A stretch of DNA of 29,932 nt from a virus (Duplodnaviria > Heunggongvirae > Uroviricota > Caudoviricetes), in the IMG/VR virus record IMGVR_UViG_640753024_000007, positions 1 through 29,932 of that record. One strand, 5' to 3'. Shown here in pieces: positions 1 through 29,932 of this stretch. The position numbers and the translations under genes were made by a program. The notes below the pieces were generated by a model. That model ran no database searches. It was given only the letters and a program-made list of their open reading frames with translations, and had not been told where the DNA came from. How positions within the stretch are numbered: position 1 is the first letter of the stretch; the number at the start of each line of letters is the position of its first letter.

Positions 1-1131
1 TCAAATGACCAGTTTTTTCCACTCCTTGCCGCGTGCATCGTTGTAAATATCGGTCATTTTTTGATTCGAATGACCCAGCAAAATTTGGGTATCAATTCCC
101 TGCTCTCTGAACAATCGCTCTGATAAAGATCTCTGCTCATGGAAAGAGGGTGGGGTGCCATTAGCACGCCAGTTGTAATCCACAGAATCCCGCGCTTTTT
201 TAAATGCAACGGTTAACGTTGCTGGCTTAACCATCCCGCCGCGCTTAGCTGTCCCTTTCGCGTGATGATGGTGCAATAGCCACGGACTAAGAACGCAATC
301 GCGACAGGATGACACCACATCATCCAGGGTGAGATTTAATTTATCGCAACGCAGAGCCAGAGGGATGGCAATCCGGGTTCCTGTTTTTTGCTGTTCGACA
401 TGAAGATAACCATCCCGGATATCCGAAAATTGCATTTTGCAAATATCTGAAAGGCGCTGGCCTGTCATCAGTGCCAGCAGCATACCGCGCTGTAAAAAGT
501 AACCATCCTTTTCCGCTGCGTTATAAATCATCGTCCACTCATCAAAAGTCAGTCGCTGTCTTGATATCCGCACCTGTGGTTTTTTTGCCGATTCTGCAGG
601 GTTAAAGCCTGGCGGGACATCGCCCGTTTGCTGAGCCTCCCGGAAAACATCGATCAGTACCTTCCTGAAAATTTGTCCCATTCTGTTATGTCCTCTGGAC
701 TTGTACTCTTCCAGCACCGATACCACATCCTTTACGGTTATGGCATCTAACGGTCTGGTGCCAAAACGTTCATCAAATACCCTGAGAGGGGCCGCTTTCT
801 GTTTCAGCGTGTTGAGTTTGATCTCGCCGTTTTCATATCTTTCCTGTTGAATTTTTCTGTAATTATTCAGAAAAATGGTAACGGTTGATGAACCGCCGGT
901 ATCACTAATAATTTTCTCCTGCAGACTGAGCATTTGTTCCATTTGCTGCCGGGCAAGACGGCTGTTCGCTTCTGCTGCAATGGTTTCTGCCAGTTTCTGG
1001 TCAATACTGCCGAGACCGTGATTTTTGCCTGTTATGGGATGCCTGTAACGCCAGTAAACTTTGTTATTTCTTTTGTCAAAATACGGAGATAATCCCGGAA
1101 CATCGGTTTTATATTTTCGCGGGCGCGCCAT
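1..1131 (-). CDS. int: Tyrosine recombinase, lambda-family integrase
   Basis: 376-aa ORF; C-terminus (HEQRSLSERLFREQGIDTQILLGHSNQKMTDIYNDARGKEWKKL) closely resembles the lambda Int catalytic C-terminus as I recall it; stop codon at window positions 1-3; overlapped by an excisionase-like ORF at its start. Confidence 0.93.
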   Translation of the reverse strand: MARPRKYKTDVPGLSPYFDKRNNKVYWRYRHPITGKNHGLGSIDQKLAETIAAEANSRLARQQMEQMLSLQEKIISDTGGSSTVTIFLNNYRKIQQERYENGEIKLNTLKQKAAPLRVFDERFGTRPLDAITVKDVVSVLEEYKSRGHNRMGQIFRKVLIDVFREAQQTGDVPPGFNPAESAKKPQVRISRQRLTFDEWTMIYNAAEKDGYFLQRGMLLALMTGQRLSDICKMQFSDIRDGYLHVEQQKTGTRIAIPLALRCDKLNLTLDDVVSSCRDCVLSPWLLHHHHAKGTAKRGGMVKPATLTVAFKKARDSVDYNWRANGTPPSFHEQRSLSERLFREQGIDTQILLGHSNQKMTDIYNDARGKEWKKLVI

Positions 1132-1357
1132 CTTCCAGTATCCTCTTCAAAGCAGGGTGATCTGTGGCGATCACCTCCGGCTTGTTTACCATTCCGACAA
1201 AGCGAGCTTGCGGATCCACTCGCCAGCGTCTTCCAACTTTTTTGGGGAGAGGAAATATCATTCCGGCTTTAGCGTATTTACTTAACGTGCCCGGAGTAGG
1301 GACCGGTTCACTGAATTCCTCTTTTGCCCACTCAGTGAGCAGAATAAGTCTTGCCAT
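1109..1357 (-). CDS. xis: Excisionase (Xis-like DNA-binding protein)
   Basis: 82-aa basic ORF overlapping the int start by 23 nt, the classic xis-int arrangement; winged-helix-like FPLPKKVGRRWRV segment. Confidence 0.8.
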   Translation of the reverse strand: MARLILLTEWAKEEFSEPVPTPGTLSKYAKAGMIFPLPKKVGRRWRVDPQARFVGMVNKPEVIATDHPALKRILEDGAPAKI

Positions 1358-1421
1358 GGGCGTCGTTCGCTAATCATGGTCGCCGCCACTATAGCTGGTG
1401 GGCAACGACCGGGGTTGAACA

Positions 1422-3893
1422 TTAAAAATCAGCCTGACTCGGGATCAGTTTTTGCCAGATAACTGAAACGTATTTTGCCTGGTAACGGGCGTCATCAAGT
1501 GCATTATGGCGCTCACCTTCGAATGGAATAGCCGTTCTGGCATCGAAGTCTATGGCTTTCCCCAGCTCAACGATTGTGCGTACATCGCGATCGTTGTAGT
1601 AACGCCACGGGCAGGGGATCCCCTGCCGTTCGTATGAACGGCGCAAAATCGTGTTGTCGAAGTTGGCTCCATTTCCCCAGACCTGAACAAAAAATTCACC
1701 GGAGTTTTCGTCGATAAATTCCCGCAATTGTAACAGTGCATCATCTAACGGGATTTCATCGGTCATAATGGCAGATTGCGCTTCGCGTGATTGCTTAAGC
1801 CACCATTTAATGGTGTCCCGATCAATGACTCCGCCAGCAGTTTCCAGATCGATAGTCTTACTAAATTCCGGTCCCATATCTCCGGTTTGCGGATCGAAAA
1901 ATATTGCACCTATTGAGATGATCGGGGCATCAGGATTTTTTCCCATGGTTTCAAGGTCTATCATTAGATGGTCACACGTCCTGCTGGTGGATGTGATTAC
2001 GTGATGACCGTTCACCTTAATTGAGTGATCTGCCGTCTCGCCAGTTTCATTATCGCTATCGTGATGCTGATTGCCGCCAGTGTTCTCCTTGTGTGGATGT
2101 TCAGCGCCTTCCATTTCCTCCGGATCATCTTCCTGAACTTCAACCTGATACTCTTCATCGAATGTTTCCTGGTATGTTGCGTCGCCCATCACCGCGCCAC
2201 AATCAGGGCAATTGCCGCCGCCGGTCTGACCGCAGGCGGTGCAGACTTTTTCCACTTCCTGTTGCGCCACTGGTTCAGGCTGTTTCGTTTCTGGCTCGTT
2301 TTGTAACGCATTTGGGCTGTTTTGTTCCGCTTTTTGGTAGTTCCGTTCCGATTCATGCTGGTTCTGGTTTACAGAATCGCGGGTCTGGATCCCCTTAACC
2401 CATTTCGGATCATTCGGGTCGCTAATCCCTGCAACAAATTCTCCGCGAGAGGCAGCAAGCAACTTATCGGCGTCAGGCTGGCTGATATTGGCTGCCTGCA
2501 TAATTTTGTTTACTTCGTCAGCGGTAACTTTTACCGGCCCTGGTTGTGCGGTCGTGTCAGATGCACCAGTATTTTGTTGTGAACCTGAGTATGTACCGTT
2601 TTTGTGGGCGAAATATTCTTCTTTCGTGATTTCAGTAGCCCCGGCAGCCAGTGCCTTATCCAGACCAGAAAGTTTGTTTGCGCGACCGTATTTTTCGCCA
2701 TCCTTGTCGGTGAAGAGGAAGTAGAACGGCCCCTCACGCTCTACAGATGGTTCGACTTCCACTTTGCATTCGGTTTTTTCGTTGTCCGGAATTGCCGTTT
2801 CCACTGCATCAGTTTCTGGTACTGGCGACGAGAGAGTATCAGTTGCGCTCTGATTTCTTCCTTCATCTTCAAACACGCCCTTTGTAGTCAGGTATTCAGT
2901 AATGTATTTGTTCAGTGCCACAGGGTCTTTGTGAATGTCGATCGGACGTTCACGGACAAGGCCAAAAATAGTCTGGCGGTCGTAGCGAAGGGCATCAGGC
3001 TGTTTGCGCATTGATGCCGAGATACGCTTCCAGTCTTCGCGGTCGTTGTCGATAACTTCATTTTTTGCCCAGCGATGGATGCTGCCGTCAATGTTTCCGG
3101 CATCCACATCACCAGGCCAGAGAGCGTAGGCCAGTTCGTCATCCAGTGTTTTCCATGTCTGCTTGTATTCGCGATGAATGGCAGCAATGACCAGGCTGAT
3201 TTTTCCTGTTGAATTTTCAGTGTGCTGTTGATTGACTCTGGCGCGGGCGAGATCAACAACAGACGTGTATTTTCCGGTTTCCTTGCGTTCACCTTCGCGA
3301 CGTTTTTTCCAGATGCGCATCTCTGCCTGAATTTCGGGCCATTTGGCACCAGGCTTACATTTATGCTTAACCCACCCGATGGCATGCAGCTTAAGCTCCG
3401 GATACATGGCGTTAACATCTGGCATTTTCATCAACGCTTCAACGATATGTCCGTCGAATGTTGCCATGTCTTCCTGCAACAATTCCTGTGCGCTAATAAC
3501 CATATCAACGGTGATGTTTTCACATGTGTCGAACTTAACCATGACAGCGTTCTGTACTTCAGGGGCCAGCTTGTCAAAAGTGACGTTCATCGGATCGGCT
3601 TCAGTCTCAACCGGGACAAAGGAAGCAGACTCCTCATCCCAGCGGTTTTCCTGCATATATTCAGCATCCCAGGAATCGAGGGCAGGGCGGGGTATACCGG
3701 GTTTATCCTCGCAGACAAGAAATTTATAAGCGCAGTCCTGAGCAGCCGGATAATGTTCCAGGAATTGCCAGTGAAATTTTGCGCGGGCGCGACGTTCATC
3801 ACCGGCTTCAATGGCAGTGGCTACAGCGACGGCACCTTCTTCCTTTATTGCCTGTTCGTCCGGAATGGCGGCGCAAATAAAGACTTTACTCAT
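1422..3893 (-). CDS. Large prophage exonuclease with C-terminal DnaQ-like DEDDh 3'-5' exonuclease domain (family often annotated exodeoxyribonuclease VIII)
   Basis: 823-aa ORF; C-terminal motifs IDLETMG, WGNGANFD and HNALDDARY match DEDDh Exo I/II/III; internal CxxC-x-CxxC zinc ribbon (CTACGQTGGGNCPDCG) and an acidic low-complexity linker. Confidence 0.8.
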   Translation of the reverse strand: MSKVFICAAIPDEQAIKEEGAVAVATAIEAGDERRARAKFHWQFLEHYPAAQDCAYKFLVCEDKPGIPRPALDSWDAEYMQENRWDEESASFVPVETEADPMNVTFDKLAPEVQNAVMVKFDTCENITVDMVISAQELLQEDMATFDGHIVEALMKMPDVNAMYPELKLHAIGWVKHKCKPGAKWPEIQAEMRIWKKRREGERKETGKYTSVVDLARARVNQQHTENSTGKISLVIAAIHREYKQTWKTLDDELAYALWPGDVDAGNIDGSIHRWAKNEVIDNDREDWKRISASMRKQPDALRYDRQTIFGLVRERPIDIHKDPVALNKYITEYLTTKGVFEDEGRNQSATDTLSSPVPETDAVETAIPDNEKTECKVEVEPSVEREGPFYFLFTDKDGEKYGRANKLSGLDKALAAGATEITKEEYFAHKNGTYSGSQQNTGASDTTAQPGPVKVTADEVNKIMQAANISQPDADKLLAASRGEFVAGISDPNDPKWVKGIQTRDSVNQNQHESERNYQKAEQNSPNALQNEPETKQPEPVAQQEVEKVCTACGQTGGGNCPDCGAVMGDATYQETFDEEYQVEVQEDDPEEMEGAEHPHKENTGGNQHHDSDNETGETADHSIKVNGHHVITSTSRTCDHLMIDLETMGKNPDAPIISIGAIFFDPQTGDMGPEFSKTIDLETAGGVIDRDTIKWWLKQSREAQSAIMTDEIPLDDALLQLREFIDENSGEFFVQVWGNGANFDNTILRRSYERQGIPCPWRYYNDRDVRTIVELGKAIDFDARTAIPFEGERHNALDDARYQAKYVSVIWQKLIPSQADF

Positions 3894-3972
3894 TTTGTTT
3901 TACCTCATTACAGATTTAAGGGTGAACAAATCCCTGCCATTGCTGGCATATAAAAATGAAACTGGATATTAA

Positions 3973-4176
3973 TTACGGCGCTGTTTTTAATCCTGCCGGG
4001 ATTTCGTTATTGTCCATGTGAATAACTTTATCGACCGGATAACAGTTGCCGGGAATTTTCTGTTCCGCTGCGGCAGCCATGCATTCTTTCATTGAGTTGT
4101 ACATGCCGGTGATTGCATCAAGCGACTCACCAGTATTGAGATGTACAGTCAGAATGAGTACGAATAATGTGTTCAT
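3973..4176 (-). CDS. Small hypothetical protein with N-terminal hydrophobic (signal-like) segment
   Basis: GGAGA Shine-Dalgarno 6 nt before the ATG at 4176; ATGA overlap with the stop of the upstream DicB-like gene; hydrophobic N-terminus LFVLILTVHL. Confidence 0.5.
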   Translation of the reverse strand: MNTLFVLILTVHLNTGESLDAITGMYNSMKECMAAAAEQKIPGNCYPVDKVIHMDNNEIPAGLKTAP

Positions 4177-4361
4177 CGCCACTCTCCGAAAATACCGAGT
4201 TTAAGAAGGGCAATTCTGGAGAGTATGGAATTGTCATTCAGCAGGTAGGGTTCATATTTTCTCATATTGATTGCATCCTCGGTGAAATCCCTGTTACTGA
4301 GCAGAACACCAATATTAAAGCACCCGTCAGACGTATTAACGTTTGGTAGTGACGTTTCCAT
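4173..4361 (-). CDS. dicB: Cell division inhibitor DicB homolog
   Basis: 62-aa ORF METSLPNVNTSDGCFNIGVLLSNRDFTEDAIN... strongly resembles my recollection of E. coli DicB (62 aa, MKTLLPNVNTSEGCFEIGV...FTEDAIN); GAGGA RBS. Confidence 0.75.
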   Translation of the reverse strand: METSLPNVNTSDGCFNIGVLLSNRDFTEDAINMRKYEPYLLNDNSILSRIALLKLGIFGEWR

Positions 4362-4371
4362 TATCGCGTCC

Positions 4372-4929
4372 TCAACAATGAATTTTTAGCAATTGCTCCA
4401 CAGTCATATTTTTAATTGCGCTCCGGTTTACAAGAGTCCATCCTTGTTTCTCCAGATAAAAGCGGAAAGTATCCAGAGTACAGACGAGAGCGCCGTCAGG
4501 AACGGTTTCGGTGAATTTGATATTGCCGCGTTCGTCGAAGTGAACAACGAGAGTGCGACCATCACCAGGAATTATTTTGTCTGTGGTAGTGGTATTAAGC
4601 TGGTACAACTCTGCCTCCATGCGATCGAATTCAGCGATGTAGGCTTCCTTGAAAGCTGCGGCTTTTTTGCCCGTGAAGCCCATCACCAGGAAAACGAAGC
4701 CGTTTTTGGTGATTTGGTACATAGGGAGTTTGCGCCCGGTTGAGTCGGTGTATTCGCTCACCTTAAAATTAAGGGCAGTGAATTCAGGGGAGCAATCCAG
4801 TAATTTTATTTTTTGAATAACATTGTCGTGGCGTTTGCCAAAGAACTCGGCGATCGCAACAGACGTAGTGACAGCGCGACCATTTTCGATGGTTACGTCA
4901 GGTTGAGAAAGGGTAGGGATAGTAGCCAT
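4372..4929 (-). CDS. Rha-family phage regulatory protein (antirepressor-like)
   Basis: N-terminal signature GRAVTTSVAIAEFFGKRHDNVIQKIK typical of Rha; start chosen at the internal ATG (4929) with a GAGG RBS because the in-frame upstream extension to 5226 contains a terminator hairpin and conserved non-coding-looking elements. Confidence 0.75.
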   Translation of the reverse strand: MATIPTLSQPDVTIENGRAVTTSVAIAEFFGKRHDNVIQKIKLLDCSPEFTALNFKVSEYTDSTGRKLPMYQITKNGFVFLVMGFTGKKAAAFKEAYIAEFDRMEAELYQLNTTTTDKIIPGDGRTLVVHFDERGNIKFTETVPDGALVCTLDTFRFYLEKQGWTLVNRSAIKNMTVEQLLKIHC

Positions 4930-5070
4930 GATAGCAGCCTCGTTAGTGAATTTGATTAACTCACCACCAAGGTTTTCCACGACCATAAGGGTGGTGAGAC
5001 GTACAGGGGTGGAAATACCGGTCACTAACGAACCCGGCCAGCCTTGCGGCTGCCCTGCACGTCCCACCAT

Positions 5071-5098
5071 AATCTGAATGTGGCTGTGCATTACGCAT
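5071..5098 (-). terminator. Putative intrinsic terminator in the leader upstream of rha
   Basis: On the minus strand: ACCGC-gctcag-GCGGT followed by TTTTTTT. Confidence 0.45.
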
Positions 5099-5446
5099 AA
5101 AAAAACCGCCTGAGCGCGGTTATGCGCGTTAGTGAACATCGGGTTTCCACGCCCGGCACCCGTTTTATGAGGTGCAGGTGCACTATAATTCCACCCGTTC
5201 TGGTTTTCAATAGCTACATTCAACATTTTCTCTACCTTTCATCACCTAAGTGAACTTTGTGATGCGGTGCCTGGTGCCTCCAGGTGACGTTAACCAGTTA
5301 ACAATTAACGCCGGATGATTCACCCATAACACTTGTGTTTTTAACTGTTCTGCGTGCGCTGAGCCGCATTCACCGCATCACGAAATTCACTTTTTACTTC
5401 ATAGACCGTGATATGATTTAGCTTTCCACAGTAAAAAGGAGTGTTT

Positions 5447-5710
5447 ATGTCCCATATACATAGTCGTGAACACATGAATGATGGTGACCTTGTCAGGGTT
5501 CAATGTTCACACCAGATTAATGTTTTATTAATGGATGATTCAAATTACCAGGCTTTCAAGCGGGGCGGGCGTTTTACCTATTACGGCGGTTTCTATGAAC
5601 GATTCCCTGCCAATATTACCGTGCCCCACTCGGGTTACTGGAATGTTGTATTAGCACTCCCTCCCGGTCATCGAGCCAATATCAGATACTCCATTAACGT
5701 TATCAGATAG
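5447..5710 (+). CDS. Hypothetical protein
   Basis: AAAGGA RBS 6 nt before ATG 5447; 87-aa ORF with no recognisable motifs. Confidence 0.5.
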   Translation: MSHIHSREHMNDGDLVRVQCSHQINVLLMDDSNYQAFKRGGRFTYYGGFYERFPANITVPHSGYWNVVLALPPGHRANIRYSINVIR

Positions 5711-5872
5711 CAGAATTTGGCTTGTCGCCTGAGTTAATGCACTTGCAAGGGCGGTAATGATTTTTTGTTGAGTACCGTCCTTTATACAAGTCATATTCAT
5801 TATGTGTTTCTGGCTGACGGTATCGTATGACCAGAGCAGCTTATTATTCCCGTCTGTGCATTGAACTATCAT
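5651..5872 (-). CDS. Hypothetical protein (73 aa)
   Basis: Strong GGAGGA RBS 3 nt before the internal ATG at 5872; converges on and overlaps the 3' end of the 5447..5710 gene by 60 nt. Confidence 0.45.
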   Translation of the reverse strand: MIVQCTDGNNKLLWSYDTVSQKHIMNMTCIKDGTQQKIITALASALTQATSQILLSDNVNGVSDIGSMTGREC

Positions 5873-6232
5873 TTTTCCTCCGGTTAGACCCCATATATCT
5901 ATAGCAGTATGAGTTATGGCGGGGTTGTCACTTAAGCGTATGGTCAACCTGACAACCCGGTGTCCTCAACGGGGGAAGGAATAACCCCGCCATACTTACC
6001 GCCGCGCCATTTCGCGGAGTGCCACAACCGGAAGCGCACGGTCGAAGAAATTAACGACAAGCCTCATAGGTGAAGGCCTTCGCCGTACGCTTTCGTGTTA
6101 TGCCCTGACTTTTCAGGGAAATATCCTTTCAGTAAACTGTCAGTGCCGGATTCTTATCCGTGTCCGGCGCACGACCACACGTAGCCCCGTATTGGTCTCC
6201 ATTTCTAACCCAGAACCTAAATGGAGGATAAA

Positions 6233-6517
6233 ATGGCAAAATTTACAGTCAGGATCGAACTTCGCGATTCCAGTTCCGCTGATTACGATAAGCTTCATGA
6301 ACGAATGGAAGCAAAGGGATTCTCCAGAACGATTACAACCTCTTTAGGGAACACCTACCGTCTTCCTAATGCCGAATATATATATTCAAGCAAGAATGAA
6401 GACAAAGAATCTGTTGCTGACCTTGCTGAATCAGTGGCCTCAAAAGTTAAGAAAAATCCCGGTGTTCTTGTTACCGAATCTAATGGGCGCTATGTAAAAA
6501 ACTTAGATGATGCTTAA
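6233..6517 (+). CDS. Hypothetical protein (94 aa)
   Basis: GGAGGA RBS 4 nt before ATG 6233; charged, Lys/Glu-rich soluble protein. Confidence 0.6.
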   Translation: MAKFTVRIELRDSSSADYDKLHERMEAKGFSRTITTSLGNTYRLPNAEYIYSSKNEDKESVADLAESVASKVKKNPGVLVTESNGRYVKNLDDA

Positions 6518-6660
6518 CCTTCATCATCACGACCTGACTCAATAGCGTACAATGCCAGCCAGATGCGGGCTTCAGTGCCTGCATTTGGTTCCAGTTGCTG
6601 GAGGCGTTTTGCATCCTCCAGAAGCAGAGCGATAACGTGTTTTAATTCTGTTTCGTTCAT
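6514..6660 (-). CDS. Small hypothetical protein (48 aa)
   Basis: ATG one nt downstream of the stop of the 6662..6817 gene (translational coupling); lies just below the ORF-track length cut-off. Confidence 0.35.
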   Translation of the reverse strand: MNETELKHVIALLLEDAKRLQQLEPNAGTEARIWLALYAIESGRDDEG

Positions 6661-6661
6661 T

Positions 6662-6817
6662 TTATTCACCTGAATGTCTTACCAACCAACGACGCGCGCC
6701 AGATTCGGTTTTAAACGTTTTGCTTTTGGTATACGTCATCGCGGTGAACGTTCCGTCCTGGTTGGGAAACACACCGCACACCAGAGATTCGTTGTTGCCA
6801 AGATCGATAGTTTCCAT
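6662..6817 (-). CDS. Small hypothetical protein (51 aa; alternative start 6910 gives 82 aa)
   Basis: Internal ATG at 6817 has a GAGG RBS whereas the upstream ATG at 6910 has none; first gene downstream of the dicA-proximal operator-like palindrome, the position held by ydfA in Qin as I recall it. Confidence 0.45.
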   Translation of the reverse strand: METIDLGNNESLVCGVFPNQDGTFTAMTYTKSKTFKTESGARRWLVRHSGE

Positions 6818-6931
6818 GTTGACCTCATTTCCCCTTAACGCTGGGGTGGCGGAACTGTTTGCTGAGAACACCGTGCGGTGTCTTGATGGGTGGTAATTTA
6901 GTTTTCTCATGAATGTTGGTCAAGTGTTTTT

Positions 6932-6947
6932 AATGAGAAAACTCAAT
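6932..6947. promoter_or_regulatory. Operator-like palindrome TGAGaaaaCTCA (second copy)
   Basis: Shares the core TGAG-AAAA-CTCA with the palindrome in the dicA/dicC divergent region; sits just downstream of dicA at the head of the minus-strand small-gene operon. Confidence 0.45.
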
Positions 6948-7007
6948 ATTTAATGCAAAATAAAGCCAATACATTGAAATGTAAGGCTTTAAAATTTGTG
7001 AAGGGGG

Positions 7008-7415
7008 TTACTGATGTTTGTTACGTTTGCGAGCTTCTAGTAGCTCGGTGAATAGGCGATTAAAATTCTCAACGCGGGCACGGAGTTCGCTGATTTGTGC
7101 TTGCTGCTCTGATTTTGGAAGTGCGCGATACAATCGCAACATCTCCAACTCATCTTCCGATAAGTCTAAGGCGCTGTTGAGTGCAACTGGTGGATCTGGT
7201 GTTTTATCCTCGTCACCAAACAGTATCCAAGTTGGTGAACATTGCAATACCTCAGCCAGGCGATGCAAATTTTGCCCACGCGGGGCTGTATGGTCGCTTT
7301 CCCATAGTGAAATTGATGAGCCAGATACGCCAGCGGCTTTGCTTAAATCGTTTTGACTTAAACCAACCTGTTTGCGTCTTTCTCTAATTCGTTGACCTAA
7401 AGTTTTCTCGTTCAT
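7008..7415 (-). CDS. dicA: HTH XRE-family repressor, DicA-like (cI functional analog)
   Basis: 135-aa ORF; the segment LQCSPTWILFGDEDK and the C-terminal ELRARVENFNRLFTELLEARKRN closely match my recollection of E. coli DicA. Confidence 0.85.
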   Translation of the reverse strand: MNEKTLGQRIRERRKQVGLSQNDLSKAAGVSGSSISLWESDHTAPRGQNLHRLAEVLQCSPTWILFGDEDKTPDPPVALNSALDLSEDELEMLRLYRALPKSEQQAQISELRARVENFNRLFTELLEARKRNKHQ

Positions 7416-7464
7416 ATTTAGATATCTTAATAACCCTTGACTTGAGATTCCTTGAGTGATTACT

Positions 7465-7480
7465 ATTGAGAAAACTCAAT
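7465..7480. promoter_or_regulatory. Operator-like palindrome ATTGAGaaaaCTCAAT in the dicA/dicC divergent promoter region
   Basis: Perfect 6-bp arms with a 4-bp spacer, between divergent repressor and Cro-like genes. Confidence 0.5.
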
Positions 7481-7492
7481 TTTGGAGGGGTG

Positions 7493-7720
7493 ATGTTTAA
7501 ATCAGACGTAATTAATTTTTATGGGACGAAAGCCAAAGTAGCGAAAGCTGCTGGTGTTGATCCATCTGCTGTTTCTCAATGGGGGGAACTGGTTCCTGAA
7601 GGTCGCGCGATGCGCCTGCAAGAGGCATCCGGCGGGGAACTTCAGTACGACCCCAAAGTTTATGACGAATATCGTAAGGCAAAGCGGGCGGGGCGGTTGA
7701 ACAATGAAAATCACCCCTGA
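7493..7720 (+). CDS. Cro/DicC/YdaS-like small regulator
   Basis: Divergent from the dicA-like gene; GGAGGGG RBS before ATG 7493; 75 aa. Confidence 0.7.
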   Translation: MFKSDVINFYGTKAKVAKAAGVDPSAVSQWGELVPEGRAMRLQEASGGELQYDPKVYDEYRKAKRAGRLNNENHP

Positions 7721-8255
7721 ACAGGTTTGTGAGGCTCTGGATGCCTGGGTATGCCGACCAGGAATGACGCAGGAGCAGGCGACGATATTAATCACGGAAG
7801 CATTCTGGGCTCTGAAAGAACGCCCGAACATCGATGTTCAACGCGTCACGTTTAATGATGGCGAGGTTGATCAACGGGCGCTGGGCGTTAACCGGGTGAA
7901 GATATTCGAACGCTGGAAAGCTATCGACACCAGGGATAAGCGGGAAAAATTCACGGCGCTGATTCCGGCAATTATGGAGGCTATCCGGATCAGCGATTTC
8001 AGGTTGTATTGTGAAATTACTGACGGAAAAAGCATTACATACATGATCGCCGGATTAAACAAAGAATATGGCGATGTGGTGGAGTCCGGGCTGCTTTTTG
8101 CGGATCCATCTGTTGTGGAACGTGAGACTGACGAGCTTATAGAAAAAGCTATTGCTTTCAAGCATGCGTATCGTCAGCAATATCAATATTACTTTGCAGA
8201 TAAACAAATGTCTGCCAGGGGTTCGTATGAGTATCGATGCACTACGATGGGCTAA
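7704..8255 (+). CDS. YdaT-like protein
   Basis: Lies immediately downstream of the Cro-like gene, the position ydaT holds after ydaS in Rac as I recall; N-terminus MKITPEQVCEALDAWV and the motif LIPAIMEAI recall YdaT. Confidence 0.6.
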   Translation: MKITPEQVCEALDAWVCRPGMTQEQATILITEAFWALKERPNIDVQRVTFNDGEVDQRALGVNRVKIFERWKAIDTRDKREKFTALIPAIMEAIRISDFRLYCEITDGKSITYMIAGLNKEYGDVVESGLLFADPSVVERETDELIEKAIAFKHAYRQQYQYYFADKQMSARGSYEYRCTTMG

Positions 8256-9267
8256 AAAGGTGAAAACCGGAAGTTCATCCAGTAAGTCTGTATTGACCTG
8301 GCTTGCTGATATGTGCGGTGCCGATTTGTGTGCATACCCGTCTGTATCTGCACTGGCAGAAGTAACGGAACTAAACAAAAAGACTGTGCAGGACAGCTTA
8401 CGACACCTGATGGAGATTGGGTTAATTGTTGATACCGGTGAGAGAAAAGGCAGAACAAAGCAAATTGTGGTGTACCGACTTATCGGTGTAGAAGAAAGTG
8501 TTGCCGAGCTTGAATACACCCAAAAACGGGAGTCTTTAAAGGTGGGTAAAATTGGTGCTGTTAATAAAAACAGTACCGAAAATGGTTATGTTTCAGCACA
8601 AAACAGACCCAAAAACGGAACTCTTAGCTGCATGGAAAATAACCAAAGACACCCAAATTTTCCATCAAAGACACCCAAAAACGGATCACGGAACCCAAAG
8701 GAACCCAAAGATCTAAACCCCACACATAACGCACGCGAGAGTGCTCCGACCAGTGAGCAGGAAGTTTTGTCGTTACAGGCAGCACCCCTTGTATTCCTGG
8801 ATGGCCTGAGCGAACCCATCGGAAAATTTCCGATGACCGATAGCTGGTATCCGTCACGGGATTTTCGACGACGGGCTGCGTTGTGGGGGATGGCTTTGCC
8901 GGAGACAGAATTTACACCTGCTGAACTTGCCGCCTTCCGGGACTACTGGGCAGCGGAGGGGAAAGTGTTTACGCAGATTCAGTGGGAGCAGAAATTCGCC
9001 CGTCACGTAAATCACGTCAGGGCGCAGGTTAAACCAGTCAGCAAGGGGGTAAACCATGCAGCAGCACCAGGTGGCACCGCATCACGGGCAGTTCAGGAAA
9101 TTCGGGCAGCACGTGAGCAGTGGGAACGTGAAAACGGATTTATCAGCGACGGAAACGGTCTGGAAGCTGTGGGAACTCATGGGGGAGGTTTATTCGAACC
9201 GCTGGACCCAGAAGAACGGGGCCGCACCTTCGAAGCTCTGGATTGTACAGATTGGCGCGATGACTGA
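8227..9267 (+). CDS. Replication initiation protein (lambda O functional analog)
   Basis: Sits before a lambda P-like gene; N-terminal HTH-like region; contains an internal iteron cluster; start chosen at ATG 8227 (MSIDALRWAKKV) rather than the ORF-track start at 8152. Confidence 0.65.
   Translation: MSIDALRWAKKVKTGSSSSKSVLTWLADMCGADLCAYPSVSALAEVTELNKKTVQDSLRHLMEIGLIVDTGERKGRTKQIVVYRLIGVEESVAELEYTQKRESLKVGKIGAVNKNSTENGYVSAQNRPKNGTLSCMENNQRHPNFPSKTPKNGSRNPKEPKDLNPTHNARESAPTSEQEVLSLQAAPLVFLDGLSEPIGKFPMTDSWYPSRDFRRRAALWGMALPETEFTPAELAAFRDYWAAEGKVFTQIQWEQKFARHVNHVRAQVKPVSKGVNHAAAPGGTASRAVQEIRAAREQWERENGFISDGNGLEAVGTHGGGLFEPLDPEERGRTFEALDCTDWRDD
8600..8715. repeat. Iteron-like direct repeats (candidate replication origin) inside the O-like gene
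   Basis: Five or more copies of (A)GAC(A)CCCAAA within about 110 bp, including a tandem GGAACCCAAAG pair. Confidence 0.5.
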
Positions 9268-9721
9268 GCAGCAAATCCGACAGGTTTGCCGCCAGTGCAT
9301 GGACCGCTGCCGGGCGGGTGAAACATGGCCTCCAGACCTGGCTGAGTTTGTGACACTGATTTCGGAAAGCGGAGCCAATTCATTCGGTCTGACGGTGGAT
9401 GCTGTGATGGAGGAGTACCGCCGCTGGCGCAATGAGTCCTGGCGATATGACGGAAGTGATAAGTACCCGTGGCCTCAGCCTGTGCTGTATCACATTTGCC
9501 TCGAGATGCGTTCAAAGGGGATTGAGCGTCAGATGACCGAAGGGGAATTAAAACGGCTTGCAGAACGGCAGCTGACGAAATGGGCAAAGCAGGTTGGTAT
9601 GGGCCGGAGTGTTCCGCCAGTCCGGCGACAACTGGCAGCACCAGAACGCCCACCGGGGCCAACGCCAATTGAGTTGCTGAAACAGGAATATGAGCGCCGG
9701 AAGGCAGCTGGTTTTGTATGA
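9056..9721 (+). CDS. Replication protein P-like (helicase loader)
   Basis: Segments EQQIRQVCRQCMDRCRAGETWPPDLAEFV and YPWPQPVLYHICLEMRS align with my recollection of lambda P; AGGGGG RBS before ATG 9056; 5' 212 nt overlap the O-like ORF in another frame. Confidence 0.7.
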   Translation: MQQHQVAPHHGQFRKFGQHVSSGNVKTDLSATETVWKLWELMGEVYSNRWTQKNGAAPSKLWIVQIGAMTEQQIRQVCRQCMDRCRAGETWPPDLAEFVTLISESGANSFGLTVDAVMEEYRRWRNESWRYDGSDKYPWPQPVLYHICLEMRSKGIERQMTEGELKRLAERQLTKWAKQVGMGRSVPPVRRQLAAPERPPGPTPIELLKQEYERRKAAGFV

Positions 9722-10146
9722 ATTGTGAAGGTGATTTTTCAGGAGGAGTTGTGGCAAAAGTATATACACCCGAACAGAGGGAGGAGCTGAAGGCTCGAAT
9801 CATCGCTCTGGTGCGCAAAAATGAACGCATGACGATGTCGCAACTGGAGAGAGCGACGGGAGCAGGCTGGCATTCGGTCCGACGTTGCCTTGTGGATGTA
9901 CTGGCTTGTGGCGATTTATACATGTCCGGGAAGTACGGTGTTTTTGCATCAGAGCAGGCGTATCGCGTATGGCGTAAGACACCGGAGAAAACAACTGACC
10001 AGACACTGATTCGAAAGTTACCAGACGGAGAAATACGTCGTTATGACAGGCACCAGAACATAATTTGTCGTGAGAGCAGGAGGAGCGAAGTTATGCAGCG
10101 TGTGCTGGCGTTCTATCGGGGAAACTTTCAGGAGGTGATGGAGTGA
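9718..10146 (+). CDS. Hypothetical protein (142 aa)
   Basis: ATGA overlap with the P-like stop; no recognised motifs. Confidence 0.6.
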   Translation: MNCEGDFSGGVVAKVYTPEQREELKARIIALVRKNERMTMSQLERATGAGWHSVRRCLVDVLACGDLYMSGKYGVFASEQAYRVWRKTPEKTTDQTLIRKLPDGEIRRYDRHQNIICRESRRSEVMQRVLAFYRGNFQEVME

Positions 10147-10439
10147 GGGTGAGAGTTTATATTGCCGGTCCAATGACGGGATATGAAAATTTCAACCGTG
10201 AGGCGTTTCACAAGGCGGAAGATGAACTGAAACGGGAAGGGCATACCGTCTTAAACCCGGCAGTACTTCCGGACGGGCTGACACAGCCACACTACATGGA
10301 TATCTGCATGGCGATGATTCGTTGCGTGGATGCGATTTACATGCTGCAAGGCTGGCAGCGGTCAGCAGGCGCTAAGGCGGAACTGGCGCTGGCGGAGAGG
10401 CTGGGGCATGCAGTTATTTTCCAGGAGGAGGTACAGTGA
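10143..10439 (+). CDS. DUF4406-family protein (nucleoside 2-deoxyribosyltransferase-like fold)
   Basis: N-terminal VYIAGPMTG signature; GTG start with an AGGAGG RBS. Confidence 0.65.
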   Translation: MRVRVYIAGPMTGYENFNREAFHKAEDELKREGHTVLNPAVLPDGLTQPHYMDICMAMIRCVDAIYMLQGWQRSAGAKAELALAERLGHAVIFQEEVQ

Positions 10440-10642
10440 ATATCGACGCAACAATGACGATTGGTACGGCCCTCAATACGGGGCTGGCGCTTCTTGGTTG
10501 GTGCTACGTCATGTTCTGCTCATGGCGGTGGCTGTCACTGATGTTACTGAAAAAATGGAATAAACGCTGTAAACAGACGCAGCGGCAGAAGGCAATGAAT
10601 GCGTTTTTTGAGACCTTCGATATTGACAGTATGGAACCATGA
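10436..10642 (+). CDS. Small hydrophobic protein (68 aa)
   Basis: GTGA overlap with the preceding stop; AGGAGG RBS; predicted TM segment LALLGWCYVMFCSWRWLSLML. Confidence 0.45.
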   Translation: MNIDATMTIGTALNTGLALLGWCYVMFCSWRWLSLMLLKKWNKRCKQTQRQKAMNAFFETFDIDSMEP

Positions 10643-10819
10643 GAGCCAGCTCGCGTGATTAGCAGAGGTGACGTTGTAATTCTTGTATACCGGAGTGAAG
10701 AGAAAAATGAGCGAAATTAACTATCAGGCACTGCGTGAAGAAGAGAAAGCATAATCCAAATCTGAATAATTAAATTCAGCACTGTAAATAAAATTTAATC
10801 CTTAACCGGAGGAGTATCT

Positions 10820-11032
10820 ATGTTAAATACACAAAAAAACATTAACGCGGAAAAATATAACGAGTGGGTGAAAAAATTTTCTGAGCAGATTTTTAAAATT
10901 ACTGGCGACGAGAATGCGGCAAAAAGTGAATTAGAACCATGGACACCTGAAGGAGCCAACCCAAATTATTGCTGGTGGGATGTTGATCCAGTTGATGCTG
11001 CAAATGAAGCCATGAGTTACCACAACGATTAA
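10820..11032 (+). CDS. Hypothetical protein (70 aa)
   Basis: GGAGGAG RBS; AT-rich; followed by a GC hairpin at 11041-11060. Confidence 0.5.
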   Translation: MLNTQKNINAEKYNEWVKKFSEQIFKITGDENAAKSELEPWTPEGANPNYCWWDVDPVDAANEAMSYHND

Positions 11033-11070
11033 TGTCAGGAGGCCGCCCGAAAGGGCGGCTGTTCCGCTGT

Positions 11071-11625
11071 TCAATTATCTAAAATTGTGCTAAATCTTTT
11101 TATTACCATTAAGAACGTTATAACAGTGATAAAAAAGGATGTATAGGCTAAAAAGCTAACAATATATGCAGGTGCGCGAAAATACCATTTCATTAAATCC
11201 ACTGCATTGTCAGGCAGGAAATATATTATCACTGAAAATATAACCAATACTATTGAAGTTAATATTGCATAAGCGACGTTGTGGCATAACTGCTCATATA
11301 TGGTTTTGTTAGTGTTTAATGATATCAATTTGTCTCGGGATTTGTTTCCTTCAATTATGTCTGATATCTTAGTGATGGTTTTTTGTTTTTGTTCATAAAT
11401 CATTATTACTGCACTCATTAATAGTGCTGTTGTAATAGCCCCGAAGTTAACGAAGACGGAAGCAATTGCCGGTTTCATTATTCCGTATGTCCGGCACAGA
11501 ACGAAAGAAAGAGATAACGGAACAATAAAATGTACGATAATGTCGCTCATCAACATTGTTCCACGCTGATCTGACATTGTTTTGTAGTGTTTTATTATTA
11601 CACCCAGCACATTTATTTTATTCAT
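11071..11625 (-). CDS. Four-TM small membrane protein, candidate effector of a two-gene module
   Basis: 184-aa ORF with four hydrophobic helices; its ATG overlaps the stop of the upstream 310-aa gene (ATGA); very AT-rich. Confidence 0.65.
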   Translation of the reverse strand: MNKINVLGVIIKHYKTMSDQRGTMLMSDIIVHFIVPLSLSFVLCRTYGIMKPAIASVFVNFGAITTALLMSAVIMIYEQKQKTITKISDIIEGNKSRDKLISLNTNKTIYEQLCHNVAYAILTSIVLVIFSVIIYFLPDNAVDLMKWYFRAPAYIVSFLAYTSFFITVITFLMVIKRFSTILDN

Positions 11626-12554
11626 ATAATCACCCCTTTGTTTCCGCTATGCAGTTCTAACAATATATCATTAGAAAGGTTTTTTATCGTGTCATGAAGT
11701 GCTGTTAGATCAGGTATGCCTGTTAATGGGTCGATTTTTAAATCATTATCATCTAACTCTGCAGAAATTCCTTTTTTTAGTATAGTCTCATAATTGAAAA
11801 CGACAGTCCGACTGCCGAGTTGTAAGCTTACTTTTATTGCATCACATTTATCTTCAATAATCTCAATGATGTTTCCTATATTCTTGTTTCTTAAATCCCT
11901 GAAACTTCCGAACATGCCATCGTTTGCTTTTATTATTAAGTCTGTCTTGATGTTTGTTTTGTTTTGACCAAAGGAATCAGCAATGTCTTTTGGTGCTTTA
12001 TATCCTTGAGCCTTAATTTGTTTTAATTCGGAATTGAGAATATATTGAGGGATTTTCTTATGATGTAATGGATTGATTCTTGCTTCGAGTTGAAATTTGT
12101 TTTTTAGATATTCAGTGATAGAATCAGAAAGGACACCTCGGGCAGAAATATTATCGCAAGAGTGGAATGCAATAATTCCTTCTTCAAGGGCGTCTGGTAG
12201 GTATATTAAAATATAACGTTCTTTGAGTGTTACATCATAAGCAGTTGTCCTGTAGTGGATTTTTTTGAGTTTTACATCTTTTATTTCACTGCTTTCTCCA
12301 TATTTCCCAACTTTTATATAACCATATATAATTTTCTTTGAGTTATCAAAGTGAAGTTTAGCGTGTTGTTCCAGAGATATTTTAGTTTTGGATACGCCAA
12401 ACTCGATGGGGGTGTTTTTATATAGAGTAAAATAATCAACAAAAAGTTCATATGCCGTTTTTTTATTACTTAAACCCAATTCATTAAGTTTTTTGCTGGC
12501 TCGACTGCCTTTATGGGTCAATACGCGGAATGAATAGAAATTAACGCTGTGCAT
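11622..12554 (-). CDS. 310-aa soluble protein of unknown function, candidate sensor/partner of the membrane protein
   Basis: AAAGGA RBS; Lys/Ile/Asn-rich, AT-rich composition unlike the flanking prophage genes. Confidence 0.65.
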   Translation of the reverse strand: MHSVNFYSFRVLTHKGSRASKKLNELGLSNKKTAYELFVDYFTLYKNTPIEFGVSKTKISLEQHAKLHFDNSKKIIYGYIKVGKYGESSEIKDVKLKKIHYRTTAYDVTLKERYILIYLPDALEEGIIAFHSCDNISARGVLSDSITEYLKNKFQLEARINPLHHKKIPQYILNSELKQIKAQGYKAPKDIADSFGQNKTNIKTDLIIKANDGMFGSFRDLRNKNIGNIIEIIEDKCDAIKVSLQLGSRTVVFNYETILKKGISAELDDNDLKIDPLTGIPDLTALHDTIKNLSNDILLELHSGNKGVII

Positions 12555-12980
12555 GAAAAGTCCTTTTGAACATATAGGAATATACTAGAACATAAATAGA
12601 TGCAATGCATAAAGGAAAAGCTACCGCAGGGCGCACTCACCCACCGATAGCTCTTAACTGCTTGTTTGTAAAAGATAATACATAAATTTGGGTCTGTGTA
12701 AAGAGGTAAGCATCGTCAGGGCAAGGGAGATGTGTTAGGCAATATTGGTAAAATTTACGTTGAGGATAAAAACGGTTTGCGGGAAAAGGAGAGTTAAGTA
12801 GAATTGCTGCGGGTGCTTGAGGCTATCTGTCTCAGGCATGAACACCAAAAGGCAGATAGAGAAAAGCCCCAGTTAACATTACGCGTCCTGCAAGACGCTT
12901 AACATTAATCTGAGGCCCAATCTATGTCTCACAAATGTAGGTTAGCCTCTTACGTGCCGAAAGGCAAGGAGAAGCAGGCT

Positions 12981-13136
12981 ATGAAGCAGCAAAAGGCGAT
13001 GTTAATCGCCCTGATCGTCATCTGTTTAACCGTCATAGTGACGGCACTGGTAACGAGGAAAGACCTCTGCGAGGTACGAATCCGAACCGGCCAGACGGAG
13101 GTCGCTGTCTTCGCAGCTTACGAACCTGAGGAGTAA
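12981..13136 (+). CDS. hokD: Hok/Gef-family type I toxin
   Basis: MKQQKAMLIALIVICLTVIVTALVTRKDLCEVRIRTGQTEVAVFAAYEPEE matches the Hok family and the HokD/RelF sequence as I recall it; AGGAGA RBS; an in-frame upstream extension from 12924 occupies the mok position. Confidence 0.85.
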   Translation: MKQQKAMLIALIVICLTVIVTALVTRKDLCEVRIRTGQTEVAVFAAYEPEE

Positions 13137-13206
13137 GAGACCTGGCGAGGGAGAAATCCCTCGCCACCTCTGATGTGGCAGGCATCCTCAACGCACCCGC
13201 ACTTAA

Positions 13207-13230
13207 CCCGCTTCGGCGGGTTTTTGTTTT
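13207..13230 (+). terminator. Intrinsic terminator at the 3' end of the hok transcript
   Basis: CCCGC-ttcg-GCGGG followed by TTTTTgTTTTT. Confidence 0.7.
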
Positions 13231-13352
13231 TATTTTCAACGCATTTGAAGTTCTGGACGGTGCCGGAATAGAATCAAAAATACTTAAGTAGCGCGCAGGG
13301 ATAAGAGGGATGGTCCCTTAAAGGGGAGAGCTAATTATCCGGAAGGATTCTG

Positions 13353-13604
13353 ATGATGAACATCGAAGAACTGCGTAAAATTTTTTGTGAAGATGGCCTC
13401 TATGCTGTGTGCGTTGAAAATGGAAATATTGTTAGTCATTACCGCATTGTGTGTTTGCGAAAGAATGGGGCTGCGTTAATTAATTTTGTGGATGGTCGAG
13501 TGACAGACGGATTTATCTTGCGCGAAGGTGAGTTTGTCACTTCATTACAGGCACTGAAAGAGATCGGAATAAAAGCTGGCTTTTCTGCTTTTTCAGAAGA
13601 ATAA
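13353..13604 (+). CDS. Hypothetical protein (83 aa; size and position recall Qin rem)
   Basis: GGAAGGA RBS; lies between hok and the DUF968 gene. Confidence 0.5.
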   Translation: MMNIEELRKIFCEDGLYAVCVENGNIVSHYRIVCLRKNGAALINFVDGRVTDGFILREGEFVTSLQALKEIGIKAGFSAFSEE

Positions 13605-13670
13605 ACTCATCTACAATCTTGCGCGGGGCTGAACTCCCGCTGAGTAACACCGTGCCACCGGAGGAAACCG

Positions 13671-13949
13671 ATGGCACGCAACGCAAAATATTACAATCAT
13701 GATAATTCGACCGTTCTTGCCCACACGCACGAGCGGTATTCTCACGCATTTAAGTCAGACTGGTACCAGCATCCCCCATGCACTGAAGAACAGGCCGAAT
13801 GGCTCATTCAGTGTTACCGTAGGCGCGGATGCGAGGTTAAAAAAGCCCTTAGCCTCGACTACCGTCACTGGATAATCTCCGTCAGTCTGCCTTACTCCGA
13901 ACGCCCACCGCGTCTGTCCCGCACATTCCAGCAACGCATCTGGAGGTAA
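13671..13949 (+). CDS. Hypothetical protein (92 aa)
   Basis: GGAGGA RBS 6 nt before the ATG. Confidence 0.5.
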   Translation: MARNAKYYNHDNSTVLAHTHERYSHAFKSDWYQHPPCTEEQAEWLIQCYRRRGCEVKKALSLDYRHWIISVSLPYSERPPRLSRTFQQRIWR

Positions 13950-13950
13950 C

Positions 13951-15000
13951 GTGCGGGTATTACTTCGACCTGTTCTGGTACCGGAACTCGGGCTGGTGAT
14001 CGTTAAGCCGGGCCGTGAATCCATGCCGGTATTCCACAATACCCGGGTACTGGTGGAGCCGGAACCGAAAAGCATGCGTAATCTGCCGTCCGGGGTTGTT
14101 CCTGCCGTTCGCCAGCCGCTGGTGGAAGACAAAACATTGCTGCCGTTTTTCAGTAACGCACGGGTGATTCGTGCTGCTGGTGGTGCTGGCGCATTGTCTG
14201 ACTGGTTACTGCGCCATGTTAAATCCTGCCAGTGGCCACACGGCGATTATCACCACAGTGAAACCGTCATTCACCGTTATGGTACCGGCGCAATGGTGTT
14301 GTGCTGGCACTGCGATAACCAGCTGCGCGACCAGACCTCAGAATCACTTGAGCAACTTGCTCAACAAAACCTGACAGCATGGATGATTGACGTCATCCGT
14401 CACGCAATAAGCGGTGCGCAGGAGCGGGAATTATCGCTGGCTGAATTATCCTGGTGGGCTGTCTGCAATCAGGTGGCGGACGCACTACCGGAGGTAGTAT
14501 TACGTCGTTCTCTGGGGTTACGTGCGGAAAAAATTCGCTCGGTGTACCGCGAAAGCGACATCATACCGGGAGAGCAGACAGCCACCAGCATACTGAAGCA
14601 GCGCACAAAAAATATTGTGCTATCGCCTCATGTCCACCGGCAACAGAACTCACCGCAGGAAAAGGCGGTGGTCAGCATTGCTGTTGATCCGGAGTCTCCG
14701 GAATCTTTCATGAGGCGACCTAAACGTCGCCGTTGGATAAATGAGAAATATACGCGCTGGGTGAAGACACAGCCGTGTGCGTGTTGTGGTAAGCCAGCCG
14801 ACGATCCCCATCACCTGATTGGTCATGGTCAGGGCGGAATGGGAACAAAATCCCACGATATTTTCACGCTACCGCTGTGTCGAGAGCATCACAACGAACT
14901 TCATGCGGATCCGCTGGCGTTCGAAGAAAAGCATGGTACTCAGGTTGATTTAATTTTTCGTTTTCTTGATCACGCCTTTGCAACCGGTGTGCTCGGGTAA
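13951..15000 (+). CDS. DUF968-family protein (YdfU-like) with C-terminal HNH-like Cys/His motif
   Basis: C-terminal CACCGKPADDPHHLIGHGQGG...LPLCREHHNELH; nin-region position upstream of rusA. Confidence 0.7.
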   Translation: MRVLLRPVLVPELGLVIVKPGRESMPVFHNTRVLVEPEPKSMRNLPSGVVPAVRQPLVEDKTLLPFFSNARVIRAAGGAGALSDWLLRHVKSCQWPHGDYHHSETVIHRYGTGAMVLCWHCDNQLRDQTSESLEQLAQQNLTAWMIDVIRHAISGAQERELSLAELSWWAVCNQVADALPEVVLRRSLGLRAEKIRSVYRESDIIPGEQTATSILKQRTKNIVLSPHVHRQQNSPQEKAVVSIAVDPESPESFMRRPKRRRWINEKYTRWVKTQPCACCGKPADDPHHLIGHGQGGMGTKSHDIFTLPLCREHHNELHADPLAFEEKHGTQVDLIFRFLDHAFATGVLG

Positions 15001-15012
15001 AAGAGGTTACTG

Positions 15013-15372
15013 ATGCGTATAGAGTTTGTTTTGCCTTACCCGCCGACGGTGAACACCTACTGGCGTCGTCGTGGCAGCACATATTTTGTTTCAAAAGCCG
15101 GTGAGCGTTATCGCCGTGATGTGGCGCTAATTGTTCGCCAGCAGCGACTGAAATTAAACCTGTCCGGAAGGCTGGCGATAAAGATTATTGCAGAGCCGCC
15201 GGATAAGCGCCGTCGTGACTTGGACAATATTCTGAAAGCACCACTGGATGCACTGACACATGCGGGGTTGCTTATCGACGACGAGCAGTTTGATGAAATC
15301 AATATTGTGCGCGGACTGCCTGTTCCTGGTGGTCGGTTGGGGATAAAAATCACAGAGCTGGAGTGCGCATGA
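15013..15372 (+). CDS. rusA: Holliday junction resolvase RusA
   Basis: 119 aa; the motif DKRRRDLDNILKAPLDALTHAGLLIDD matches the RusA catalytic region. Confidence 0.9.
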   Translation: MRIEFVLPYPPTVNTYWRRRGSTYFVSKAGERYRRDVALIVRQQRLKLNLSGRLAIKIIAEPPDKRRRDLDNILKAPLDALTHAGLLIDDEQFDEINIVRGLPVPGGRLGIKITELECA

Positions 15373-16058
15373 ATAACCAGTATTTACAGTTTGTTCGTGA
15401 GCAGCTCATTATCGCCACCGCTGATTTGAGTGGGGCAACAAAAGGTCAGCTTGAAGCCTGGCAAGAGAATGCCATGTTCGATACAGGGCGTTACAGGCGT
15501 AAAAAAATCCGGTACCGCGATGAAGTGACTGGAAAAATGATAACGCGGGATAATCCACCAATCCCGGGAAAGCAATCGCTGGCGAAAGGTTCATCAATTG
15601 CCCTGGTCAGTCCGGTTGAGTTTTCGACATCATCATGGCGACGCGCCGTTCTGTCTCTTGAAGAGCATCAGAAGGCGTGGGTGCTGTGGGTATACAGTGA
15701 AAATCCGAGTTGGGATTATCAGGTGGTCATTGCGAAATGGGCGTGGGATAAGTTTCAGGTGCATTTTGGCACCAGAAAAATTACAGGGAAAACGCTTGAG
15801 CGTCTGAAGAAATTAATCTGGCTGGCGGCGCAGGATGTCAGGGGGAGGATTACTGGGCGTGACGTCTACCAGCGACAGGAACTTGCCAGACTGTGTGGAG
15901 TTAAGCCTGACAACTGGAGCCATAATTATGCGAACTACTGGCGTGAGATGTGCGACATTTTTAAGAAACTCGATACAGAATCCTTGATTTGCACCGTGAA
16001 AATGAGATCGCAACAAAAAGCGACCTTTTCACGACGAGATATTGCAAAAGTCAATTAA
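15369..16058 (+). CDS. Late-gene antiterminator, Q-like
   Basis: ATGA overlap with rusA; position immediately before a terminator and the late region; 229 aa. Confidence 0.65.
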   Translation: MNNQYLQFVREQLIIATADLSGATKGQLEAWQENAMFDTGRYRRKKIRYRDEVTGKMITRDNPPIPGKQSLAKGSSIALVSPVEFSTSSWRRAVLSLEEHQKAWVLWVYSENPSWDYQVVIAKWAWDKFQVHFGTRKITGKTLERLKKLIWLAAQDVRGRITGRDVYQRQELARLCGVKPDNWSHNYANYWREMCDIFKKLDTESLICTVKMRSQQKATFSRRDIAKVN

Positions 16059-16105
16059 ATCGCATACATTTTATGTAAATGTGATATTTTGCCGTATAGT
16101 GTGTA

Positions 16106-16130
16106 AACCCGCTTAAATGCGGGTTTTTTG
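16106..16130 (+). terminator. Intrinsic terminator downstream of Q
   Basis: CCCGC-ttaaat-GCGGG followed by TTTTTT. Confidence 0.7.
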
Positions 16131-16202
16131 CTTAACTCTGTGGACCTTTTTATCTGTAGTTGTAAGATATGGATATTCTTACAATTTAGGTCGGTGAGCT
16201 TA

Positions 16203-16967
16203 ATGGAAGAACAGCACGGTAATTACTTTATAAAACGAATTCAGTTGATTGGAAGAGGTGCATTTGGCTTTGTTGAACACGTTAAGGTTTACAACCTCAA
16301 CAAGGGTGAATGTGGGGATTATGCTAGAAAGGTTTTAGCCCCCGAAAAACCAGAGCTTTTGGCGCAAATAGAGCAGTTTAGAAGGCGTTTTAAAAGGGAG
16401 GTCGTGTATCAATCACATTGCGTACATAGCAATATTGTTCCTATTTATTTGTGCGATTTGTTTGCCGAGAATCCATGGTTCATTATGGATAAAGCAGAAT
16501 GTGATCTTGAGCACGAAATAACGAACAACCTTCTTACAACAGATCAAAAAATTTCAATAGTGAAAATGGTATTAGATGGTGTAGCTCACATCCATGCGAA
16601 AGGCTATTTACACAGAGATATAAAACCATTTAATGTCTTGCGATTTAGCGACGGAACATACAAGGTGTCTGATTTTGGTCTGGTAAAAGATACAAATCCC
16701 GAAGGGGATACCACTAAATTGACCGAGATCGGTACCCGTATGGGAAGTACAAGATATATGGCTCCCGAGATTTTATATAATGCCGAGTATTCAGTTAAGA
16801 CTGATGTTTATGCGGTGGGGCGGTTAATTGAGGACTTAAATTTAGATGATAAAAAAATAAAGCCTATCATAGCGAAGTGTACCAGGATGGATAAAGATGA
16901 TAGATATCAGACAATAGATGATGTGGCGTTTGATTTTGTGCATTCTTTTTTAAGGAGTGAGTCATGA
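16203..16967 (+). CDS. Hanks-type Ser/Thr protein kinase (kinase domain only)
   Basis: Gly-loop GRGAFGFV, beta3 Lys in YARKVL, catalytic loop HRDIKPFN, DFG, APE; AT-rich. Confidence 0.85.
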   Translation: MEEQHGNYFIKRIQLIGRGAFGFVEHVKVYNLNKGECGDYARKVLAPEKPELLAQIEQFRRRFKREVVYQSHCVHSNIVPIYLCDLFAENPWFIMDKAECDLEHEITNNLLTTDQKISIVKMVLDGVAHIHAKGYLHRDIKPFNVLRFSDGTYKVSDFGLVKDTNPEGDTTKLTEIGTRMGSTRYMAPEILYNAEYSVKTDVYAVGRLIEDLNLDDKKIKPIIAKCTRMDKDDRYQTIDDVAFDFVHSFLRSES

Positions 16968-17707
16968 TTCAGCTGATAGCGACTTCATCATTCTCGTATC
17001 CAAAAGAACCAGGTAGGGTCAACGAAGATTCATTGCTTCCTCCCAAAATTGTAGGGGATGGCATCTTATTTGCCGTAGCTGATGGTGTAGGTTCATACAC
17101 TGGTGCCAGTCAGGCTTCATCAATGGCAATTGCTGAGCTTTCAGCATTGACAAGCTTATCTTTTGACACAGTTCCGGATGTATTTGATGAAGTTAAGCGA
17201 AAGGTTATGTCGTTAGCTGATGTTAATGATGAGTTCGATAAAGCTGCTACTACACTTACGTTTTGTTATGTTTGTGATAGCGGAATTATTATTGGTCATA
17301 TTGGTGATTGTCGTTTGTATTGCATTGGAGAGAAGAAAGCATACCAATTGACGAAGGACGATACCAGGCATCAGATGCTAATTGATCAGAATATTTTTAA
17401 ACCCAGAGATTTGAAGGATAAACCGGGCAAAAATATCTTAACGACGGCTATAGCCTCAAATGTTGATATGGAATACGACTGTGATTTTATCACATGGAAA
17501 GATTTACCTAGTATTAACGGGGTATATCATCTGTGTATCATGTCTGATGGGGTTCATAACGTTTGGGAAAAACGCCCCAGATTTACATCAAATACGATGA
17601 GTAATAGTCAGAAGTTTTCTAATGGCATTTTGCGTCGTATAGAGAGAGCCGGACCTGATGATGACTTTTCTTTAGTAAGTATAATGGTGCGTGTGACGTC
17701 AGATTAG
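16964..17707 (+). CDS. PP2C-family (PPM) Ser/Thr phosphatase
   Basis: ATGA overlap with the kinase stop; metal-binding motifs NEDS, AVADGVGS, GDCR and SDGV. Confidence 0.8.
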   Translation: MIQLIATSSFSYPKEPGRVNEDSLLPPKIVGDGILFAVADGVGSYTGASQASSMAIAELSALTSLSFDTVPDVFDEVKRKVMSLADVNDEFDKAATTLTFCYVCDSGIIIGHIGDCRLYCIGEKKAYQLTKDDTRHQMLIDQNIFKPRDLKDKPGKNILTTAIASNVDMEYDCDFITWKDLPSINGVYHLCIMSDGVHNVWEKRPRFTSNTMSNSQKFSNGILRRIERAGPDDDFSLVSIMVRVTSD

Positions 17708-17926
17708 TTGTATAAACTCAGTAGGGAATGCTAATTTCACATACAACATAGTTAAAGAAAACTTAATTTTAATGTAAAAAGGCTGCCCTCAGGCGGTCTT
17801 TTTATGCTCGAAAATTGATGCAGTACGTTAAACGCGCTGGTGGTTGCGAATACCGTTTTTTCAGCTTGCTGGCTTTTTAGACAAGAGTTATTGGTATGTC
17901 ACGTTAACCAGAAAAGGGAAAAAGAC

Positions 17927-18124
17927 ATGCTAAAACAGCAGGATATGACCGAAACCGCCAGAGTGGTGTTTAATGAATTAAGCGTCACCGAACCGGCGAC
18001 CGTCGGGGAAATTGCGCAGAATACTTACCTTTCACGCGAACGCTGCCAGTTAATACTGACTCAGCTTGTTATGGCGGGTCTGGCAGATTATCAGTTCGGT
18101 TGTTACAGACGCCTTCCTCAGTGA
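17927..18124 (+). CDS. Small hypothetical protein (65 aa)
   Basis: AAGGGA RBS before ATG 17927; followed by a terminator. Confidence 0.5.
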   Translation: MLKQQDMTETARVVFNELSVTEPATVGEIAQNTYLSRERCQLILTQLVMAGLADYQFGCYRRLPQ

Positions 18125-18133
18125 AGGTTTTTT
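18112..18133 (+). terminator. Intrinsic terminator overlapping the stop of the small gene
   Basis: CCTTC-ctcagt-GAAGG followed by TTTTTT. Confidence 0.5.
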
Positions 18134-18274
18134 AATTTGTGGTAATGGGCGGCTGGTGGGTGTTAGCGGCACCTGCCAGCCATCTGCTCATGCGTTGGGG
18201 TCACAAGCAAACCTCAGGCCCATCTGCTTTGCGCAAAAGCGGTATGAGCCTATCAGAGAAGTGCTTATTGATCT

Positions 18275-19321
18275 ATGGTTAATACTGTAAAAATATCCAG
18301 TTGTGAGTTAATCAACGCTGATTGCCTGGAATTTATCCAGACCTTACCGGAAAACTCTGTCGACCTGATAGTCACAGACCCGCCATACTTTAAAGTGAAG
18401 CCCGAGGGTTGGGATAACCAGTGGAAGGGCGACGATGATTACCTGAAATGGCTGGATCAGTGTCTGGCGCAATTCTGGCGGGTACTGAAACCTGCCGGAA
18501 GTCTCTACCTGTTCTGTGGTCATCGCCTGGCATCTGATATCGAAATCATGATGCGTCAGCGCTTTAATGTGCTGAACCACATTATCTGGGCGAAGCCGTC
18601 CGGACGCTGGAACGGATGCAACAAGGAAAGCCTGCGGGCGTATTTCCCGGCAACAGAACGCATTCTGTTTGCAGAACATTATCAGGGGCCATACCAGCCC
18701 AAAAATGACGGCTATGCGGCAAAGGGGCGCGAGCTAAAACAGCACGTCATGGCCCCGCTGATTTCTTACTTTCGTGATGCGCGTGAATCACTGGGAATAA
18801 CGTCAAAACAGATAGCGGAAGCCACCGGAAAGAAAAACATGGCTTCGCACTGGTTTGGTACCAGTCAGTGGCAGTTACCGAACGAGGGTGATTACAACAA
18901 ATTGCAGGAGTTGTTTGCGCGTGTTGCGGCAGAAAAACATCAGCGCGGGGAACTGGAAAAGCCACACCACCAGCTGGTCAGCACATACAGTGAACTGAAC
19001 CGGCAATATGCCAGCCTGCTGGCAGAGTACAAATCTTTACGGCGTTATTTTTCCGTATCGGCTGCTGTTCCTTATACGGATGTCTGGACGTACAAGCCAG
19101 TGCAGTATTATCCGGGCAAACATCCCTGTGAAAAACCAGCGGATATGTTACGTCAGATAATTACCGCCAGCAGTCGTCCGGGAGACTTGGTTGTCGACTT
19201 TTTTATGGGGTCAGGCTCCACAATTAAAGCCGCAATGACGCTGGGGCGTCGGGCAATTGGTGTGGAACTGGAAAAAGAGAGATTTAATCAAACTGTAACT
19301 GTAATAGAAAATAATCTTTAA
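18275..19321 (+). CDS. DNA methyltransferase (beta-class amino-MTase, DPPY motif; N6-adenine or N4-cytosine)
   Basis: Motif IV LIVTDPPYF lies N-terminal to motif I DFFMGSGST (beta-class order); no adjacent restriction endonuclease. Confidence 0.85.
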   Translation: MVNTVKISSCELINADCLEFIQTLPENSVDLIVTDPPYFKVKPEGWDNQWKGDDDYLKWLDQCLAQFWRVLKPAGSLYLFCGHRLASDIEIMMRQRFNVLNHIIWAKPSGRWNGCNKESLRAYFPATERILFAEHYQGPYQPKNDGYAAKGRELKQHVMAPLISYFRDARESLGITSKQIAEATGKKNMASHWFGTSQWQLPNEGDYNKLQELFARVAAEKHQRGELEKPHHQLVSTYSELNRQYASLLAEYKSLRRYFSVSAAVPYTDVWTYKPVQYYPGKHPCEKPADMLRQIITASSRPGDLVVDFFMGSGSTIKAAMTLGRRAIGVELEKERFNQTVTVIENNL

Positions 19322-19385
19322 ACACGCTTTCTTTTATTTATTAATTATTGAAACAATAAAAACATATGAGTATATATTACAAATA

Positions 19386-19416
19386 TTGACATTGATTTTT
19401 ATTGAAAAAATATCTT
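19386..19416 (+). promoter_or_regulatory. Candidate sigma70 promoter for the tRNA pair
   Basis: TTGACA at 19386-19391 with TATCTT/AATATC candidates 17-19 bp downstream, about 70 nt before the first tRNA. Confidence 0.35.
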
Positions 19417-19487
19417 ATCTCGTTAATATTCTCACCCGGTTCCGAGGGGGTATTGCTGGGGCATTTTATTTTTCTTGAGGAACCATT

Positions 19488-19563
<76 letters not shown>

Positions 19564-19566
19564 TAT

Positions 19567-19641
<75 letters not shown>

Positions 19642-19996
19642 TCATTATTCTGGCAACACGAATTATACAGCACTGGCGTGTTTTTTTACGTGGGGGCAGG
19701 TTGTTTTAAGACATCTTTGGTCCTCAGGCTATGGTTTAAGGTCGGTTATAGCCTCAGTGCTGATTTTTTACACCAATGGAATGGTGCATTATCGGTGGAG
19801 ATTTAGTATTTCCTGGCAGGGCTGATGATGCACTATCCCGGTGTTGTAAAAACACTACAGAGGTGTTCCTCAGTGCGAGGGTGGTTTAAAGAGTCGGTTT
19901 AGCGGGAAACCACAGTATCCTTGTGGGGCTGGATGCTTCGGGAGGCACCCGACACTTCTGAATACAATTAAATCATGCGTTTTTATATGCCATTAA

Positions 19997-20021
19997 CCGC
20001 CGCTCCAGGCGGTTTTTTTTT
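19997..20021 (+). terminator. Intrinsic terminator
   Basis: CCGCC-gctcca-GGCGG followed by T9. Confidence 0.7.
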
Positions 20022-20641
20022 ATTCAAAGTTCGGGGTTACAAGTGCTCGCTTCCACTACTTTGGTTTTTACAATTATAGTTTTTGGGAGAATCTTCATGG
20101 GGCGTGCTTCATCCTTTGCAATTCGCTGATCCTGGTGTATGAGACAATGAAGTCCATGCGGTAACGAAGGTCGGATATCTGCTCGGTTTTATTCTGGTAA
20201 TTTGGGGCCTTCGCTTTTTACGGATGCGGGCAGCACAAGGTTATTGGGGCGACGGCCATCATTGTTGCATTTGCAGGAGTTATTCTGAGTCCGACAAGAA
20301 TGTGCTGTTGAGTGCACGGTTGGCTGAAAGAAACTGCCACCTGAAGAATGGTGAACTTATTTAGTAGGGGATCCTGGATGAAATTGAACGGGATGATAAC
20401 TCCGAAATTAGTCCACTGAGGAATGCCTTATACAAGAGATCATGGATAACCCTCGGGCATTTACAGGAAGCAAACGCTACTTACTTCACTACCCCGGAGA
20501 AGTGGGGACTGTCAATATGACAGATAACAAAATCTGAAAATGAGTCTCTCCAGTTGAGAAATATACGATGAAGGAGCATTCTGTTCAGCGCAAAGTAATC
20601 CGTTTTGTGATGAATAATCTCGAGAGTCATTTTTCATTCCT

Positions 20642-20670
20642 GCCAGCCTCCCCAGAGCTGGCTTTTTTTT
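20642..20670 (+). terminator. Intrinsic terminator
   Basis: GCCAGC-ctccccaga-GCTGGC followed by T8. Confidence 0.7.
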
Positions 20671-20733
20671 GAGGCCTGTTCTGACGGGCTTTTTTGTATT
20701 CGCTCCACGTCCCATACATATCAAATCTGAATA

Positions 20734-20781
20734 ACACCACACAAAGGCATCTGCGGATGTCTTTGGTGTGGTGTTTTTTTT
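20734..20781 (+). terminator. Strong intrinsic terminator (long hairpin) followed by a second small GGCC hairpin with its own T-run
   Basis: ACACCACACAAAG...CTTTGGTGTGGTGT stem of about 13 bp followed by T8; then GGCC-gctggt-GGCC followed by T6. Confidence 0.7.
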
Positions 20782-20821
20782 GGGCCGCTGGTGGCCTTTT
20801 TTAATTTACAGGAGAAAAAGT

Positions 20822-21172
20822 ATGTCTGAACCCTTATCCGGTTCCGGCACAGCTGCTGCGCTCGGTGGGGCGACTGTTTTCGGGCTGTTTACCGGAACGG
20901 ATTTCGGGATTGTGTTTGGCGCATTTGCGGGGGCGTTGTTTGTTGCAACGATACCGCAGGCGCTTTCAGCATGGCGGGTGAAGGGGCTGCTGCATCACGG
21001 TCTGAAACTGAACCGTCTGGCTGAACGGGCGGCGCAGGATCTGTCATTCATGGAGCCGCCTCCCGCGCAGCCGGAAGAAAAAATCAGTTTAAGTATGCCG
21101 GGCGCAAAAGCACCGGAGACACCCCGTAAGAAAATACCGCTGCATATGAGGCTTGCAGGAGTGAGACGATGA
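20822..21172 (+). CDS. Hypothetical protein (117 aa) with N-terminal glycine-zipper hydrophobic segment; translationally coupled to gpW
   Basis: AGGAGA RBS; ATGA overlap with the W-like gene; occupies the position where lambda terminase large subunit would end. Confidence 0.5.
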   Translation: MSEPLSGSGTAAALGGATVFGLFTGTDFGIVFGAFAGALFVATIPQALSAWRVKGLLHHGLKLNRLAERAAQDLSFMEPPPAQPEEKISLSMPGAKAPETPRKKIPLHMRLAGVRR

Positions 21173-21420
21173 TGAATCCCCCCGGCGTGTTTGCCGGAAT
21201 GTCAAAAGAACAACTGAAGGCGGCACTGAATGAAGCTCAGGCGGCCTATATTGAGCTGCTTTCAGGGCGGCGTGGCGTGAGTTTCTCCTATGCACAGGGA
21301 GACGGCACGCGCACCGTGACTTATTCACAGGCCAGCAGTGCTGATTTGCTGGCGCTGATCGCGACGCTCCAGCGGGCGCTGGGGATAAGGACGAGAAGGT
21401 CTCTGAGCGTGCGTTACTGA
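21169..21420 (+). CDS. Head-tail joining protein, lambda gpW-like
   Basis: 83 aa; immediately precedes the portal gene; charged N-terminal helix and a GDGTRTVTYS segment recall lambda W. Confidence 0.6.
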   Translation: MMNPPGVFAGMSKEQLKAALNEAQAAYIELLSGRRGVSFSYAQGDGTRTVTYSQASSADLLALIATLQRALGIRTRRSLSVRY

Positions 21421-21428
21421 GGTGAGCG

Positions 21429-22511
21429 ATGATAGTCGATAAAAATGGCAGACCTTTTCCGCAACAGACGGAAAAAAAACGCGCACTGAATGACAGCGGG
21501 CGGATCCCCTACGACTCTGCCGGTTTCTCGCACGGTTCGGTGGTGGGCTGGAACCCGGTACTGTGGTCACCGGACAATGAAGTGAATATCTGGCGTAACC
21601 GTATGGTTGCCAGAATGCGCGACCTTGTCCGCAATGACGGCTGGGCGAATGGCAGTATCACCCGTCTGCTGGACAATGCCATGGGGGTGGTTTTTCGCCC
21701 GAGGATGAAGCCTGACTACCGGATGCTGGCAGAGATGACCGGCAACCGGGCATTTGATGCAGACTGGGCGGATGAGTACGGGCGCTGTGTGGAGGCACAC
21801 TGGCGCAACTGGGCCAGTGATGCCGGGTGTTACTGCGACCTTGAACGCAGACAGACCCTGCCGCAGCTTTTCCGGCTGGCATTCCGCCACAAGATGATCG
21901 ACGGCGATGCGCTGGCGGTCATCCACTGGCGACCGGACAGAATAGCCCCTGGTCGCGGGCGTTACGGTACGGTGGTACAGGTGATTGACCCCGACCGGCT
22001 GAGTAACCCGAACGATGCGTTTGACATGCCGCATATTCGTGGCGGTGTGGAAATTGACGCGGACGGGGTGCCGGTAGCCTATCACATCCGGTCCGCACAC
22101 ATGGGGGACTGGTGGAGCGGCAGTGACACGATGCACTGGGAACGCGTGCCGCGTGAAACGTCGTGGGGAAGGCCGGTGGTGGTGCATGACTTTGATCATG
22201 ACCGTGCGGGCCAGCATCGTGGTGTCGGTATTCTCAATCCCGTGGTTCAGCGTCTGAAAATGCTTATCAAGTACGACCAGGTGGAGCTGGAAGCCGCCAT
22301 CATCAATGCCATGTTCGGTTTTTTCATCACGTCGCCCTATGACCCGAAACTGACAGAAGATCTGATGAGTGACGCGGAGGTGATTAATGGCTACCAGGAT
22401 GCGCGCATGAAGTATCACGATACTAACCGGATTTCGATGTCGGGCGTGCGTATTCCCATCACGTTCCCCGGCGAAGAGCCAAAAGCCGTGAGCGCCGCCC
22501 GACCGAGGTGA
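21429..22511 (+). pseudogene. Portal protein (lambda gpB-like), 3'-truncated by deletion
   Basis: 360 aa versus about 530 for lambda B; recalled B motifs conserved (VRNDGWANG, CYCDLERRQT, DRLSNPN); ORF terminates where capsid-E homology begins in another frame. Confidence 0.75.
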
Positions 22512-22942
22512 TTTTCACGCCGTCAGCCTGGACAGCGTTCATGAACGACAGTTTCATTCGTGAGAACGCCATCAACATGCCCGCCCTGAACCCGACCAGC
22601 AACGTGGTGAACCCGGGGACGCAGATCAACACCGGTGCGGTGTACAAGGGCAGGTGGGGGAACTTCAACCTCTGGCTGTATAACGACTGGTTCATCGATC
22701 CGGATGACGGAACCGAAAAACCGATGCTGGATGACGGCAACGTCATTCTGACCGGGGCGGCCCTGATGGGGACCCGCGCGTTCGGCTGTATCATGGATCC
22801 GGCGTTTAATTACGGCCAGATGGCCTATGCCCCGAAAATGTGGGATCAGCAGGATCCGGCACAGCGTTTCCTGATGATGCAGTCGGCACCGATTGTCATC
22901 CCGTCCCGTGTCAATGCGTGCCTGTGCGCGTCGGTGGTGTGA
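22508..22942 (+). pseudogene. Major capsid protein (lambda gpE-like), C-terminal third only
   Basis: VIFTPSAWTAF, GTRAFGCIMD and FLMMQSAPIV resemble the C-terminal part of lambda E as I recall it; no N-terminal two-thirds present. Confidence 0.7.
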
Positions 22943-22943
22943 G

Positions 22944-23129
22944 ATGGCGTCCGGCAAAAAGGGCGCGCCGGTTGACTATGTTGTGCTGCGCGGTTGTGTG
23001 CAGCACAACGGACAACGGGTGGCGCAGGGTAATGTGATCACCCTGAGCGAAAGCGAGGCGCAGCGTCTTCTGCGTCTGGGGGTGATTGTTCCACTGGCGG
23101 AGATGAAGGGTGATGGCCGGACCGGTTGA
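22944..23129 (+). CDS. Small head-associated protein (61 aa), function unknown
   Basis: Lies between the capsid and FII-like genes; weak GGTG RBS. Confidence 0.4.
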   Translation: MASGKKGAPVDYVVLRGCVQHNGQRVAQGNVITLSESEAQRLLRLGVIVPLAEMKGDGRTG

Positions 23130-23445
23130 CTGGGACAAAAATCTGTTGTCCCCGTTGTTCGGGGTGTTTGGTGAGGAATGCGAACACCGCCCGCGTGGCG
23201 GTGAGGCGTACCGGCTGACCGGGATTTTTGACCGGGCGTACACGCAGCAGCTTGTCGGCGAGGACGGGGGCACGGAATCAAACTCCACGCTGCCCGTGCT
23301 GGGCGTGCGGGATGCGGCGTGTCGCGTGAAGCCGAAGCAGGGCGATATTTTCCTCATCGTGCGCACGGGGGAGCTGTATATCGTGCGGGATGTGCAACCG
23401 GACAGCCACGGCGGCACGCGACTTGAACTGAACAGGGTGAAGTGA
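23113..23445 (+). CDS. Head-tail connector, lambda gpFII-like
   Basis: GIFDRAY...RVKPKQGDIFLIVRTGELYIVRDVQPDSHGGTRLEL parallels the recalled lambda FII (GVFDDPEN...RRGDTLTIGEENFWVDRVSPDDGGSCHLWL). Confidence 0.6.
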   Translation: MAGPVDWDKNLLSPLFGVFGEECEHRPRGGEAYRLTGIFDRAYTQQLVGEDGGTESNSTLPVLGVRDAACRVKPKQGDIFLIVRTGELYIVRDVQPDSHGGTRLELNRVK

Positions 23446-23564
23446 TGAATACCGCAGAAGCCAGAAAAATTGTCACCCGGGCACTGAACGACTGTTCCGG
23501 TTTTGGCGGTCGGGTGTATTCCCCGCGCACCCTGCCGGTGATGCCGGACCAGTACAGGGGCTGA
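23445..23564 (+). pseudogene. 39-aa remnant, probable 5' fragment of a tail gene
   Basis: ATGA overlap with the FII-like stop; ORF stops after 39 codons where a baseplate-protein remnant begins in another frame. Confidence 0.35.
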
Positions 23565-23593
23565 GCAGTGCCACGGCGGCACTGAAGGCACGG

Positions 23594-23791
23594 GTGGAGA
23601 GTGCCATCAGCGAGGTGCTGTACAACGTGGGTGAACCGGACGGCAGCGGGGTGATTCACCTTTCAGACCTCTGGTACGCCATTGCGGACACAGAGGGGAC
23701 AGACGGGTTCATTCTGGTGTCTCCTGACAGCAACATCACGCTGTCGCAGGGAGAGCTGCCGGTGACCGGAACGATAACCTGGGCAACATGA
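23594..23791 (+). pseudogene. C-terminal remnant of a baseplate J-like protein (Mu gp47 / P2 gpJ family)
   Basis: No start codon upstream in frame; ATGA overlap with the downstream gp48-like gene, the Mu-type baseplate/tail-fiber gene order. Confidence 0.45.
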
Positions 23792-26334
23792 GGAACAGGA
23801 TGAGTCGTTTTTCACATGATGACTACACGCGCGCGATGCTGAACCTTCTGCCGTCAGGGATTGCCTGGAGCCGTCTGCCTGACAGCGTGCAGCACAGGCT
23901 GATACGCGGACTGGCACAGGCGTACCGGAAGAGTGACGCTGATGCGTGCGCACTGATAACGGGCGCCTTCCCGGAAACGGCGGATGCGCTCACTGATGAG
24001 TGGTATGCCTCGCTGGGGCTGAATGATGAATGCGGGACGCAGGCATCCACCACAGACCCGGCGCAGGCCAGAAAATTCATTCTGGCGAAACTGCTGTCGA
24101 CGGGCGGGCAGAGTGTGGCGTATTTCACGGAACTTGCGGCGACGATGGGGTACAGCATCAGTATCCGTGAGTACCGCACACCACTGTGCGGATTTTCGTG
24201 GAGCGGGCATCTGCTGAGTGACGACAACCGGTTTAACTGGACCGTGGTGGTGGCCCCGCCGGGGGATGAGGTGACCACCTCACGGGCGTACCTGGAGTGC
24301 CTGTTTCGTCGTTATGCCCCGGCGCATACGCTGGTGACGTTTGAGTGGCAGTCATCGTACAGCGCCGCCCTGAGCATTGCGTGGGACAACATCACACACG
24401 TTCTTTCCGGTGCGCTCACGGCAGATGAGGGGGTGGTGGTGTCGGGGGTGACGGTGAATGTTGTCATCAAATCCGCGTCGGGACAGCGGTATGTGGCGAC
24501 AGTGACAACGGACAGTGAAGGGCACTGGTCGTATGAAATGGAGGATGATGATTTTGCAAACGGCTGGTACAGCAGCACGGCTTACAACGACCTGGTCAGA
24601 CTACGTCAACTTCCGGCGGGACAAAAATCCTGTAGCTACCTTGCGAGTAATACCCCCAGTCTGGTGAGTATTGACAGCGGCGCATTCCGTTTTTGCAAAA
24701 ACGCTACGGCATTCGACAGTGCATTTTACCGGTGTAAAGGACTGACTGCGATACCTCCGGGGCTGTTTGCTGAGTGCGCCAGCGCCACGACGTTCTATCA
24801 GGCATTTTACGAATGTACGGGACTCACTGCAGTCGGTGACAGCGCGTTTGCCGGCTGCACAGGCGTAACGACTTTTCGTCAGGCGTTTTACGGCTGTACC
24901 GGGCTGAGAGCGGTGGGTGAGAGCGTGTTTGCCGGGTGCACCGGTGCCACGACGTTTGAGGATACCTTTTATGGTTGTACCGGACTGAGCACGGTGGGTA
25001 ACAGCGTGTTTGCCGGATGTGCCAGTGCCACAACGTTTTTGCAGGCCTTTTATGGCTGCCAGGCGCTGACATCATTAGGTCAGGGGATATTTGCAGACTG
25101 CACCGGGGTGACGACATTCCTCCAGGCTTTTTATAACTGCAGGGGACTGACGGCATTGCCGGAAGGGATGTTTGACAGCTGCACTGCCGTGACCACGTTC
25201 AGTAATGCCTTTTATGGCTGCACGGCTCTGACAGCAATACCGGAAGGGTTGTTTGACAGTTGTACCGGGGTGACGACATTCAACCGGACGTTTTATGGCT
25301 GCGCGGCCCTGACAGCGATACCGGCAAAATTGTTCGCAAACTGCACAGAGGTTGCGACGTTTGAGGGGGTGTTTTCGGGATGCTCGGGGCTGGTAACGAT
25401 ACCGGCAGGGTTATTTGAAAAACTCACCAGTGTCACGACGTTTGACAGCGCGTTTTACGGGTGCAGGGCACTGACAACAGTGGGTGACAGAGTATTTGCT
25501 GGTTGTACAGGTACCACAACATTCGCAAGCGTATTTGAAGGTTGCACCGGACTGGTCACGATACCGGCTGACGTGTTTGCTGGTTGTTCGGGTGTCAGAT
25601 CGTTTTACCGGTCGTTTTTTGGGTGTACAGGACTGGCAATGGTCCCCCCGGAATTGTTTGCAGATTGTACCGGAGCCACGACGTTCTATACGACATTTTA
25701 CCGTTGTACCCGTCTGTCGGAAGTTCCTGCAGAGTTGTTTTCCGGTTGTACCGGAGCAAAGTCTTTCTATAAGACTTTTGGCGAATGTACCGGGTTGTCG
25801 GAGGTACCGGCCAGATTATTTGCAGATTGCACCGGTGCCACGACGTTTGAGGGGGTGTTTTCGGGATGCCGGGGGCTGACAACGATACCTGCAGGGTTGT
25901 TCGCTAACAGCGCCAGTGTCACCACTTTCTTTCAGGCGTTTTACGAATGCACGGGCCTGACCGCGATACCGTCAGGATTGTTTGCAGACTGTGTAAGTGT
26001 GACAACCTTCAGGCAGACCTTTTACGGTTGTTCCGGGCTGAGATCGATGGGCGACGGCGTGTTTGCGGGGTGCGCCAGTGCGACGACGTTTGAGGGCACC
26101 TTTTACGGTTGCACAGGGCTGGAAAGTGATGTGAATGACATCCTCCCGGCGGAGGAGTACCCGCAAATAACCAGTGTGTACAGTTGTTTTTACAACTGCC
26201 GCTCATTGCAGGGAAGCGGATGTGCGCTCATTGAGAAGTTGCCTGGCGTGACGAGTTACGCGGATGCGTTTTATAACTGCGTATCCCTGAGCGATTTCAG
26301 GACCTTGTCTGAGCGTTATCCAGTCTGGGTTTAA
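23788..26334 (+). CDS. Tail protein: N-terminal Mu gp48/YmfQ-like domain (DUF2313) fused to about 19 tandem 27-aa Cys-containing LRR-like repeats
   Basis: N-terminus DDYTRAMLNLLPSGIAWSR typical of the gp48/YmfQ family; repeats of consensus AFYGCTGLTAIPxGLFAxCTGVTTFxx from about residue 295 to 790. Confidence 0.75.
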   Translation: MRNRMSRFSHDDYTRAMLNLLPSGIAWSRLPDSVQHRLIRGLAQAYRKSDADACALITGAFPETADALTDEWYASLGLNDECGTQASTTDPAQARKFILAKLLSTGGQSVAYFTELAATMGYSISIREYRTPLCGFSWSGHLLSDDNRFNWTVVVAPPGDEVTTSRAYLECLFRRYAPAHTLVTFEWQSSYSAALSIAWDNITHVLSGALTADEGVVVSGVTVNVVIKSASGQRYVATVTTDSEGHWSYEMEDDDFANGWYSSTAYNDLVRLRQLPAGQKSCSYLASNTPSLVSIDSGAFRFCKNATAFDSAFYRCKGLTAIPPGLFAECASATTFYQAFYECTGLTAVGDSAFAGCTGVTTFRQAFYGCTGLRAVGESVFAGCTGATTFEDTFYGCTGLSTVGNSVFAGCASATTFLQAFYGCQALTSLGQGIFADCTGVTTFLQAFYNCRGLTALPEGMFDSCTAVTTFSNAFYGCTALTAIPEGLFDSCTGVTTFNRTFYGCAALTAIPAKLFANCTEVATFEGVFSGCSGLVTIPAGLFEKLTSVTTFDSAFYGCRALTTVGDRVFAGCTGTTTFASVFEGCTGLVTIPADVFAGCSGVRSFYRSFFGCTGLAMVPPELFADCTGATTFYTTFYRCTRLSEVPAELFSGCTGAKSFYKTFGECTGLSEVPARLFADCTGATTFEGVFSGCRGLTTIPAGLFANSASVTTFFQAFYECTGLTAIPSGLFADCVSVTTFRQTFYGCSGLRSMGDGVFAGCASATTFEGTFYGCTGLESDVNDILPAEEYPQITSVYSCFYNCRSLQGSGCALIEKLPGVTSYADAFYNCVSLSDFRTLSERYPVWV
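24670..26160 (+). repeat. In-frame 81-bp tandem repeat array (about 19 units) inside the tail protein gene
   Basis: Periodic recurrence of ...TTTTA(C/T)GG(C/T)TG(C/T)AC(C/G)GG... every 81 nt; translated repeats each carry two Cys. Confidence 0.8.
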
Positions 26335-26380
26335 TAACAGGAGGATCCCGCCGCTCCGGTGGCGGGGTAAGGAGATATGC

Positions 26381-27172
26381 GTGAAGAAAATATCTGATAT
26401 CACACCGTATGTTGATGAAAACGACGAGTTTACTGACGGCGCGCCTGCCACAGGGCTGAAGCCTACGCCGTTGCTGGCGGCGTGGTTTAACGTCATTCAG
26501 CGGGAGCTGGTGAAGGTTGTGGAGAGTGCGGGGCTGACGCTGGATCCGACTGATGACACACAACTCTGGCAGGCGTTATCGAAATACTTTGCCTCACAGG
26601 AGAATGTGAACACCGCCATGGGTGCTCTGGGTACGATGGCCGGTCAGAACAGTGATGCGGTGGAAATCACCGGCGGCGCGATAACAGGGACATCCCTCAC
26701 TGGCGATCTGACGGGCAATGCGGATACAGCCACAAAACTGAAAACGGGCCGGACAATCCAGGTAAATCTTGGCAGTACGGGTGCAGTTACTTTTGATGGC
26801 AGTGCGAATGTCACGCCGGGCGTGACCGGCACATTGCCGGTGAGCAGTGGTGGTACCGGGGCCACCACTGCGTCAGGGGCCAGAACAAATCTGGGGCTGG
26901 GAGATGTGGCAACCCAGAATCTGAGTACGCTCGATGCCCGTTACCTGCTGACGACGGGCGGTGTGTCGGCAGTGAGACTGAGTAGCGCCAGCTCATACAC
27001 GCCTTCCGGTAACGAGGTGTCGTGGACCAGTAATCTCTCCTACGGAAATGTGCTCACAGGGATTATTGTTCAGGAAACGGGATCAAATTCAGCAGATAAC
27101 ATTGGCGGAATTTATTACAGGCAGATTCAGTACTGCATAAACGGTACATGGATAAATGCGGTATCACTGTAA
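26381..27172 (+). CDS. Tail fiber protein (short, Gly/Thr-rich)
   Basis: GTG start with TAAGGAGA RBS; GTSLTGDLTGNADTATKL-type fiber repeats; followed by a tail fiber assembly gene. Confidence 0.75.
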   Translation: MKKISDITPYVDENDEFTDGAPATGLKPTPLLAAWFNVIQRELVKVVESAGLTLDPTDDTQLWQALSKYFASQENVNTAMGALGTMAGQNSDAVEITGGAITGTSLTGDLTGNADTATKLKTGRTIQVNLGSTGAVTFDGSANVTPGVTGTLPVSSGGTGATTASGARTNLGLGDVATQNLSTLDARYLLTTGGVSAVRLSSASSYTPSGNEVSWTSNLSYGNVLTGIIVQETGSNSADNIGGIYYRQIQYCINGTWINAVSL

Positions 27173-27184
27173 AGGAGAGCACTA

Positions 27185-27724
27185 ATGATAAACATCAAAA
27201 ATTTCAGGCAATACACCCCGGAAAACCCGCCCGTGGCGTGGGCGACATATCTCATCAGCGAGGATGGTCAGGACTGGTATGAATGCCAGACGCAGTTTGC
27301 AGAGGATACATACAAAGTTGCGTACGACAGTGACGGTATCGTGCGCAGTATTTCGACCGATGTGTCGGCACTTTGTCCTGTCAGTCTGAGTGTTGCTGAG
27401 GTTGAGTCGCTGCCGGACGGTGCGGATATCGACGGCAATTGGGTGTTTGACGGGGAGAGTGTGGTTGCGCGGACGCTGACGGCAGCGGAGTGGCAGGCAA
27501 GGGCGGAATCGCAACGAAGCGCATTGATATCGGATGCGAAGGAGAGAATCAGCCTCTGGCAGTCAGAGCTTCTGCTGGACATCATCACTAATTATGACAA
27601 GGAAAGCCTGACGGAATGGCTGGCTTACATAAAGGCGCTTCAGGCGCTGGATTTAAGTGGTGTGACGGATGAGGCGAGCTACAACGCGACAGTCTGGCCG
27701 GACGAACCTAGAGTCACGTCATAA
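27185..27724 (+). CDS. Tail fiber assembly protein (Tfa)
   Basis: 179 aa; position after the tail fiber gene; Tfa-like N-terminus with YTPENPPVAW. Confidence 0.8.
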   Translation: MINIKNFRQYTPENPPVAWATYLISEDGQDWYECQTQFAEDTYKVAYDSDGIVRSISTDVSALCPVSLSVAEVESLPDGADIDGNWVFDGESVVARTLTAAEWQARAESQRSALISDAKERISLWQSELLLDIITNYDKESLTEWLAYIKALQALDLSGVTDEASYNATVWPDEPRVTS

Positions 27725-27963
27725 AGGCTACTGAGAAGCTTTTTTGCTTCAGTGAAACAAAATATTGGCTACTGTAGCATCGTGTTTAAAGAAAACCGGC
27801 ATGGTTCATGCCGGTTATATCAAAGTACGATATAAAATAAGTATAAAAGGATTTCAGGAGAGACAAACTAACAAAAAGGCATATTTGAATCAAATATATG
27901 CCTGTGTATTGTTATTAATTTATCGTTTCGTGATTTTTTATGACCTATTTATACATATAAGAG

Positions 27964-28754
27964 TTAACTTTGACTCTCAGTGTGTTTTTGTAACCATTTT
28001 TTTATTATGGTATTTACTTCTTTTGCATGTGTGACATTCAATGCATGATTGGCGTCAGGTATAATCGCAAGCTCAGAGTGCGGGATCATTTTGTGCATTT
28101 CAAGAGCTTTCTCCGGTGGTATTCCTGTATCGACGGATCCATGAAGAATCAGGGTGGGCGCTTTGATCGTATGAACTTTATCTGAAATATCGTCTCGCTC
28201 CAGCATTGCATTCATAGCTGGTTTGATGTTTTCAGGTTTATGACGTAGCCATACTTGTCTCCATATCTCTGCTTCAGAGATATTCTTTCCAAAGAAAACG
28301 GGTAATAATGAGGATATTATCTCTTCTTTTATGAGTGAGTTATGCCATCCATTACATAGTTCCATATAACTGGATGCAATTTCTGGCGGGTCCTGCTCGA
28401 CCTGAGTTGCCATAAGGATTAGTCCTGACAAACGCTCTGGATGTGACAGGGCAAATCGTAATGATATATACCCCCCCATCGACATCCCCCCCCTAAAATA
28501 AACTTATCCAGTTGTAGTGAGTCTGCGACGTTTAAAATGTCATCAACGATGTCATAGAGCGAGAATGGCTCAGTTTTTTCGGAGGGGGCATCGAAACCCC
28601 GAACATTAATGCAAACAACTCTATGTTTTTCTTTTAGTTCGTCAAACTGGTATTTGAACATTTCATTATTCATGAAAAATCCATGAACGAATATGGTAGG
28701 GGGATTGTTTTTATTTGTTTCAGTGTATCCAGAGTCAGTAAACGTAAAATTCAT
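27964..28754 (-). pseudogene. Alpha/beta-fold hydrolase interrupted by a frameshift in a poly-G tract at the nucleophile elbow
   Basis: Two overlapping minus-strand ORFs (28419..28754 N-part, 27964..28485 C-part); G-M-S-M-G-G nucleophile motif, HGSVD and ANHAL present; frames joined by changing the 8-G run at 28486-28493 to 9 or 6. Confidence 0.7.
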
Positions 28755-28889
28755 GAGTACTCCGTTATTTAGACAGTTATGTTGTACATTTGACTAATTA
28801 TAGCGAAGAGCTTTATTGACCTGCTGAACAGAAATCCACTTGTCAAAAACCTTCGAAGTTTATCTACCAAGATGGAGATAATCTTGTCA

Positions 28890-29188
28890 AGTATTCGTTA
28901 GGGCATAAAAGCATGGGTTTAATAGTAAATCTAAGACTTTTACGTGCGACAACACGCCTCATTCGTGTTGTGTTTTGTCGCAGTTTGTTCTTAAATTCTC
29001 GCAAATCATTTCCCTCTAATTTGAAGTAGTGCCTCCCACAAACAAACCGCTCAGAGTTACGGGTGTAATTGACTCTGATGTTGTTGATCTTGGCACCTAA
29101 AGCTGATCCAAAAGTTCGGTGATGATAACAGGAATCTGGTTATGGATGAGCGGGGATATGGTTTCAACAGAGATTTGAGTTGTCATAA
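28890..29188 (-). pseudogene. Degraded duplicate of the antirepressor N-terminus
   Basis: MTTQISVETISPLIHNQIPVIITELLDQL then stop, continuing out of frame as ...RFVCGRHYFKLEGNDLREFKNKL; parallels the N-terminus of the intact gene at 29372..29932. Confidence 0.6.
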
Positions 29189-29371
29189 TGACGTCCTCTA
29201 GTGGTTTCTAAACTTAAACTATCACCACCGTCAGGTTCCAATCATCGGGTGGTGAGACGCACAGGGTTGGAACTACCGGGAAACCGACCGACGAGCTTTT
29301 CAGCTCCCCCATGCGCCCCACAATAATTCATATGTGCGCGTGCATACGAGAAAAAACACTTGTTATATCTG

Positions 29372-29932
29372 CTAAAGCTGCATCAGCCTTTCCACCAGTT
29401 GTTCTTTACGGGCAACGAGCCAGCCGTGTTGCTCCAGATAAAATTTAAACCGTTCCAGAGTGCATACCATCGCATCGGCGGGGACTTTTTCTGTGAACTC
29501 TACCTGACCGTGTTTATCAAAGTGGATCAGTAATGCGCATCCATCATTTGGGGTGGGTGAGTTTTGTGTTGCTGGTGGTTGTTTTTGGCTGAAATAACAG
29601 TCTTCCAGTTTTTCGAACACTTCCCATGCCTGATCGGTTTCGAGCATTTTGGCATGGCGGGCTGCGCCACGTTCTGTCCAGAGGATAAGGGAACGGGCAT
29701 TTTTACCAACTAACCCGATTGTTTCAGGTCTGTTCTTAAACTCGCGTAATTCGTTTTTTTCAATTTTAAAGTAATGCTTTCCTACCACGAATCGCGTCGT
29801 GTTGTTCCGAAAGTTATCAGAAATGTTTTTGATTTTTGTTCCGTATAACTGCGCCAGAAGTTCAGTTGTAATAACGGGGACCTGGTTGTGGGTGATTGCA
29901 GGAAGAGTGTCGACAGAAATTTGAGTGGGCAT
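29372..29932 (-). CDS. Phage antirepressor (AntA/KilA-N-type N-terminal domain; C-terminal domain shared with the Rha protein at 4372..4929)
   Basis: 186-aa ORF whose ATG is the last codon in the window (true start could lie beyond it); C-terminal FTEKVPADAMVCTLERFKFYLEQHGW parallels the Rha C-terminus FTETVPDGALVCTLDTFRFYLEKQGW. Confidence 0.7.
   Translation of the reverse strand: MPTQISVDTLPAITHNQVPVITTELLAQLYGTKIKNISDNFRNNTTRFVVGKHYFKIEKNELREFKNRPETIGLVGKNARSLILWTERGAARHAKMLETDQAWEVFEKLEDCYFSQKQPPATQNSPTPNDGCALLIHFDKHGQVEFTEKVPADAMVCTLERFKFYLEQHGWLVARKEQLVERLMQL

What the first reader, a model, noticed from the sequence alone, without database searches (positions are those of the whole stretch)
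4173..4361. DicB-like division inhibitor retained; no DicF-like sRNA recognised upstream
The 62-aa protein closely matches DicB as I recall it. In Qin, dicB is preceded by the DicF sRNA in a DicA-repressed operon; here a Rha antirepressor gene and its structured leader occupy that upstream position. DicB has been reported to confer resistance to some phages through effects on the mannose transporter, so this gene may contribute to host defence as well as division control.
Basis: partly seen in the sequence, partly recalled or inferred. Interest (0 to 1): 0.4.

Follow-up and report, generated by a model that had tools for sequence, protein, structure and literature searches.

The report
DicB kept, DicF swapped out
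This E. coli prophage keeps the small cell-division inhibitor DicB but has lost its partner small RNA DicF, because an 80-base slot holding DicF was replaced by a rare two-gene insert; this is an ordinary gene in an uncommon arrangement.

Summary
Window 4173-4361 (-) encodes a full-length 62-aa DicB: Pfam 111.7 bits, NCBIfam above its cutoff, 64% identical to K-12 DicB. It is followed by a ydfD homologue with the same ATGA overlap as in Qin. No DicF is present in the window, while Rfam found DicF in K-12 Qin and three relatives run as controls.

The isrK-C4-rha module does not sit in the DicF position. It is a separate 864-bp insertion between the dicF-dicB spacer and the dicB ribosome-binding site, and it coexists with DicF in many relatives.

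DicF is missing because its 80-bp slot, between a conserved leader and spacer, was replaced by a 525-bp cassette (5394-5918). The cassette carries a DUF1883 gene antisense to the operon and a small sense-strand ORF (orf73). It occurs in 7 of 5426 complete E. coli genomes.

DicB most likely still acts through MinC. It is probably transcribed from a DicA-controlled promoter, and possibly also by read-through from the isrK promoter; both routes are inferred.

Verdict: known protein family in a rare operon variant. Interest is low to moderate.

The parts
4173..4361 (-). dicB coding sequence (62 aa plus stop)
   Evidence: Pfam DicB 111.7 bits. NCBIfam 103.4 bits against a cutoff of 100. 64% identical to K-12 DicB. 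The identical allele occurs in 27 IMG/VR loci.
3973..4176 (-). ydfD-like gene (DUF1482, 67 aa); its ATG overlaps the dicB stop codon (ATGA), as in Qin
   Evidence: Pfam DUF1482 E=2e-19. 67% identical to K-12 YdfD. The overlap is visible in the sequence.
4372..4929 (-). rha-type antirepressor gene. The likely start is ATG 4929, with the Shine-Dalgarno (SD) sequence GAGG at 4941-4938. The RefSeq 284-aa ORF starting at 5226 is probably over-extended across the RNA genes.
   Evidence: Pfam Phage_pRha E=4.8e-31. TIGR02681 118.8 bits. PHROG antirepressor and regulator families. Start-codon context.
4987..5074 (-). C4 antisense RNA gene. Its loops are complementary to 4949-4940 and 4980-4974 (b2/a2, at the rha ribosome-binding site) and to 5135-5127 and 5150-5144 (b1/a1, inside isrK).
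   Evidence: Rfam RF01695 80.3 bits against a gathering score of 45. Complementary 7-10-mers found by script.
4961..5098 (-). 45-codon ORF overlapping C4, the positional equivalent of Gifsy-1 orf45
   Evidence: ORF list. Comparison with the isrK-orf45-anrP locus described in PMC4825925.
5099..5175 (-). isrK-type sRNA/leader with an intrinsic terminator (stem 5121-5104 plus U run)
   Evidence: Rfam RF01394 65.9 bits against a gathering score of 50. Terminator scan.
5182..5210 (-). sigma-70-like promoter (TTGAAA-17-TATAGT, 10 of 12 matches) placed 7 nt upstream of the isrK 5' end: the candidate PisrK
   Evidence: Promoter scan. Position relative to the Rfam isrK match. Function is inferred.
5251..5393 (-). 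conserved dicF-dicB spacer, a long hairpin with arms 5248-5269 and 5371-5392. RefSeq mislabels part of it (5252-5332) as a partial DicB pseudogene.
   Evidence: 87.5% identical to Qin 4441-4592. Inverted repeat. Sub-threshold STnc100 hit of 33.8 bits. Its translation has no DicB similarity.
5394..5918 (.). 525-bp cassette that replaces the 80-bp DicF slot
   Evidence: Homology to Qin, L003, L004 and L005 stops at about 5919 and resumes at 5393. Slot lengths are 80, 61 or 525 nt. The cassette is present in 7 of 5426 complete E. coli genomes.
5447..5710 (+). DUF1883 small-protein gene (87 aa), antisense to the operon
   Evidence: Pfam DUF1883 E=1.1e-24. phrog_9211. PDB 2b1y E=4e-6. AAGGAG ribosome-binding site before the ATG.
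5651..5872 (-). orf73, a small ORF in the operon sense direction. It is convergent with the DUF1883 gene and overlaps its 3' end by 60 nt. It has a GGAGG ribosome-binding site.
   Evidence: phrog_21096 E=1.4e-14. 378 homologues at E<=0.001, mostly 59 aa. Paired with DUF1883 in 75 of 80 IMG/VR loci.
5919..6173 (-). conserved structured leader that in Qin lies 5' of DicF and holds the RNase III processing site
   Evidence: 89% identical to Qin 4103-4360. RNase III processing described in PMC10448788. The site position in the window is inferred.
6233..6517 (+). GhoS/YmfI-like gene on the opposite strand, in the place of ydfC
   Evidence: Pfam GhoS 19.8 bits, below the cutoff of 21. NCBIfam YmfI 51 bits, below the cutoff of 140. 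No similarity to Qin 3669-4102.
6514..6817 (-). ydfA-like (6662-6817, DUF1391) and ydfB-like (6514-6669) first genes of the operon
   Evidence: Pfam DUF1391 E=2.4e-28. 91% DNA identity to Qin 3438-3668. PHROG hits.
6895..6923 (-). promoter-like site (TTGACC-17-TAAATT) at the position equivalent to Qin dicBp
   Evidence: Promoter scan. Homology with Qin starts about 5 nt after the dicBp start site deduced from PMC10448788. Inferred.
7008..7415 (-). dicA-type repressor gene (135 aa)
   Evidence: NCBIfam DicA 238.3 bits against a cutoff of 101. 56% identical to K-12 DicA.
7493..7720 (+). dicC/cro-type regulator gene, divergent from dicA
   Evidence: RefSeq annotation of the 99.9% identical locus. 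ORF list.
13353..13604 (+). rem-like antirepressor gene (83 aa), the candidate inducer of the DicA-controlled promoter
   Evidence: ORF. RefSeq names the corresponding DS26-1 gene rem. Rem's role in Qin is described in PMC10448788.

Best explanation
Window 4173-4361 (-) is a genuine dicB gene. It lies in the early-left (PL-type) operon of a complete-looking lambdoid prophage integrated next to ompW.

By homology with K-12 DicB, the 62-aa product binds MinC. The DicB-MinC complex is drawn to the septal ring through ZipA and depolymerises FtsZ rings, which produces filaments. The same complex inhibits the ManYZ mannose transporter and so blocks DNA entry by lambda-like phages.

The operon is a mosaic variant of the Qin dicBF operon, with three changes:
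1. The 80-bp slot that normally holds DicF and its terminator was replaced by a 525-bp two-gene cassette. The cassette carries a DUF1883 gene antisense to the operon and orf73 in the sense direction. No DicF can therefore be made from this prophage.
2. An 864-bp isrK-orf45/C4-rha antirepressor module was inserted between the dicF-dicB spacer and the dicB ribosome-binding site.
3. ydfC was replaced by a GhoS/YmfI-like gene on the opposite strand.

Inferred, not shown: dicB is transcribed from the dicBp-like promoter upstream of ydfA, under the DicA-like repressor (with Rem as the likely inducer). No terminator separates rha from dicB, and the gap between them is 10 nt. Dicb is therefore probably also transcribed by read-through from the isrK promoter. 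The isrK terminator now sits where the DicF terminator used to attenuate transcription into dicB.
For: Identity:
- Pfam and NCBIfam DicB scores are above their cutoffs.
- The protein is 64% identical to K-12 DicB.
- 32 columns are invariant across 8 alleles, including the motif LPNVNTS.GCF.IG.
- A ydfD homologue follows with the same ATGA overlap.
- DicA-, DicC- and Rem-type regulators are present.

Loss of DicF: with positive controls.

Replacement:
- The breakpoints are the same against four comparators.
- The slot is 80 nt with DicF, 61 nt in a short variant, or 525 nt with the cassette.
- The same cassette with the same boundaries occurs in a K-12-type dicB background that lacks the Rha module (L087).
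- The cassette is in 7 of 5426 E. coli genomes. About 4650 genomes match the flanks, and the sampled rows show the canonical roughly 490-bp spacing of leader-DicF-spacer.

The Rha module is independent of DicF: the two coexist in L005 and in 25 of 80 IMG/VR loci. The rha-dicB junction is found in at least 258 genomes.

Riboregulator logic: C4 scores 80.3 bits and isrK 65.9 bits. The C4 loops are complementary to the rha ribosome-binding region and to isrK. A promoter and a terminator are predicted. Read-through from PisrK into the downstream genes was shown in Gifsy-1 (PMC4825925).

Mechanism and dispensability of DicF for phage resistance: PMC6832061 and PMC10448788.
Against: No expression or phenotype data exist for this allele. 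Its C-terminal third differs from K-12 DicB: the whole-length identity is 58%, and the BLASTP alignment stops at residue 55. The residues that contact MinC are not known to me, so MinC binding is inferred from family membership only.

Two opposite-strand genes now lie between the dicBp-like promoter and dicB, and the isrK terminator lies there too. Transcription from that promoter may not reach dicB. The promoter and terminator calls are consensus matches, found at about the frequency seen in shuffled sequence.

The IMG/VR and genome counts include many near-identical prophages and are descriptive only.
Confidence: 0.8

Rival explanations
1. dicB has effectively become part of the antirepressor module. 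It would be expressed mainly from the isrK promoter by terminator read-through, independently of DicA. It would be co-regulated with rha by the IsrK/C4 riboregulator, a layout analogous to the phage P1 immI operon (c4, icd, ant), where a division inhibitor and an antirepressor share one C4-controlled transcript.
For: - A 10-of-12 promoter match lies 7 nt before isrK, and no terminator lies between isrK and dicB other than the leaky isrK terminator.
- The rha-dicB gap is 10 nt, and dicB keeps its own GAGGA ribosome-binding site.
- In Gifsy-1, PisrK drives transcription through the terminator into the downstream genes.
- The C4 target sites are complete.
- The arrangement is maintained in at least 258 genomes.
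- The P1 ImmI gene content is listed in PMC6906374. The division-inhibitor role of Icd comes from my own knowledge of the P1 literature.
Against: The same dicB allele occurs without any Rha module, directly after the spacer (L006, L015, L030). Dependence on PisrK is therefore not a property of the gene. In P1 the inhibitor lies before ant, not after it. Constitutive read-through would risk toxic DicB levels. No expression data exist.
Confidence: 0.3
2. dicB here is a silent passenger. The two opposite-strand insertions and the isrK terminator insulate it from the early promoter, and it contributes nothing to the lysogen or the phage.
For: Three interruptions lie between the dicBp-like promoter and dicB. 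The dicBF operon is already tightly repressed in K-12 (PMC10448788).
Against: The ORF, its ribosome-binding site and the overlap with ydfD are intact. The identical protein allele is kept in 27 IMG/VR loci with different upstream architectures. The downstream exonuclease, xis and int genes lie on the same strand and need the same transcription.
Confidence: 0.1
3. The cassette is a functional substitute for DicF. The DUF1883 protein and orf73 would together perturb cell division through the Min system, like the C. difficile pair MrpB (87 aa, DUF1883) and MrpA.
For: - The window protein is 87 aa and is DUF1883 over its whole length.
- It is almost always paired with one small partner ORF: 75 of 80 loci.
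- MrpA and MrpB together cause elongation and aberrant septa, and MrpA binds MinD (bioRxiv 10.1101/2025.08.20.671228).
- The cassette sits in the slot of a division-inhibiting sRNA, next to a MinC-binding protein.
Against: The link is at domain level only. DUF1883 is also a common partner of bacterial TIR domains (PMC9153377). The pair here is convergent, not co-transcribed. In other phages the same pair sits among tail genes or next to a repressor, with no division genes nearby. The orf73 model has a three-strand plus helix fold at pLDDT 66, with no informative structural match.
Confidence: 0.08
4. One reading: the Rha gene and its leader took the place of DicF.
For: The Rha module is the nearest upstream neighbour of dicB.
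Against: DicF and the module coexist, in the order DicF, spacer, isrK, C4, rha, dicB, in L005 and in 25 IMG/VR loci. The module is inserted downstream of the conserved spacer. The DicF slot is elsewhere and is filled by the cassette.
Confidence: 0.02
5. A diverged, unrecognised DicF-like sRNA is still encoded in the operon.
For: In 20 of 80 related loci the slot holds a 61-nt variant that keeps the DicF 5' end but escapes the Rfam model. Model-negative variants therefore exist.
Against: In the window the slot has no residue of either form. The 525 bp are filled by two coding sequences with protein homologues. No DicF hit appears even at E<=10.
Confidence: 0.03

Closest known systems
[quoted passage not shown]
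   Same: The gene order and strand logic are the same: a DicA-type repressor, then ydfA, ydfB, the structured leader, the spacer, dicB and an overlapping ydfD. DNA identity is 88-91% in ydfA, the leader and the spacer, and 74-75% across dicB-ydfD. Rem and hokD/sok are also present.
   Different: - DicF and its terminator are absent, replaced by a 525-bp cassette.
- ydfC is replaced by an opposite-strand GhoS/YmfI-like gene.
- An isrK-C4-rha module is inserted before dicB.
- The DicB allele is 58-64% identical, with a different C-terminal third.
- The prophage has intact int, xis and morphogenesis genes rather than being cryptic.
PPompW prophages of EHEC (for example PPompW_EH2246, LC567836)
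   Same: Same integration site next to ompW, same int-xis-exonuclease-ydfD-dicB order, and DicB 85.5% identical.
   Different: PPompW keeps a canonical DicF (76.7 bits) about 175 nt before dicB and has no Rha module.
Gifsy-1 isrK-orf45-anrP locus of Salmonella
   Same: An isrK-type RNA with a leaky terminator, a 45-codon ORF overlapping a C4-like RNA, then an antirepressor gene.
   Different: In the window, the orf45 stop codon is 32 nt before the rha start rather than overlapping it. The module is embedded in a dicB operon and is followed by dicB, not isrJ.
Phage P1/P7 immI operon (c4, icd, ant1/2)
   Same: A C4 antisense RNA with two loop sequences complementary to an upstream site pair and to a downstream pair at the ribosome-binding site. 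An antirepressor and a small division inhibitor lie on the same transcript.
   Different: The division inhibitor here is DicB, which is unrelated to Icd, and it lies after the antirepressor rather than before it. Co-regulation is inferred only.
C. difficile MrpA/MrpB
   Same: A stand-alone 87-aa DUF1883 protein paired with a second small protein.
   Different: The genes here are convergent and overlapping rather than co-transcribed. Homology of the partner is untested. No phenotype is known for the enterobacterial pair.

Membership tests
DicB (Pfam PF05358, NCBIfam NF049927) | Full-length match to the family profile above the curated cutoff | tested here: met
   Pfam 111.7 bits against a cutoff of 27, profile positions 1-60 of 62. 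NCBIfam 103.4 bits against a cutoff of 100.
DicB (Pfam PF05358, NCBIfam NF049927) | Size of about 62 aa with the conserved N-terminal core shared with K-12 DicB | tested here: met
   62 aa. 35 of 55 residues identical to K-12 DicB. 32 invariant columns in 8 alleles.
DicB (Pfam PF05358, NCBIfam NF049927) | Location in a DicA-controlled early operon, followed by an overlapping ydfD | tested here: met
   The DicA-family repressor, ydfA, the leader, the spacer and ydfD are collinear with Qin. Control by DicA itself is inferred.
DicB (Pfam PF05358, NCBIfam NF049927) | MinC- and ZipA-dependent inhibition of FtsZ ring formation | not testable with these tools
   Needs expression in wild-type and minC E156A hosts (design as in PMC6832061).
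DicB (Pfam PF05358, NCBIfam NF049927) | MinC-dependent inhibition of ManYZ (phage DNA entry, mannose use) | not testable with these tools
   Shown only for the K-12 allele.
DicF sRNA (Rfam RF00039) | Covariance-model score at or above 48 bits | tested here: not met
   No hit at the gathering threshold in the whole window or at E<=10 in 3800-7600. Controls scored 61-77 bits.
DicF sRNA (Rfam RF00039) | Occupies the 80-nt slot between the conserved leader and the spacer upstream of dicB | tested here: not met
   The slot holds a 525-bp unrelated cassette.
C4 / isrK antirepressor riboregulator (Rfam RF01695, RF01394; P1 immI type) | Matches to both RNA models above their gathering scores, in the order isrK then C4 | tested here: met
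   C4 80.3 bits against 45; isrK 65.9 bits against 50.
C4 / isrK antirepressor riboregulator (Rfam RF01695, RF01394; P1 immI type) | C4 loop sequences complementary to an upstream site pair and to a downstream pair at the ribosome-binding site of the regulated gene | tested here: met
   The 10-nt b' sequence pairs with 4949-4940 (abutting the ribosome-binding site), and 9 nt of it with 5135-5127. The 7-nt a' sequence pairs with 4980-4974 and 5150-5144.
C4 / isrK antirepressor riboregulator (Rfam RF01695, RF01394; P1 immI type) | A downstream antirepressor gene | tested here: met
   Rha domain plus PHROG antirepressor families.
C4 / isrK antirepressor riboregulator (Rfam RF01695, RF01394; P1 immI type) | Translational silencing or activation of the downstream gene by the RNAs | not testable with these tools
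   Shown in Gifsy-1 only.
MrpAB-like division modulators (considered, not adopted) | A stand-alone DUF1883 small protein | tested here: met
   Pfam DUF1883 E=1.1e-24 over residues 5-89 of the 89-aa GTG-start ORF; the RefSeq ATG-start protein is 87 aa.
MrpAB-like division modulators (considered, not adopted) | A partner protein homologous to MrpA | not tested
MrpAB-like division modulators (considered, not adopted) | The two genes are co-transcribed | tested here: not met
   The genes are convergent and overlap at their 3' ends in the window and in nearly all related loci.

The most novel reading that the evidence does not exclude
The DicF slot of dicB operons may be an exchange site for cargo that acts on cell division. 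In this prophage the division-inhibiting sRNA would have been swapped for a two-protein module (DUF1883 protein plus orf73). Like C. difficile MrpAB, that module would act on the Min system, alongside the MinC-binding DicB. Separately, dicB may have been placed under the IsrK/C4 antirepressor riboregulator, giving expression that does not depend on DicA.
Probability: 0.08. Interest if true: 0.6.

Novelty: new variant of a known kind. Interest (0 to 1): 0.27.

Why it matters
DicB and DicF are usually discussed as a conserved pair, and published surveys started from dicF-positive loci (PMC5069750).

This locus is a natural, cleanly bounded dicF replacement that keeps dicB. The survey of close relatives shows the slot is variable: 56 of 80 loci carry DicF, 20 carry a short form that the Rfam model does not detect, 3 lack it, and 1 carries the cassette. 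Natural alleles therefore exist for asking what DicF adds to DicB.

The survey also shows that about a third of close relatives, and at least 258 complete E. coli genomes, have an IsrK/C4-controlled antirepressor gene spliced directly in front of dicB. My literature searches found no description of this possible second regulatory input.

None of this changes what DicB is. The practical value is better annotation and a set of testable regulatory hypotheses.

Tried and rejected
1. AgvB. The 61-nt short slot variant in L003 gave a weak AgvB hit (15.2 bits against a gathering score of 56, E=1.9). AgvB lies between the late promoter and the lysis genes, not here (PMC7873438). I treated the hit as chance.

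2. Hidden ftsZ-pairing RNA. I scanned the operon with RNAduplex against the ftsZ leader. K-12 DicF itself (-38.5 kcal/mol) is not an outlier among arbitrary 53-mers in either locus. The test does not discriminate and was dropped.

3. RefSeq 'partial DicB pseudogene' at 5252-5332. Its translation (VLWVNHPALIVNWLTSPGGTRHRITKF) has no DicB similarity. It is the conserved spacer, probably matched to over-extended database entries (compare phrog_24763).

4. STnc100 (33.8 bits against 47) and c4-a1b1 (24.7 bits against 46.7) are sub-threshold. I noted them but did not use them as family assignments.

5. Defence annotation. PADLOC gave no hit for DicB, YdfD, Rha, orf73, DUF1883 or the GhoS-like protein.

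7. DicB structure. No solved relative exists.

8. Cassette in cultured phages. There is no DNA match in INPHARED and only 3 distant protein matches.

9. Mobile-element signature. No terminal direct or inverted repeats flank the cassette.
Full report
**Source of the window.** The window is part of a lambdoid prophage integrated beside ompW. Positions 3900-7500 are 99.9% identical to E. coli DS26-1 (NZ_CP035879). That record carries an IS1 near hokD which the window seems to lack, so the source is probably a close relative rather than DS26-1 itself. The prophage looks complete. It has int, xis, an 823-aa exonuclease, replication genes, Q, lysis genes, terminase, portal and capsid genes.

**Checking the observation.** The minus-strand ORF 4173-4361 has 62 codons plus a stop codon.
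- It matches Pfam DicB end to end (E=1.3e-32, 111.7 bits).
- It passes the NCBIfam DicB cutoff (103.4 against 100 bits).
- It is 64% identical to K-12 DicB over 55 residues (E=1e-22).
- Its GAGGA ribosome-binding site and the sequence around the start codon are the same as in Qin.
- The next gene, a DUF1482 protein 67% identical to K-12 YdfD, starts inside the dicB stop codon (ATGA), as in Qin.

An alignment of eight alleles shows two allelic groups that share 32 invariant columns. Most of these lie in the N-terminal two-thirds. The window belongs to the non-K-12 group. The identical protein is present in 27 of the IMG/VR loci retrieved.

**No DicF.**
- Rfam at gathering thresholds finds sok, two C4 RNAs, isrK and two tRNAs in the window, but no DicF.
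- A permissive scan of 3800-7600 at E<=10 adds only sub-threshold or chance hits.
- The K-12 dicF sequence has no match with up to three mismatches, or by short-word blastn.
- The same tool detects DicF at 76.7 bits in Qin, 71.5 bits in relative L005, 61-77 bits in IMG/VR loci, and 76.7 bits in phage PPompW_EH2246, which uses the same ompW site.

**Why DicF is absent.** I compared Qin with the window by blastn and repeated this with three E. coli relatives. The result is a collinear map, with Qin positions given in L002 coordinates:

| Qin segment | Qin coordinates | Window coordinates | Identity |
|---|---|---|---|
| ydfA region | 3438-3668 | 6888-6658 | 91% |
| Structured leader 5' of dicF | 4103-4360 | 6173-5919 | 89% |
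| dicF-dicB spacer | 4441-4592 | 5393-5251 | 87.5% |
| dicB-ydfD | 4585-5070 | 4386-3902 | 74% |

Homology to every comparator stops at about 5919 and resumes at 5393. In loci with DicF, the sequence between these two anchors is 80 nt: 22 nt, the 53-nt DicF, and its T tail. In the window and in L012 it is 525 nt.

The 525 bp contain two genes:
- a DUF1883 gene on the plus strand (5447-5710), with an AAGGAG ribosome-binding site;
- a sense-strand ORF of 73 codons (5872-5651), with a GGAGG ribosome-binding site. It converges on the DUF1883 gene and overlaps it by 60 nt.

No trace of DicF or its terminator remains.

**How rare the cassette is.** It occurs in 7 of 5426 complete E. coli genomes, once each, and in 6 of them with the same flanks. 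About 4650 genomes match the flanks, and the sampled rows show the canonical roughly 490-bp spacing of leader, DicF and spacer. The cassette has no DNA match in 50,697 deposited phage genomes. The same cassette with the same boundaries also occurs in front of a K-12-type dicB that has no Rha module (L087). This points to a single origin, spread by recombination through the conserved flanks (inference).

**The Rha module is a separate event.** Window 5250-4387 is inserted between the spacer and the dicB ribosome-binding site. An 8-nt near-repeat, AAA(A/G)TTCA, lies at both junctions. In order, the insertion contains:
1. a promoter-like site at 5210-5182;
2. an isrK-type RNA with an intrinsic terminator;
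3. a 45-codon ORF overlapping a C4 antisense RNA;
4. a Rha-domain antirepressor gene.

The two unpaired C4 sequences are complementary to one site pair inside isrK and to a second pair directly before and touching the rha Shine-Dalgarno sequence. This is the P1 immI design. It matches the Gifsy-1 isrK-orf45-anrP locus, where PisrK transcription reads through the isrK terminator into a translationally silent mRNA (PMC4825925).

In L005 and in 25 of 80 IMG/VR loci this module sits downstream of an intact DicF. It therefore did not displace DicF. The rha-dicB junction is present in at least 258 complete genomes. The RefSeq 284-aa Rha ORF runs across both RNA genes and is probably over-extended.

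**Survey of the slot.** I examined 80 IMG/VR loci whose DicB is 87-100% identical to the window's.

| Slot content | Loci (of 80) |
|---|---|
| DicF | 56 |
| 61-nt short variant | 20 |
| No leader and no DicF | 3 |
| DUF1883 cassette | 1 |

The short variant joins the first 10 nt of DicF directly to a terminator hairpin. Rfam does not detect it even at E<=10. These loci include many near-identical prophages, so the counts are descriptive only. They show that dicB without a recognisable DicF is not exceptional, whereas this particular replacement is rare.

**How it most likely works.**

Shown by sequence:
- a DicB-family protein;
- DicA-, DicC- and Rem-type regulators;
- a promoter-like site where Qin has dicBp;
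- no terminator between rha and dicB.

From the literature on the K-12 protein:
- DicB binds MinC. The complex is targeted to the ring via ZipA and removes FtsZ rings.
- The same interaction inhibits ManYZ and blocks lambda-type DNA entry.
- Deleting dicF barely changes this resistance (PMC6832061).
- dicBp is repressed by DicA and derepressed by Rem. In Qin, part of the transcription ends at the DicF terminator (PMC10448788).

Inferred for this locus:
- DicB keeps these activities.
- It is transcribed from the DicA-controlled promoter on induction, and possibly at a low level from PisrK.
- The isrK terminator now sits where the DicF terminator used to attenuate transcription.
- The antisense DUF1883 and GhoS-like genes may reduce read-through.

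**What the cassette might be.** DUF1883 homologues in 80 IMG/VR loci (52-100% identity) are accompanied by an orf73 homologue in 75 cases, always in the same convergent position. Most of these loci are not dicB operons. Examples include a position right after a DicA-like repressor (L090) and a position between tail genes in a Klebsiella phage. The pair therefore behaves as a mobile two-gene 'moron', an accessory cassette carried inside a phage operon.

The orf73 family usually has 59 residues and is common in Klebsiella, Raoultella and Providencia. NCBI labels it 'Rrf2 family regulator', which is implausible for a protein of that size. Its predicted fold is three strands and a helix at modest confidence, with no informative structural match.

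The only studied stand-alone DUF1883 protein I found is C. difficile MrpB. Together with MrpA it disturbs division, and MrpA binds MinD. That is a suggestive parallel for a cassette sitting in the DicF slot. However, it rests on a shared domain that is also common in TIR proteins, so I rate it as unlikely.

**Verdict.** The ORF is a member of a known family that RefSeq already annotates as DicB. The absence of DicF is real and has a precise explanation. The locus is a rare variant of a known operon type. Interest is low to moderate.

Noticed in passing
window 5447-5710 (+) and 5651-5872 (-); loci L086-L165: The DUF1883 gene and a small ORF (usually 59 aa) form a convergent gene pair with overlapping 3' ends. 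The pair is conserved as a unit in 75 of 80 viral contigs, across 52-100% DUF1883 identity, and sits in varied phage contexts: a dicB operon, next to a repressor, or among tail genes. Its function is unknown and PADLOC gives no hit.
   Followed up: partly
L003 3014-3070; L035, L036, L037, L044, L053, L054 near 4762-4822: A 61-nt short slot variant (TTTTCTGGTGATTCGGCGGAAA(C/T)GGATATCCGCCCTTTTT) occurs in 20 of 80 dicB loci. It joins the first 10 nt of DicF directly to a terminator hairpin and lacks the inner 26 nt. Rfam DicF does not detect it even at E<=10. It may be a distinct mini-sRNA that keeps only the DicF 5' seed.
   Followed up: partly
window 4372-5226 (-): The 284-aa 'Rha family' ORF annotated in RefSeq, and its Pfam Phage_ASH match, span the isrK and C4 RNA genes. 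The protein most likely starts at ATG 4929 (or 4986). The Ash-like 'domain' may be a translation of conserved RNA genes.
   Followed up: partly
window 5252-5332 (-): RefSeq calls this a partial DicB pseudogene. It is the conserved dicF-dicB spacer, and its translation shows no DicB similarity. The spacer forms a long hairpin (arms 5248-5269 and 5371-5392) and gives a sub-threshold STnc100 hit.
   Followed up: partly
window 6233-6517 (+): A GhoS/YmfI-like gene on the opposite strand replaces ydfC. RefSeq names it a type V antitoxin GhoS, but it scores below both the Pfam and the NCBIfam cutoffs, and no GhoT-like partner is visible.
   Followed up: no
window 29245-29328 (-): A second C4 antisense RNA (58.4 bits) lies near the end of the window, next to an ORF that runs off the window end (29372-29932, -). 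This suggests a second C4-controlled module in the late region.
   Followed up: no
window 12811-13136 and 13353-13604: A sok RNA (120 bits) with a hokD-like ORF, and a Rem-like antirepressor ORF, as in Qin. The DS26-1 record has an IS1 in this neighbourhood that the window appears to lack.
   Followed up: partly
window 19488-19638 (+): Two adjacent tRNA genes lie in the late regulatory region. They are annotated tRNA-Thr and tRNA-Gly in DS26-1.
   Followed up: no
L062, L074, L080: In three dicB loci, ydfA is followed almost directly by the spacer and dicB, with neither the leader nor DicF. This is a third route to a dicF-less operon.
   Followed up: no

What the first reader, a model, noticed from the sequence alone, without database searches (positions are those of the whole stretch)
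4930..5230. The 99-codon N-terminal extension of the Rha ORF is probably a non-coding leader with a terminator and a conserved inverted repeat
The ORF track extends rha to 5226, but that region contains a minus-strand intrinsic terminator (5071-5098) and a 9-bp inverted repeat (CTCACCACC at 4960-4968, GGTGGTGAG at 4990-4998). The Rha N-terminal signature starts only at the internal ATG at 4929, which has its own RBS. A near-identical segment (GGTGGTGAGACGyACAGGGkTGGAA) with the same inverted repeat recurs at 29222-29275, upstream of the antirepressor pseudogene. An inner hairpin differs between the copies but stays complementary (CAGCC/GGCTG versus GAGCT/AGCTC), which suggests selection on RNA structure. 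This may be a cis-regulatory leader or small RNA controlling antirepressor expression, comparable to the sar/c4 antisense controls of ant in P22/P1.
Basis: seen in the sequence. Interest (0 to 1): 0.55.

Follow-up and report, generated by a model that had tools for sequence, protein, structure and literature searches.

The report
P4-type RNA immunity cassette before rha
The stretch in front of the rha antirepressor gene is a known kind of phage immunity switch made of two small RNAs (IsrK and C4) that mask the gene's ribosome-binding site, but the long reading frame across it is also kept open, as in phage P4, so it is not simply non-coding.

Summary
The 9-bp inverted repeat, the second copy near 29.2 kb, the compensatory inner hairpin and the internal ATG with its own RBS are all there. 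The terminator is at 5099-5121, not 5071-5098.

Rfam places an isrK RNA (5175-5099) and a C4 antisense RNA (5074-4987) on the minus strand, both above gathering score, and a second C4 at 29328-29245. The layout matches P1 immI, P4 immunity and N15: promoter, a1/b1 decoy with terminator (IsrK), C4, then a2 and b2, with b2 overlapping the rha Shine-Dalgarno.

Across 64 distinct homologous leaders the C4 loops co-vary with a1/b1 and a2/b2 (14 specificity types). The inverted repeat co-varies among P1, P4, N15 and this family.

"Non-coding" is only half right. In 57 Rha-type loci the frame in phase with rha has 0 of 43 distinct stop sites. An in-frame ATG sits just upstream of the isrK promoter in several unrelated contexts. 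Yet there is no third-codon-position signature. This matches P4's nested eta/kil genes. Pfam "Phage_ASH" is the translation of this RNA region.

Verdict: a new member of a known kind. It matters mainly for annotation and for Stx-phage "Rha/Ash" proteins.

The parts
4372..5226 (-). Long 284-codon ORF (eta-like 'Ash-Rha' frame). Its ATG at 5226 lies upstream of the isrK promoter.
   Evidence: RefSeq annotates it as one Rha CDS. Pfam Phage_ASH covers aa 14-109 and Phage_pRha covers aa 120-204; the frame is free of stops in all 57 Rha-type homologues; an in-frame ATG precedes the promoter in several unrelated upstream contexts.
5182..5210 (-). Sigma-70-type promoter of isrK (TTGAAA, 17 nt, TATAGT). 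The predicted start is about 5175.
   Evidence: The equivalent -35/-10 boxes sit at the same distance before isrK in homologues, P4 and N15.
5099..5175 (-). IsrK / seqA-type small RNA with two hairpins and an intrinsic terminator.
   Evidence: Rfam RF01394, 65.9 bits against a gathering score of 50; terminator stem 5121-5104 plus a U-run.
5144..5150 (-). a1 site (GUGGAAA) in the loop of IsrK hairpin 2, complementary to a' of C4.
   Evidence: 7 pairs, 6 co-vary, 100% paired in 64 sequences.
5127..5135 (-). b1 site (UCACUAACG), complementary to C4 loop 2.
   Evidence: 9 pairs, all co-vary, 92.8% paired.
4987..5074 (-). C4 / CI-type antisense RNA (17-bp closing stem, two inner hairpins).
   Evidence: RF01695, 80.3 bits against a gathering score of 45.: -48.4 kcal/mol, z = -5.1; the inner hairpin co-varies at 5 of 5 pairs.
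5022..5031 (-). b' (UCGUUAGUGA), loop of the second C4 hairpin.
5009..5015 (-). a' (UUUCCAC), single-stranded joint of C4.
4960..4998 (-). CUCACCACC (the 3' arm of the C4 closing stem plus 2 nt) pairs with GGUGGUGAG, and a2 lies in the loop.
   Evidence: -17.3 kcal/mol, z = -3.2; compensatory changes in P4, N15 and P1; conserved in data set 2.
4974..4980 (-). a2 target site (GUGGAAA).
   Evidence: an exact complement of the locus's own a' in 64 of 64 loci, against 0 of 3354 cross-locus pairings.
4940..4949 (-). b2 target site (UCACUAACGA), overlapping the Shine-Dalgarno GAGG (4941-4938).
   Evidence: 9 pairs, 8 co-vary.
4372..4929 (-). Nested short rha gene (185 aa) with its own SD and ATG. 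Its N-terminus MATIPT... is homologous to the N-terminus of P4 Kil, MATTLT...
29245..29328 (-). Second C4 copy with a different specificity (a' GUUCCAA, b' GGUUUC). It has no IsrK and lies upstream of an ORF6N antirepressor pseudogene.
   Evidence: 58.4 bits; a2 UUGGAAC at 29241-29235, inverted repeat 29255/29229, GAAACC at 29208-29203.

Best explanation
The 300 bases upstream of the rha ATG at 4929 are an RNA immunity cassette of the P4/P1/N15 type.

Transcription and the two RNAs. A constitutive sigma-70 promoter (5210-5182) starts transcription at about 5175. Most transcripts end at the terminator (5121-5099) and give the 77-nt IsrK RNA. IsrK carries the sites a1 and b1. Read-through transcripts contain the C4 RNA (5074-4987). 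In P1 and P4 this RNA is cut out, with RNase P making the 5' end; that step is inferred here.

Repression. The two single-stranded elements of C4, a' and b', pair with a2 (4980-4974) and with b2 (4949-4940). b2 covers the Shine-Dalgarno sequence of rha. Pairing therefore blocks translation of the antirepressor and may also cause premature termination, as in P4. IsrK presents the same two sequences and competes for, or pre-pairs with, C4. In Gifsy-1, IsrK supplied in trans derepresses the downstream antirepressor.

The long ORF. The 284-codon ORF is not an accident. Like P4 eta, it starts just upstream of the internal promoter, runs in phase through both RNA genes into the nested short gene (rha here, kil in P4), and is kept free of stops. 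It is probably translated only from transcripts that arrive from upstream, such as the early-left operon after induction. Ribosomes crossing the region would then override C4 control.

Shown versus inferred. Shown here: the identity of the RNAs, the layout, the pairings by covariation, and the conserved open frame. Inferred from P1, P4, N15 and Gifsy-1: processing of C4, repression in trans, the decoy role of IsrK, and conditional translation of the long ORF.
For: Rfam hits above gathering score for isrK and C4 in the window. The same pair is found in P4 and N15, and c4-a1b1 plus C4 in P1. The P1 GenBank record annotates a1, b1, c4, a2, b2, icd and ant in the same order. Covariation over 64 distinct leaders: a1-a' 100% paired with 6 of 7 pairs co-varying; b1-b' 9 of 9 co-varying; b'-b2 8 of 9 co-varying; the whole structure 98.4% paired against about 40% when the partners are slid. 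a'-a2 is an exact complement in 64 of 64 loci, against 0 of 3354 across loci, with 14 specificity types. b2 abuts or overlaps the SD in every cassette type, although the downstream genes differ (Rha, ORF6N Ant, a 76-aa MANRK... gene). Open frame: 0, 18 and 25 distinct stop sites by frame in the leader, against 0, 24 and 38 in the Rha CDS. Block-shuffled leaders are open with probability about 0.027. An in-frame ATG, often with a strong SD, lies 15-20 nt before the -35 box in at least 6 non-homologous upstream contexts. In an independent data set, 51 of 82 regions have a stop-free frame through IsrK, C4 and a2, against 11.6 expected; the median ORF is 200 aa. P4 precedent: the eta ORF covers the isrK and C4 hits, and kil (65 aa, MATTLTPSHPEF...) is nested in frame after b2 and the SD. 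The mechanism is summarised in PMC10111431. IsrK equals seqA and C4 equals CI, and both occur in lambdoid prophages (PMC3632133). For Gifsy-1 isrK-orf45-anrP, compensatory mutations prove IsrK pairing with the region downstream.
Against: No expression data exist for this locus. Processing of C4, repression of rha and translation of the long ORF are all untested. Codon-position diversity in the leader shows no protein-like constraint, so if the extension is translated its sequence seems not to matter. The SD before ATG 5226 is weak in this window. Two opposite-strand genes (GhoS-like, DUF1883) lie between the presumed early-left promoter and the cassette. The long frame is not universal: many ORF6N-type cassettes and one Stx2a phage lack a frame that is open from upstream of the promoter. 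In Gifsy-1 the authors explain activation through a 45-codon ORF over the C4 region, and they report that co-expressing STnc1160 did not relieve toxicity. That does not fit a simple picture of C4 as repressor and IsrK as sponge.
Confidence: 0.75

Rival explanations
1. Purely non-coding leader. The RNAs are real, and the 99-codon extension is an accidental open frame that gene callers wrongly fuse to Rha.
For: There is no third-position excess in the leader: 0.198/0.224/0.213, against 0.205/0.165/0.418 in the Rha CDS. A promoter and a terminator sit inside the 'gene'. The Rha family models start at the internal ATG. Some cassette types have no long open frame.
Against: 0 of 43 distinct stop sites fall in the rha frame across 44 distinct leaders. 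Indels of -1 and -2 nt that flank the C4 3' arm sum to -3 and keep phase. An in-frame ATG recurs before the promoter in unrelated upstream sequences. Stop-free frames are enriched in an independent data set, 51 observed against 11.6 expected. P4 eta is an experimentally studied precedent.
Confidence: 0.15
2. Gifsy-1-type activation. A short ORF over C4 (here the 45-codon ORF 5098-4961) must be translated for rha to be translated by coupling, and IsrK in trans opens that ORF's RBS.
For: A 45-codon ORF exists at the equivalent place. The Gifsy-1 genetics support coupling through orf45.
Against: This frame is interrupted in many homologues, often by a stop in the a' segment 7 nt before the C4 3' arm. 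Its stop is 32 nt upstream of the rha ATG. rha has its own SD, covered by b2. The ORF has no Pfam match.
Confidence: 0.08
3. Genuine two-domain Ash-Rha protein only, as annotated by RefSeq and Pfam. The RNA family hits would be incidental.
For: Pfam Phage_ASH scores 64 bits against a cut-off of 26. PHROG families include the extension. PGAP calls one CDS.
Against: The same DNA scores above the gathering cut-off for two Rfam families. Stems and long-range pairings co-vary, which no protein constraint explains. There is no codon periodicity. P4 CI, the homologous element, is known to act as an RNA.
Confidence: 0.02

Closest known systems
Phage P4 immunity region (PLE, seqA, CI RNA, seqC; nested genes eta and kil)
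   Same: It has the same Rfam pair, isrK and C4, in the same order. The promoter is internal to a long ORF that starts about 50-70 nt upstream of it. The short gene is nested in phase and starts right after b2 and the SD, with a homologous N-terminus (MATTLT / MATIPT). The same inverted repeat encloses a2. Pfam Phage_ASH covers the same stretch.
   Different: The downstream gene is a Rha-type regulator or antirepressor of a lambdoid prophage, not kil and the P4 replication operon. The IsrK-C4 spacer is 24 nt, against about 107 nt in P4. The specificity sequences differ. In P4 the main read-out is Rho-dependent termination, which could not be tested here.
P1/P7 immI (c4, icd, ant)
   Same: C4 family RNA on the same strand as its target. 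The sites lie in the same order, a1, b1, c4, a2, b2, as annotated in the P1 record. b2 lies at the RBS of the first gene, and the system controls an antirepressor.
   Different: In P1, b2 masks the RBS of icd, and ant is expressed by coupling. Here b2 masks the antirepressor gene itself. The P1 upstream element matches Rfam c4-a1b1, not isrK. No eta-like long ORF was examined in P1.
N15 anti-immunity region (C4-type processed RNA upstream of the antirepressor operon)
   Same: An IsrK plus C4 pair, the inverted repeat GCUACCACC/GGUGGUAGC with a2 in the loop, and b2 before the first gene. It is also a lambdoid-type phage.
   Different: The downstream genes differ (a small ORF, then gp31 and Ant). 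No long in-phase ORF was examined.
Gifsy-1 isrK - orf45 (STnc1160) - anrP of Salmonella
   Same: A lambdoid prophage with IsrK and its terminator, read-through into a processed stable RNA, then an antirepressor. IsrK pairs with the downstream RNA, and its authors compare it with P4 seqA/CI.
   Different: The published model rests on translation of orf45. That frame is not conserved in the relatives of this window. Here the conserved frame is the one in phase with rha.
P22 sar / ant
   Same: A small RNA represses translation of an antirepressor.
   Different: sar is a true cis-antisense RNA transcribed from the opposite strand across the ant RBS (my own knowledge). Here the regulator lies on the same strand, upstream, and acts through two short loop-target pairings. 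The window gives no good evidence for an antisense promoter; there is only a 9-of-12 consensus match at chance level.

Membership tests
Rfam C4 antisense RNA (RF01695; P1 c4 / P4 CI) | Score at or above the curated gathering threshold over the full model | tested here: met
   Copy A (5074-4987) scores 80.3 bits against 45, over model positions 1-87 of 87. Copy B scores 58.4 bits.
Rfam C4 antisense RNA (RF01695; P1 c4 / P4 CI) | Long closing stem with two inner hairpins, supported by covariation | tested here: met
   The MFE structure equals the consensus, at -48.4 kcal/mol and z = -5.1. The inner hairpin co-varies at 5 of 5 pairs, with 99.7% paired. The closing stem is 99.9% paired, but its 3' arm was fixed by my search pattern.
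Rfam C4 antisense RNA (RF01695; P1 c4 / P4 CI) | Two unpaired elements (a', b') complementary to sites a2 and b2 downstream on the same transcript, with b2 at the RBS of the first gene | tested here: met
   Here a' pairs with a2 at 7 of 7 positions and b' pairs with b2 at 10 of 10. b2 overlaps GAGG. Covariation is shown.
Rfam C4 antisense RNA (RF01695; P1 c4 / P4 CI) | Processed from a longer transcript (RNase P at the 5' end) to a stable RNA of about 77 nt that represses in trans | not testable with these tools
   This needs Northern blots, RNA-seq and genetics.
IsrK / P4 seqA / P1 a1b1 element | Rfam isrK score at or above the gathering threshold, ending in an intrinsic terminator | tested here: met
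   It scores 65.9 bits against 50. The terminator has a stem at 5121-5104 plus a U-run.
IsrK / P4 seqA / P1 a1b1 element | Carries copies of the C4 target sequences (a1, b1) | tested here: met
   a1 lies at 5150-5144 and b1 at 5135-5127. In 64 sequences a1-a' is 100% paired and b1-b' is 92.8% paired, and 15 of the 16 pairs co-vary.
IsrK / P4 seqA / P1 a1b1 element | Hfq binding; trans-activation of the downstream antirepressor (Gifsy-1) | not testable with these tools
   Known only from the literature.
P4 eta/kil-type nested genes | Long ORF that starts upstream of the internal constitutive promoter and runs through seqA, CI and seqC | tested here: met
   The ATG at 5226 lies 16 nt upstream of the -35 box at 5210. 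The same holds in homologues with unrelated upstream DNA. P4 eta covers the isrK and C4 hits.
P4 eta/kil-type nested genes | Short gene nested in the same frame, with its own SD overlapped by the C4 target | tested here: met
   The rha ATG at 4929 is in phase and b2 overlaps the SD. Its N-terminus is homologous to that of Kil.
P4 eta/kil-type nested genes | Reading frame maintained by selection | tested here: met
   The leader has 0, 18 and 25 stop sites by frame. An independent data set has 51 of 82 regions with an open frame, against 11.6 expected.
P4 eta/kil-type nested genes | Long form translated only from an upstream regulated promoter; its translation prevents immunity-dependent termination | not testable with these tools
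   Known for P4 only, through the summary in PMC10111431. The primary paper (PMC94026) is not held.
Pfam Phage_ASH (PF10554) as a protein domain | Score above the gathering cut-off | tested here: met
   It scores 64.3 bits against 26 over aa 14-109.
Pfam Phage_ASH (PF10554) as a protein domain | Sequence conservation driven by protein-level selection (third-codon-position excess) | tested here: not met
   Diversity by codon position is 0.198/0.224/0.213 in the leader, against 0.205/0.165/0.418 in the Rha CDS. The conserved columns are RNA stems and pairings.
Rha family regulator (PF09669 / TIGR02681) | Family model begins at the N-terminus of the protein | tested here: met
   This holds for the short form only: TIGR02681 position 3 aligns with aa 10 of the 185-aa protein and aa 109 of the 284-aa ORF.
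P22 sar-type cis-antisense control | Regulator transcribed from the strand opposite the target RBS | tested here: not met
   Both RNAs lie on the rha strand. The only plus-strand promoter-like match near the RBS scores 9 of 12, and such matches are found at chance frequency in this region.

The most novel reading that the evidence does not exclude
The so-called Ash domain is not a protein domain in the usual sense. It would be a stretch whose sequence is shaped by two RNA genes and their pairings, while its reading frame is selected only to stay open, so that ribosomes arriving from upstream can run through and switch off RNA immunity. This dual use would be general to IsrK-C4 cassettes of lambdoid prophages, including the Rha/Ash genes next to cI in Stx phages. 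In addition, the conserved inverted repeat shares its 5' arm with the C4 closing stem. The precursor could therefore toggle between a fold that makes C4 and a fold that displays a2 in a hairpin loop. I did not find that conformational switch described in the papers I could read.
Probability: 0.35. Interest if true: 0.5.

Novelty: new member of a known kind. Interest (0 to 1): 0.33.

Why it matters
These cassettes decide whether a prophage antirepressor is made, and so whether the prophage is induced. The same IsrK-C4-Rha module is present in many Stx2a-converting phages. A 2021 preprint on Stx phages states that no function is assigned to the Ash domain of their Rha/Ash proteins.

RefSeq annotates this locus as one 284-aa Rha protein and annotates no RNA gene. 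Recognising the RNAs has three practical consequences. First, it corrects the annotation. Second, it explains a Pfam family of unknown function. Third, it gives a sequence read-out of immunity specificity: at least 14 a' types were seen, which predicts which prophages cross-repress each other's antirepressors.

The conserved open frame extends the P4 eta/kil principle to lambdoid prophages. That extension can be tested directly.

Tried and rejected
- Terminator at 5071-5098: rejected. The terminator is at 5099-5121.
- Purely non-coding extension: rejected as the whole story after counting stop codons by frame.
- Conserved orf45-type ORF, as in Gifsy-1: not conserved in this family.
- Using the six 'Ash' translations (A3) to fetch distant loci: the tool found no conserved stretch. 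I used an IsrK DNA pattern instead.
- Reading the primary P4 papers (Forti 1999, PMC94026; Sabbattini 1995, PMC176756): not held. I relied on the summaries in PMC10111431 and PMC3632133.
- Formal pair counting for a'-a2 on alignment A2: it understates the pairing (71%) because MAFFT offsets a2 by one column between length classes. I replaced it with an exact-complement test that has a cross-locus control.
- Covariation of the inverted repeat within data set 1: impossible, because my search pattern fixed its 5' arm. I solved this with P1, P4, N15 and a second data set.
- RNAduplex energies between the two window copies: not discriminating, because stem sequences contribute.
- Assuming the window is colinear with E. 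coli DS26-1 to look beyond its end: wrong, the computed position fell in head genes. I found the right place by a separate search.
- NCBIfam: it gives no name for the 76-aa MANRK... gene.

Full report
**What is in the sequence.** On the minus strand the ORF list gives a 284-codon ORF at 5226-4372. A RefSeq genome that is 100% identical over 4300-5700 annotates it as a single Rha family CDS and annotates no RNA gene there.

On the RNA strand it reads CUCACCACC at 4998-4990 and GGUGGUGAG at 4968-4960. The internal ATG lies at 4929, preceded by GAGG at 4941-4938. The second copy and the compensatory inner hairpin are also there.

The terminator is not at 5071-5098. The only minus-strand terminator is a stem at 5121-5104 followed by a U-run to 5099. 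A sigma-70-like promoter (TTGAAA, 17 nt, TATAGT; 5210-5182) would start transcription near 5175.

**Identity of the RNAs.** Rfam, at gathering thresholds, finds isrK at 5175-5099 (65.9 bits against 50). It finds C4 antisense RNA at 5074-4987 (80.3 bits against 45) and a second C4 at 29328-29245 (58.4 bits). C4 folds into the family consensus at -48.4 kcal/mol, with z = -5.1.

The same isrK and C4 pair, in the same order, is found in phage P4, where C4 corresponds to the CI RNA, and in N15. P1 gives C4 plus the Rfam family c4-a1b1.

The P1 GenBank record annotates, in order, promoters, a1, b1, c4, a2, b2, icd and ant. The window has the same order:
- a1 GUGGAAA at 5150-5144, in the loop of IsrK hairpin 2.
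- b1 UCACUAACG at 5135-5127.
- In C4, b' at 5031-5022 and a' at 5015-5009.
- a2 at 4980-4974.
- b2 UCACUAACGA at 4949-4940, which overlaps the Shine-Dalgarno sequence of rha.

**Comparative test of the pairings.** An 18-nt pattern from the C4 3' arm retrieved 120 IMG/VR loci, giving 99 unique extracts and 56 different C4 sequences. I aligned 64 distinct leaders that run from isrK to the ATG (A2).
- The named structure is 98.4% paired, against about 40% when the partners are slid.
- a1-a': 7 pairs, 6 co-vary, 100% paired.
- b1-b': 9 pairs, all co-vary, 92.8% paired.
- C4 inner hairpin: 5 of 5 pairs co-vary.
- b'-b2: 8 of 9 pairs co-vary.
- a2 shifts by a column between length classes, so I tested it directly. 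The exact complement of the locus's own a' lies between the C4 3' end and GGUGA in 64 of 64 loci, and in 0 of 3354 cross-locus pairings. There are 14 a' types.

The genes behind b2 differ. They include Rha, ORF6N antirepressors and a 76-aa MANRK... gene. The cassette is therefore a portable regulator with many specificities.

**The inverted repeat.** Its 5' arm is the end of the C4 closing stem, its loop contains a2, and alone it folds at -17.3 kcal/mol with z = -3.2. My first data set could not test covariation, because the search pattern fixed that arm.

The model phages show compensatory change. N15 has GCUACCACC/GGUGGUAGC and P4 has GCUAUCGCC/GGCGAUAGC. P1 has CCUGCCACC/GGUAGCAGG, which pairs at 8 of 9. 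In each case a2 lies in the loop.

A second, independent data set came from an IsrK pattern and a C4 covariance model. It gave 81 unique loci with 22 arm types. The locus's own arm matched at 8 or more of 9 positions in 57 of 81, against 50 of 3230 for foreign arms.

The repeat is thus a real, conserved helix that competes with the C4 closing stem for the same strand. What it does remains an inference.

**Is the extension non-coding?** The N-terminal 99 codons hit Pfam Phage_ASH (64 bits, aa 14-109), which is exactly the isrK-C4-a2-b2 DNA.

Several results argue against a protein domain:
- Diversity by codon position in the leader of 57 Rha-type loci is flat, 0.198/0.224/0.213. The first 300 nt of the Rha CDS give 0.205/0.165/0.418.
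- The Rha family models begin at the internal ATG.

Other results argue against a merely accidental ORF:
- The frame in phase with rha has no stop in any of the 57 loci (44 distinct leaders). The other frames have 192 and 282 stop triplets.
- Counted as distinct alignment sites, the stops are 0, 18 and 25 by frame. The genuine Rha CDS gives the same pattern, 0, 24 and 38.
- Loci with a 9-nt joint have -1 nt there and -2 nt near a2, which restores phase.
- In at least six unrelated upstream contexts an in-frame ATG, often with a strong SD, lies 15-20 nt before the isrK -35 box.
- In the second data set, 51 of 82 regions have a stop-free frame through IsrK, C4 and a2, against 11.6 expected. The median ORF is 200 aa, and the ATG lies mostly 60-69 nt upstream of IsrK.

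**The P4 precedent.** P4 has an ORF at 8812-8168 that contains the isrK and C4 hits and matches the whole Phage_ASH profile. Within it, right after b2 and the SD, starts the 65-aa MATTLTPSHPEF... protein. Its N-terminus is homologous to the Rha N-terminus, MATIPTLSQPDV.

PMC10111431 summarises the experimental work of Forti et al. 1999 as follows:
- The constitutive promoter is internal to eta.
- Its transcript is terminated through the CI and seqA interactions and is processed to CI.
- Kil is a truncated Eta made on read-through.
- Full-length Eta is translated only from an upstream late promoter.
- Eta translation prevents termination.

PMC3632133 states that IsrK and C4 are seqA and CI of P4. 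It also states that lambdoid prophages carry IsrK-C4 systems. The Gifsy-1 study shows, by compensatory mutations, IsrK pairing with the RNA downstream and activation of the antirepressor. However, the 45-codon frame invoked there is not conserved in the relatives of this window.

**Most likely mechanism.** In the lysogen the internal promoter makes IsrK and, by read-through, C4. C4 pairs with a2 and b2 and keeps rha untranslated, and may also cause termination. IsrK carries the same sites and modulates C4.

Transcripts that arrive from upstream include ATG 5226. Translation through the region would then override the RNA control and yield the long form. Only the anatomy, the pairings and the open frame are shown here. 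The rest is inferred from P1, P4, N15 and Gifsy-1.

**Copy B and the surroundings.** The C4 at 29328-29245 has other specificity sequences (a' GUUCCAA, a2 UUGGAAC, a weaker b pairing of 6 nt). It has lost IsrK: homology starts at the terminator U-run. It precedes an ORF6N pseudogene.

In a genome identical to this part of the window, a complete isrK and C4 cassette lies just beyond the window end. It sits in front of the ORF6N gene whose ATG is base 29932, and the prophage abuts an ompW remnant.

**Novelty.** The kind of system is known, and the families are in Rfam. What is not in the annotation is the presence of the RNAs here and the nature of the Ash 'domain'. A Stx-phage preprint says no function is assigned to that domain. 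An Stx2a phage carries the same isrK-C4-Rha module.

I file the finding as a new member of a known kind. The generalisation of the eta/kil principle and the shared-arm helix are the parts worth testing.

Noticed in passing
window 29245-29328 (-) and beyond 29932; L231 2259-2448: The window ends exactly at the ATG of an ORF6N antirepressor gene. In an identical genome a complete isrK plus C4 cassette (a' GUUCCAA, b' UCCGUAC, inverted repeat CGCCACC/GGUGGCG) lies just upstream of that ATG. This prophage end therefore has the tandem arrangement isrK-C4-ant followed by C4-ant pseudogene, next to an ompW remnant.
   Followed up: partly
Pfam PF10554 (Phage_ASH); L122 8168-8812 (-): The whole Phage_ASH profile maps onto the P4 eta ORF across seqA/IsrK, CI/C4 and seqC. 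P4 epsilon belongs to a different family (PF25738). A P4-satellite survey nevertheless used PF10554 as its marker for epsilon, and a Stx-phage preprint calls Ash a domain of unknown function.
   Followed up: partly
L009, L015, L080, L090 and similar loci (MANRK... class): In cassettes whose b2-controlled gene is a 76-aa MANRK... protein, the long ORF from upstream of isrK continues in a different frame across that whole gene, to about +380 nt. The two ORFs overlap out of phase. NCBIfam has no name for the small protein.
   Followed up: partly
window 5252-5332 (-) and 4173-4361 (-): RefSeq annotates a truncated dicB fragment just upstream of the cassette and a complete dicB just downstream of rha. 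The isrK-C4-rha module therefore looks like an insertion into the 5' end of a dicB locus. No DicF RNA was reported by Rfam in the window.
   Followed up: no
window 12811-12986 (+): An Rfam sok antitoxin RNA hit (120 bits) indicates a hok/sok-type toxin-antitoxin locus inside the prophage.
   Followed up: no
window 19488-19560 and 19567-19638 (+): Two adjacent tRNA genes lie in the prophage (Rfam tRNA, 73.8 and 65.6 bits).
   Followed up: no
window 4926-4986 (-): In the minimum-energy fold of the C4-to-ATG transcript, the 3' half of GGUGGUGAG plus UU pairs with AAUUCAC at the 5' edge of b2. This gives the downstream arm of the inverted repeat a third possible partner. Similar small hairpins can be drawn by eye in other loci.
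   Followed up: no
L232 3000-3887 (Stx2a-converting phage LC645413.1): The record has no annotated feature in this stretch, but it carries isrK, C4 and a Rha-type gene. Here the long frame opens only at an ATG inside isrK, so the eta-like start upstream of the promoter is not universal.
   Followed up: partly
window 5441-5710 (+) and about 6233-6517 (+): A DUF1883 gene and a GhoS-like antitoxin gene lie on the opposite strand, between the presumed early-left promoter region and the cassette. This may limit transcription reaching ATG 5226 from upstream.
   Followed up: no

Follow-up and report, generated by a model that had tools for sequence, protein, structure and literature searches.

The initiator gene and its repeat array

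The window analysed here is the whole 29,932-nt stretch of DNA. It belongs to a prophage that appears defective, as a sequence-only reading of this DNA had supposed, with most morphogenesis genes missing. Its close PPompW relatives have all been reported defective; the same report describes their early regions as fairly well conserved and has the elements excising and circularising after mitomycin C (PMC8112680). The early region of the window contains, in order, cI-like (− strand), P22-Cro-like, YdaT-like, O-like and P-like genes. A pR-like promoter, the sole sigma-70-like site between 6900 and 10200, would drive transcription across the predicted origin (Table 1).

The O-like initiator contains an HTH_36-type N-terminal domain, a low-complexity linker of ~100 residues and a DnaT-like C-terminal domain. 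It matches PHROG 1032 ('replication initiation protein') over its full length (3e-90; N-terminal match 6e-38) and is 98.7% identical to the 'phage replication protein' of PPompW prophages. The HTH_36 score of the window protein is 20.9 bits, under the Pfam cut-off of 25; homologues at 33–76% identity score 30–52 bits, above the Pfam threshold. The C-terminal domain matches PF17948 (DnaT) at 6.5e-17 and 61.5 bits (cut-off 25), positions 82–166 of the NCBIfam DnaT profile, and the DnaT C-terminal PDB chains 6AEP, 4OU6, 4OU7, 2RU8 and 9ZBT (E 1e-16 to 1e-19). An AlphaFold2 model calculated without an alignment had a mean pLDDT of 38.9 and was set aside. The product of the P-like gene matches Pfam Phage_lambda_P (PF06992; 2.2e-16) and PHROG 109 ('P-like helicase loader'; 2e-58). 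From its probable start, the P-like gene shares 212 nt with the initiator gene in a different reading frame, and an ATG with Shine-Dalgarno at a 212–215-nt overlap is kept in Rac-SA53, Kluyvera, Scandinavium and Enterobacter.

Table 1. Features of the predicted origin and its surroundings, in window coordinates
Feature	Position	Strand	Basis or remark
pR-like promoter	7437–7466	+	precedes the cro-like, ydaT-like, O-like and P-like genes
O-like replication initiator gene (346 aa)	8227–9267	+	ORF, Pfam, PHROG
HTH_36 (winged-helix-like) N-terminal domain, aa 1 to ~90	8227–8496	+	conserved in 36 homologues
Predicted iteron I, AATACACCCAAAAACGGGA	8513–8531	+	exact core 8519–8529, read as TQKR
Weak candidate unwinding stretch, 65–70% A+T	8536–8600	.	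between iterons I and IV
Iteron position II, decayed	8538–8555	+	GGTAAAATTGG vs CCCAAAAACGG in relatives (9-way and pairwise alignments)
Iteron position III, degenerate ACCGAAAATGG	8568–8585	+	repeat-family detection, 9-way alignment
Predicted iteron IV, AACAGACCCAAAAACGG	8602–8618	+	exact core 8608–8618, read as PKNG
Iteron position V, variant AAGACACCCAAATTTTCC	8646–8663	+	left half-site retained (alignments)
Predicted iteron VI, AAGACACCCAAAAACGG	8668–8684	+	exact core 8674–8684, read as PKNG
Conserved post-iteron block, two GATC sites	8685–8723	+	alignment
DnaT-like C-terminal domain, aa 194–278	8806–9060	+	Pfam PF17948, NCBIfam, PDB chains
Lambda-P-like helicase-loader gene	9056–9721	+	probable start ATG 9056 with Shine-Dalgarno

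Between the coding parts for the HTH_36 and DnaT-like domains lies an array of repeats. The 12-mer ACCCAAAAACGG occurs in three exact copies, at 8518, 8607 and 8673, all on the + strand, and no further exact copy is present on either strand of the 29.9-kb window. Allowing up to two mismatches gives 9 matches, a number reached in 0 of 100 shuffles. Of the ten ACCCAAA words on the two strands of the window, six are + strand words packed into 192 nt; shuffles average 6.18 words per window, which corresponds to ~0.02 expected in such a stretch, and the probability of at least 6 is ~1e-13 before position correction. Chance clustering was rejected on the ACCCAAAAACGG shuffles together with the ACCCAAA density. 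No other clustered direct repeats were found between 6000 and 11000. Tandem Repeats Finder reports only a 10-nt duplication of GGAACCCAAA in the array region and misses the iterons because they are dispersed.

The sequence-only reading had placed the repeats at 8600–8715. The units it described are present (AGACCCAAA at 8604, AGACACCCAAA at both 8648 and 8670, and two GGAACCCAAA units at 8690–8709) and encode, as it stated, part of a Pro/Lys/Asn-rich linker (...YTQKRESLK...NRPKNGT...RHPNFPSKTPKNGSRNPKEPKD... in the ORF). Its limits do enclose repeats, but they miss the first iteron (8518) and take in two GGAACCCAAA units that are not iterons; the whole array is wider, spanning 8513–8709. The GGAACCCAAA units at 8690–8709 are instead a derived 10-nt tandem duplication within the post-iteron block (2.1 copies at 8690–8710 in Tandem Repeats Finder). 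In E. coli 2013C_3997_C1 one 10-nt unit has been lost and the initiator gene is split, giving a frameshifted allele.

A 9-way alignment defines six ancestral iteron positions with the family consensus AAnnnnCCCAAAAACGG(GA). The exact core is kept at three of the six in the window, one (8652–8663) is a variant and two are decayed. The intact cores are irregularly spaced, 89 and 66 nt apart, and each window core contains an A5 tract. Iteron I is identical to the corresponding sequence of Edwardsiella phage EPP-1 at 26 of 26 nt, set against only 67% identity over the whole N-terminal/iteron stretch, and the iteron VI core is unchanged in all 9 aligned sequences (7 genera). Position V reads CCCAATTTTGG or the inverted-looking CCCGTTTTTTCC in relatives, and in the window it is flanked by a perfect 9-nt inverted repeat (8632–8640 / 8657–8665). 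A partial dyad, CCC-AAAAAC-GGG, is found in iteron I alone, and iterons IV and VI end in GG. The iterons of relatives include true palindromes (CCCAAATTTGGG, CCCAAAATTGGG and ATCCCAAAAACGGGAT). No DnaA box with up to one mismatch lies between 4026 and 12760, the nearest single-mismatch match being at 4017.

Codon usage and domain swaps at the repeats

The same word is read in three frames in the window, as TQKR, PKNG and xPN/xPK. Codon usage at the P[KE]NG motif was compiled from 80 motifs in 35 distinct homologous genes of many genera. The Pro codon is CCC in 80/80 motifs (against 24% in the rest of these genes), AAA encodes Lys in 63/63 and GAA encodes Glu in 17/17 (together 80/80), and Asn is AAC in 77/80 (46% elsewhere). 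The second frame, xQKR, was compiled from 25 motifs in 19 genes. Its first residue may be T, P, S or A, yet the codons are NCC in 24/25, CAA in 25/25, AAA in 25/25 and CGG in 23/25; CGG makes up 13% of the Arg codons elsewhere. Family-wide, most copies use the PKNG frame, as in-frame duplication predicts, so frame diversity alone is weaker evidence than the codon data. As judged from codon choice, the repeats are selected as DNA and not as peptide.

The core falls at a gene offset of 270–540 nt and is hardly ever found outside the gene on that strand; core scores on the opposite strand come mostly from palindromic core variants. Core-bearing loci were found in Kluyvera, Enterobacter, Edwardsiella, Serratia, Yersinia, Vibrio, Acinetobacter, Proteus and others, and the iteron word CCCAAAAACGG has the variants CCGAAAACGG, CCCAAAATTGG, CCCAACAATGG and CCCAAAAGTGG. 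The units of phiV10, GF-2 and Vibrio phage Her are 24-nt tandems in a single frame that encode N(D/R)P(K/E)NG(M/T/I)L. Some Acinetobacter loci and one Desulfovibrionaceae locus have other 10-mers in the same place, in 4–7 copies each, with 17/22-nt spacing and in all three frames. Every initiator subfamily examined has an array of its own at the same location in the gene.

The mosaic history of the gene separates the array from the C-terminal domain. Specifically, the EPP-1 initiator combines HTH_36 and the same iterons with Phg_2220_C, the window initiator combines HTH_36 and iterons with DnaT, and ydaU of Rac-SA53 combines DUF1376 with DnaT and has no iterons. Homology to EPP-1 stops at ~8709 and homology to Rac-SA53 ydaU begins at ~8707, so that the breakpoints lie just past the array and the mosaic junction (~8707–8712) lies within the post-iteron block. 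These exchanges show that inheritance links the predicted iterons to the HTH_36 domain, not to the C-terminal one.

Comparison with lambda and other known origins

The N-terminal domain and lambda O both match PHROGs 678, 345 and 391 ('replication initiation O-like'), and published HHpred work places HTH_36 in lambda O as well as in HTH_36+DnaT_C proteins that have P-like partners (PMC5509034). Comparison by hhalign of a 36-sequence N-terminal alignment with the single lambda O sequence gave a collinear match with E 0.019 and a probability of 2.5%; this weak match pairs aa 41–86 with lambda O aa 73–118, immediately upstream of lambda iteron 1. No meaningful hit came from a BLASTP comparison of the N-terminal half with lambda O, and the window protein has no match to PF04492 (Phage_rep_O; 5.7e-36 for lambda O). 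Because hhalign gives only E 0.019, the case for homology rests on the shared PHROG profiles and the published HHpred assignment, which suggest that the N-terminal domain is remotely homologous to the origin-binding domain of lambda O.

In lambdoid phages, the origin lies in the middle of O, the iterons are bound by O dimers, and activation is by pR transcription (PMC7466680, PMC5043065). As in the window, the iterons of lambda ori (ITN1–4) lie within the initiator gene, between the N- and C-terminal coding parts, and as annotated are read in several frames (0, 2, 2, 1). They fall in the same class of ~17–19 nt, and the lambda core ATCCCTCAAAACGAGGGA resembles (A)CACCCAAAAACGGGA of the window family. 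A P-family loader gene lies downstream and a pR/cro-type region upstream in both. Unlike lambda, the window has an HTH_36 N-terminal domain and not Phage_rep_O, with insignificant direct similarity; a DnaT-like C-terminal domain and not the lambda O C-terminus; a core spacing of 89/66 nt versus 20–24 nt; no AT-rich flank; and O and P genes that overlap by ~212 nt. At the level of sequence, the layout runs in the same order as lambda O/ori and is remotely homologous to it.

We therefore propose, with a probability of about 0.8, that the repeats are initiator-binding sites (iterons) of an origin inside the initiator gene, and we class this predicted origin as lambda-type because the N-terminal domain appears remotely homologous to that of lambda O. 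The view that an iteron cluster in the O-like gene marks a probable lambda-like origin, put forward in the sequence-only reading, is borne out by codon freezing, domain swaps, subfamily arrays and shared PHROG profiles.

Iteron binding, unwinding, helicase loading and firing at this origin would, we infer, proceed as follows. Derepression of the pR-like promoter would lead to synthesis of the initiator, whose N-terminal domain would bind the iterons to form an O-some-like complex. Binding would probably be by dimers, because there is a partial dyad (CCC-N6-GGG) and relatives have palindromic variants. The DnaT-like domain and the P-like loader would recruit host DnaB, and may hold single-stranded DNA. 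The duplex would open beside or within the array.

Several other systems share parts of this layout. The origins of the Stx phages 933W and P27 also place six iteron positions, differing in strength, within the initiator gene, the extra iterons lengthening the linker (PMC7466680). However, they are true lambda O/ori alleles with near-identical iterons, whereas the window has another initiator family, another word and two decayed positions. Iteron plasmids of the P1, F, RK2 and pSC101 type likewise have sites for a replicon-specific initiator beside an opening region (PMC5043065). Plasmid iterons differ in being monomer-binding sites outside the rep gene, usually in helical phase and accompanied by DnaA boxes; the window array is intragenic and unphased, with no DnaA box within 3.6 kb.

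The nearest counterparts are phage and prophage gene pairs. The C-terminal half of the window initiator and the P-like gene are ~90% identical to Rac-SA53 ydaU/ydaV, but the Rac-SA53 N-terminal domain is DUF1376 and its gene has no such iteron array. Rac has been cited as carrying an active origin, oriJ (PMC3945230); we found no source giving its exact position. The phiV10/epsilon15-type 'replication initiation protein' (PHROG 1032) has the same domain layout and gene pair, and three copies of CCCAAAAACGGGAT lie in the same linker of phiV10; unlike the window, phiV10 has regular 24-nt tandem units and an O/P overlap of only 4 nt. The same HTH_36+DnaT_C / P-like pairing is found in the domesticated DopC/DopE of Cellvibrionales and Oceanospirillales (PMC5509034). 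Unlike the window gene, DopC is chromosomal and reported to be without iteron-like sequences (PMC5509034). In the literature, we found no experimental work on the window array or a close homologue. The only full-text matches to the iteron string were unrelated primers, and papers on oriJ and on iterons with DnaT-type initiators provide context, with no description of a window-type origin. The arrangement is textbook; the variant itself is undescribed yet very common.

Present state of the predicted origin and alternative roles

The sequence-only reading had proposed a search for an adjacent AT-rich unwinding element, and the search came out against one. Duplex stability was expressed as the nearest-neighbour z of the best 40-mer in the right flank of 29 arrays. 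In relatives, as in lambda, the least stable DNA lies directly to the right of the last iteron. The right flank of the window has a z of 0.36, the lowest of the 29, compared with 3.18 for lambda and a median of 1.88 (up to 4.2) for relatives. The weak candidate between iterons I and IV has a z of 1.3–1.6 at 8536–8575, ~7th percentile of the window, which is not comparable to the lambda AT-rich region. No convincing AT-rich unwinding element was found in the window.

The module is present at ≥95% identity in 907 of 5426 complete E. coli genomes (~17%), and its carriers include many O157, O145 and EPEC strains, among them E2348/69 and O145:H28 strains. Variation was scored in 80 near-identical E. 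coli copies (97–99% identical). SNPs affect 5/33 core positions and 43/264 flanking positions; they are as frequent in cores as in flanks, which gives no indication that purifying selection maintains the cores within E. coli. In iteron IV, the CGG of the core is mutated in 19/80 copies. The O-like ORF, the P-like ORF, the pR-like promoter and three perfect cores are all intact in the window, and the window copy has the look of an ancestral origin that has undergone some erosion.

How far this erosion has gone bears on the strongest alternative, namely that the array is a relic: a genuine ancestral origin that no longer fires, at which O may still bind some sites while unwinding or initiation has been lost. 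We regard this as a serious possibility, though one that we do not favour. Decay of two of the six positions and variation of a third point in this direction, as do the absence of the low-stability right flank of relatives and lambda, the lack of SNP depletion in the E. coli cores with iteron IV so often mutated, the loss of most morphogenesis genes, the defective state reported for all PPompW relatives (PMC8112680) and the existence of a frameshifted allele. On the other hand, both ORFs, the promoter and three cores have survived, and two iterons with the adjoining AT-rich region are enough for unwinding in lambda (PMC7466680). Maintenance of the module at ≥95% identity in so many E. coli genomes also argues against a relic, as do the fairly conserved early regions of PPompW prophages and their excision and circularisation on mitomycin C (PMC8112680).

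Two small records deposited as circular plasmids, CP148379 of 8.46 kb and CP148543 of 15.6 kb, consist of the cI-cro-ydaT-O-P(-hok/sok) segment. We considered small plasmid records of this kind as natural analogues of lambda-dv and downgraded the idea, since the 8.46-kb record runs collinear with prophages in the chromosomes of other strains and the junction falls at the ends of the record. This record may be an assembly artefact.

A broader proposal concerns the iteron word itself. CCCAAAAACGG might be a near-universal site of HTH_36 initiators across Gammaproteobacteria, with lambda CCCTCAAAACGAGGG as an expanded relative, so that initiators cross-bind and arrays act as decoys or are fired in trans; we consider this unlikely. 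Cross-binding is conceivable because the core is common to the initiators of many unrelated phages. If the proposal were true, initiators of unrelated co-resident or incoming phages (e.g. the phiV10-like phages of E. coli O157) could cross-bind the arrays. The array, which ~17% of complete E. coli genomes carry and which sits mainly in defective prophages, could then be a decoy that hinders the replication of such phages. Alternatively, such phages could fire it in trans and so raise the copy number of prophage cargo, for example effector genes.

Retention of the sites for a role other than initiation, either autoregulation of O/P expression or, as a decoy, titration of initiators brought in by phages of the same origin specificity (replicative exclusion), seems to us quite improbable. 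The wide sharing of the core, which extends to the E. coli O157 phage phiV10, and the abundance of the module in defective prophages would fit such a role. In addition, lambda iterons at an ectopic site stop theta replication of rep-lambda phages even when the AT-rich region is left out, but that block also required oop transcription (PMC3349717). Against such a role, the cores show no sign of selection within E. coli, and origin function alone explains the arrays of the active phages of the family.

Least probable by far is a purely coding origin of the repeats, in which a PKNG-type linker peptide multiplied by in-frame duplication with no DNA function: the single-frame 24-nt tandems of phiV10, GF-2 and Her and the predominance of the PKNG frame agree with it, but the codon tests bring it close to refuted, since synonymous sites are frozen across genera (CCC 80/80, AAC 77/80) and the variable residue of the second frame leaves NCC-CAA-AAA-CGG unchanged. 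Also against it, three frames are used in the window, the 17/22-nt spacings of Acinetobacter and Desulfovibrionaceae cannot be peptide repeats, and the iterons travel with the DNA-binding domain in domain swaps.

Under the preferred reading, an intragenic lambda-type origin, the likely origin has been located for the replication module of about one in six complete E. coli genomes. The lambda rule of an origin inside the initiator gene would extend, with a related iteron word, to a large family of HTH_36 initiators from phages whose hosts include Enterobacterales, Vibrio, Acinetobacter, Pseudoalteromonas and others. Because the principle is textbook, the gain is one of annotation and generalisation and not of concept. 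Codon freezing offers a cheap general test to tell intragenic DNA elements from peptide repeats, and AAnnnnCCCAAAAACGG repeated in the linker could serve as an annotation signature for such origins. The current annotation of the module is just 'DnaT-like ssDNA-binding domain-containing protein'.

The repeat array and the initiator gene

We interpret the repeat cluster as the iterons of an intragenic, lambda-type origin, with an HTH_36/DnaT-type initiator and a P-like loader, at a probability of roughly 0.8. The sequence-only reading had proposed such a lambda-like cluster in an O-like gene, and it is upheld by DNA-level selection, co-inheritance with the HTH_36 domain and shared O-like PHROGs. 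The repeats fall in the ORF 8227-9267 (346 aa), which matches PHROG 1032, 'replication initiation protein', over its full length (3e-90); their placement inside the coding sequence of an O-like gene stands. Pfam gives a DnaT DNA-binding domain at aa 201-267 (6.5e-17) and a sub-threshold match to HTH_36, and the protein also matches DnaT C-terminal domain chains in the PDB at 1e-16 to 1e-19. The next gene downstream encodes a helicase loader of the lambda P family (PF06992, 2.2e-16; PHROG 109, 2e-58). Upstream are a cI-like repressor gene (minus strand) and genes resembling P22 Cro and YdaT (Pfam); ahead of them is 7437-7466, the sole sigma-70-like site in the region. The 'phage replication protein' of the PPompW prophages of Shiga-toxin-producing E. 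coli shares 98.7% identity with the locus, whose N-terminal/iteron part is found at ≥95% identity in 907 of the 5426 complete genomes of E. coli.

A dispersed direct repeat occupies the region 8500-8720. Repeat search of the window returned a 24-nt family (8513, 8602, 8668) and a 14-nt family (8644, 8666, 8696). The exact 12-mer ACCCAAAAACGG occurs at 8518, 8607 and 8673, with no further exact copy on either strand of the window. At ≤2 mismatches it has 9 matches, a number reached in 0/100 shuffles. Six of the ten ACCCAAA words of the window lie inside 192 nt, all on the plus strand, and no other repeat of comparable kind was seen in 6000-11000. Together these results confirm the repeat units noticed from sequence, while the extent first given for them does not hold, as the first exact copy precedes its start.

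Pairwise alignment and a nine-way alignment, whose members have N-terminal domains 55-76% identical, define six homologous iteron positions. Core VI is unchanged in 9/9 aligned sequences. Iteron I and its flank are the same as in Edwardsiella phage EPP-1 at 26/26 nt, although the whole N-terminal/iteron stretch is just 67% identical. The two GGAACCCAAA copies at 8690-8709, earlier counted as the last two units, are rejected as iterons; the duplication sits in a conserved post-iteron block, CGGAATCTACC.AAGGAACC.TAAAGATCT in relatives. It is a perfect 10-nt tandem (8690-8710) and slippage-prone. A perfect 9-nt inverted repeat (8632-8640 / 8657-8665; ATGGAAAAT / ATTTTCCAT) brackets position V and lies partly within a segment missing from the Edwardsiella group.

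Features of the window
Feature	Position	Strand	Remark
Iteron position I	8519-8529	+	exact core kept
Iteron position II	8545-8555	+	decayed, reads GGTAAAATTGG
Iteron position III	8575-8585	+	decayed, reads ACCGAAAATGG
Iteron position IV	8608-8618	+	exact core kept
Iteron position V	8652-8663	+	variant CCCAAATTTTCC; relatives variant here too
Iteron position VI	8674-8684	+	exact core kept
Two adjacent ORFs (184 aa, 310 aa)	11071-12554	-	between replication module and hok/sok-nin region
Eukaryote-like Ser/Thr protein kinase	16128-16967		directly after Q antiterminator gene
PP2C phosphatase	16964-17707		after kinase gene
DNA methyltransferase	18275-19321		next after PP2C phosphatase

The consensus from 87 exact-core sites in 34 genes, AAnnnnCCCAAAAACGG(g)(a), resembles the lambda iteron ATCCCTCAAAACGAGGGA. 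Palindromic forms in relatives (e.g. ATCCCAAAAACGGGAT, CCCAAATTTGGG, CCCAAAATTGGG) suggest putative dimer binding, as lambda O binds its iterons as dimers (PMC5043065).

Selection on DNA rather than on peptide

The refuting alternative named in the sequence-only reading, that the repeats are purely coding, is effectively excluded by reading frames, frozen synonymous sites, location of the core and spacings in sister subfamilies. Specifically, the repeat word falls in all three frames: the copy at 8518 encodes TQKR, those at 8607 and 8673 encode PKNG, and two others (8651, 8693) use the third frame. The annotated lambda iterons ITN1-4 likewise lie in frames 0, 2, 2 and 1. Codon use was examined in 60 loci from one-genome-per-species contigs and five phages (65 distinct genes). 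The motif P[KE]NG occurs 80 times in 35/65 genes. Its Pro is CCC in 80/80 cases (against 24% in the rest of these genes), the Lys codon AAA in 63/63, Glu is GAA in 17/17, and Asn is AAC in 77/80 (46% elsewhere). The second-frame motif xQKR (25 motifs, 19 genes; x is T, P, S or A) keeps NCC in 24/25, CAA in 25/25, AAA in 25/25 and CGG in 23/25, whereas CGG makes up 13% of Arg codons elsewhere. Residue x varies while its last two nucleotides stay, a signature of selection on DNA.

The core CC[CG]AAAA(A)CGG lies at gene offset 270-540 nt and is almost absent elsewhere on that strand of the 3.5-kb loci; matches on the other strand are few and mostly palindromic variants. The same placement is seen in Kluyvera, Scandinavium, Enterobacter, Edwardsiella, Plesiomonas, Serratia, Yersinia, Vibrio, Neptuniibacter, Pseudoalteromonas, Proteus, Providencia, Acinetobacter and others. 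Sister subfamilies without this core carry their own words at the same place in the gene, for example AACAGTCCCA(ACAATGG), seen in many Acinetobacter loci, and CGCCCCCGAA, from one Desulfovibrionaceae locus. These words are present in 4-7 copies each, in all three frames, and their 17- or 22-nt spacing means that they cannot be peptide repeats.

Module boundaries and relation to lambda O

At the nucleotide level, the window is homologous to EPP-1 through the N-terminal domain and the array, up to ~8709, while homology to ydaU of Rac-SA53, a Rac prophage, begins at ~8707 and spans the DnaT-like part and the P-like gene. The Pfam architecture is HTH_36 + Phg_2220_C in EPP-1, HTH_36 + DnaT in the window and E. 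coli O157 phage phiV10, and DUF1376 + DnaT in Rac-SA53, in which the iteron array is absent. Judged from these breakpoints and architectures, the putative iterons follow the HTH_36 domain, whichever C-terminal domain accompanies it. In classical lambdoid hybrid experiments, the O N-terminus sets ori specificity and the C-terminus sets P specificity; the domain swaps among the window, EPP-1 and Rac-SA53 are their natural counterpart.

Direct BLASTP comparison of the initiator's N-terminal half with lambda O gave no meaningful similarity. The hhalign match of the N-terminal domain to lambda O is weak but collinear, and both N-terminal parts match PHROGs 678, 345 and 391 ('replication initiation O-like'). 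Brezellec et al. 2017 assigned HTH_36 to lambda O, saw lambdoid derivatives in the HTH_36 + DnaT_C proteins that pair with P-like ones, and described iterons as typical of the phage versions (PMC5509034). On the basis of these PHROGs and assignments, we treat the locus as probably oriλ/O/P-like in its working and a remote relative, outside Pfam Phage_rep_O. An intragenic lambda-type origin is of a textbook kind, and family-wide conservation of the iteron word is a modest generalisation; a literature search turned up no earlier account of this word or of any origin within the HTH_36/DnaT initiator family.

The P-like ORF has a candidate start at ATG 9056 with a strong Shine-Dalgarno (AAGGGGGTAAACC-ATG). 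The product would be 221 aa long, and its gene would overlap the end of the initiator gene out of frame by 212 nt (9056-9267). Rac-SA53 and loci from Kluyvera, Scandinavium and Enterobacter keep this ATG and Shine-Dalgarno, at 212-215 nt overlap. In public annotations the gene begins later (141-154 aa), and the Pfam and PHROG alignments reach upstream of those starts. PHROG 15931 (482 positions, unknown function) matches both the initiator C-terminal half and the P-like protein at overlapping profile positions (8707-9721), which suggests fusion of the two overlapping genes in some database entries.

Erosion, circular records and prophage state

The putative origin of the window shows signs of erosion. 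The sequence-only reading had suggested searching for an adjacent AT-rich unwinding element, and none is apparent in the nearest-neighbour stability profile. The right flank has z 0.36, the lowest among 29 arrays, versus 3.18 for the lambda AT-rich region; in most relatives, too, the DNA immediately to the right of the array stands out (median 1.88, up to 4.2). Mild instability is confined to two stretches inside the array, 8536-8575 and 8632-8671. The exact core is kept at just 3/6 positions. In 80 near-identical E. coli IMG/VR copies (8497-8760 equivalent), SNPs are equally frequent in cores (5/33) and elsewhere (43/264); the CGG of iteron IV is mutated in 19/80, and nearly every copy has iterons I and VI intact. 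In E. coli 2013C_3997_C1 (NZ_CP074856.1), exact loss of one GGAACCCAAA unit shifts the initiator frame, yielding an HTH-only protein and a DnaT-like pseudogene. Counting toward activity, which the sequence-only reading had suggested may persist, the O-like ORF, the P-like ORF and the promoter are all intact, and in lambda two iterons with the adjoining AT-rich region are enough for unwinding (PMC7466680).

NZ_CP148379.1 (8461 bp) and NZ_CP148543.1 (15643 bp), both deposited as circular plasmids of E. coli, contain nothing but the prophage segment (cI-like / cro / ydaT / O-like / P-like / cargo / hok-sok), and neither carries a further replicon gene or RNA. They could be natural lambda-dv-like circles. 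We give this lead little weight, because they could be unplaced contigs labelled plasmid. It is further weakened because chromosomal prophages of other strains align collinearly with the 8.46-kb record, the full-length matches listed do not include the chromosome of its own strain, and the ends of the record coincide with a novel junction at an imperfect 31-nt direct repeat. In the window, the corresponding imperfect ~31-nt direct repeats at 6845-6876 and 13627-13657 (GGC.GAACT...GCTGAG.AACACCGTGC) flank the immunity-replication-hok/sok segment.

The window begins with an integrase gene, and past Q there are no terminase, capsid or tail-shaft genes and the portal is truncated; the prophage therefore looks defective, in agreement with the sequence-only reading. 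PPompW prophages are reportedly widespread, all defective and unpackaged; mitomycin C is reported to lead to their excision and circularisation, and their early regions to be relatively conserved (PMC8112680). The part holding the 184-aa and 310-aa ORFs differs from PPompW. The 310-aa ORF, the one scanned, has no Pfam match, and the pair may be cargo or a defence insert. Rfam matches comprise a sok antitoxin RNA (hok/sok), two C4 antisense RNAs, isrK and two tRNA genes (12811-12986; 4987-5074; 5099-5175; 29245-29328; 19488-19638).

Follow-up and report, generated by a model that had tools for sequence, protein, structure and literature searches.

A conserved prophage gene pair as a candidate Rex-like anti-phage module outside the RexA and RexB families

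Results

An AT-rich two-gene cassette beside hok/sok

The window analysed here, a stretch of 29,932 nucleotides, carries two adjoining genes on its minus strand, which we call A and B. In the ORF listing, gene A (11622-12554, minus strand) encodes a protein of 310 aa (WP_000556393.1, phrog_15676), and gene B (11071-11625, minus strand) encodes a protein of 184 aa (WP_001033793.1, phrog_15250). E. coli O139:H28 E24377A (NC_009801.1) is 100% identical to the window, and both products are annotated there as “hypothetical”. The two frames meet in a 4-nt ATGA stop/start overlap (11622-11625, minus strand) where the TGA of A is shared with the ATG of B; the junction, which reads ...ATA TGA / ATG AAT, confirms the arrangement that had been proposed in a sequence-only reading of this DNA, and is predicted to couple the translation of the two genes. 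Shine-Dalgarno-like motifs precede both on the minus strand, AAGGGG about 9 nt 5′ of the ATG of B and AAGGA (12561-12565) 6 nt 5′ of that of A. About 110 nt 5′ of the ATG of A lies the best sigma-70-like promoter candidate (12675-12702, minus strand; TTTACA-16 nt-TATTAT, 10/12), which is a consensus match only, of a kind not enriched relative to shuffled sequence. Since a hok/sok RNA element occupies 12811-12986, the control region of A and B is limited to 12555-12810. The pair, with a promoter-like site of its own, is oriented against the early-right operon of the prophage.

The G+C content is 0.31-0.35 over 11000-12600, compared with 0.50-0.57 in both flanks, and the hokD coding sequence (12981-13136, plus strand) is transcribed divergently from the cassette, so that the AT-rich island and the divergence from hok were both described correctly by the earlier reading. 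Past the stop codon of B, at a distance of 12 nt, a perfect 7-bp hairpin made entirely of G+C pairs (GCCGCCC-UUUC-GGGCGGC; 11042-11059, minus strand) falls in the 38-nt gap between B and a convergent ORF of 70 aa. With a U-tract on neither strand, it does not qualify as a canonical intrinsic terminator; none was found when we looked for one 3′ of B, and folding of the wider region around the hairpin was no better than that of shuffles (z -0.8). The hairpin may possibly be a transcript-end or stabiliser element. A terminator-like site within A (11801-11817) and the repeats of the region look like chance.

The cassette lies in an exchanged segment of a decayed prophage

The host element is a decayed lambdoid prophage of ETEC E24377A, inserted beside ompW. 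Its genes run int-xis-exo-dicB-rha ... cI-like/cro/ydaT, replication genes, DUF977, DUF4406, DUF4752 (a pseudogene), the 70-aa ORF, B and A (both on the other strand), hokD, rem, DUF968, rusA and Q. A and B lie about 2.3 kb and six genes from the repressor in the window, in a nin-like region next to hok. Homology to VT2-Sakai, an Stx phage, stops at 10751 and resumes at 12765, delimiting an exchanged segment of about 2 kb (10752-12764) that coincides with the AT-rich island and also holds the unrelated 70-aa ORF; homology to K-12 Qin resumes at 12967. The hok/sok type I toxin-antitoxin locus (12811-13136, plus strand; Rfam sok 12811-12986) is a conserved right flank, outside the A/B module. 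This flank is present in 4947 of 5426 complete E. coli genomes, and the cassette in only 37 (0.7%). A megablast search against phage records likewise matched the flanks and not the cassette. On these comparisons, the cassette reads as horizontally acquired, exchanged prophage cargo.

In K-12 Qin the order is relB-relE-hokD-rem-ydfU-Q, with relBE filling the slot taken here by A and B, as the sequence-only reading had stated. That reading had further proposed cargo exchange at a defence hotspot. The exchange is supported by the homology gap, while the hotspot has to be given up for the hok slot, which in other sampled prophages holds QueH, small hypotheticals, DUF551, DUF4014, Ea22-like genes or relBE. 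Given these mixed contents, it is a general mosaic accessory slot and not a demonstrated, dedicated defence hotspot. Across thousands of E. coli genomes, homology 5′ of hok/sok breaks at a few recurrent points (about 12758-12791, and 12967), which points to the edge of the hok/sok element as a preferred recombination junction.

The 70-aa ORF (10820-11032, plus strand; WP_000935426.1, phrog_4659, unknown function), convergent with B, is missing in some E. coli strains that carry A and B, where matches begin at about window position 11035, and is therefore a separate unit. The DUF4752 gene of the left flank (10436-10720, plus strand) is a pseudogene with an internal stop in E24377A and is intact in E. 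coli DS26-1 (NZ_CP035879.1). In DS26-1 an IS1 sits in the 5′ end of gene A (1323-2907 of the examined locus); 285 codons of A remain, the promoter region is lost and B is intact, and the allele is a putative natural A-knockout. Further right in the window, at 21603-22942 (plus strand), a short portal gene and a major capsid gene fragment that lacks the N-terminus show the prophage to be defective; it is in a cryptic prophage that the cassette persists.

A soluble protein and a four-helix membrane protein

Protein A is basic (pI 9.1), has no hydrophobic segment (maximum 19-residue Kyte-Doolittle value 1.08) and is predicted to be soluble. Its AF2 model has a mean pLDDT of 68, confident over residues 1-165 and the C-terminal helix and poor over 165-260. 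In the predicted layout, residues 1-162 provide seven strands and two helices, and a middle region is inserted between these and a C-terminal helix (283-301). Across 125 sequences G83 and G86 are invariant, Y7, G78, P120, G279 and P281 are about 90% conserved, and an acidic P-x-DIAD motif is conserved; no enzymatic motif is conserved in this set, where conservation is limited to structural G/P/Y positions and DIAD.

Protein B contains four hydrophobic segments (at about 26-47, 52-77, 113-135 and 151-175), which the positive-inside rule arranges as N-in/C-in with a charged cytoplasmic loop of about 35 aa (78-112). The AF2 model consists of four long helices (pLDDT 85), and B is predicted to be an inner-membrane protein with four TM helices. 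The residues N5, H13, P36, L68, L69, N116 (TM3), M173 and K176-R177 are invariant, the TM2 motif VNFGAITTALL is conserved, and conserved polar residues lie within TM2 and TM3 (N60, T65, T66, N116). A large cytoplasmic helical hairpin and an N-terminal helix are conserved as well. A fold search with the B model was uninformative. The sequence-only reading had seen here a soluble protein of about 300 aa followed by a small four-helix membrane protein, and had named the TM topology of the 184-aa protein as a check: four segments are predicted in B and none in A, and the AF2 model of B agrees.

A and B form a conserved pair covered by no database model

Neither A nor B has a match in Pfam, NCBIfam or PADLOC, which bears out the earlier statement that neither could be assigned to a family from sequence. 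For A there is no Pfam match at E<=1, and a sample of 125 of its relatives shows no consistent family (Pfam E<=0.01) and only scattered single chance matches in PADLOC; for 12 relatives of B, Pfam gives no family. The PADLOC comparison proposed earlier matched no defence-protein model, with zero matches for A, B and the 12 B relatives among the known and candidate models of PADLOC-DB v2.0.0. PHROGs provides two families only, both of unknown function (phrog_15676 for A, phrog_15250 for B), and a literature search on the accessions and PHROG ids found no mention. The A/B family is covered by no curated model or paper that we found.

A word-indexed homolog search returned Enterobacterales proteins only (33 clusters for A, 60 for B), and an exhaustive HMM search with the A profile returned 581 representatives at E<=1e-3 and 117 at E<=1e-10. 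The A family therefore comprises at least 581 clusters at 50% identity, with almost all members between 296 and 335 aa. Full-length homologs of A and B, of constant size and with the pairing kept, extend from 95% to about 20% identity across distant bacteria, which marks the two as real genes and not chance ORFs.

Gene neighbourhoods were compared in 12 lineages: the window, Enterobacter lambdoid prophages, a moron in a myovirus tail module, the Pseudomonas inovirus PfAC16, five metagenomic contigs (one likely Bacteroidota and one likely betaproteobacterial), a Halomonas islet and two MAGs. A B homolog of 168-201 aa lies directly 3′ of A in 12/12; all of these partners have four hydrophobic segments, and they match the B HMM with E-values from 5e-12 to 3e-81. 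The two genes overlap by 1-16 nt in 11 lineages and are 1 nt apart in the remaining one, the identities of A and B co-vary (Pearson 0.70), and at each of the 10 loci that have 1.8 kb or more of flank the pair is poorer in G+C than the DNA on either side (L009 and L011, with too little flank, were left out). Taken together, these comparisons indicate that A and B form a conserved module.

In the myovirus case, the diverged pair (A 28% identity) is a moron in the tail module of CP179928.1 (2.97-Mb genome; 5066-6561 of locus L007), between SLT-domain tape-measure-like and Dit-like genes and codirectional with the structural genes. One A-family member (P0152, 5001-6254 of locus L012) is 417 aa long, owing to an N-terminal extension of about 110 aa that has no Pfam match.

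A remote resemblance of A to RexA

Both RexA and RdgC are DNA-binding clamps, and RexA has a split globular domain (1-139 and 248-279) that is interrupted by a dimerization domain (143-234) (PMC11077077). The secondary-structure order of A parallels that of RexA, with strands and helices, an inserted region and a C-terminal helix, the middle of A being poorly modelled. Using hhalign, 125 A relatives and 30 RexA homologs were aligned over 142 co-linear columns (A 106-249, RexA 83-236; E 0.0024, probability 12%), with matched motifs that include EGIIAFHS in A and GDTIGFART in RexA, and INPL/IEPL just before the RexA hinge. The score of 29.0 was reached by none of 140 block-shuffled RexA profiles (mean 16.6, sd 2.7, maximum 24.4), and a reversed-profile control scored 15.4. 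In the same region the A-family HMM matched several RexA homologs (best E 0.0017, n=36, compared with 0.025 for reversed controls). On the negative side, the reciprocal RexA HMM did no better than control against A-family sequences, A-family profile searches of PDB sequences did not retrieve RexA (8TWQ) at E<=10, hhalign against lambda RexA or RexB as single sequences found nothing, and Foldseek with the A model, a check named by the sequence-only reading, gave no significant PDB match. The weak likeness to RexA that had been suggested there finds support in the hhalign score, which exceeds the maximum of its null, and goes unsupported by Foldseek, the PDB profile search and the reciprocal HMM. 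From the profile comparison and the model, A probably has a very remote RexA/RdgC-like fold.

At the level of families the picture differs. A has no Pfam match to RexA (PF15969) and only the weak hhalign similarity, and by its sequence is not a RexA family member; B has no Pfam match to RexB (PF15968), and hhalign gives it a probability of <=0.5% against lambda RexB. B nonetheless has the architecture of RexB, being a small four-TM protein encoded directly 3′ of a RexA-like gene. The earlier proposal of a RexAB-like candidate therefore holds for the layout, the four-TM partner and the hhalign score above its null, and fails at PF15969 and PF15968. We regard A/B as Rex-like in fold, architecture and setting, yet outside the RexA and RexB families: a new variant, and not a RexAB member.

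The details of organisation differ too. Lambda RexB has 144 aa as against 184 aa in B, with no similarity between them, and lambda rexA and rexB are separated by a 15-nt gap (36260-36274), whereas A and B overlap by 4 nt. Lambda Rex adjoins cI, while A and B lie in the nin-like region next to hok in the window; the homologous pair of PfAC16, unlike that of the window, does abut the repressor. RdgC (2OWL) is a stand-alone housekeeping protein without a membrane partner, and no sequence similarity between it and A was detected.

Comparison with other Rex-like systems and Kiwa

Only five Rex-like systems have been described, among which RexABpp of P. putida (prophage P1, PP_5643/PP_5644) was first classified from bioinformatic evidence very close to that presented here and then validated experimentally (PMC12894663). 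PP_5643 reaches 98% to RexA in HHpred, whereas the A family reaches 12% in hhalign. The validated RexBpp is also without similarity to RexB and uninformative in a fold search (PMC12894663); its ends (MLIGQLANP... and ...LYYLGYKLQE, primer-derived and the only part compared) lack the KIN...H and LMILKR motifs of B. A RexAB-type system is recognised by a need for both genes in exclusion, and by RexB-dependent growth arrest or membrane damage when RexA is in excess (PMC12894663). The actinobacteriophage pairs Sbash gp30/31, CarolAnn gp44/43 and Butters gp30/31 likewise consist of a prophage-encoded soluble RexA-like protein and a membrane protein, exclude heterotypic phages and are very divergent from lambda Rex in sequence. 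As described, they are set apart from A/B by other hosts and families, and in Butters the roles are reversed.

Kiwa (KwaA with 4 TM helices, KwaB with DUF4868) resembles A/B in pairing a small 4-TM protein with a soluble protein of about 300 aa. Its order is kwaA then kwaB, opposite to the soluble-first order of A/B. The earlier reading had listed KwaA/KwaB among the proteins to be compared, and hhalign revealed no likeness (0.4% for A against authentic Pf KwaB, 0.1% for B against KwaA); with no PADLOC or Pfam match and the reversed order, an identification with Kiwa was rejected.

Homologous pairs occupy positions used by defence systems

Pf prophages have a slot bounded by the left end and the repressor, and it contains Kiwa and ShosTA in PfAC02a, Avs3 in PfAC11 and an A/B pair in PfAC16, where ORF1 (311 aa) is 22% identical to A (E 1e-21) and ORF2 has 179 aa. 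The paper describing these Pf phages left ORF1 and ORF2 of PfAC16 hypothetical (PMC11878078), because PADLOC has no model for them. Pairs are also found outside prophages, besides those in the inovirus and the myovirus tail module. One, at the locus with the 417-aa A member, adjoins two GmrSD (DUF262) genes; another lies directly 3′ of a methyltransferase and ResIII/DEAD helicase pair and 5′ of a Ser/Thr kinase; and a further one has an ImmA-like gene on one side and an HNH gene on the other. A defence role of A/B is thus suggested by position and by precedent.

Discussion

Building on the anatomy, topology, conservation, fold resemblance and hotspot occupancy described above, we propose that A and B may constitute a self-contained Rex-type anti-phage module of sensor and membrane effector, a predicted function to which we give an even chance. 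The cassette would be lysogen-expressed cargo of a decayed lambdoid prophage. Within it, A would work in the cytoplasm without enzymatic activity. It would have a split-domain fold like that of RexA and RdgC, probably bind DNA as a dimer, and sense an intermediate made by the phage, whether a nucleoprotein or one of replication or recombination. B would be produced in a fixed ratio with A through translational coupling. Such coupling, if it operates, agrees with what is known of Rex systems, which are sensitive to the A:B ratio. Triggered A would then activate oligomers of B in the inner membrane, these would compromise membrane potential or integrity, and the infected cell would arrest and so abort phage growth. 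DNA binding, the activation of B by A, the membrane effect and the anti-phage phenotype are taken over in this proposal from the precedent of lambda RexAB and RexABpp.

The pair could also be anti-phage with the roles reversed. B would in this case sense a perturbation of the membrane or phage entry while A clamps phage DNA, blocking replication or recombination in the manner of Kiwa, or B would sequester a toxic A until infection, as with Butters gp30/gp31. That the nearest folds of A, RexA and RdgC, are DNA-binding clamps (PMC11077077) is in line with this, as are the reversed roles documented for Butters among Rex-like systems (summarised in PMC12894663), the Pf slot shared with Kiwa as another 4-TM and ~300-aa soluble pair, and the conserved cytoplasmic hairpin and N-terminal helix of B, which could dock A. 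However, neither KwaA nor KwaB is similar to the pair in sequence, the gene order is opposite to that of Kiwa, and N60, T65, T66 and N116 of B would suit an effector, as residues lining a channel, no less well than a sensor, and we consider a reversal of roles rather unlikely.

We judge it similarly improbable that the pair is non-defence prophage cargo, whether it modulates the lysis-lysogeny switch, serves the lysogen through a membrane function or acts as an addiction or stability module, or that the likeness of A to RexA is the coincidence of a generic alpha/beta fold. Modulation of the lysis-lysogeny switch is the second known activity of RexA. Yet the occurrence of pairs outside prophages, near GmrSD, restriction-modification-like and HNH genes, as well as in an inovirus and a myovirus tail module, argues against a role in a lambdoid switch; in the Pf hotspot a pair replaces Kiwa, ShosTA or Avs; and an hhalign score above the empirical null speaks against coincidence. 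A still simpler explanation would be that A and B are non-functional, as chance frames in AT-rich DNA, where long ORFs arise more easily, or as remnants of a host prophage whose decay is evident from its partial portal and capsid genes and the DUF4752 pseudogene. The full-length homologs of constant size, with pairing intact to about 20% identity, the confident B model (pLDDT 85) and the Shine-Dalgarno-like motifs before both genes stand against this, and conservation effectively refutes it.

More broadly, A and B may represent a large, phylum-spanning branch of Rex-like immunity that has no database model, a claim that we hold tentatively. Such a branch would extend over lambdoid, myoviral and filamentous prophages and chromosomal defence islands (at least 581 clusters at 50% identity), and 70-year-old lambda Rex would be one small twig of widespread modules made of an RdgC-fold sensor and a 4-TM effector. 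To our knowledge, the trigger of RexA is still unknown after 70 years; the diversity of the family could show what such sensors recognise, and its hundreds of natural variants, if the system is validated, would allow the sensor-effector interface and the trigger to be mapped. Validation would also add an entry to the defence catalogue for proteins that PADLOC now leaves “hypothetical”, for example in Pf phages of P. aeruginosa isolates from cystic fibrosis, and explain a moron that recurs in prophages of ETEC, Salmonella, Klebsiella, Enterobacter and Pseudomonas, with relevance to host range in phage therapy. Another Abi-like prophage pair would not astonish specialists; the interest lies in the size of the family, its absence from catalogues and its presence in clinically relevant prophages, and it could widen the very small set of Rex-like systems.

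Further accessory genes were observed in these prophages. QueH (epoxyqueuosine reductase), a phage-borne queuosine-pathway gene, recurs in the nin-region slot of lambdoid prophages; it adjoins the A/B pair in Enterobacter prophages (6899-7562 of four examined loci, L003-L006) and lies directly 5′ of hokD in two E. coli loci (2788-3468; L023, L024). The early-left region of the window carries an orphan gene for a GhoS-like type V antitoxin, an endoribonuclease (6233-6517, plus strand), with no adjoining ghoT annotated. Directly 3′ of the Q antiterminator gene, a Ser/Thr protein kinase gene (16203-16967, plus strand) overlaps a PP2C phosphatase gene (16964-17707, plus strand), both identified from RefSeq annotation only; this pair (16203-17707) appears moron-like and is reminiscent of phage-encoded exclusion kinases.

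Follow-up and report, generated by a model that had tools for sequence, protein, structure and literature searches.

Kinase and phosphatase systems comparable to the locus

The closest studied system to the locus in this work is the KKP module (PfpC-PfkB-PfkA), which is carried by Pf6 and other prophages and has been reported to protect against lytic phages as a kinase-toxin/PP2C-antitoxin (Guo et al., Nat Commun 2024; PMC11341870). The defence is triggered through the KKP phosphatase, which is bound by T4 Gp59, and the toxicity requires both kinases as well as the FHA and CSD domains (PMC11341870). KKP also controls Pf prophage production through MvaU (PMC11341870).

The locus is located in the window, which is the whole stretch of 29,932 nucleotides that was analysed. 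The window corresponds to a defective lambdoid (lambda-like) prophage at ompW of E. coli E24377A, an enterotoxigenic strain. Similar to KKP, the locus consists of a prophage-borne Hanks kinase and a PF13672 PP2C in one operon, and both systems belong to temperate phages or mobile elements of Gram-negative bacteria. However, KKP consists of three genes in the order PP2C-kinase-kinase, whereas in the window a single kinase gene precedes the PP2C gene. The KKP kinases have 300-430 aa (genes of 900-1300 bp) with a C-terminal CSD in PfkA and an FHA domain in PfkB, whereas the window kinase has 254 aa and neither domain. The two-gene form is a variant without the second kinase, FHA, and CSD; the comparison with KKP draws on its published description and on the shared Pfam families. 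The search of the accessible literature revealed neither experiments on the family nor a publication about phage cassettes that consist of one kinase gene and one PP2C gene.

Kinase-based phage defence is known from few systems, which are Stk2, PD-T4-6, and the three-gene KKP. A two-gene cassette with catalytic domains only would reveal the minimal requirements of a kinase/phosphatase switch. Such a cassette, ~1.5 kb in length and native to E. coli, would be an easy model of how infection tips the balance, which substrates are lethal, and why the cassette is placed in a late operon.

Another Hanks-type kinase from a lambdoid E. coli prophage is Stk of 933W, which is said to mediate exclusion of heterologous phage. 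Stk of 933W has 348 aa and carries HFD (non-RD) where the window kinase carries HRD. Its gene follows cI in the immunity region and stands without a phosphatase partner. Orthology between both kinases was rejected, with a BLASTP identity of 26% that covers only residues 74-245 (C-lobe).

The PADLOC search of the kinase returned mad6 (MADS) at 1e-39, PD-T4-6 at 1e-34, and Stk2 at 5e-28. The matches cover the generic core only (profile positions 11-201/327, 160-347/500, and 51-243/659, respectively), and the PD-T4-6 profiles also match an ordinary kinase gene in every S. thermophilus genome examined. The kinase was not assigned to PD-T4-6, mad6, or Stk2 because the matches are confined to the core and the profiles are non-specific. 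Stk2, PD-T4-6, and Mad6 are also longer proteins with other regions and without a coupled phosphatase. The sole PADLOC match of the PP2C was PDC-M21C (E 0.007), which is not significant. The first-pass annotation had cited Stk2 and the 933W stk as phage-encoded precedents. One paper describes Stk2 as host-encoded, and the C-lobe identity and the generic-core profile matches leave both kinases as analogies rather than relatives.

The housekeeping pairs PknB/PstP, Stk1/Stp1, and PpkA/PppA share both folds with the window pair, likewise match a kinase with its cognate phosphatase, and are its best structural matches. However, the housekeeping eSTK/eSTP kinases are membrane-anchored or multidomain sensors of the core genome, whereas the window pair is soluble, consists of the domains only, and is mobile and AT-rich.

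The kinase and the phosphatase

The two genes of the cassette are as follows.

16203 to 16967, plus strand: Hanks-type Ser/Thr protein kinase of 254 aa that consists of the kinase domain alone (Pkinase PF00069, E 2e-33; RBS GGTGAG at 16193-16198)
16964 to 17707, plus strand: PP2C (PPM) Ser/Thr phosphatase, 247 aa (PP2C_2 PF13672, E 2e-14; strong SD AAGGAG at 16952-16957)

The kinase gene is 765 bp long and starts at the ATG at 16203. A longer TTG-started ORF from 16128 was considered as the kinase start and is given no support by the homologues. The protein carries the complete catalytic core, with the GxGxFG loop, K43 (VAIK Lys), E66 (alphaC Glu), HRDxKxxN (137-144), DFG (157-159), APE (187-189), D201 (alphaF Asp), and R234 (subdomain XI Arg). 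Residue conservation was determined from 34-39 family members with 39-75% identity, where G17, G19, G22, K43, E66, H137-R138-D139, K141, N144, D157-F158-G159, D201, and R234 show no variation and P188 and E189 hardly any. The AlphaFold model (pLDDT 89.7) exhibits one complete kinase domain that spans the full protein, with low confidence confined to the activation loop (164-176). The model resembles the kinase domains of PknB and Stk1, with a TM of about 0.7 to PknB. The Pfam search and the model revealed nothing beyond the kinase domain, and neither membrane, PASTA, nor secretion-related domains were found. RD kinases are usually activated through activation-loop phosphorylation, and the conserved T174 is a candidate autophosphorylation site of the window kinase.

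The metal-binding residues D22, D40, D115, D195, and D233/D234 of the PP2C are invariant in the family, as are N20, G41, G114, and G196; the aspartates are those of motifs 1, 2, 5/6, 8, and 11 of the PPM/PP2C phosphatases (PF13672/PF00481). The PP2C model exhibits the PP2C beta-sandwich fold, with a pLDDT of 93.3 and TM values of 0.75-0.79 to Stp1, PstP, and tPphA. Both enzymes look active, judging from their conserved residues, their confident models, and the low dN/dS values given below. The PP2C was aligned to positions 273-520 of 565 of the phrog_5650 profile, which suggested fused kinase-PP2C proteins; no such fusion was present among the homologues listed, and the suggestion was dropped. 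The stop codon of the kinase gene and the start codon of the PP2C gene overlap in ATGA (16964-16967).

These findings bear out the first-pass annotation on the enzymes, which had described a Hanks kinase with all catalytic motifs intact, consisting of the kinase domain only and free of sensor domains, and a PP2C phosphatase joined to it by an ATGA overlap.

The insert and its site in the prophage

The features that surround the two genes are as follows.

15363 to 16058, plus strand: Q antiterminator gene of the phage-82 type, PF06323 (Pfam Phage_antiter_Q, E 4e-84; phrog_304, E 9e-103; Q in the NC_009801.1 annotation)
16042 to 16094, plus strand: putative late promoter PR' and Q-loading region (read from the sequence and compared with the related prophages L009, L010, and L011)
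16095 to 17779 (about), plus strand: cargo insert (moron), from the Q-loading region to the ancestral late terminator (empty-site comparison; GC)
16105 to 16132, plus strand: intrinsic terminator brought by the cargo, stem 16105-16126 and T-run (terminator scan; RNA fold -14.2 kcal/mol, z -2.1)
17774 to 17805, plus strand: ancestral late terminator (tR'-equivalent) at the right-hand boundary of the insert (RNA fold -18.3 kcal/mol, z -4.0)

The putative PR' consists of TTGCAA (16042-16047), a spacer of 17 nt, and TACATT (16065-16070). It agrees with 8/12 consensus positions and was not picked up by the consensus promoter scan. A conserved initial transcribed region with a -10-like GATATT (16083-16088) is located downstream of it. 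Considering its position and the established PR'/qut of lambdoid phages, the region 16042-16094 would act as the PR' and Q-loading region.

The homology with relatives that lack the cargo stops near 16094. L009 has an empty site in which the two flanks adjoin, and in L010 and L011 the slot of the kinase/PP2C pair is filled by other cargo. The GC content is 0.376-0.400 over 16001-18000 compared to 0.49-0.55 in the flanks (insert ~38% vs ~50%). The cargo terminator is missing from the empty site of L009; with the insert in place, no other terminator lies closer downstream of PR'. The terminator at the right edge was aligned with the sole terminator of L009, and 0/200 shuffles were equally stable. 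The insert is located directly after the Q-loading site and upstream of two tRNA genes, and the next ORFs after the PP2C gene encode a TrmB-like protein and a methylase. The Rfam search of the leader and trailer found no known RNA families, with the two tRNAs as the sole matches.

By its anatomy, the kinase/PP2C pair is a phage moron that was inserted between otherwise adjacent genes, with deviant GC and its own terminator. Similar to the lambdoid morons stx, bor, and lom, it is an insert of foreign composition that is bounded by terminators and has a candidate promoter of its own. Unlike those morons, its cargo is a signalling enzyme pair and not a toxin or surface protein, and it is located upstream of the tRNA genes and not at the stx position. 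The gap between Q and the terminator in phage-82-type lambdoid prophages is a cargo hotspot with further unknown genes.

An AT-rich pair that directly follows a Q-like antiterminator and a terminator, in the moron position where stx is carried, had been described by the first-pass annotation. The Q gene, the hairpin with its T-run, and the GC content agree with that description. The moron position is also supported by the empty site, the other cargo of L010 and L011, the flanking terminators, and a -10-like box that is conserved in position. The equation with the stx position does not hold, where stx of 933W is located after the tRNA genes and the kinase/PP2C cargo before them.

The insert lies between the putative PR'/qut and the late terminator, and therefore Q read-through must transcribe it. 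This location inside the Q-dependent late transcription unit speaks for a late-phase take-over of the host, in which the Q-dependent kinase would phosphorylate host proteins for virion production or lysis timing and the phosphatase would limit or reset the phosphorylation. The T7 gp0.7 kinase phosphorylates host proteins to the benefit of the phage. We nevertheless regard a late take-over as unlikely. Most late genes of the E24377A prophage are gone and virion production is no longer possible, yet the pair is intact and under strong purifying selection, with dN/dS of 0.04 for the kinase and 0.11 for the PP2C against the ML35 allele. The terminator of the insert and the conserved -10-like box also argue against a late take-over, and an obligately coupled antagonist would serve no obvious need in it.

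Distribution and pairing of the cassette

The PP2C gene is located directly 3' of the related kinase gene in 80/80 loci that were retrieved from the viral-contig collection (kinase identity 36-100%). The genomes of Yersinia, Pseudomonas, and Vibrio and the phages Flotzy and phiES15 also exhibit the kinase-then-PP2C order. Flotzy and phiES15 emerged from the protein-level search; the near-identity search of phage records gave no match. The scan of genome contigs with the kinase alignment reduced to generic Hanks motifs returned unrelated kinases alone (Actinobacteria, Planctomycetes, and others). Among the complete genomes of E. coli, about 1% carry the pair, and enterotoxigenic strains are among the carriers.

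The 4-nt overlap is exhibited by 33/42 non-redundant cassettes, and the gap is -7 to +4 nt in 38/42. The pairwise identities of the kinase and the PP2C are correlated (r = 0.80, a value reached by 0/2000 permutations), and both proteins diverged together. The cassettes are more AT-rich than their flanks in all 42 non-redundant cases (GC 37.5% vs 47.2%).

Some cassettes follow Q genes, which belong to three different families; others follow lysozyme/Rz or stand next to cI/Cro/S24 repressors, and one cassette is located in a non-phage island of P. putida. The kinase/PP2C pair is a conserved mobile unit that recurs in many temperate phages. PADLOC of the alternative cargos and the cassette neighbours gave no defence match except a weak effector-domain match to the P. 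putida PNP_UDP_1 protein. The TerY-P triad consists of a vWA protein, a PP2C, and a Ser/Thr kinase. It was rejected for this locus, where a vWA gene is absent from the window neighbourhood and from the commonest neighbour families of the 42 cassettes.

Several of these positions would suit the late take-over. The cassette is located between Q and the lysis genes in the Yersinia prophages and phiES15 and between Rz and the small terminase in Flotzy, and its neighbours are mostly co-directional late genes. The positions beside cI/cro and in the non-phage island argue against it.

The positions beside the immunity genes point to another reading, in which the pair would control the induction of its own or co-resident prophages, comparable to KKP, which controls Pf prophage production via MvaU. 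The AT-richness of the cassette in every host is consistent with such a regulator; xenogeneic silencers bind AT-rich DNA. However, the pair has no DNA- or nucleoid-linked domain (PfkA of KKP has a CSD and the window kinase has none), its position is variable, and its carriers include a degraded prophage and a non-phage island. A role as a regulator of lysogeny or induction is quite unlikely. This role and a role in defence are compatible with each other.

The distribution also bears on whether the pair serves ordinary bacterial signalling, or acts as a secreted kinase in virulence, and is phage-borne by chance with no part in phage-phage or phage-host conflict. The closest solved structures are those of the housekeeping PknB/PstP and Stk1/Stp1, and E24377A is enterotoxigenic, both of which fit this reading. 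We consider it very unlikely, given that the pairing is kept in every viral-contig locus, moron slots are occupied, and membrane, PASTA, and secretion-related domains are absent. The hosts of the family (Vibrio, Haemophilus, Gilliamella, and Xanthomonas) also have very different lifestyles.

The leader of the cassette

Two features were identified upstream of the kinase gene.

16161 to 16168, plus strand: -10-like box TGTAAGAT, candidate cassette promoter (42 nt upstream of the kinase start; family pattern TGTAnnnT)
16160 to 16184, plus strand: 8-bp inverted repeat, TTGTAAGA (16160-16167) and TCTTACAA (16177-16184) separated by 9 nt, which overlaps the -10-like box

A TGTAnnnT box that starts within -65 to -26 is exhibited by 20/38 non-redundant cassettes, compared to 2.2 +/- 1.4 in shuffles (max 7). 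Of these 20 boxes, 17 are located at -38 to -46, and the control window has just 1. The consensus promoter scan of 16128-16202 detected no promoter. The conserved pattern makes the TGTAnnnT box a candidate promoter of the cassette.

Inverted repeats of at least 7 bp were found in 3.4% of the shuffles of the same 75-nt region (P ~0.03), and the repeat is therefore barely above chance. The RNA fold lengthens it to an interrupted 15-bp stem with z -1.7, and the pair 16166:16178 is changed from G:C to T:G in the ML35 allele. Upstream repeats of at least 7 bp are present in 10/38 cassettes compared to 4.0 +/- 1.8 expected, a modest enrichment, and their positions vary among the cassettes. Considering the P value in the window, the varying positions in the family, and the z of the fold, the repeat was rejected as a conserved operator or hairpin. 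An inverted repeat before the kinase RBS had been noted earlier as 7 bp with a spacer of 12 nt; it is indeed present at 16160-16184, and its correct dimensions are 8 bp and 9 nt.

Proposed function of the cassette

The cassette is probably a phosphorylation-based toxin/antidote or anti-phage module. The best explanation, which we hold to be about equally open to being right or wrong, is a self-contained mobile two-gene 'KP' cassette that consists of a coupled minimal kinase and its cognate PP2C, is carried as a moron by temperate phages of Gammaproteobacteria, and would act as a toxin/antidote in abortive infection or exclusion. A signalling-based exclusion or toxin/antidote function is plausible, and it is the more plausible because KKP is a published toxin/antitoxin and defence system (PMC11341870). 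The anatomy, the intact catalytic sites, the obligate pairing, the mobility, and the purifying selection are shown by the sequences and, with the accessory-gene positions, speak for this explanation.

We infer the promoter use, toxicity, trigger, and defence phenotype of this toxin/antidote cassette as follows. Both genes would be transcribed as one mRNA, from their own promoter in the lysogen and additionally by Q-antiterminated read-through from PR' after induction. The stop/start overlap would tie the phosphatase output to the kinase output. The phosphatase would hold the RD kinase and its substrates dephosphorylated, and the pair would be harmless at rest. Once the balance is tipped, the kinase would phosphorylate many host or phage proteins, and the cell would be arrested or the invader blocked. 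A possible trigger is a protein of the infecting phage that binds the phosphatase, comparable to T4 Gp59 on the KKP phosphatase. [quoted passage not shown]

At least three independent mutations disrupt the kinase and leave the PP2C intact (deletions of 10 bp and 1 bp, and an ORF that is interrupted), and no loss of the PP2C only was seen. Kinase-only disruptions are the asymmetry expected of a toxin and, like the translational coupling, an indirect hint at a toxic kinase that the phosphatase neutralises; the asymmetry of about 4 vs 0 falls short of statistical significance, and some of the frameshifts belong to draft assemblies.

Several observations stand against the toxin/antidote reading. 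The PADLOC matches of the kinase are generic, and the PP2C has no significant one. The cassette of the window, like that of many phages, lies co-directional inside the late operon, and it would therefore also be expressed in the lytic growth of the carrier phage, an awkward property for a suicide module. No sensor or partner-binding domain can be recognised in either protein. The toxicity of KKP needs FHA, CSD, and a second kinase, all of which are absent from the pair. The -10-like box is a sequence pattern and not a mapped promoter.

A more specific form of the toxin/antidote reading, which we put forward tentatively and judge somewhat doubtful, is a minimal immune module in which bare kinase and bare PP2C domains would suffice for phage sensing and arrest. 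Such a module would have moved among slots after Q, after lysis genes, and beside cI across Gammaproteobacteria, with low expression from its own promoter and high expression by Q read-through. The minimal module would sense an invading phage that directly inhibits the phosphatase or activates the kinase.

Organization of the kinase-PP2C locus

The locus is real and well delimited. Its features in the window are as follows.

15363-16058, Q gene (Pfam Phage_antiter_Q, E 4e-84)
16105-16126, intrinsic terminator after Q, at the left end of the cargo
16161-16168, TGTAnnnT box, TGTAAGAT
16203-16967, kinase CDS, ATG start at 16203 with GGTGAG 5' of the start
16964-17707, PP2C CDS, ATGA overlap with the kinase stop and AAGGAG six bases upstream
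17774-17805, strong terminator at the right edge of the cargo (-18.3 kcal/mol, z -4.0)

The Pfam search, the terminator scan, and the GC profile agree with the first-pass annotation, which had described Q, a terminator, a kinase, and an ATGA-overlapping PP2C in an AT-rich stretch. The GC content is 38-40% over 16001-18000 versus 49-55% in both flanks. An upstream TTG was rejected as the kinase start, and homologues support the ATG at 16203.

The profile search and structure prediction that had been proposed were run. The Pfam scan identified Pkinase (E 2e-33) in the kinase and PP2C_2 (E 2e-14) in the phosphatase and no other domain in either protein. The AlphaFold models have pLDDT values of 89.7 (kinase) and 93.3 (PP2C) with one complete domain per protein. 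The best structural matches are PknB/Stk1 kinase domains for the kinase, and Stp1, PstP, and tPphA for the PP2C. The earlier structural reading was right. The catalytic residues of both enzymes are conserved in alignments of 34-39 family members with 39-75% identity to the query. The kinase residues (GxGxFG loop, K43, E66, HRDxKxxN, DFG, APE, D201, and R234) are invariant or nearly so, and the same holds for all metal-binding residues of the PP2C (D22, D40, D115, D195, D233, and D234). The activation loop (164-176) is the sole low-confidence segment of the kinase model and contains T174, a nearly invariant threonine.

Cargo slot and host prophage

The stretch from Q through the methylase was searched against E. 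coli genomes, and relatives that share Q, the downstream TrmB-like gene, and the methylase were identified. In the empty site L009, Q and the TrmB-like gene have nothing in between, while other unknown genes fill this slot in the E. coli prophage loci L010 and L011. On the left, homology to the empty site covers Q, the promoter-like TTGCAA-17-TACATT (16042-16070), and then a conserved stretch of transcribed sequence up to about 16094. It restarts on the right at about 17780, within the strong terminator (17774-17805), the counterpart of the only terminator in the empty site. Therefore, the cargo (about 16095-17779) lies between the late-promoter Q-loading region and the ancestral late terminator, and it carries an additional terminator at its left end. 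This gap is a cargo hotspot in related E. coli prophages. The other cargoes consist of ORFs of 75 aa and 265 aa (L010:1269-2300) and one ORF of 237 aa (L011:1222-1935), each bracketed by terminator copies; PADLOC gave no match for these ORFs.

In lambdoid phages, PR' is a constitutive promoter, and without modification of the polymerase by Q its transcripts go no further than the first terminator. After induction, Q read-through must therefore transcribe the pair; for expression in the lysogen, the cassette would need its own promoter. The insertion point is near the stx slot that had been suggested, but not identical to it. The gene order in Stx phage 933W and the ML35 prophage is Q, terminators, tRNAs, (stx), esterase, and holin, whereas the kinase pair precedes the tRNAs. 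In the window, tRNA-Thr and tRNA-Gly lie downstream of the methylase gene (19488-19641).

The cassette and its flanks (16060-17830 and 15363-19330) match E. coli O139:H28 E24377A (NC_009801.1) at 100% identity, and there the region is a lambdoid prophage inserted beside ompW. This prophage has integrase, excisionase, exonuclease, dicB, a cI/cro-like pair, replication genes, hokD, rem, DUF968, rusA, and Q. All that is left of the late region is holin, gpW, and fragments of portal, capsid, and tail genes, and the prophage is therefore defective. The partial portal and capsid genes lie in the heavily truncated late region within about 20800-28000. The 1.77-kb kinase/phosphatase stretch is present in 50 of 5,426 complete E. 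coli genomes, chromosomal every time, and a near-identity search of deposited phage genomes gave no high-identity match.

Two other regions of the prophage were observed. A ghoS-like antitoxin gene (about 6233-6517) is apparently an orphan. Two ORFs of 184 aa and 310 aa with a 4-bp overlap (11071-12554, - strand) are antisense to the early operon in the most AT-rich part of the window (GC 32-36%), have zero matches in Pfam and PADLOC, and look like a candidate second two-gene cargo.

Distribution and conservation of the pair

Protein searches identified large families of kinases (about 250 aa) and PP2Cs (about 245 aa) from an identical range of Gammaproteobacteria, namely Yersinia, Hafnia, Providencia, Xenorhabdus, Photorhabdus, Pseudomonas, Vibrio, Aeromonas, Haemophilus, Gilliamella, and Xanthomonas. 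The homologues often share a contig, and the kinase precedes the PP2C in the Yersinia pseudotuberculosis, P. putida, and V. vulnificus neighbourhoods. The exhaustive PP2C search, with clustering at 50% identity, yielded 19 clusters at E <= 1e-30; around them lies a wider set of small PP2Cs at close to 30% identity.

The IMG/VR scan identified 80 viral contigs whose kinases have 36-100% identity to that of the window, and all 80 have a family PP2C directly downstream on the same strand. Clustering at 90% kinase identity reduced them to 42 non-redundant cassettes, where 33 have the 4-nt start/stop overlap, 38 have gene spacing of -7 to +4 nt, and all 42 are more AT-rich than their 3-kb flanks (GC 37.5% versus 47.2%). 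Pairwise identities of kinase and PP2C are correlated (r = 0.80; 0 of 2000 permutations as high). The dN/dS between E24377A and ML35 alleles is 0.04 (kinase) and 0.11 (PP2C), so purifying selection on both genes is strong, decaying prophages included. Together the two genes form a mobile unit that is conserved, widespread, and strictly paired.

The PP2C matches positions 273-520 of the 565-position PHROG profile phrog_5650, as if that family held kinase-PP2C fusions; no fusion protein is among the homologues listed. In one cassette lineage, a third ORF of 497 aa overlaps the PP2C stop by 4 bp (L111:3795-5288, also L112). It has no match in Pfam or PADLOC, and it suggests a three-gene variant of the module.

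A Pfam scan of two flanking genes per side for the 42 cassettes identified recurrent neighbours. The upstream neighbours are Q antiterminators (8 members, three unrelated families), phage lysozyme, Rz, and DUF2514 (about 10), and immunity-region genes (HTH_3, YdaS, Peptidase_S24, P22_Cro, and CI repressor). The downstream neighbours are holins, lysozymes, and terminase subunits. The pair is present in two sequenced phages: Cronobacter phage phiES15, obtained by UV induction, with the order Q-kinase-PP2C-lysis, and Escherichia phage Flotzy, with the pair between Rz and the small terminase. In P. putida, the cassette is part of an island that also contains transposases, an integrase, and a PNP_UDP_1-domain protein. 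These settings are typical accessory-gene slots of temperate phages. A role unrelated to phage biology seems unlikely. The main rival explanation, a late function that serves the phage, fits the location inside the late operon. However, the cassette is kept under selection in a dead prophage, is also found beside cI/cro and outside phages, and is insulated by terminators, and we consider a late function rather unlikely.

The non-phage P. putida cassettes (L005:10357-11880 and L006/L007:2995-4518) adjoin a 507-aa PNP_UDP_1 (phosphorylase-superfamily) protein that has a weak PADLOC 'Effector' match (E 5e-9). This may be a defence-island setting.

Predicted promoter and inverted repeat

A consensus scan from the left terminator to the kinase identified no sigma-70 promoter. 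The upstream regions of 38 non-redundant cassettes were compared against dinucleotide shuffles. A TGTAnnnT box recurs in them, in which the best-conserved three of the -10 positions are T, A, and T, with TG in front. The box is within -65..-26 in 20 of 38 cassettes versus 2.2 +/- 1.4 (maximum 7) in shuffles, starts 38-46 nt 5' of the start codon in 17, and has a single occurrence in the adjacent control window. The best reading is a predicted -10 element of the cassette's own, because the box moves with the cassette across unrelated phage backgrounds.

The inverted repeat reported earlier exists and overlaps this box. Its arms are 8 bp with a 9-nt spacer (16160-16167 / 16177-16184), not 7 bp with a 12-nt spacer, and it is marginally beyond chance (P about 0.03). 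Repeats of at least 7 bp are modestly enriched in the family leaders (10 of 38 versus 4.0 +/- 1.8 expected), vary in position, and in some cases would pair with the ribosome-binding site. In the E. coli ML35 allele (L173), both bases of one repeat pair (16166 and 16178) are changed from G:C to T:G, two of the 11 differences from the E24377A type in the 144-nt leader. T:G is a wobble pair in RNA, and this pairing survives only if the element acts as RNA.

Comparison with known systems and proposed function

The PGAP annotation already gives both genes generic names, and no description of the cassette as a system was found in the literature that could be searched. The precedents cited in the first-pass annotation turned out to be analogies rather than relatives. 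The 933W Stk was rejected as an orthologue (26% identity, C-lobe only, non-RD); it also differs in that it adjoins cI without a phosphatase. The PADLOC assignments to mad6, PD-T4-6, and Stk2 were rejected as matches limited to the generic catalytic core, and the PD-T4-6 profiles also match a kinase gene shared by all S. thermophilus genomes examined. No PADLOC match of the PP2C is significant.

One close precedent was found in the literature searched, the KKP module, which is present in Pf6 and in more than 1,200 further prophages (PMC11341870). It consists of the PF13672 phosphatase PfpC followed by the kinases PfkB (FHA domain) and PfkA (cold-shock domain); both kinases jointly cause toxicity, with the phosphatase as the antidote (PMC11341870). 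KKP protects against lytic phages, where the trigger is T4 Gp59 binding to the phosphatase, and it controls prophage production via the silencer MvaU (PMC11341870). The window pair has the same enzyme families and prophage habitat, and plausibly the same toxin/antidote logic. However, it lacks the architecture used as the search filter for KKP, namely three genes of 900-1300 bp, phosphatase first, with FHA and CSD domains (PMC11341870). The pair is best classed as a two-gene form of the recently described prophage kinase-phosphatase modules.

The exclusion or toxin-antidote role that had been put forward is a reasonable hypothesis. We favour, at about an even chance, a minimal phospho-switch. 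The kinase and PP2C would be expressed together, and the phosphatase would keep the RD kinase and its targets dephosphorylated. A perturbation would shift the balance to runaway phosphorylation and arrest the cell or the invader; the most plausible trigger would be an infecting phage's protein that acts on the phosphatase. A KKP-like control of lysogeny, which we regard as improbable, would be compatible with this switch and not exclusive of it. The cassette is experimentally accessible.

Kinase-loss alleles give hints of a toxin/antidote logic. The kinase is disrupted by a 10-bp deletion at 16334 in E. coli 510016 and also in one IMG/VR contig, and an ML35-type allele has lost 1 bp at 16851. 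The kinase ORF is interrupted in L137, from an unrelated cluster, and split in L168. The PP2C is intact in all of these. The reverse case was found at no locus among those examined. This hints at a kinase that would be harmful without its phosphatase, but the count (about 4 versus 0) is not significant and draft assemblies may contain errors. L168 (L168:1-2534) is also the most divergent locus, where the 366-aa PP2C has an N-terminal extension of roughly 130 aa with a weak, sub-threshold match to Effector-associated domain 1.

Follow-up and report, generated by a model that had tools for sequence, protein, structure and literature searches.

A native non-coding spacer between the tRNA genes and the truncated holin gene of a defective lambdoid prophage carries stacked terminators and a conserved structured RNA

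The stretch of viral DNA analyzed here (IMG/VR record IMGVR_UViG_640753024_000007; 29,932 nt, hereafter the window) contains two tRNA genes that are followed on the same strand by 1180 bp of non-coding DNA (19642-20821) and then by the start of a holin gene (Table 1). A first-pass annotation of the sequence had described these 1180 bp as an ORF-free stretch with stacked intrinsic terminators, lying at the expected place of the lysis and terminase genes and ending at the first head gene. Its ORF-free character was borne out, as only two ORFs of at least 60 aa were present, and neither these nor the stop-to-stop stretches of the spacer had a match in Pfam or PHROGs. Three parts were distinguished, i.e., a ~385-nt region directly 3' of tRNA-Gly (block A), a lineage-specific insert, and a terminator-rich region abutting the ribosome-binding site of the holin gene (block B).

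Table 1. Features in and around the spacer, listed by position in the window.
Feature	Position	Strand	Details
Q antiterminator gene	15363-16058	+	PF06323, 282 bits
Candidate late promoter pR'	16043-16071	+	TTGCAA-17-TACATT, read by eye
Terminator tR'	16105-16126	+	Scan; dG -13.5, z -4.3
Predicted sigma-70-type promoter of the tRNA operon	19402-19429	+	TTGAAA-16-TAATAT, scan match
tRNA-Thr(UGU)	19488-19563	+	ARAGORN; Rfam tRNA 73.8 bits
tRNA-Gly(UCC)	19567-19641	+	ARAGORN; Rfam tRNA 65.6 bits
ORF of at least 60 aa	19609-19806		Starts within tRNA-Gly
Spacer part 1, block A	19642-20025	+	~385-nt RNA from tRNA-Gly to T1
Block A, 5' domain	19669-19846	+	Alignment A3 of 30 relatives
Block A, 3' core	19838-19963	+	STnc100-like multi-branch fold; Rfam RF02076, covariation
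Block A, A/U-rich linker	19964-19994	+	Possible seed or Hfq-binding region; followed by T1
Terminator T1	19995-20021	+	Stem 19995-20014, then U9; dG -12.4, z -4.2
Spacer part 2, orphan insert	20026-20670	+	645 nt, lineage-specific, T2 at its end
ORF of at least 60 aa	20512-20742	-	Antisense through T2-T4
Terminator T2	20642-20670	+	Stem 20642-20662, then U8; dG -11.6
Spacer part 3, block B	20671-20821	+	T3-T5, abutting the holin ribosome-binding site
Terminator T3	20671-20698	+	Stem 20671-20692, U6; dG -11.0
Terminator T4	20734-20781	+	Stem 20734-20775, U8; dG -29.0
Terminator T5	20782-20803	+	Stem 20782-20797, U6; dG -8.2
Chimeric ORF	20822-21172	+	In-frame fusion of holin residues 1-53 and TerL residues 596-659
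Deletion junction 1	20979-20980		DNA mapping to DS26-1
Portal N-terminal fragment	21429-22511		PF05136
Deletion junction 2	22498-22505		Portal 3' end to capsid 5' end

The same spacer is present at 99.8% identity in Escherichia coli DS26-1, where it lies directly 5' of an intact set of late genes (holin, second holin, M15 endolysin, terminase, portal, and capsid); it is not the place where lysis and terminase genes would be expected. Comparison with this intact relative, in line with the first-pass suggestion of BLASTN against intact lambdoid phages, mapped the losses to ~20980 and ~22500, both outside the spacer. The deletions removed the remainder of the holin gene, the endolysin and TerS genes and most of TerL, and then ~3.06 kb from the 3' end of the portal gene through the 5' end of the capsid gene (the two alignments overlap by 8 nt at this junction). 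In total ~8.5 kb of late genes were lost and the prophage is defective. The ATG at 20822, previously taken for the first head gene, is the start of a PF16931 (Phage_holin_8) holin fused to TerL: the PF16931 match was confined to residues 1-43 of the chimeric ORF, and BLASTP against the DS26-1 proteins gave 53/53 residues for the holin and 63/64 for TerL. Because residues 1-53 survive in this ORF, the holin is truncated rather than absent; corrected ORF calling therefore recovers the start of one lysis gene in truncated form, and the missing genes were lost in the two deletions downstream of the spacer. For prophage annotation this means that the missing genes are explained by two deletions and a holin-terminase fusion, not by the spacer, which is a native non-coding link between tRNA genes and lysis genes and not a scar. 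It is mostly ordinary phage architecture that is worth annotating.

All intrinsic terminators noticed earlier (19997-20021, 20642-20670, 20734-20781, and a small hairpin after the last) were recovered, together with one more, T3. A terminator pattern scan of the 1180 nt returned five matches compared to 0.8 +/- 0.9 in shuffled sequences; T2 and T4 exceed the loop and bulge limits of the scan and are additional to these five. The enrichment was taken from this shuffle-controlled scan since a self-written terminator finder was too permissive (67 plus-strand matches in the window) and was discarded for this purpose. Strong terminator sites in the spacer were restricted to the plus strand, and the stability of T5 by itself was not above that of shuffles (z -1.2). 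A pattern scan for promoter-like sites on the plus strand of the spacer found none.

In block B (fold z -4.7) the terminators T3, T4, and T5 are followed by the ribosome-binding site AGGAG (20811-20815). Of 45 distinct relatives, 43 have the unit of T4, T5, and ribosome-binding site 5' of the holin start, with both hairpins predicted in almost all of them, and the stems vary in a compensatory manner (GGCAUC/GGUGCC, GGUAUC/GGUACC, GGCGUC/GGCGCC). Block B is conserved on the holin ribosome-binding site whatever its upstream neighbor, and in the most compact relatives T1, a T3-like hairpin, T4, and T5 all fall inside ~240 nt.

The interval between T1 and T3 appears to be a slot of variable content, which in relatives is empty, spans ~190 nt, or contains extra tRNAs or genes for TerB and DUF3927. 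Here it holds the 645-nt insert, whose carriers were limited to DS26-1, four other complete E. coli genomes, and two IMG/VR contigs. No match to the insert was obtained by blastn and tblastx against all collected related loci (118 for tblastx), by its six stop-to-stop translations against Pfam and PHROGs, by tblastn against phages and blastn against plasmids, or by a 123-aa frame +1 composite against a set of 5.8 billion proteins. The insert has no structural signal (fold z-score -0.05). Short repeats (D3, D4, D6) raised the possibility that it is a decayed duplicate of the tRNA-block A region, which was rejected as an nhmmer profile of tRNA and block A was negative.

Block A was detected in 426 of 5426 complete E. 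coli genomes (~8%) and in 103 IMG/VR stretches (about 100 contigs). Relatives were gathered by an exact 17-nt motif, so that more distant relatives lie outside the sample and the hairpin containing this motif is invariant by construction; one GC-rich, unrelated sequence (L049) was a false positive of the motif and was dropped. No ORF was conserved in strand, frame, or position among the block A relatives. In 75 of 93 IMG/VR loci a tRNA gene on the same strand ends 283-312 nt 5' of the core motif. In the window block A starts directly 3' of the tRNA-Gly end (19641) on the same strand, neither a promoter nor a terminator separates it from the last tRNA, and T1, which is kept in nearly all relatives, is the first terminator met. 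Divergent relatives have a -35/-10 pair at the same place 5' of their tRNA arrays (TTGAAA or TTGCGA, 16-17 nt, TAtTAT or TATCAT), though the flanks no longer align.

The fold z-score of block A was -4.25, and two structural domains were resolved. The 5' domain begins with a long-range helix (19669-19675/19755-19761) followed by a U-run and a long hairpin (D2, about 19771-19846); its consensus comprises 28 pairs, of which six show compensatory changes; one pair, for instance, alternates between AU and GC in 11 sequences. No Rfam family matched this 190-nt domain. The 3' core is enclosed by a closing helix (GAGGUG/CACUUC) and contains the hairpins CCUC-AGUGC-GAGG, GGUGGUUU...AAACCAC, a variable one, and CGGG-AGGCA-CCCG. 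Covariation of the core was assessed by RNAalifold and pair counts in 31 relatives: 96.6% of cells were paired, and 11 pairs were changed on both sides compared to 1-3 in slid controls, a value equaled by none of 500 shuffles. An additional helix (P0, 19842-19856) is weaker (85.8% paired) and competes with the base of the D2 hairpin. Block A is a conserved RNA element without any current annotation. A second STnc100-type core, which has no terminator, is located at 5256-5396 on the minus strand, upstream of the isrK/C4 immunity RNAs.

The Rfam scan suggested in the first-pass annotation matched RF02076 (STnc100) to 19836-20025 over the full model (positions 1-206) at 23.7 bits (E 0.002-0.013), and the alignment spans all helices. 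The score is below the gathering score of 47, which is the reason why Rfam annotation overlooks block A; PasD2 (41.4 bits) and PasD1 (37.7 bits) are likewise sub-threshold, and accepted STnc100 copies score 84.6-93.7 bits. A model built from the block A family (R1) recovered Rfam-confirmed STnc100 copies in two loci (L009, 33 bits, E 1e-5; L015, 26 bits, E 5e-4) and missed PasD1 and PasD2 (L003, L004). Blastn of the spacer gave no relevant match to the E2348/69 loci with PasA, PasC, and PasD (word size 7, E<=1 for L003 and L005, which contain pasA and pasC), which does not support direct sequence membership in these families. The link to STnc100/PasD therefore rests on the fold, one shared hairpin motif, and genomic context.

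STnc100, PasD, and PasA are expressed in lysogens from sites flanked by Q and the holin-lysozyme operon, the EDL933 copies of STnc100 are transcribed (one confirmed by Northern blot), and PasD is Hfq-dependent with Northern and RIL-seq data and mapped targets. Block A occupies the same place on the late-gene strand between Q and holin, as do the corresponding elements in DS26-1, L009, L015, and E2348/69. It shares with STnc100/PasD the length of ~190 nt within a lambdoid late region, the closing helix around hairpins including (C)GGGAGGCACCC(G), the A/U linker with intrinsic terminator, and the occurrence in many copies per genome. A position right behind a phage tRNA is also seen for STnc100 itself: the bona fide copy in L009 begins 10 nt past a tRNA, and ~315 nt separate its start from a holin belonging to the same family. 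A holin-anchored search of genome contigs yielded six loci, L009 among them, which is too few for statistics. Block A differs from STnc100 in its conserved structured 190-nt 5' extension, which is absent from the STnc100 model, and in being found nearly always at a fixed distance from tRNA-Gly or tRNA-Arg; its linker, or "seed," differs from the UGUGAG region of PasD. The 3' 190 nt of block A are most likely a divergent member of the STnc100/PasD group, and the alignment, with its covariation support, could be used to start a new family in Rfam or to broaden RF02076.

RNAs derived from the trailers of tRNA operons include 3'ETS-leuZ and the RtT RNA of tyrT, and RtT copies are listed for EDL933. 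As in these cases, block A lies between the last tRNA and the operon terminator, lacks a promoter of its own, and would presumably be freed through tRNA 3' processing. It has no sequence or Rfam relationship to either RNA and is phage-borne, and it is far longer and more structured than 3'ETS-leuZ.

Upstream, the Q gene is accompanied by a candidate pR' (8/12 consensus matches, under the scan cut-off) and the terminator tR', and the equivalent site after Q in E2348/69 (TTGCAA-17-TATACT) is also followed by a terminator. This resembles lambda-type late control (6S RNA/StxS) in the order of Q gene, adjacent promoter-like site, and terminator, and in the presence of more intrinsic terminators before the first lysis gene, which are expected to be overridden by Q-modified polymerase. 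Read-through of terminators by this polymerase is the established mode of Q antitermination. Unlike in the lambda-type arrangement, the spacer terminators are 3.9-4.7 kb downstream of Q, behind kinase, phosphatase, methyltransferase, and tRNA morons, and they appear to stop transcription from an internal constitutive promoter rather than from pR'.

We consider it probable that the native spacer carries a constitutive tRNA and sRNA operon that ends at T1, and that T3-T5 guard the lysis genes against all but Q-modified polymerase. Transcription from the predicted sigma-70 promoter would yield tRNA-Thr, tRNA-Gly, and the ~385-nt block A with its predicted end at T1. We infer a single tRNA-block A transcript, and its promoter, processing, stability, and Hfq binding likewise: most likely, tRNA 3' processing would free the 3' 190 nt from the precursor, and these, judging from family resemblance, would act as a stable, probably Hfq-associated and trans-acting sRNA in the lysogen. 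The T1-T3 interval would serve as a cargo slot, here filled by an orphan with its own terminator T2, and T3-T5 most likely keep transcription from the tRNA/sRNA promoter and the cargo out of the lethal lysis genes. Upon late transcription from pR' (~16.05 kb), Q-modified polymerase would pass all terminators; in this prophage the two deletions have left the system dead downstream of the spacer. Such an arrangement joins two themes, phage tRNA genes and the STnc100/PasD prophage sRNAs, and suggests that prophage sRNAs of this group can arise as tRNA-operon trailers in lysogens. The conserved triple terminator at the holin ribosome-binding site, in turn, points to a way in which constitutive morons can be placed just ahead of lethal lysis genes.

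Several other readings were weighed against this operon. One holds that lysis, terminase, or cargo genes decayed or were deleted inside the spacer and that the terminators, for which this had been proposed, and the ORF-free DNA are what remains of them; the defective state of the prophage and the extent of its late-gene losses speak in its favor. The same slot also holds TerB, DUF3927, or hypothetical protein genes in relatives, ~12 nt just 5' of T4 resemble the 3' ends of their DUF3927 genes, and frame +1 of the insert contains two open stretches of ~72 and ~50 codons. However, the DS26-1 spacer precedes intact late genes, the junctions lie elsewhere, blocks A and B recur in hundreds of prophages as conserved non-coding modules, and the insert, the sole lineage-specific piece, has no protein or DNA relative in any database searched; this origin is very improbable and already largely refuted. 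The suggestion that the terminators mark the ends of prophage-encoded small RNAs fared better, as T1 lies at the end of a structured RNA with covariation support, and the 3' half of this RNA resembles sRNAs with a known position between Q and the holin gene. It extends less well to T3-T5, which have no associated promoter and are better read as the boundary of the cargo slot, terminating transcription before the holin gene. PasA and PasC, which are found upstream of class II holin genes, are likewise short, terminator-ended, and adjoin the holin-lysozyme operon, and the T4 stem is unusually conserved and very stable within a block of strong fold signal, so that T4/T5 or T2 could be the 3' ends of separate sRNAs of this kind just upstream of the holin. 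We regard this as quite unlikely, given the lack of a plus-strand promoter-like site in the spacer and of sequence similarity to PasA/PasC. Furthermore, relatives have entirely different sequences 5' of T4, be it T3, the terminal part of a DUF3927 gene, or other cargo, and hence no conserved promoter or RNA body accompanies T4/T5. The holin family also differs from that next to PasA/PasC, being PF16931 here.

For block A itself, a cis-acting role within the tRNA transcript or the late mRNA, either as a platform for tRNA processing and stability or as a structured leader, would account for the fixed distance to tRNA genes, for the 190-nt 5' domain without sRNA counterpart, and for the terminator-less second core, which suggests that the core is a reusable structural module. 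We think such a role unlikely, since STnc100/PasD relatives are also found behind DUF3927 or stx2B, apart from any tRNA, and accumulate as discrete RNAs, with Hfq dependence and mapped targets in the case of PasD, and since block A retains the linker-plus-terminator layout typical of Hfq sRNAs. Position 5' of a terminator stack and late genes, together with the high degree of structure, could also recall a put-like cis antiterminator that allows Q-independent passage of the downstream terminators. The put RNA of HK022 consists of two hairpins in roughly 70 nt, a layout that the core does not resemble; moreover, the core ends in its own conserved strong terminator, a Q gene with adjacent terminator is present, and terminator-resistant transcripts from the tRNA promoter would express holin in lysogens, all of which makes this reading extremely improbable. 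There is also a slim chance that block A represents a distinct ~385-nt RNA class coupled to phage tRNA genes whose function is linked to these tRNAs, e.g., as a decoy or inhibitor against host tRNA-targeting defenses or, in the maturation of phage tRNAs, as a chaperone or processing platform; the STnc100-type core would then be a reusable protein-binding module that is also used beside the isrK/C4 RNAs.

The holin family and the T4-T5-ribosome-binding-site block are shared with the Stx2e phage phiP27 and the LT-IIb prophage SerU, and the latter also has the order methylase, tRNA, block A, and holin; a literature search found no published description of the tRNA-holin region of LT-II prophages. 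Unlike phiP27 and SerU, the lineage studied here carries no toxin genes, and its slot contains the 645-nt orphan only.

A lambdoid prophage of the E. coli type makes up the window; its overall architecture, a lambdoid late region with morons, is already known. The kinase/phosphatase pair (see the table below) is probably a moron or exclusion module in the late transcript; other genes occupy its place in DS26-1 (NZ_CP035879), an E. coli relative with the same spacer and intact late genes. Only two ORFs of at least 60 codons were found in the spacer, one starting within tRNA-Gly and the other running antisense across three terminators. Parts of the spacer were detected by blastn in 557 of 5426 complete E. 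coli genomes, where only ~19670-20025 (block A) and ~20690-20821 (block B) were recurrent; the middle was found in 5 genomes. Block B, with or without block A, was also found in phage records, among them phiP27 (an Stx2e phage) and the LT-IIb prophage SerU, the latter with the order methylase, tRNAs, block A and holin present twice. In the record of phage SerU-LTIIb (KU052038) the module of tRNA pair, block A, terminators and holin lies in tandem (1122-2424 and 3028-4127); a truncated 'holin1a' closes its first copy. The genes for the LT-IIb toxin are located 3' of the endolysin, not in the slot upstream of the holin.

Features of the window referred to in the text
Feature	Position	Strand	Remark
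C4 RNA	4987-5074	-	immunity/antirepressor region
isrK RNA	5099-5175	-	immunity/antirepressor region
DUF968, RusA	upstream of Q	+	
Q antiterminator gene	15363-16058	+	PF06323
Candidate late promoter TTGCAA-17-TACATT	16043-16071	+	adjoins Q gene
Terminator after candidate late promoter	16105-16126	+	
Ser/Thr kinase (eukaryote-type, PF00069) and PP2C phosphatase (PF13672) gene pair	16128-17707	+	directly 3' of Q and its terminator
Small ORF, then N6/N4 DNA methyltransferase	18275-19321 (methyltransferase)	+	
Candidate tRNA promoter TTGAAA-16-TAATAT	19402-19429	+	scan match
tRNA-Thr	19488-19563	+	
tRNA-Gly	19567-19641	+	
Spacer	19642-20821	+	1180 nt
T1	19995-20021	+	predicted hairpin dG -12.4 kcal/mol
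T2	20642-20670	+	predicted hairpin dG -11.6 kcal/mol
T3	20671-20698	+	predicted hairpin dG -11.0 kcal/mol
T4	20734-20781	+	predicted hairpin dG -29.0 kcal/mol
T5	20782-20803	+	predicted hairpin dG -8.2 kcal/mol

The first-pass annotation had offered two readings of the spacer terminators, as relics of deleted genes or as the ends of prophage sRNAs. The same region is present in DS26-1 at 99.8-99.9% identity, followed by a holin, a second holin, an M15 endolysin, a small-terminase-like gene and TerL, and further downstream by gpW, portal, protease, decoration and capsid genes. Alignment to this locus revealed two clean deletions in the window, one of 5.4 kb (junction 20979-20980) and one of 3.06 kb (junction 22498-22505), the latter joining the N-terminal part of the portal gene to the 3' part of the capsid gene; the alignments on its two sides overlap by 8 nt (microhomology). 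The ORF starting at ATG 20822, in which the match to Phage_holin_8 (PF16931) is limited to the first 43 residues, is an in-frame fusion (20822-21172) of holin residues 1-53 (53/53 identical) with TerL residues 596-659 (63/64). Given the two deletions and this fusion the prophage is defective. Its spacer is native and has lost nothing. The relic reading was consequently rejected for the whole stretch: the same spacer precedes intact late genes in DS26-1, and the loss of lysis and terminase genes maps downstream of it. The first-pass observation was thus partly confirmed: the terminators and their coordinates stood, and the sRNA reading gained support. An IS1 element annotated in the DS26-1 locus (L001) at 4737-5434 is absent from the window (~12486-12493 versus L001 4721-5490), the two prophages being otherwise 98-99% identical around this site.

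A pattern scan for intrinsic terminators restricted to the spacer yielded 5 hits versus 0.8 ± 0.9 in dinucleotide shuffles; T2 and T4 fall beyond its limits for loops and bulges and are not among these hits. Together with hairpin folding of the spacer, the scan reproduced the first-pass terminator coordinates. In block B, here taken as 20671-20821, the unit T4, T5, AGGAG and ATG leads into the holin gene. Of 45 distinct relatives, 43 share this arrangement irrespective of the upstream content; the two hairpins are predicted in nearly every one, and the inner stem of T4 varies in a compensatory manner. Since minimal relatives hold T1, a T3-like hairpin, T4 and T5 inside ~240 nt, the terminator stack before the PF16931 holin is a conserved property of this phage group and not a peculiarity of the window. 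As far as could be found, the conserved terminator triplet at the holin ribosome-binding site is undescribed. T4 and T5 could also be viewed as the body of an sRNA, which would account less well for the observations: the sequence upstream of T4 is unconserved between classes and holds no promoter-like site for T4/T5, so that a role as cargo-slot terminators is the better explanation for the two.

The T1-T3 content of this slot varies among relatives. From the core motif of block A to the holin ATG the minimal relatives measure ~242-254 nt, and further classes cluster at ~440, 860-930, 1010-1140, 1310-1450 and 1790-1950 nt, these with extra tRNAs (Val, Tyr) or genes, e.g., TerB and DUF3927. The 645-nt filling of the window (20026-20670), which ends in its own terminator T2, was limited to two IMG/VR contigs and genomes like DS26-1; no DNA- or protein-level relative was detected in the searched collections (related loci, Pfam, PHROGs, phages, plasmids and a set of 5.8 billion proteins). 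Using an nhmmer profile of the tRNA/block A unit, descent of the insert from a degenerated duplicate of that unit was rejected. Its predicted fold is not more stable than those of shuffles (z -0.05), and no plus-strand promoter-like site was found in it by scanning.

Block A alone (19642-20025) was found in 426 of the 5426 complete E. coli genomes, in 229 of these at 80% coverage or more, and nearly all matches lack an overlapping annotated feature. Thirty-nine places in this count are on plasmids. Block A fragments of 56-63% identity with an intact core motif also lie among IS elements on the large E. coli plasmids pPE041_2 and XJ34 unnamed2, with no tRNA or holin close by. Searching IMG/VR for the 17-nt core motif TTCGGGAGGCACCCGAC retrieved 103 stretches; among the 93 with sufficient upstream sequence, 75 have a same-strand tRNA ending 283-312 nt upstream of the motif (Gly 71, Arg 4), usually the final member of an array of 2-4 tRNAs. 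Upstream of these arrays a -35/-10 pair (TTGAAA or TTGCGA, 16-17 nt, TAtTAT or TATCAT) keeps its position though the flanks are no longer alignable. Between the candidate tRNA promoter and tRNA-Thr lies a leader (19439-19483, +) whose ends can pair (GGTTCCGAGGGGG ... CTTGAGGAACC). Most relatives share these ends (GGTTCTGAGGGG ... CCCCTGAAGAACC), suggestive of a stem at which the tRNA precursor is processed.

No conserved ORF was found among block A relatives, and the block A RNA is far more stably folded than shuffles (z -4.25). RNAalifold and pair counting on 31 non-redundant sequences of the 3' core (19838-19963) gave 96.6% paired cells and 11 pairs changed on both sides versus 1-3 with slid partners, values reached by 0 of 500 shuffles. 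The predicted fold of the 5' domain (19669-19846), a long hairpin plus a long-range helix, shows compensatory changes. Within block A one GGUGU segment is shared by the small hairpin P0 (19842-19846 with 19852-19856) and the D2 hairpin base (19771-19775 with 19842-19846), which are therefore mutually exclusive, a possible conformational alternative.

The whole of the Rfam model of STnc100 (RF02076) aligns to 19836-20025, scoring 23.7 bits versus a gathering score of 47. Conversely R1, a covariance model built from block A relatives, matches genuine STnc100 copies in two comparison loci (L015 and L009; RF02076 93.7 and 84.6 bits). The STnc100 copy of L009 (Enterobacter) begins 10 nt past a tRNA and ~315 nt upstream of a holin of the same family as in the window. 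PasD1 and PasD2 of EPEC E2348/69, reported structural relatives of STnc100, reach RF02076 scores of 37.7 and 41.4 bits and were not detected with R1. STnc100, PasD, PasA and PasC have been located between Q and the holin-lysozyme operon; eleven transcribed STnc100 copies are reported for EDL933, one copy lies 75 nt downstream of stx2B, and PasD is Hfq-dependent with RIL-seq targets. Based on the Rfam match, the R1 matches in L015 and L009 and the published context, the 3' half of block A is read as a divergent STnc100-type sRNA with putative expression and targets, and the whole block as the presumably processed trailer of a phage tRNA operon closed by T1. The sRNA-end reading of the terminators is hereby supported, via block A ending at T1. 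The block A sRNA belongs to, or sits beside, the known STnc100/PasD family; new is a branch that is overlooked by current annotation, carries a conserved 190-nt structured 5' extension and is almost always fused to phage tRNAs.

We propose that the candidate tRNA promoter would be active in the lysogen, because it is conserved and related sRNAs are expressed, and that its transcript would stop at T1. T3-T5, plus T2 here, would block remaining or cargo-derived transcription ahead of the lethal lysis genes. Upon induction, Q-modified polymerase from the candidate late promoter beside the Q gene would override all spacer terminators, a step following from established knowledge of lambdoid Q proteins. 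The same layout of promoter-like site and terminator 3' of Q as in the window is present in E2348/69.

A second STnc100-type core, without a terminator, was found at 5256-5396 (-), matching only RF02076 model positions 30-154 (33.8 bits, E 3e-5; R1 18.4 bits). This core is closed by a GAUGCGGUG/CACCGCAUC helix and includes the hairpin CCUGGAGGCACCAGG. Shortly downstream on that strand come a promoter-like site (TTGAAA-17-TATAGT), isrK and C4. A second C4 antisense RNA is located near the window end (29245-29328, -), and a hok/sok type I toxin-antitoxin locus at 12811-12986 (+; sok 120 bits), with hokD annotated in DS26-1.

Follow-up and report, generated by a model that had tools for sequence, protein, structure and literature searches.

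The cryptic prophages of Escherichia coli K-12, namely e14, Rac, DLP12 and Qin, carry truncated structural genes, among them the portal pseudogene beeE of e14. Lambda-type heads cannot be assembled unless the portal is complete and the protease, the scaffold and a full-length capsid protein of the HK97 fold are all present. In a survey of 1,384 prophages, the genes lost preferentially were those for packaging and release, and incomplete prophages were enriched in tail-fibre and integrase genes (PMC7744054).

Here we describe a stretch of 29,932 nucleotides of tailed-phage DNA (IMG/VR record IMGVR_UViG_640753024_000007, positions 1 to 29,932; hereafter the window), in which a lambda-family portal gene runs directly into a fragment of a major capsid gene. 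The initial annotation had placed a deletion junction fusing these two genes within 22440-22520, and had regarded the element as a cryptic prophage incapable of building heads. Through comparison with intact relatives, this junction (J2) and two further ones, on its left (J1) and on its right (J3), are resolved to the base, and the fusion is borne out, with the crossover inside the proposed interval (Table 1).

Integration site and intact relatives

Positions 11429-29932 of the window (18.5 kb) are 100% identical to CP000800.1, the record of the enterotoxigenic E. coli O139:H28 strain E24377A, on which the truncated portal was placed through an exact-protein match. The window opens with the integrase gene; in a close relative ompW adjoins the integrase end, and a partial copy of ompW lies just past the right end of the window. 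The element is a prophage inserted at ompW in E24377A, i.e. a phage-derived chromosomal element with its integrase at the edge.

An intact counterpart resides in E. coli DS26-1 (NZ_CP035879.1, about 794,092-844,059), and comparable prophages occur in at least 17 further assemblies of E. coli. The DS26-1 prophage and the E24377A element have the ompW site and the same integrase in common, and the retained segments are 98-100% identical. However, in the relatives of the DS26-1 type the genes for lysis, terminase, head and tail are complete, whereas the E24377A element is some 20 kb short of this: the window measures 29.9 kb, compared to 50.0 kb for the same prophage span in DS26-1. The shortfall is made up of three deletions, a repeat contraction and smaller differences elsewhere in the element, and the alignment to DS26-1 displays three collinear breaks with flanks of 99.8-100% identity.

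In DS26-1, the late genes run from the large terminase (659 aa) through gpW (83 aa), the portal (546 aa), an S49 peptidase (286 aa), a hypothetical protein (192 aa), a head decoration protein (133 aa) and the major capsid protein (351 aa) to a DUF7210 protein, a head-tail joining protein and a Mu-type contractile tail with its baseplate. This gene order recurs in ten further assemblies, which were retrieved via the identical gpW protein. Judged by the portal protein, the deposited phages most similar to the element are Citrobacter rodentium phiNP (OR565852.1) and Serratia vB_SspM_BZS1 (MT843275.1), both complete phage genomes, with 66.6% and 67.0% amino acid identity, respectively, over 99% of the portal length; when the phage collection was searched by megablast with the intact head module, no DNA match was returned.

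The relatives themselves are not uniform. In GCA_047261835.1 (JBHFJU010000004.1; L016 2083-3318), Shiga-toxin-type genes (RIP and SLT_beta) lie just upstream of the holin, while the lysis, terminase and head genes are the same as in the other intact relatives; hence, the lineage that combines a lambda-type head with a Mu-type tail includes Stx-converting prophages. DS26-1, in turn, has an IS1 (L003 15420-16117) near the 3' end of its counterpart of a 310-aa hypothetical gene (window 11622..12554, minus strand; site 12486-12493), and its DnaT-like replication gene is frameshifted. The window has neither the IS1 insertion nor the frameshift, and the copies have therefore decayed in different ways.

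Table 1 Features of the window (positions are those of the window).
Feature	Positions	Strand	Description
Integrase gene	1..1131	minus	At window start
Ser/Thr kinase gene	16128..16967		PADLOC: mad6 (3.4e-40), PD-T4-6 defence kinase (1.5e-34)
PP2C phosphatase gene	16964..17707		Adjoins Ser/Thr kinase gene
Holin-terminase fusion ORF	20822..21172	+	In frame across J1: holin residues 1-53 followed by the last 63 large-terminase residues
gpW-family head-tail joining gene	21169..21420	+	Intact, 83 aa
Truncated lambda-family portal gene	21429..22511	+	360 aa: native residues 1-359 of 546, then a foreign Arg and stop
Deletion junction J2	22498..22501		CCCG microhomology at both parental breakpoints; imperfect CCCGnCCG to 22505
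3' fragment of lambda gpE-family major capsid gene	22502..22942	+	Codons 206-351 of 351
DUF7210 gene	22944..23129	+	Intact, 61 aa
Head-tail attachment gene	23113..23445	+	Pfam Phage_attach, lambda FII-like; intact, 110 aa
Truncated 186-aa tail-side gene	23445..23564	+	39-aa product, ends at J3
Baseplate J/gp47 C-terminal fragment	23594..23791	+	Baseplate_J_C, right side of J3, 65 aa
Tail-fibre-like protein gene	23788..26334	+	848 aa; Mu gp48 domain and BspA-type leucine-rich repeats

Portal and capsid fragments at the junction

The portal ORF matches Pfam PF05136 (Phage_portal_2) with 253.8 bits (cut-off 32.9), yet the match is confined to positions 6-301 of the 354 in the profile. In the solved structure of the lambda portal protein B (8k38; phmmer E = 1.9e-33), it aligns with residues 29-338 of 533. 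A full-length portal of about 530-550 aa, spanning the whole profile, is not present, as 359 of 546 residues are left. The reading frame ends 10 nt beyond the junction, where the arginine codon and the stop (TGA, 22509-22511) are read out of frame from capsid DNA. The portal ORF is a truncated remnant of a Phage_portal_2 family member and would no longer be functional.

Immediately downstream, in a different frame, a capsid-like ORF of 144 aa (22508..22942) begins with VIFTPSAW. It scores 74.9 bits against Pfam PF03864 (Phage_cap_E; cut-off 22.9), with only profile positions 193-325 of 329 covered, and its residues 2-131 align with residues 199-328 of the 341 residues of lambda E (7vi9; phmmer E = 5.2e-11). 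The 146 codons that remain, 42% of the gene, are 100% identical to the DS26-1 gene. There is no full-length capsid gene with its native start: downstream of the preceding in-frame stop (TAA at 22424), the sole capsid start is an internal GTG at 22508, which corresponds to Val-208 of the intact protein. This GTG overlaps the portal stop codon, an arrangement that we regard as a coincidence. The junction leaves two gene pieces in different frames, both presumably non-functional, the capsid piece lacking its native start.

These results agree closely with what had been read from the letters of the window. The portal frame had been said to stop after about 360 codons, and it does so, after 359 native residues and the arginine; E-like sequence had been said to begin at the same place in another frame, and it does, with the GTG overlapping the portal TGA. 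As to how much of the capsid gene survives, the direction was right and the proportions were not: a 3' part is kept and a 5' part is gone, but the supposed third is 42% (codons 206-351) and the supposed two-thirds are 58% (codons 1-205). Likewise, VIFTPSAW is E-like, but aligns at about residue 198 of lambda E, about 17 positions from the residue 215 that had been proposed. The comparison with lambda B and E, suggested at the time as a check, gave partial alignments for both proteins; neither a full-length portal nor a full-length capsid alignment was obtained.

Beyond these two reading frames, the antisense ORFs at the junction have no Pfam match, a promoter and terminator scan of the surroundings yielded nothing informative, and Rfam detected no structured RNA except two tRNAs.

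Breakpoint and missing DNA

Window positions 20979-22505 align to 8880-10406 of the DS26-1 locus (L001) at 99.8% identity, and positions 22498-23555 to 13463-14520 of the same locus at 100% identity. By exact matching, the left parent agrees with the window through 22501 and the right parent from 22498, which places the crossover in CCCG. The sequence leaves the portal gene at codon 359 of 546 and enters the capsid gene at codon 206 of 351. The intact relatives have 3,064 bp here that the element lacks, and no DNA has been inserted in their place. The joint is clean, with bases shared between the two parental sites and with no IS, long repeat or recombinase site; similarity between these sites is limited to CCCGnCCG, and in 11 relatives the alignments reach the junction base for base from both sides. 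The same breakpoint is obtained with the ten further assemblies retrieved by gpW and, when the eight complete genomes described below are included, with 18 intact relatives in total, which settles the second check that had been proposed.

The missing segment comprises the 3' third of the portal gene, the S49-family peptidase gene, which is the equivalent of lambda C, a 192-aa gene in the Nu3/scaffold position that has no Pfam match, the decoration gene (PF02924, lambda gpD family) and capsid codons 1-205 (58%). The absence of the rest of B and of the C, Nu3 and D equivalents, as claimed in the initial annotation, is thus confirmed by the gene order of the intact relatives.

Further deletions and retained genes

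J1, at 20979-20980, has a TG microhomology and a loss of 5,393 bp, which removed the C-terminus of the holin, a second holin, an M15 endolysin, several small genes, a 205-aa gene in the small-terminase position, and the large terminase except for its last 63 codons. J3, at 23553-23555, has a TAC microhomology and the largest of the three losses, 9,418 bp. Most of the 186-aa tail-side gene went with it, together with the genes for the DUF2635 protein, the sheath, the tube, the tail assembly protein, a protein with a lytic-transglycosylase domain in the tape-measure position, the DNA circularisation protein and the baseplate as far as baseplate J, of which the last 65 codons are left. Summed over J1-J3, the microhomology amounts to 9 bases, and under random blunt joining the probability of 9 or more is 0.002. 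Downstream of J3, the tail-fibre-like protein is shortened to 848 aa, compared to 1,470 aa in DS26-1, through contraction of an array of 81-bp (27-aa) repeats.

Outside the deleted intervals, the element retains the integrase, the excisionase, an exonuclease, dicB, the immunity/replication region, Q and a DNA methyltransferase. The genes for the tail fibre and for its assembly are also kept, as are two tRNAs. This pattern of loss and retention agrees with the survey of 1,384 prophages (PMC7744054). The tRNAs, tRNA-Thr(TGT) and tRNA-Gly(TCC), lie at 19488-19641 between the methyltransferase gene and the lysis region, and are found in the intact relatives, too. The segment at 16092-17819, which carries the kinase and PP2C phosphatase genes (Table 1), is replaced relative to DS26-1, and may represent anti-phage cargo kept by the defective prophage.

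Distribution of the junction

Megablast of positions 21100-23500 against 5,426 complete E. coli genomes, a collection that excludes E24377A itself, identified eight matching genomes. In all eight, the match breaks off at window position 22505 and continues at another place of that record. The portal-to-capsid module is uninterrupted in these 8 of the 5,426 genomes, and the J2 junction is present in none of the collection. Exact searches with a 32-mer and a 28-mer spanning the junction gave no match in genome contigs (one genome per species) or in metagenome contigs, either because the allele is rare or because its lineage is not represented there. A second carrier is, however, provided by Logan contig 140 of SRR9425411 (6,878 bp), from an independently assembled read set. 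Its alignment to window positions 19612-26489 is ungapped, has 5 mismatches and spans J1, J2 and J3. E24377A and this contig are the only carriers found of the three fusion products. The J2 allele is real but rare, and no description of the junction was found in the literature.

Partial portal genes that end near the same residue occur in draft assemblies, where three such proteins (P0004, P0012 and P0014) terminate at residues 358, 363 and 369. P0004, a different allele of 358 aa that is entered as MEC5065365.1 and MEC5096329.1 and comes from two draft assemblies, ends at the same codon as the J2 junction. Around residue 360, the portal passes from a variable stretch (about residues 301-360, 40-50% identity to the portal of E. 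coli A34) to a conserved one (361-420, 93-97%). The partial ends are likely forks in the draft assemblies, at points where related prophages share the conserved segment. A recombination hot spot at about portal codon 358 was considered and not adopted, assembly forks at the boundary between variable and conserved sequence being likelier.

Discussion

Based on the base-resolved comparison with intact relatives, we consider it highly probable that J2 is an inherited, illegitimate microhomology deletion within the head cluster of a defective prophage, and that this accounts for the observations as a whole. The ancestor would have been a temperate phage that combined head genes of the lambda type with a contractile tail of the Mu type, its head cluster encoding the large terminase, gpW, portal, S49 protease, scaffold, a gpD-like decoration protein, a gpE-like capsid protein and an FII-like protein. 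In this cluster, a deletion of 3,064 bp was joined at the CCCG microhomology, presumably through a short-homology mechanism such as replication slippage, template switching or microhomology-mediated end joining. Two similar deletions, with 2-bp and 3-bp microhomology, and the repeat contraction bring the total loss to about 20 kb, and selection against lethal late genes may be the reason why the deletions persisted. We infer illegitimate recombination at short homologies because the joints are clean, share 2-4 bp and involve neither an IS nor a long repeat. Deletion mediated by an IS is ruled out, as no IS sequence is present at any of the three junctions, and so is exchange of a module with another phage, since nothing foreign has been inserted.

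Several other readings were weighed against this deletion. That the 360-aa portal and the 144-aa capsid-like protein are natural short versions, the homology boundaries having been drawn wrongly, might draw support on GenBank, where the E24377A proteins are entered as 'phage portal protein, lambda family' (ABV20970.1) and 'putative phage protein' (ABV17354.1) with no flag for truncation or pseudogene. We give it almost no credence, since both Pfam profiles are covered only in part, the lambda gpB and gpE alignments likewise break off at these points, and 18 near-identical relatives possess proteins of 546 aa and 351 aa with three genes between them. Equally little credence is given to an assembly artefact, in which the genome would carry the full head module and the junction would be a mis-join or collapse. 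Nothing specific speaks for it; the junction is missing from the 5,426 complete E. coli genomes and from both contig collections, genomic and metagenomic. Against it stands that the junction belongs to a finished genome, whose contig is listed for 3 samples, and that a 4-base repeat cannot cause an assembly to collapse. The same junction in the independent SRR9425411 assembly, 5 SNPs apart and with the two other deletions of the element reproduced as well, effectively excludes an artefact.

Whether the three deletions arose separately or together is a different matter. A single complex, replication-based event with serial template switches would fit with the three fusion products being found only together, in the same two assemblies, without any intermediate carrying one or two deletions; with the junctions all being collinear and clean, with 2-4 bp of microhomology; and with the two islands that are kept, 1.5 kb and 1.05 kb long, being 99.8% and 100% identical to the intact relatives. 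Yet templated insertions and inversions, which are common in multi-switch events, are missing, absent intermediates mean little with only two known carriers, and sequential deletions in a young lineage would look alike. We treat one event, which would be a variant of the preferred explanation, as possible but unlikely. Much further down in probability is domestication, in which the portal stub or the capsid piece would have been kept for use, for instance to interfere with head assembly of related superinfecting phages. The stub does keep its native start and a long open frame, and it is situated in the late operon with an intact Q gene upstream; both pieces are predicted by gene callers, and other cargo useful to the host has been kept, including the Ser/Thr kinase that matches the PD-T4-6 profile. 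On the other hand, there is no sign of selection, the fragments being essentially identical to the intact genes and hence young; the allele is rare, with two known carriers; the capsid fragment has no native start; and the boundaries follow random microhomology rather than domain limits. A specific form of this idea, that the 359-residue stub is expressed behind the Q antiterminator and acts as a dominant-negative, poisoning the assembly of portal rings by superinfecting relatives, including Stx-carrying ones, appears equally improbable to us; if true, the scar would be a retained anti-phage decoy rather than junk.

With microhomology deletion as the preferred reading, the consequences for the element can be outlined. 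The genes for portal, protease, scaffold, decoration and capsid proteins are each missing from it or incomplete, and for this reason the loss of head building can safely be inferred, as had been anticipated when the fusion was first noticed. More broadly, the element should be unable to lyse the cell, to package DNA, or to build heads or tails. Since lysis, packaging, head and tail functions are gone, the label of a cryptic prophage is appropriate, and it is reinforced by J1 and J3. The decay must be recent, because the retained islands are near-identical to the intact relatives, with 0-6 differences in 1.0-1.5 kb. The finding is one of ordinary prophage decay, in a textbook defective lambdoid prophage, and no new biological system is involved. 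Its main value lies in annotation, as both pieces ought to be flagged as fragments of pseudogenes and the element recorded as defective. In addition, the near-identical intact relatives make it a clean worked example of early prophage decay, in which three base-resolved deletions spare the integrase, the immunity genes, the tail fibre and likely defence cargo.

Compared to described systems, the lineage shares with lambda the gene order W-B-C-Nu3-D-E-FII and the families gpW, Phage_portal_2, S49 peptidase, HDPD (gpD), Phage_cap_E and Phage_attach. The relationship is nevertheless distant, as reflected by the phmmer E-values for portal and capsid and by Pfam matches at the level of families, and the intact relatives have a Mu-like contractile tail where lambda has a siphovirus tail. 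Like e14, Rac, DLP12 and Qin of K-12, which are lambdoid and keep an integrase, an immunity region and some cargo, the E24377A element has had its late genes deleted to pseudogene stubs. Unlike these, it resides at ompW and derives from a phage lineage in which a head of the lambda type is combined with a contractile, Mu-type tail, and its decay is so recent that each deletion can be mapped to the base.

What the first reader, a model, noticed from the sequence alone, without database searches (positions are those of the whole stretch)
23445..23791. Mosaic junction from lambda-like head genes to a Mu/e14-type baseplate and tail-fiber module
After the FII-like gene only a 39-codon ORF remains, followed in another frame by a start-less C-terminal remnant of a baseplate J-like gene and then the gp48-like gene. 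Tail shaft, tape-measure and tip genes are all missing.
Basis: inference. Interest (0 to 1): 0.4.

Follow-up and report, generated by a model that had tools for sequence, protein, structure and literature searches.

The report
Tail-gene deletion scar in defective prophage
The odd gene fragments are the scar of a 9.4-kb deletion that removed almost all the tail genes from a prophage of E. coli E24377A, which is ordinary prophage decay and not a new joint between two kinds of phage.

Summary
After an intact lambda FII-type gene (23110-23445) comes a 39-codon ORF (23445-23564). It is followed in another frame by the last 78 codons of a baseplate J/Mu gp47 gene (23555-23791), then a Mu gp48-type gene fused to leucine-rich repeats (23800-26334).

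The window is the ompW-integrated prophage of E. coli E24377A (CP000800.1). Intact relatives sit at the same site in strains DS26-1 and C8 and are 99.9-100% identical on both sides of the junction. Between those flanks they carry 9,415 bp that the window lacks: the rest of a tail terminator gene, DUF2635, sheath, tube, chaperone, tape measure, gp43-46 homologues, and J codons 1-306. The break lies at 23553-23555 with 3 bp of microhomology (TAC).

Two more deletions, holin to terminase and portal to capsid, and a contracted repeat gene show a decaying prophage. The lambda-type head plus Mu-type contractile tail layout predates the deletion. It occurs in viable myoviruses (Serratia phage BZS1, Citrobacter phiNP).

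The closest described analogue is cryptic prophage e14 of K-12 (beeE'-'jayE-ymfQ). Interest is low.

The parts
23110..23445 (+). Intact lambda FII-type head-tail attachment (head closure) gene. It is the last complete gene left of the scar.
   Evidence: Pfam Phage_attach E 3e-17. PHROG 82, head closure Hc1, E 3.7e-18. 100% nucleotide identity to DS26-1 across window 22498-23555.
23445..23564 (+). 5' stump of the tail terminator gene: 37 native codons (23445-23555), then Arg-Gly-stop read from the J sequence out of frame.
   Evidence: Residues 1-37 are identical to the 186-aa protein of DS26-1/C8. PHROG 6774 positions 3-39 of 180. The full-length protein has a gpU-like tail terminator fold.
23553..23555 (.). 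Deletion junction. The trinucleotide TAC is shared by both parental sequences. 9,415 bp of the intact prophage are missing here.
   Evidence: blastn gives window 22498-23555 = L001 5528-6585 and window 23553-24569 = L001 16001-17017.
23555..23791 (+). 3' remnant of the baseplate J / Mu gp47-type gene: codons 307-384 of 384, plus the stop codon. It has no ATG; the first in-frame start-like codon is GTG 23594.
   Evidence: Identical to the C-terminus of DS26-1 J. The parent protein matches Pfam Baseplate_J at E 7.1e-56. The remnant matches PHROG 6 at E 6.6e-6. Precomputed PF26079 Baseplate_J_C.
23800..26334 (+). Mu gp48-type baseplate wedge domain fused to BspA-type leucine-rich repeats. The frame is intact, but the repeat array is contracted to 844 aa, against 1470 aa in DS26-1 and 1443 aa in C8.
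   Evidence: Pfam Phage_Mu_Gp48 E 5.9e-21 and LRR_5 E 5.3e-20.
26381..27172 (+). 263-aa tail-fibre-like protein, retained intact.
   Evidence: Lies within the block where window 25207-29932 is 99.8% identical to L001 19533-24258. The N-terminus matches the BZS1 tail fibre p23 and the C-terminus matches the Mu S' region. Annotated 'phage tail protein' in C8.
27185..27724 (+). Tail fibre assembly protein gene, retained intact.
   Evidence: Precomputed Pfam Caudo_TAP. 33% identity to the Mu U' region.
22498..22505 (.). Second deletion junction, 3,056 bp. It joins portal codon ~359 to the last ~144 codons of the major capsid gene and removes the protease, scaffold-like and decoration genes. Microhomology is 4-8 bp.
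   Evidence: Window 20979-22505 = L001 945-2471 and window 22498-23555 = L001 5528-6585. The portal fragment matches Phage_portal_2 positions 6-301 of 354. The capsid fragment matches Phage_cap_E positions 193-325 of 329.
20979..20980 (.). Third deletion junction, 5,391 bp. It runs from inside a holin gene to inside the terminase large subunit gene and removes the lysis genes and the terminase small subunit.
   Evidence: Window 17819-20980 = L002 24605-27763 and window 20979-22087 = L002 33155-34263.

Best explanation
The region is the scar of a single 9,415-bp internal deletion in a prophage integrated at ompW of E. coli E24377A.

The parental phage was a temperate myovirus. Its head and packaging genes are lambda-type (A, W, B, C, D, E and FII homologues). 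Its contractile tail is Mu-type (gp38-gp48 homologues).

The deletion joined codon 37 of the tail terminator gene to codon 306 of the baseplate J (gp47) gene, across a 3-bp microhomology (TAC). That fits illegitimate, homology-independent recombination; no insertion sequence is left behind at the junction.

What the deletion left:
- a 39-codon stump: 37 native codons plus Arg-Gly-stop;
- an out-of-frame J remnant of 78 codons with no ATG;
- an untouched downstream gp48-LRR / fibre / fibre-chaperone block.

Two similar deletions (5.4 kb, holin to terminase; 3.1 kb, portal to capsid) also occurred. Together the three make the prophage unable to lyse, package, or build heads or tails.

Shown here: the breakpoints, the polarity of the change, and the identity of the fragments.
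Inferred: the recombination mechanism, and that the two fragments have no function.
For: 1. Both flanks of the junction match one intact prophage at the same chromosomal site in DS26-1. The left flank is 100% identical over 1,058 bp and the right flank 99.9% over 1,017 bp. The intact prophage holds 9,415 bp of tail genes between them. A second intact copy is in strain C8.
2. Polarity is clear. The 39-aa ORF equals residues 1-37 of a 186-aa protein plus RG-stop. The remnant equals residues 307-384 of a 384-aa Baseplate_J protein.
3. The only shared sequence at the break is TAC.
4. Two further deletion junctions of the same kind lie in the same late operon.
5. The junction is reproduced in an independent assembly, Logan SRR9425411, at 99.93% over 6.9 kb.
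6. The complete head-tail gene order is collinear with the viable myovirus BZS1 (36-67% aa). Its tail part is collinear with Mu gp38-gp48 and its head part with lambda B, C and E.
7. None of the 8 complete E. coli genomes that carry this J-gp48 region has the junction. The junction 40-mer is absent from the GTDB representatives, JGI metagenomes and IMG/VR. The intact left boundary occurs in 5 IMG/VR contigs.
Against: - No direct evidence against the deletion.
- The recombination mechanism is inferred from 3 bp of microhomology only.
- Loss of function of the fragments is inferred, not measured. A GTG at 23594 with a weak Shine-Dalgarno-like GAAGG could allow translation of a 65-aa J C-terminal peptide.
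- No intermediate forms carrying only some of the deletions were found, so their order is unknown.
Confidence: 0.95

Rival explanations
1. A true mosaic joint. Recombination between a lambda-like phage and a Mu/e14-like element placed a foreign baseplate/tail-fibre module next to lambda-type head genes.
For: The left genes belong to lambda families (Phage_attach, Phage_portal_2, Phage_cap_E). The right genes belong to Mu families (Baseplate_J, Phage_Mu_Gp48). In the intact phages the lambda-type/Mu-type boundary does lie close by, between the FII-like gene and the DUF2635 (Mu gp38) gene.
Against: Both flanks are 99.9-100% identical to a single contiguous prophage that has the full tail module between them. 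The lambda-head/Mu-tail pairing is conserved and collinear in the distant viable phages BZS1 and phiNP, so it is old. G+C content is uniform across the late region, 57% over 21000-26334.
Confidence: 0.03
2. Assembly or sequencing artefact. The tail genes are present in the real genome but were collapsed out of the assembly.
For: None specific. The neighbouring LRR gene is repetitive and could in principle mis-assemble.
Against: The junction lies in unique sequence with only 3 bp of overlap. It is present in the finished E24377A chromosome and in an independently assembled read set. Three separate deletions would each need to be an artefact.
Confidence: 0.01
3. A selected remnant. The deletion is real, but its right end is not random. 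The gp48-LRR, fibre and chaperone genes, and perhaps the J C-terminal domain, are kept because they benefit the host or serve as a fibre-gene reservoir. e14 shows a parallel, since it also ends its deletion inside J and keeps ymfQ-stf-tfa.
For: The downstream block is 99.8% identical to the intact prophage with open frames. e14 independently shows a portal'-'J-gp48-fibre layout. The remnant corresponds to a discrete C-terminal domain, PF26079.
Against: There are only two examples. The flanks have almost no substitutions (0 in 1,058 bp and 1 in 1,017 bp), so the deletions look recent and selection has had little time to act. The J remnant has no ATG. The LRR gene has itself lost about 40% of its length. 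The adjacent hydrolase cargo gene is frameshifted.
Confidence: 0.07

Closest known systems
Cryptic prophage e14 of E. coli K-12 (aaaE'-ymfR-beeE'-'jayE-ymfQ-stfP-tfaP)
   Same: A defective prophage in which an internal deletion ends inside the baseplate J gene. It leaves a C-terminal J pseudogene (jayE) directly upstream of an intact gp48/YmfQ-family gene, fibre and fibre-assembly genes. Terminase and portal survive only as fragments.
   Different: - e14 sits at icd, not ompW.
- One deletion runs from portal straight to J. Here portal-to-capsid and terminator-to-J are separate events, and the W, DUF7210 and FII-like genes survive.
- jayE keeps about 263 codons, against 78 here.
- The proteins are only distantly related: J 35%, gp48 domain 26% identity.
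- e14 has a Pin-invertible fibre segment and a short YmfQ without leucine-rich repeats.
Intact ompW prophages of E. coli DS26-1 (NZ_CP035879.1) and C8 (NZ_CP010125.1)
   Same: Same integration site, same integrase and same early region (91% of window 1-21000 at 99.3%). The late genes are 99.8-100% identical on every retained segment.
   Different: They retain the 9.4-kb tail block, the 3.1-kb head block and the 5.4-kb lysis/terminase block, and they have a longer LRR gene. DS26-1 carries an IS1, and it has a different module where the window has a kinase/phosphatase pair.
Serratia phage vB_SspM_BZS1 and Citrobacter phage phiNP (viable temperate myoviruses)
   Same: Collinear late operon from Nu1/A/W/portal/protease/D/E, through the FII-like, terminator and DUF2635 genes, to sheath and on to gp47-gp48. 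Amino-acid identity to the DS26-1 proteins is 36-67%. BZS1 packages from cohesive (cos) ends like lambda (PMC7556043). phiNP has a contractile tail (PMC6456863).
   Different: Different genera, integration sites and early regions. gp48 is not fused to leucine-rich repeats. There is no nucleotide-level similarity.
Bacteriophage Mu tail module (gp37-gp48) and lambda head module (W-FII)
   Same: Gene order and families. DUF2635/gp38, sheath, gp43-gp48 match Mu at 26-49% aa. Portal, protease and capsid match lambda at 28-36% aa.
   Different: Neither phage has both modules together. The terminator has no sequence-level similarity to Mu gp37 or lambda Z, and only a weak one to lambda U. Its relationship to them is seen at fold level only.

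Membership tests
Defective (cryptic) prophage with internal deletion | Genes flanking the junction are truncated relative to full-length homologues | tested here: met
   37 of 186 codons of the terminator gene and 78 of 384 codons of J remain.
Defective (cryptic) prophage with internal deletion | A near-identical intact element exists with extra DNA exactly between the two flanks | tested here: met
   DS26-1 and C8 carry the 9,415 bp missing between the flanks, which are 99.9-100% identical.
Defective (cryptic) prophage with internal deletion | Essential virion or lysis functions are absent, so no particles can be made | tested here: met
   By gene content, sheath, tube, tape measure, gp43-46, the protease and decoration genes, the lysis genes downstream of the truncated holin, and the terminase small subunit are absent. 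Terminase large subunit, portal and major capsid genes survive only as fragments. Particle production itself cannot be tested with these tools.
Mosaic (module-exchange) junction between phage types | Left and right flanks derive from different parental genomes, and no single close relative is continuous across them | tested here: not met
   Both flanks come from the same prophage lineage at 99.9% identity or more.
Baseplate J / Mu gp47 / P2 gpJ (Pfam PF04865, PF26079) | Significant match to the family profile | tested here: met
   Parent protein: Baseplate_J E 7.1e-56 and 28% identity to Mu gp47 over 382 residues. Remnant alone: PHROG 6 E 6.6e-6 and precomputed PF26079. The remnant does not reach Pfam-A PF04865, because it lies beyond that domain.
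Tail terminator proteins (lambda gpU / Mu gp37 class) | gpU-like alpha/beta fold | tested here: met
   AlphaFold model with pLDDT 75 and pTM 0.66. Foldseek against the PDB gives 44 hits at E<=1e-3. The descriptions that name the chain are tail terminators (A-1(L) gp7, lambda gpU, T5 p142). Most other hits are neck, collar or connector complexes whose chains were not identified here. The Mu terminator entry 9khy scores E 2.3e-3. The model is only moderately confident.
Tail terminator proteins (lambda gpU / Mu gp37 class) | Gene position between the head-closure gene and the sheath/tube genes | tested here: met
   In DS26-1, C8 and BZS1 the gene lies between the FII-like gene and DUF2635-sheath. 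Mu gp37 lies between gp36 and gp38-gp39.
Tail terminator proteins (lambda gpU / Mu gp37 class) | Sequence-level homology to gpU or gp37 | tested here: not met
   hhalign against Mu gp37 gives probability 0.2%. Against lambda U it gives E 0.009 and probability 4.5%. There is no Pfam hit and no PDB sequence hit.
Lambda gpZ (Minor_tail_Z) | Sequence similarity to gpZ | tested here: not met
   hhalign probability 0.1%. No Pfam hit.
Lambda FII (Pfam Phage_attach) | Match above the gathering score | tested here: met
   63.4 bits against a cut-off of 26.
Mu gp48 / YmfQ (Pfam PF10076) | Match above the gathering score | tested here: met
   75.3 bits against a cut-off of 37.4, residues 12-182.

The most novel reading that the evidence does not exclude
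The decay is not neutral. The gp48-LRR protein, fibre and chaperone, possibly with the J C-terminal domain, are kept by selection. They could act as a host-beneficial surface or adhesin-like module, or as a reservoir of receptor-binding genes for incoming phages. On this reading, deletions ending inside J recur in this phage group, as in e14's jayE.
Probability: 0.06. Interest if true: 0.4.

Novelty: new member of a known kind. Interest (0 to 1): 0.08.

Why it matters
It matters little beyond annotation.

- The 39-aa and 65-aa ORFs called in CP000800.1 should be marked as pseudogene fragments of a tail terminator gene and a baseplate J gene.
- The E24377A ompW prophage should be classed as defective.
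- The case is a clean example, resolved to the base, of prophage decay by several short-microhomology deletions with almost no point substitutions.
- It also assigns a likely function, tail terminator, to the unannotated PHROG 6774 family.

Tried and rejected
- Megablast of the intact 22-kb late region against 50,697 phage records found nothing. Protein-level search was needed to find BZS1 and phiNP.
- The junction 40-mer was scanned in GTDB representative genomes, JGI metagenomes and IMG/VR, with no match in any. Prevalence beyond E24377A and one SRA run is therefore unknown.
- Exact-protein look-ups of the 39-aa stump and the truncated portal, aimed at intermediates carrying only some of the deletions, returned only E24377A and the same Logan contig.
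- Sequence-level tests of the terminator family against PDB sequences, Pfam, Mu gp37, lambda U and lambda Z gave no significant match. Only the fold search was informative.
- The antisense ORFs across the junction (226, 101, 96 and 50 aa) have no Pfam match.
- The Rfam scan of 22900-24300 gave one sub-threshold hit, taken as chance: CC0196, 20 bits against a gathering score of 35.
- The promoter scan found no sigma-70-like site in 22500-24500.
- The e14 genome paper (Mehta et al. 2004) is not held in the library. Statements about e14 rest on the MG1655 annotation and on my own comparison.

Full report
**What is in the sequence.**
- Gene 23110-23445 matches the lambda FII family: Pfam Phage_attach, E 3e-17.
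- Its stop codon overlaps an ATG at 23445, which opens a 39-codon ORF ending at 23564.
- In another frame, 23555-23791 encodes 78 residues ending in a stop.
- Nine bases after that stop, at 23800, a gene starts whose first 180 residues match Phage_Mu_Gp48 (E 5.9e-21). The rest is made of BspA-type leucine-rich repeats.
- No sheath, tube, tape-measure or other baseplate gene is present anywhere in the window.

**Where the window comes from.** An exact look-up of the 39-aa product places it in E. coli E24377A, CP000800.1.
- Window 23445 corresponds to record position 1441347. The window is therefore about 1417903-1447834.
- It spans a whole prophage. This runs from the integrase (1-1131, minus strand) next to ompW to an ORF6N gene, beyond which lie a partial ompW copy and the trp operon.

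**The decisive comparison.** Megablast against complete E. coli genomes found eight genomes with the J-gp48 region. None contains the junction.
- In strain DS26-1 the same prophage sits at the same ompW site with a full late operon. It runs: terminase, W, portal, S49 protease, a hypothetical gene, decoration, major capsid, DUF7210, FII-like, a 186-aa protein, DUF2635, sheath, tube, chaperone, tape measure, DNA-circularisation protein, three baseplate proteins, J, the gp48-LRR protein, fibre, and fibre chaperone.
- blastn of the window against this locus gives window 22498-23555 = L001 5528-6585 at 100% identity, and window 23553-24569 = L001 16001-17017 at 99.9%.
- So 9,415 bp of the intact prophage are absent, and the two parental sequences share only TAC at the break (23553-23555).
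- Strain C8 carries a second intact copy at the same locus.

**Identity of the two fragments.**
- The 39-aa product is residues 1-37 of the 186-aa protein followed by Arg-Gly-stop. The 78-aa remnant is identical to residues 307-384 of the 384-aa J protein.
- The J parent matches Pfam Baseplate_J at E 7.1e-56. It is 28% identical to Mu gp47 over its full length.
- The remnant alone still matches PHROG 6 and carries the precomputed Baseplate_J_C domain.
- The 186-aa protein has no Pfam or PDB sequence match. It belongs to PHROG 6774, function unknown.
- An AlphaFold model built from 12 homologues has pLDDT 75 and pTM 0.66. It gives 44 Foldseek hits in the PDB at E<=1e-3. The descriptions that name the chain are tail terminators: cyanophage A-1(L) gp7, lambda gpU and T5 p142. 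Most other hits are neck, collar or connector complexes (for example pyocin R2 collar) whose chains I did not identify. The Mu terminator entry scores just above that cut-off, at E 2.3e-3.
- The gene occupies the position of Mu gp37, between the head-closure gene and DUF2635/gp38-sheath.
- Profile comparisons show nothing for Mu gp37 or lambda Z. For lambda U there is only a weak collinear match, E 0.009 and probability 4.5%.
- I therefore call it a tail terminator on fold and synteny, not on sequence.

**Not a mosaic joint.**
- The lambda-type head plus Mu-type contractile tail layout is the native design of this phage group.
- The whole late region of DS26-1 is collinear, gene for gene, with Serratia phage vB_SspM_BZS1 at 36-67% amino-acid identity. 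BZS1's own annotation labels the tail genes Mup38-Mup48.
- BZS1 is a myovirus that packages from cohesive (cos) ends like lambda (PMC7556043). The equally related Citrobacter phiNP is a viable phage with a contractile tail (PMC6456863).
- In the intact phages the boundary between lambda-type and Mu-type genes falls around the terminator gene. The left end of the deletion lands there by coincidence. The joint in the window was still created by loss of DNA, not by exchange of modules.

**The rest of the late region tells the same story.**
- A 5,391-bp deletion joins a holin gene to the 3' part of the terminase large subunit gene at 20979/20980.
- A 3,056-bp deletion joins portal codon ~359 to the last 144 codons of the capsid gene at 22498-22505, with 4-8 bp of microhomology.
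- The LRR gene has shrunk from 1470 to 844 codons, most likely by recombination between its repeats.
- The retained segments carry almost no substitutions relative to DS26-1, so the decay was by deletion and looks recent.
- An independent assembly (Logan SRR9425411) has all three junctions at 99.93% identity. This argues against an assembly artefact.
- The junction 40-mer is absent from the GTDB representatives, JGI metagenomes and IMG/VR. The intact left boundary occurs in five IMG/VR contigs.

**Other strands and features.**
- Antisense ORFs across the scar have no family matches.
- No sigma-70-like promoter was found in 22500-24500.
- The one Rfam hit is far below its gathering score.
- The J frame is open from 23441 but has no ATG. 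GTG 23594 with a weak GAAGG upstream is the only plausible start, and it accounts for the 65-aa ORF that gene callers report.

**Mechanism and comparison.**
- The best explanation is illegitimate, microhomology-mediated deletion within a resident prophage, as part of ordinary prophage decay. The breakpoints and polarity are shown. The recombination mechanism and the non-function of the fragments are inferred.
- The closest described analogue is e14 of K-12, where a portal fragment (beeE) abuts a C-terminal J pseudogene (jayE) followed by ymfQ, stfP and tfaP.
- e14 is only a distant relative (J 35%, gp48 26%), and its single deletion has different end points.

**Verdict.** The feature is real but ordinary: a new instance of a well-known kind. 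Interest is low.

Noticed in passing
window 16128-17707 (+): A Ser/Thr protein kinase (279 aa) and a PP2C-type phosphatase (247 aa) lie just downstream of the Q antiterminator gene. Window 16092-17819 has no counterpart in DS26-1, which carries other genes there. The kinase matches PADLOC models mad6 (E 3e-40), PD-T4-6 (E 1.5e-34) and Stk2 (E 6e-28). It may be a prophage-borne anti-phage defence cargo gene.
   Followed up: partly
window 23800-26334 (+); L001 16248-20660: The Mu gp48-type baseplate wedge domain is fused to a very long BspA-type leucine-rich-repeat region: 1470 aa in DS26-1, 1443 aa in C8, 844 aa here. In BZS1 and Mu, gp48 is a short stand-alone protein. This may be an unusual receptor-binding arrangement. 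The copy number of the repeats varies between strains.
   Followed up: partly
L001 1-22050 (intact late region of DS26-1): The 22-kb late operon of this E. coli prophage family has no megablast match in 50,697 deposited phage genomes. The nearest isolates, Serratia BZS1 and Citrobacter phiNP, are only about 55% identical in J. The E. coli lineage seems to have no cultured, sequenced representative.
   Followed up: partly
window 27964-28754 (-): The alpha/beta-hydrolase cargo gene is split into two ORFs (173 and 111 aa). The split comes from a frameshift at a G-run, G8 here against G6 in strain C8, where the gene is intact at 266 aa. DS26-1 has it split as well.
   Followed up: yes
window 11071-12554 (-): Two adjacent genes of unknown function (184 and 310 aa) sit in the early region on the opposite strand. 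They have no PADLOC match. In DS26-1 the second one is cut by an IS1 that the window lacks.
   Followed up: partly
window 19488-19641 (+): tRNA-Thr (TGT) and tRNA-Gly (TCC) genes lie between the DNA methyltransferase gene and the remnant of the lysis region. DS26-1 has them too.
   Followed up: no
window 20768-21172 (+): A 134-codon ORF is created by the holin-to-terminase deletion. It fuses the N-terminal part of a holin (Phage_holin_8) to out-of-frame or C-terminal terminase sequence. A truncated holin might still insert in the membrane.
   Followed up: no
L001 6475-7035; PHROG 6774: PHROG 6774 is listed as unknown function, and its homologue is annotated 'ATP-binding tail sheath protein' in BZS1 and phiNP. 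A predicted structure matches tail terminator proteins, so the published annotation is probably wrong.
   Followed up: yes
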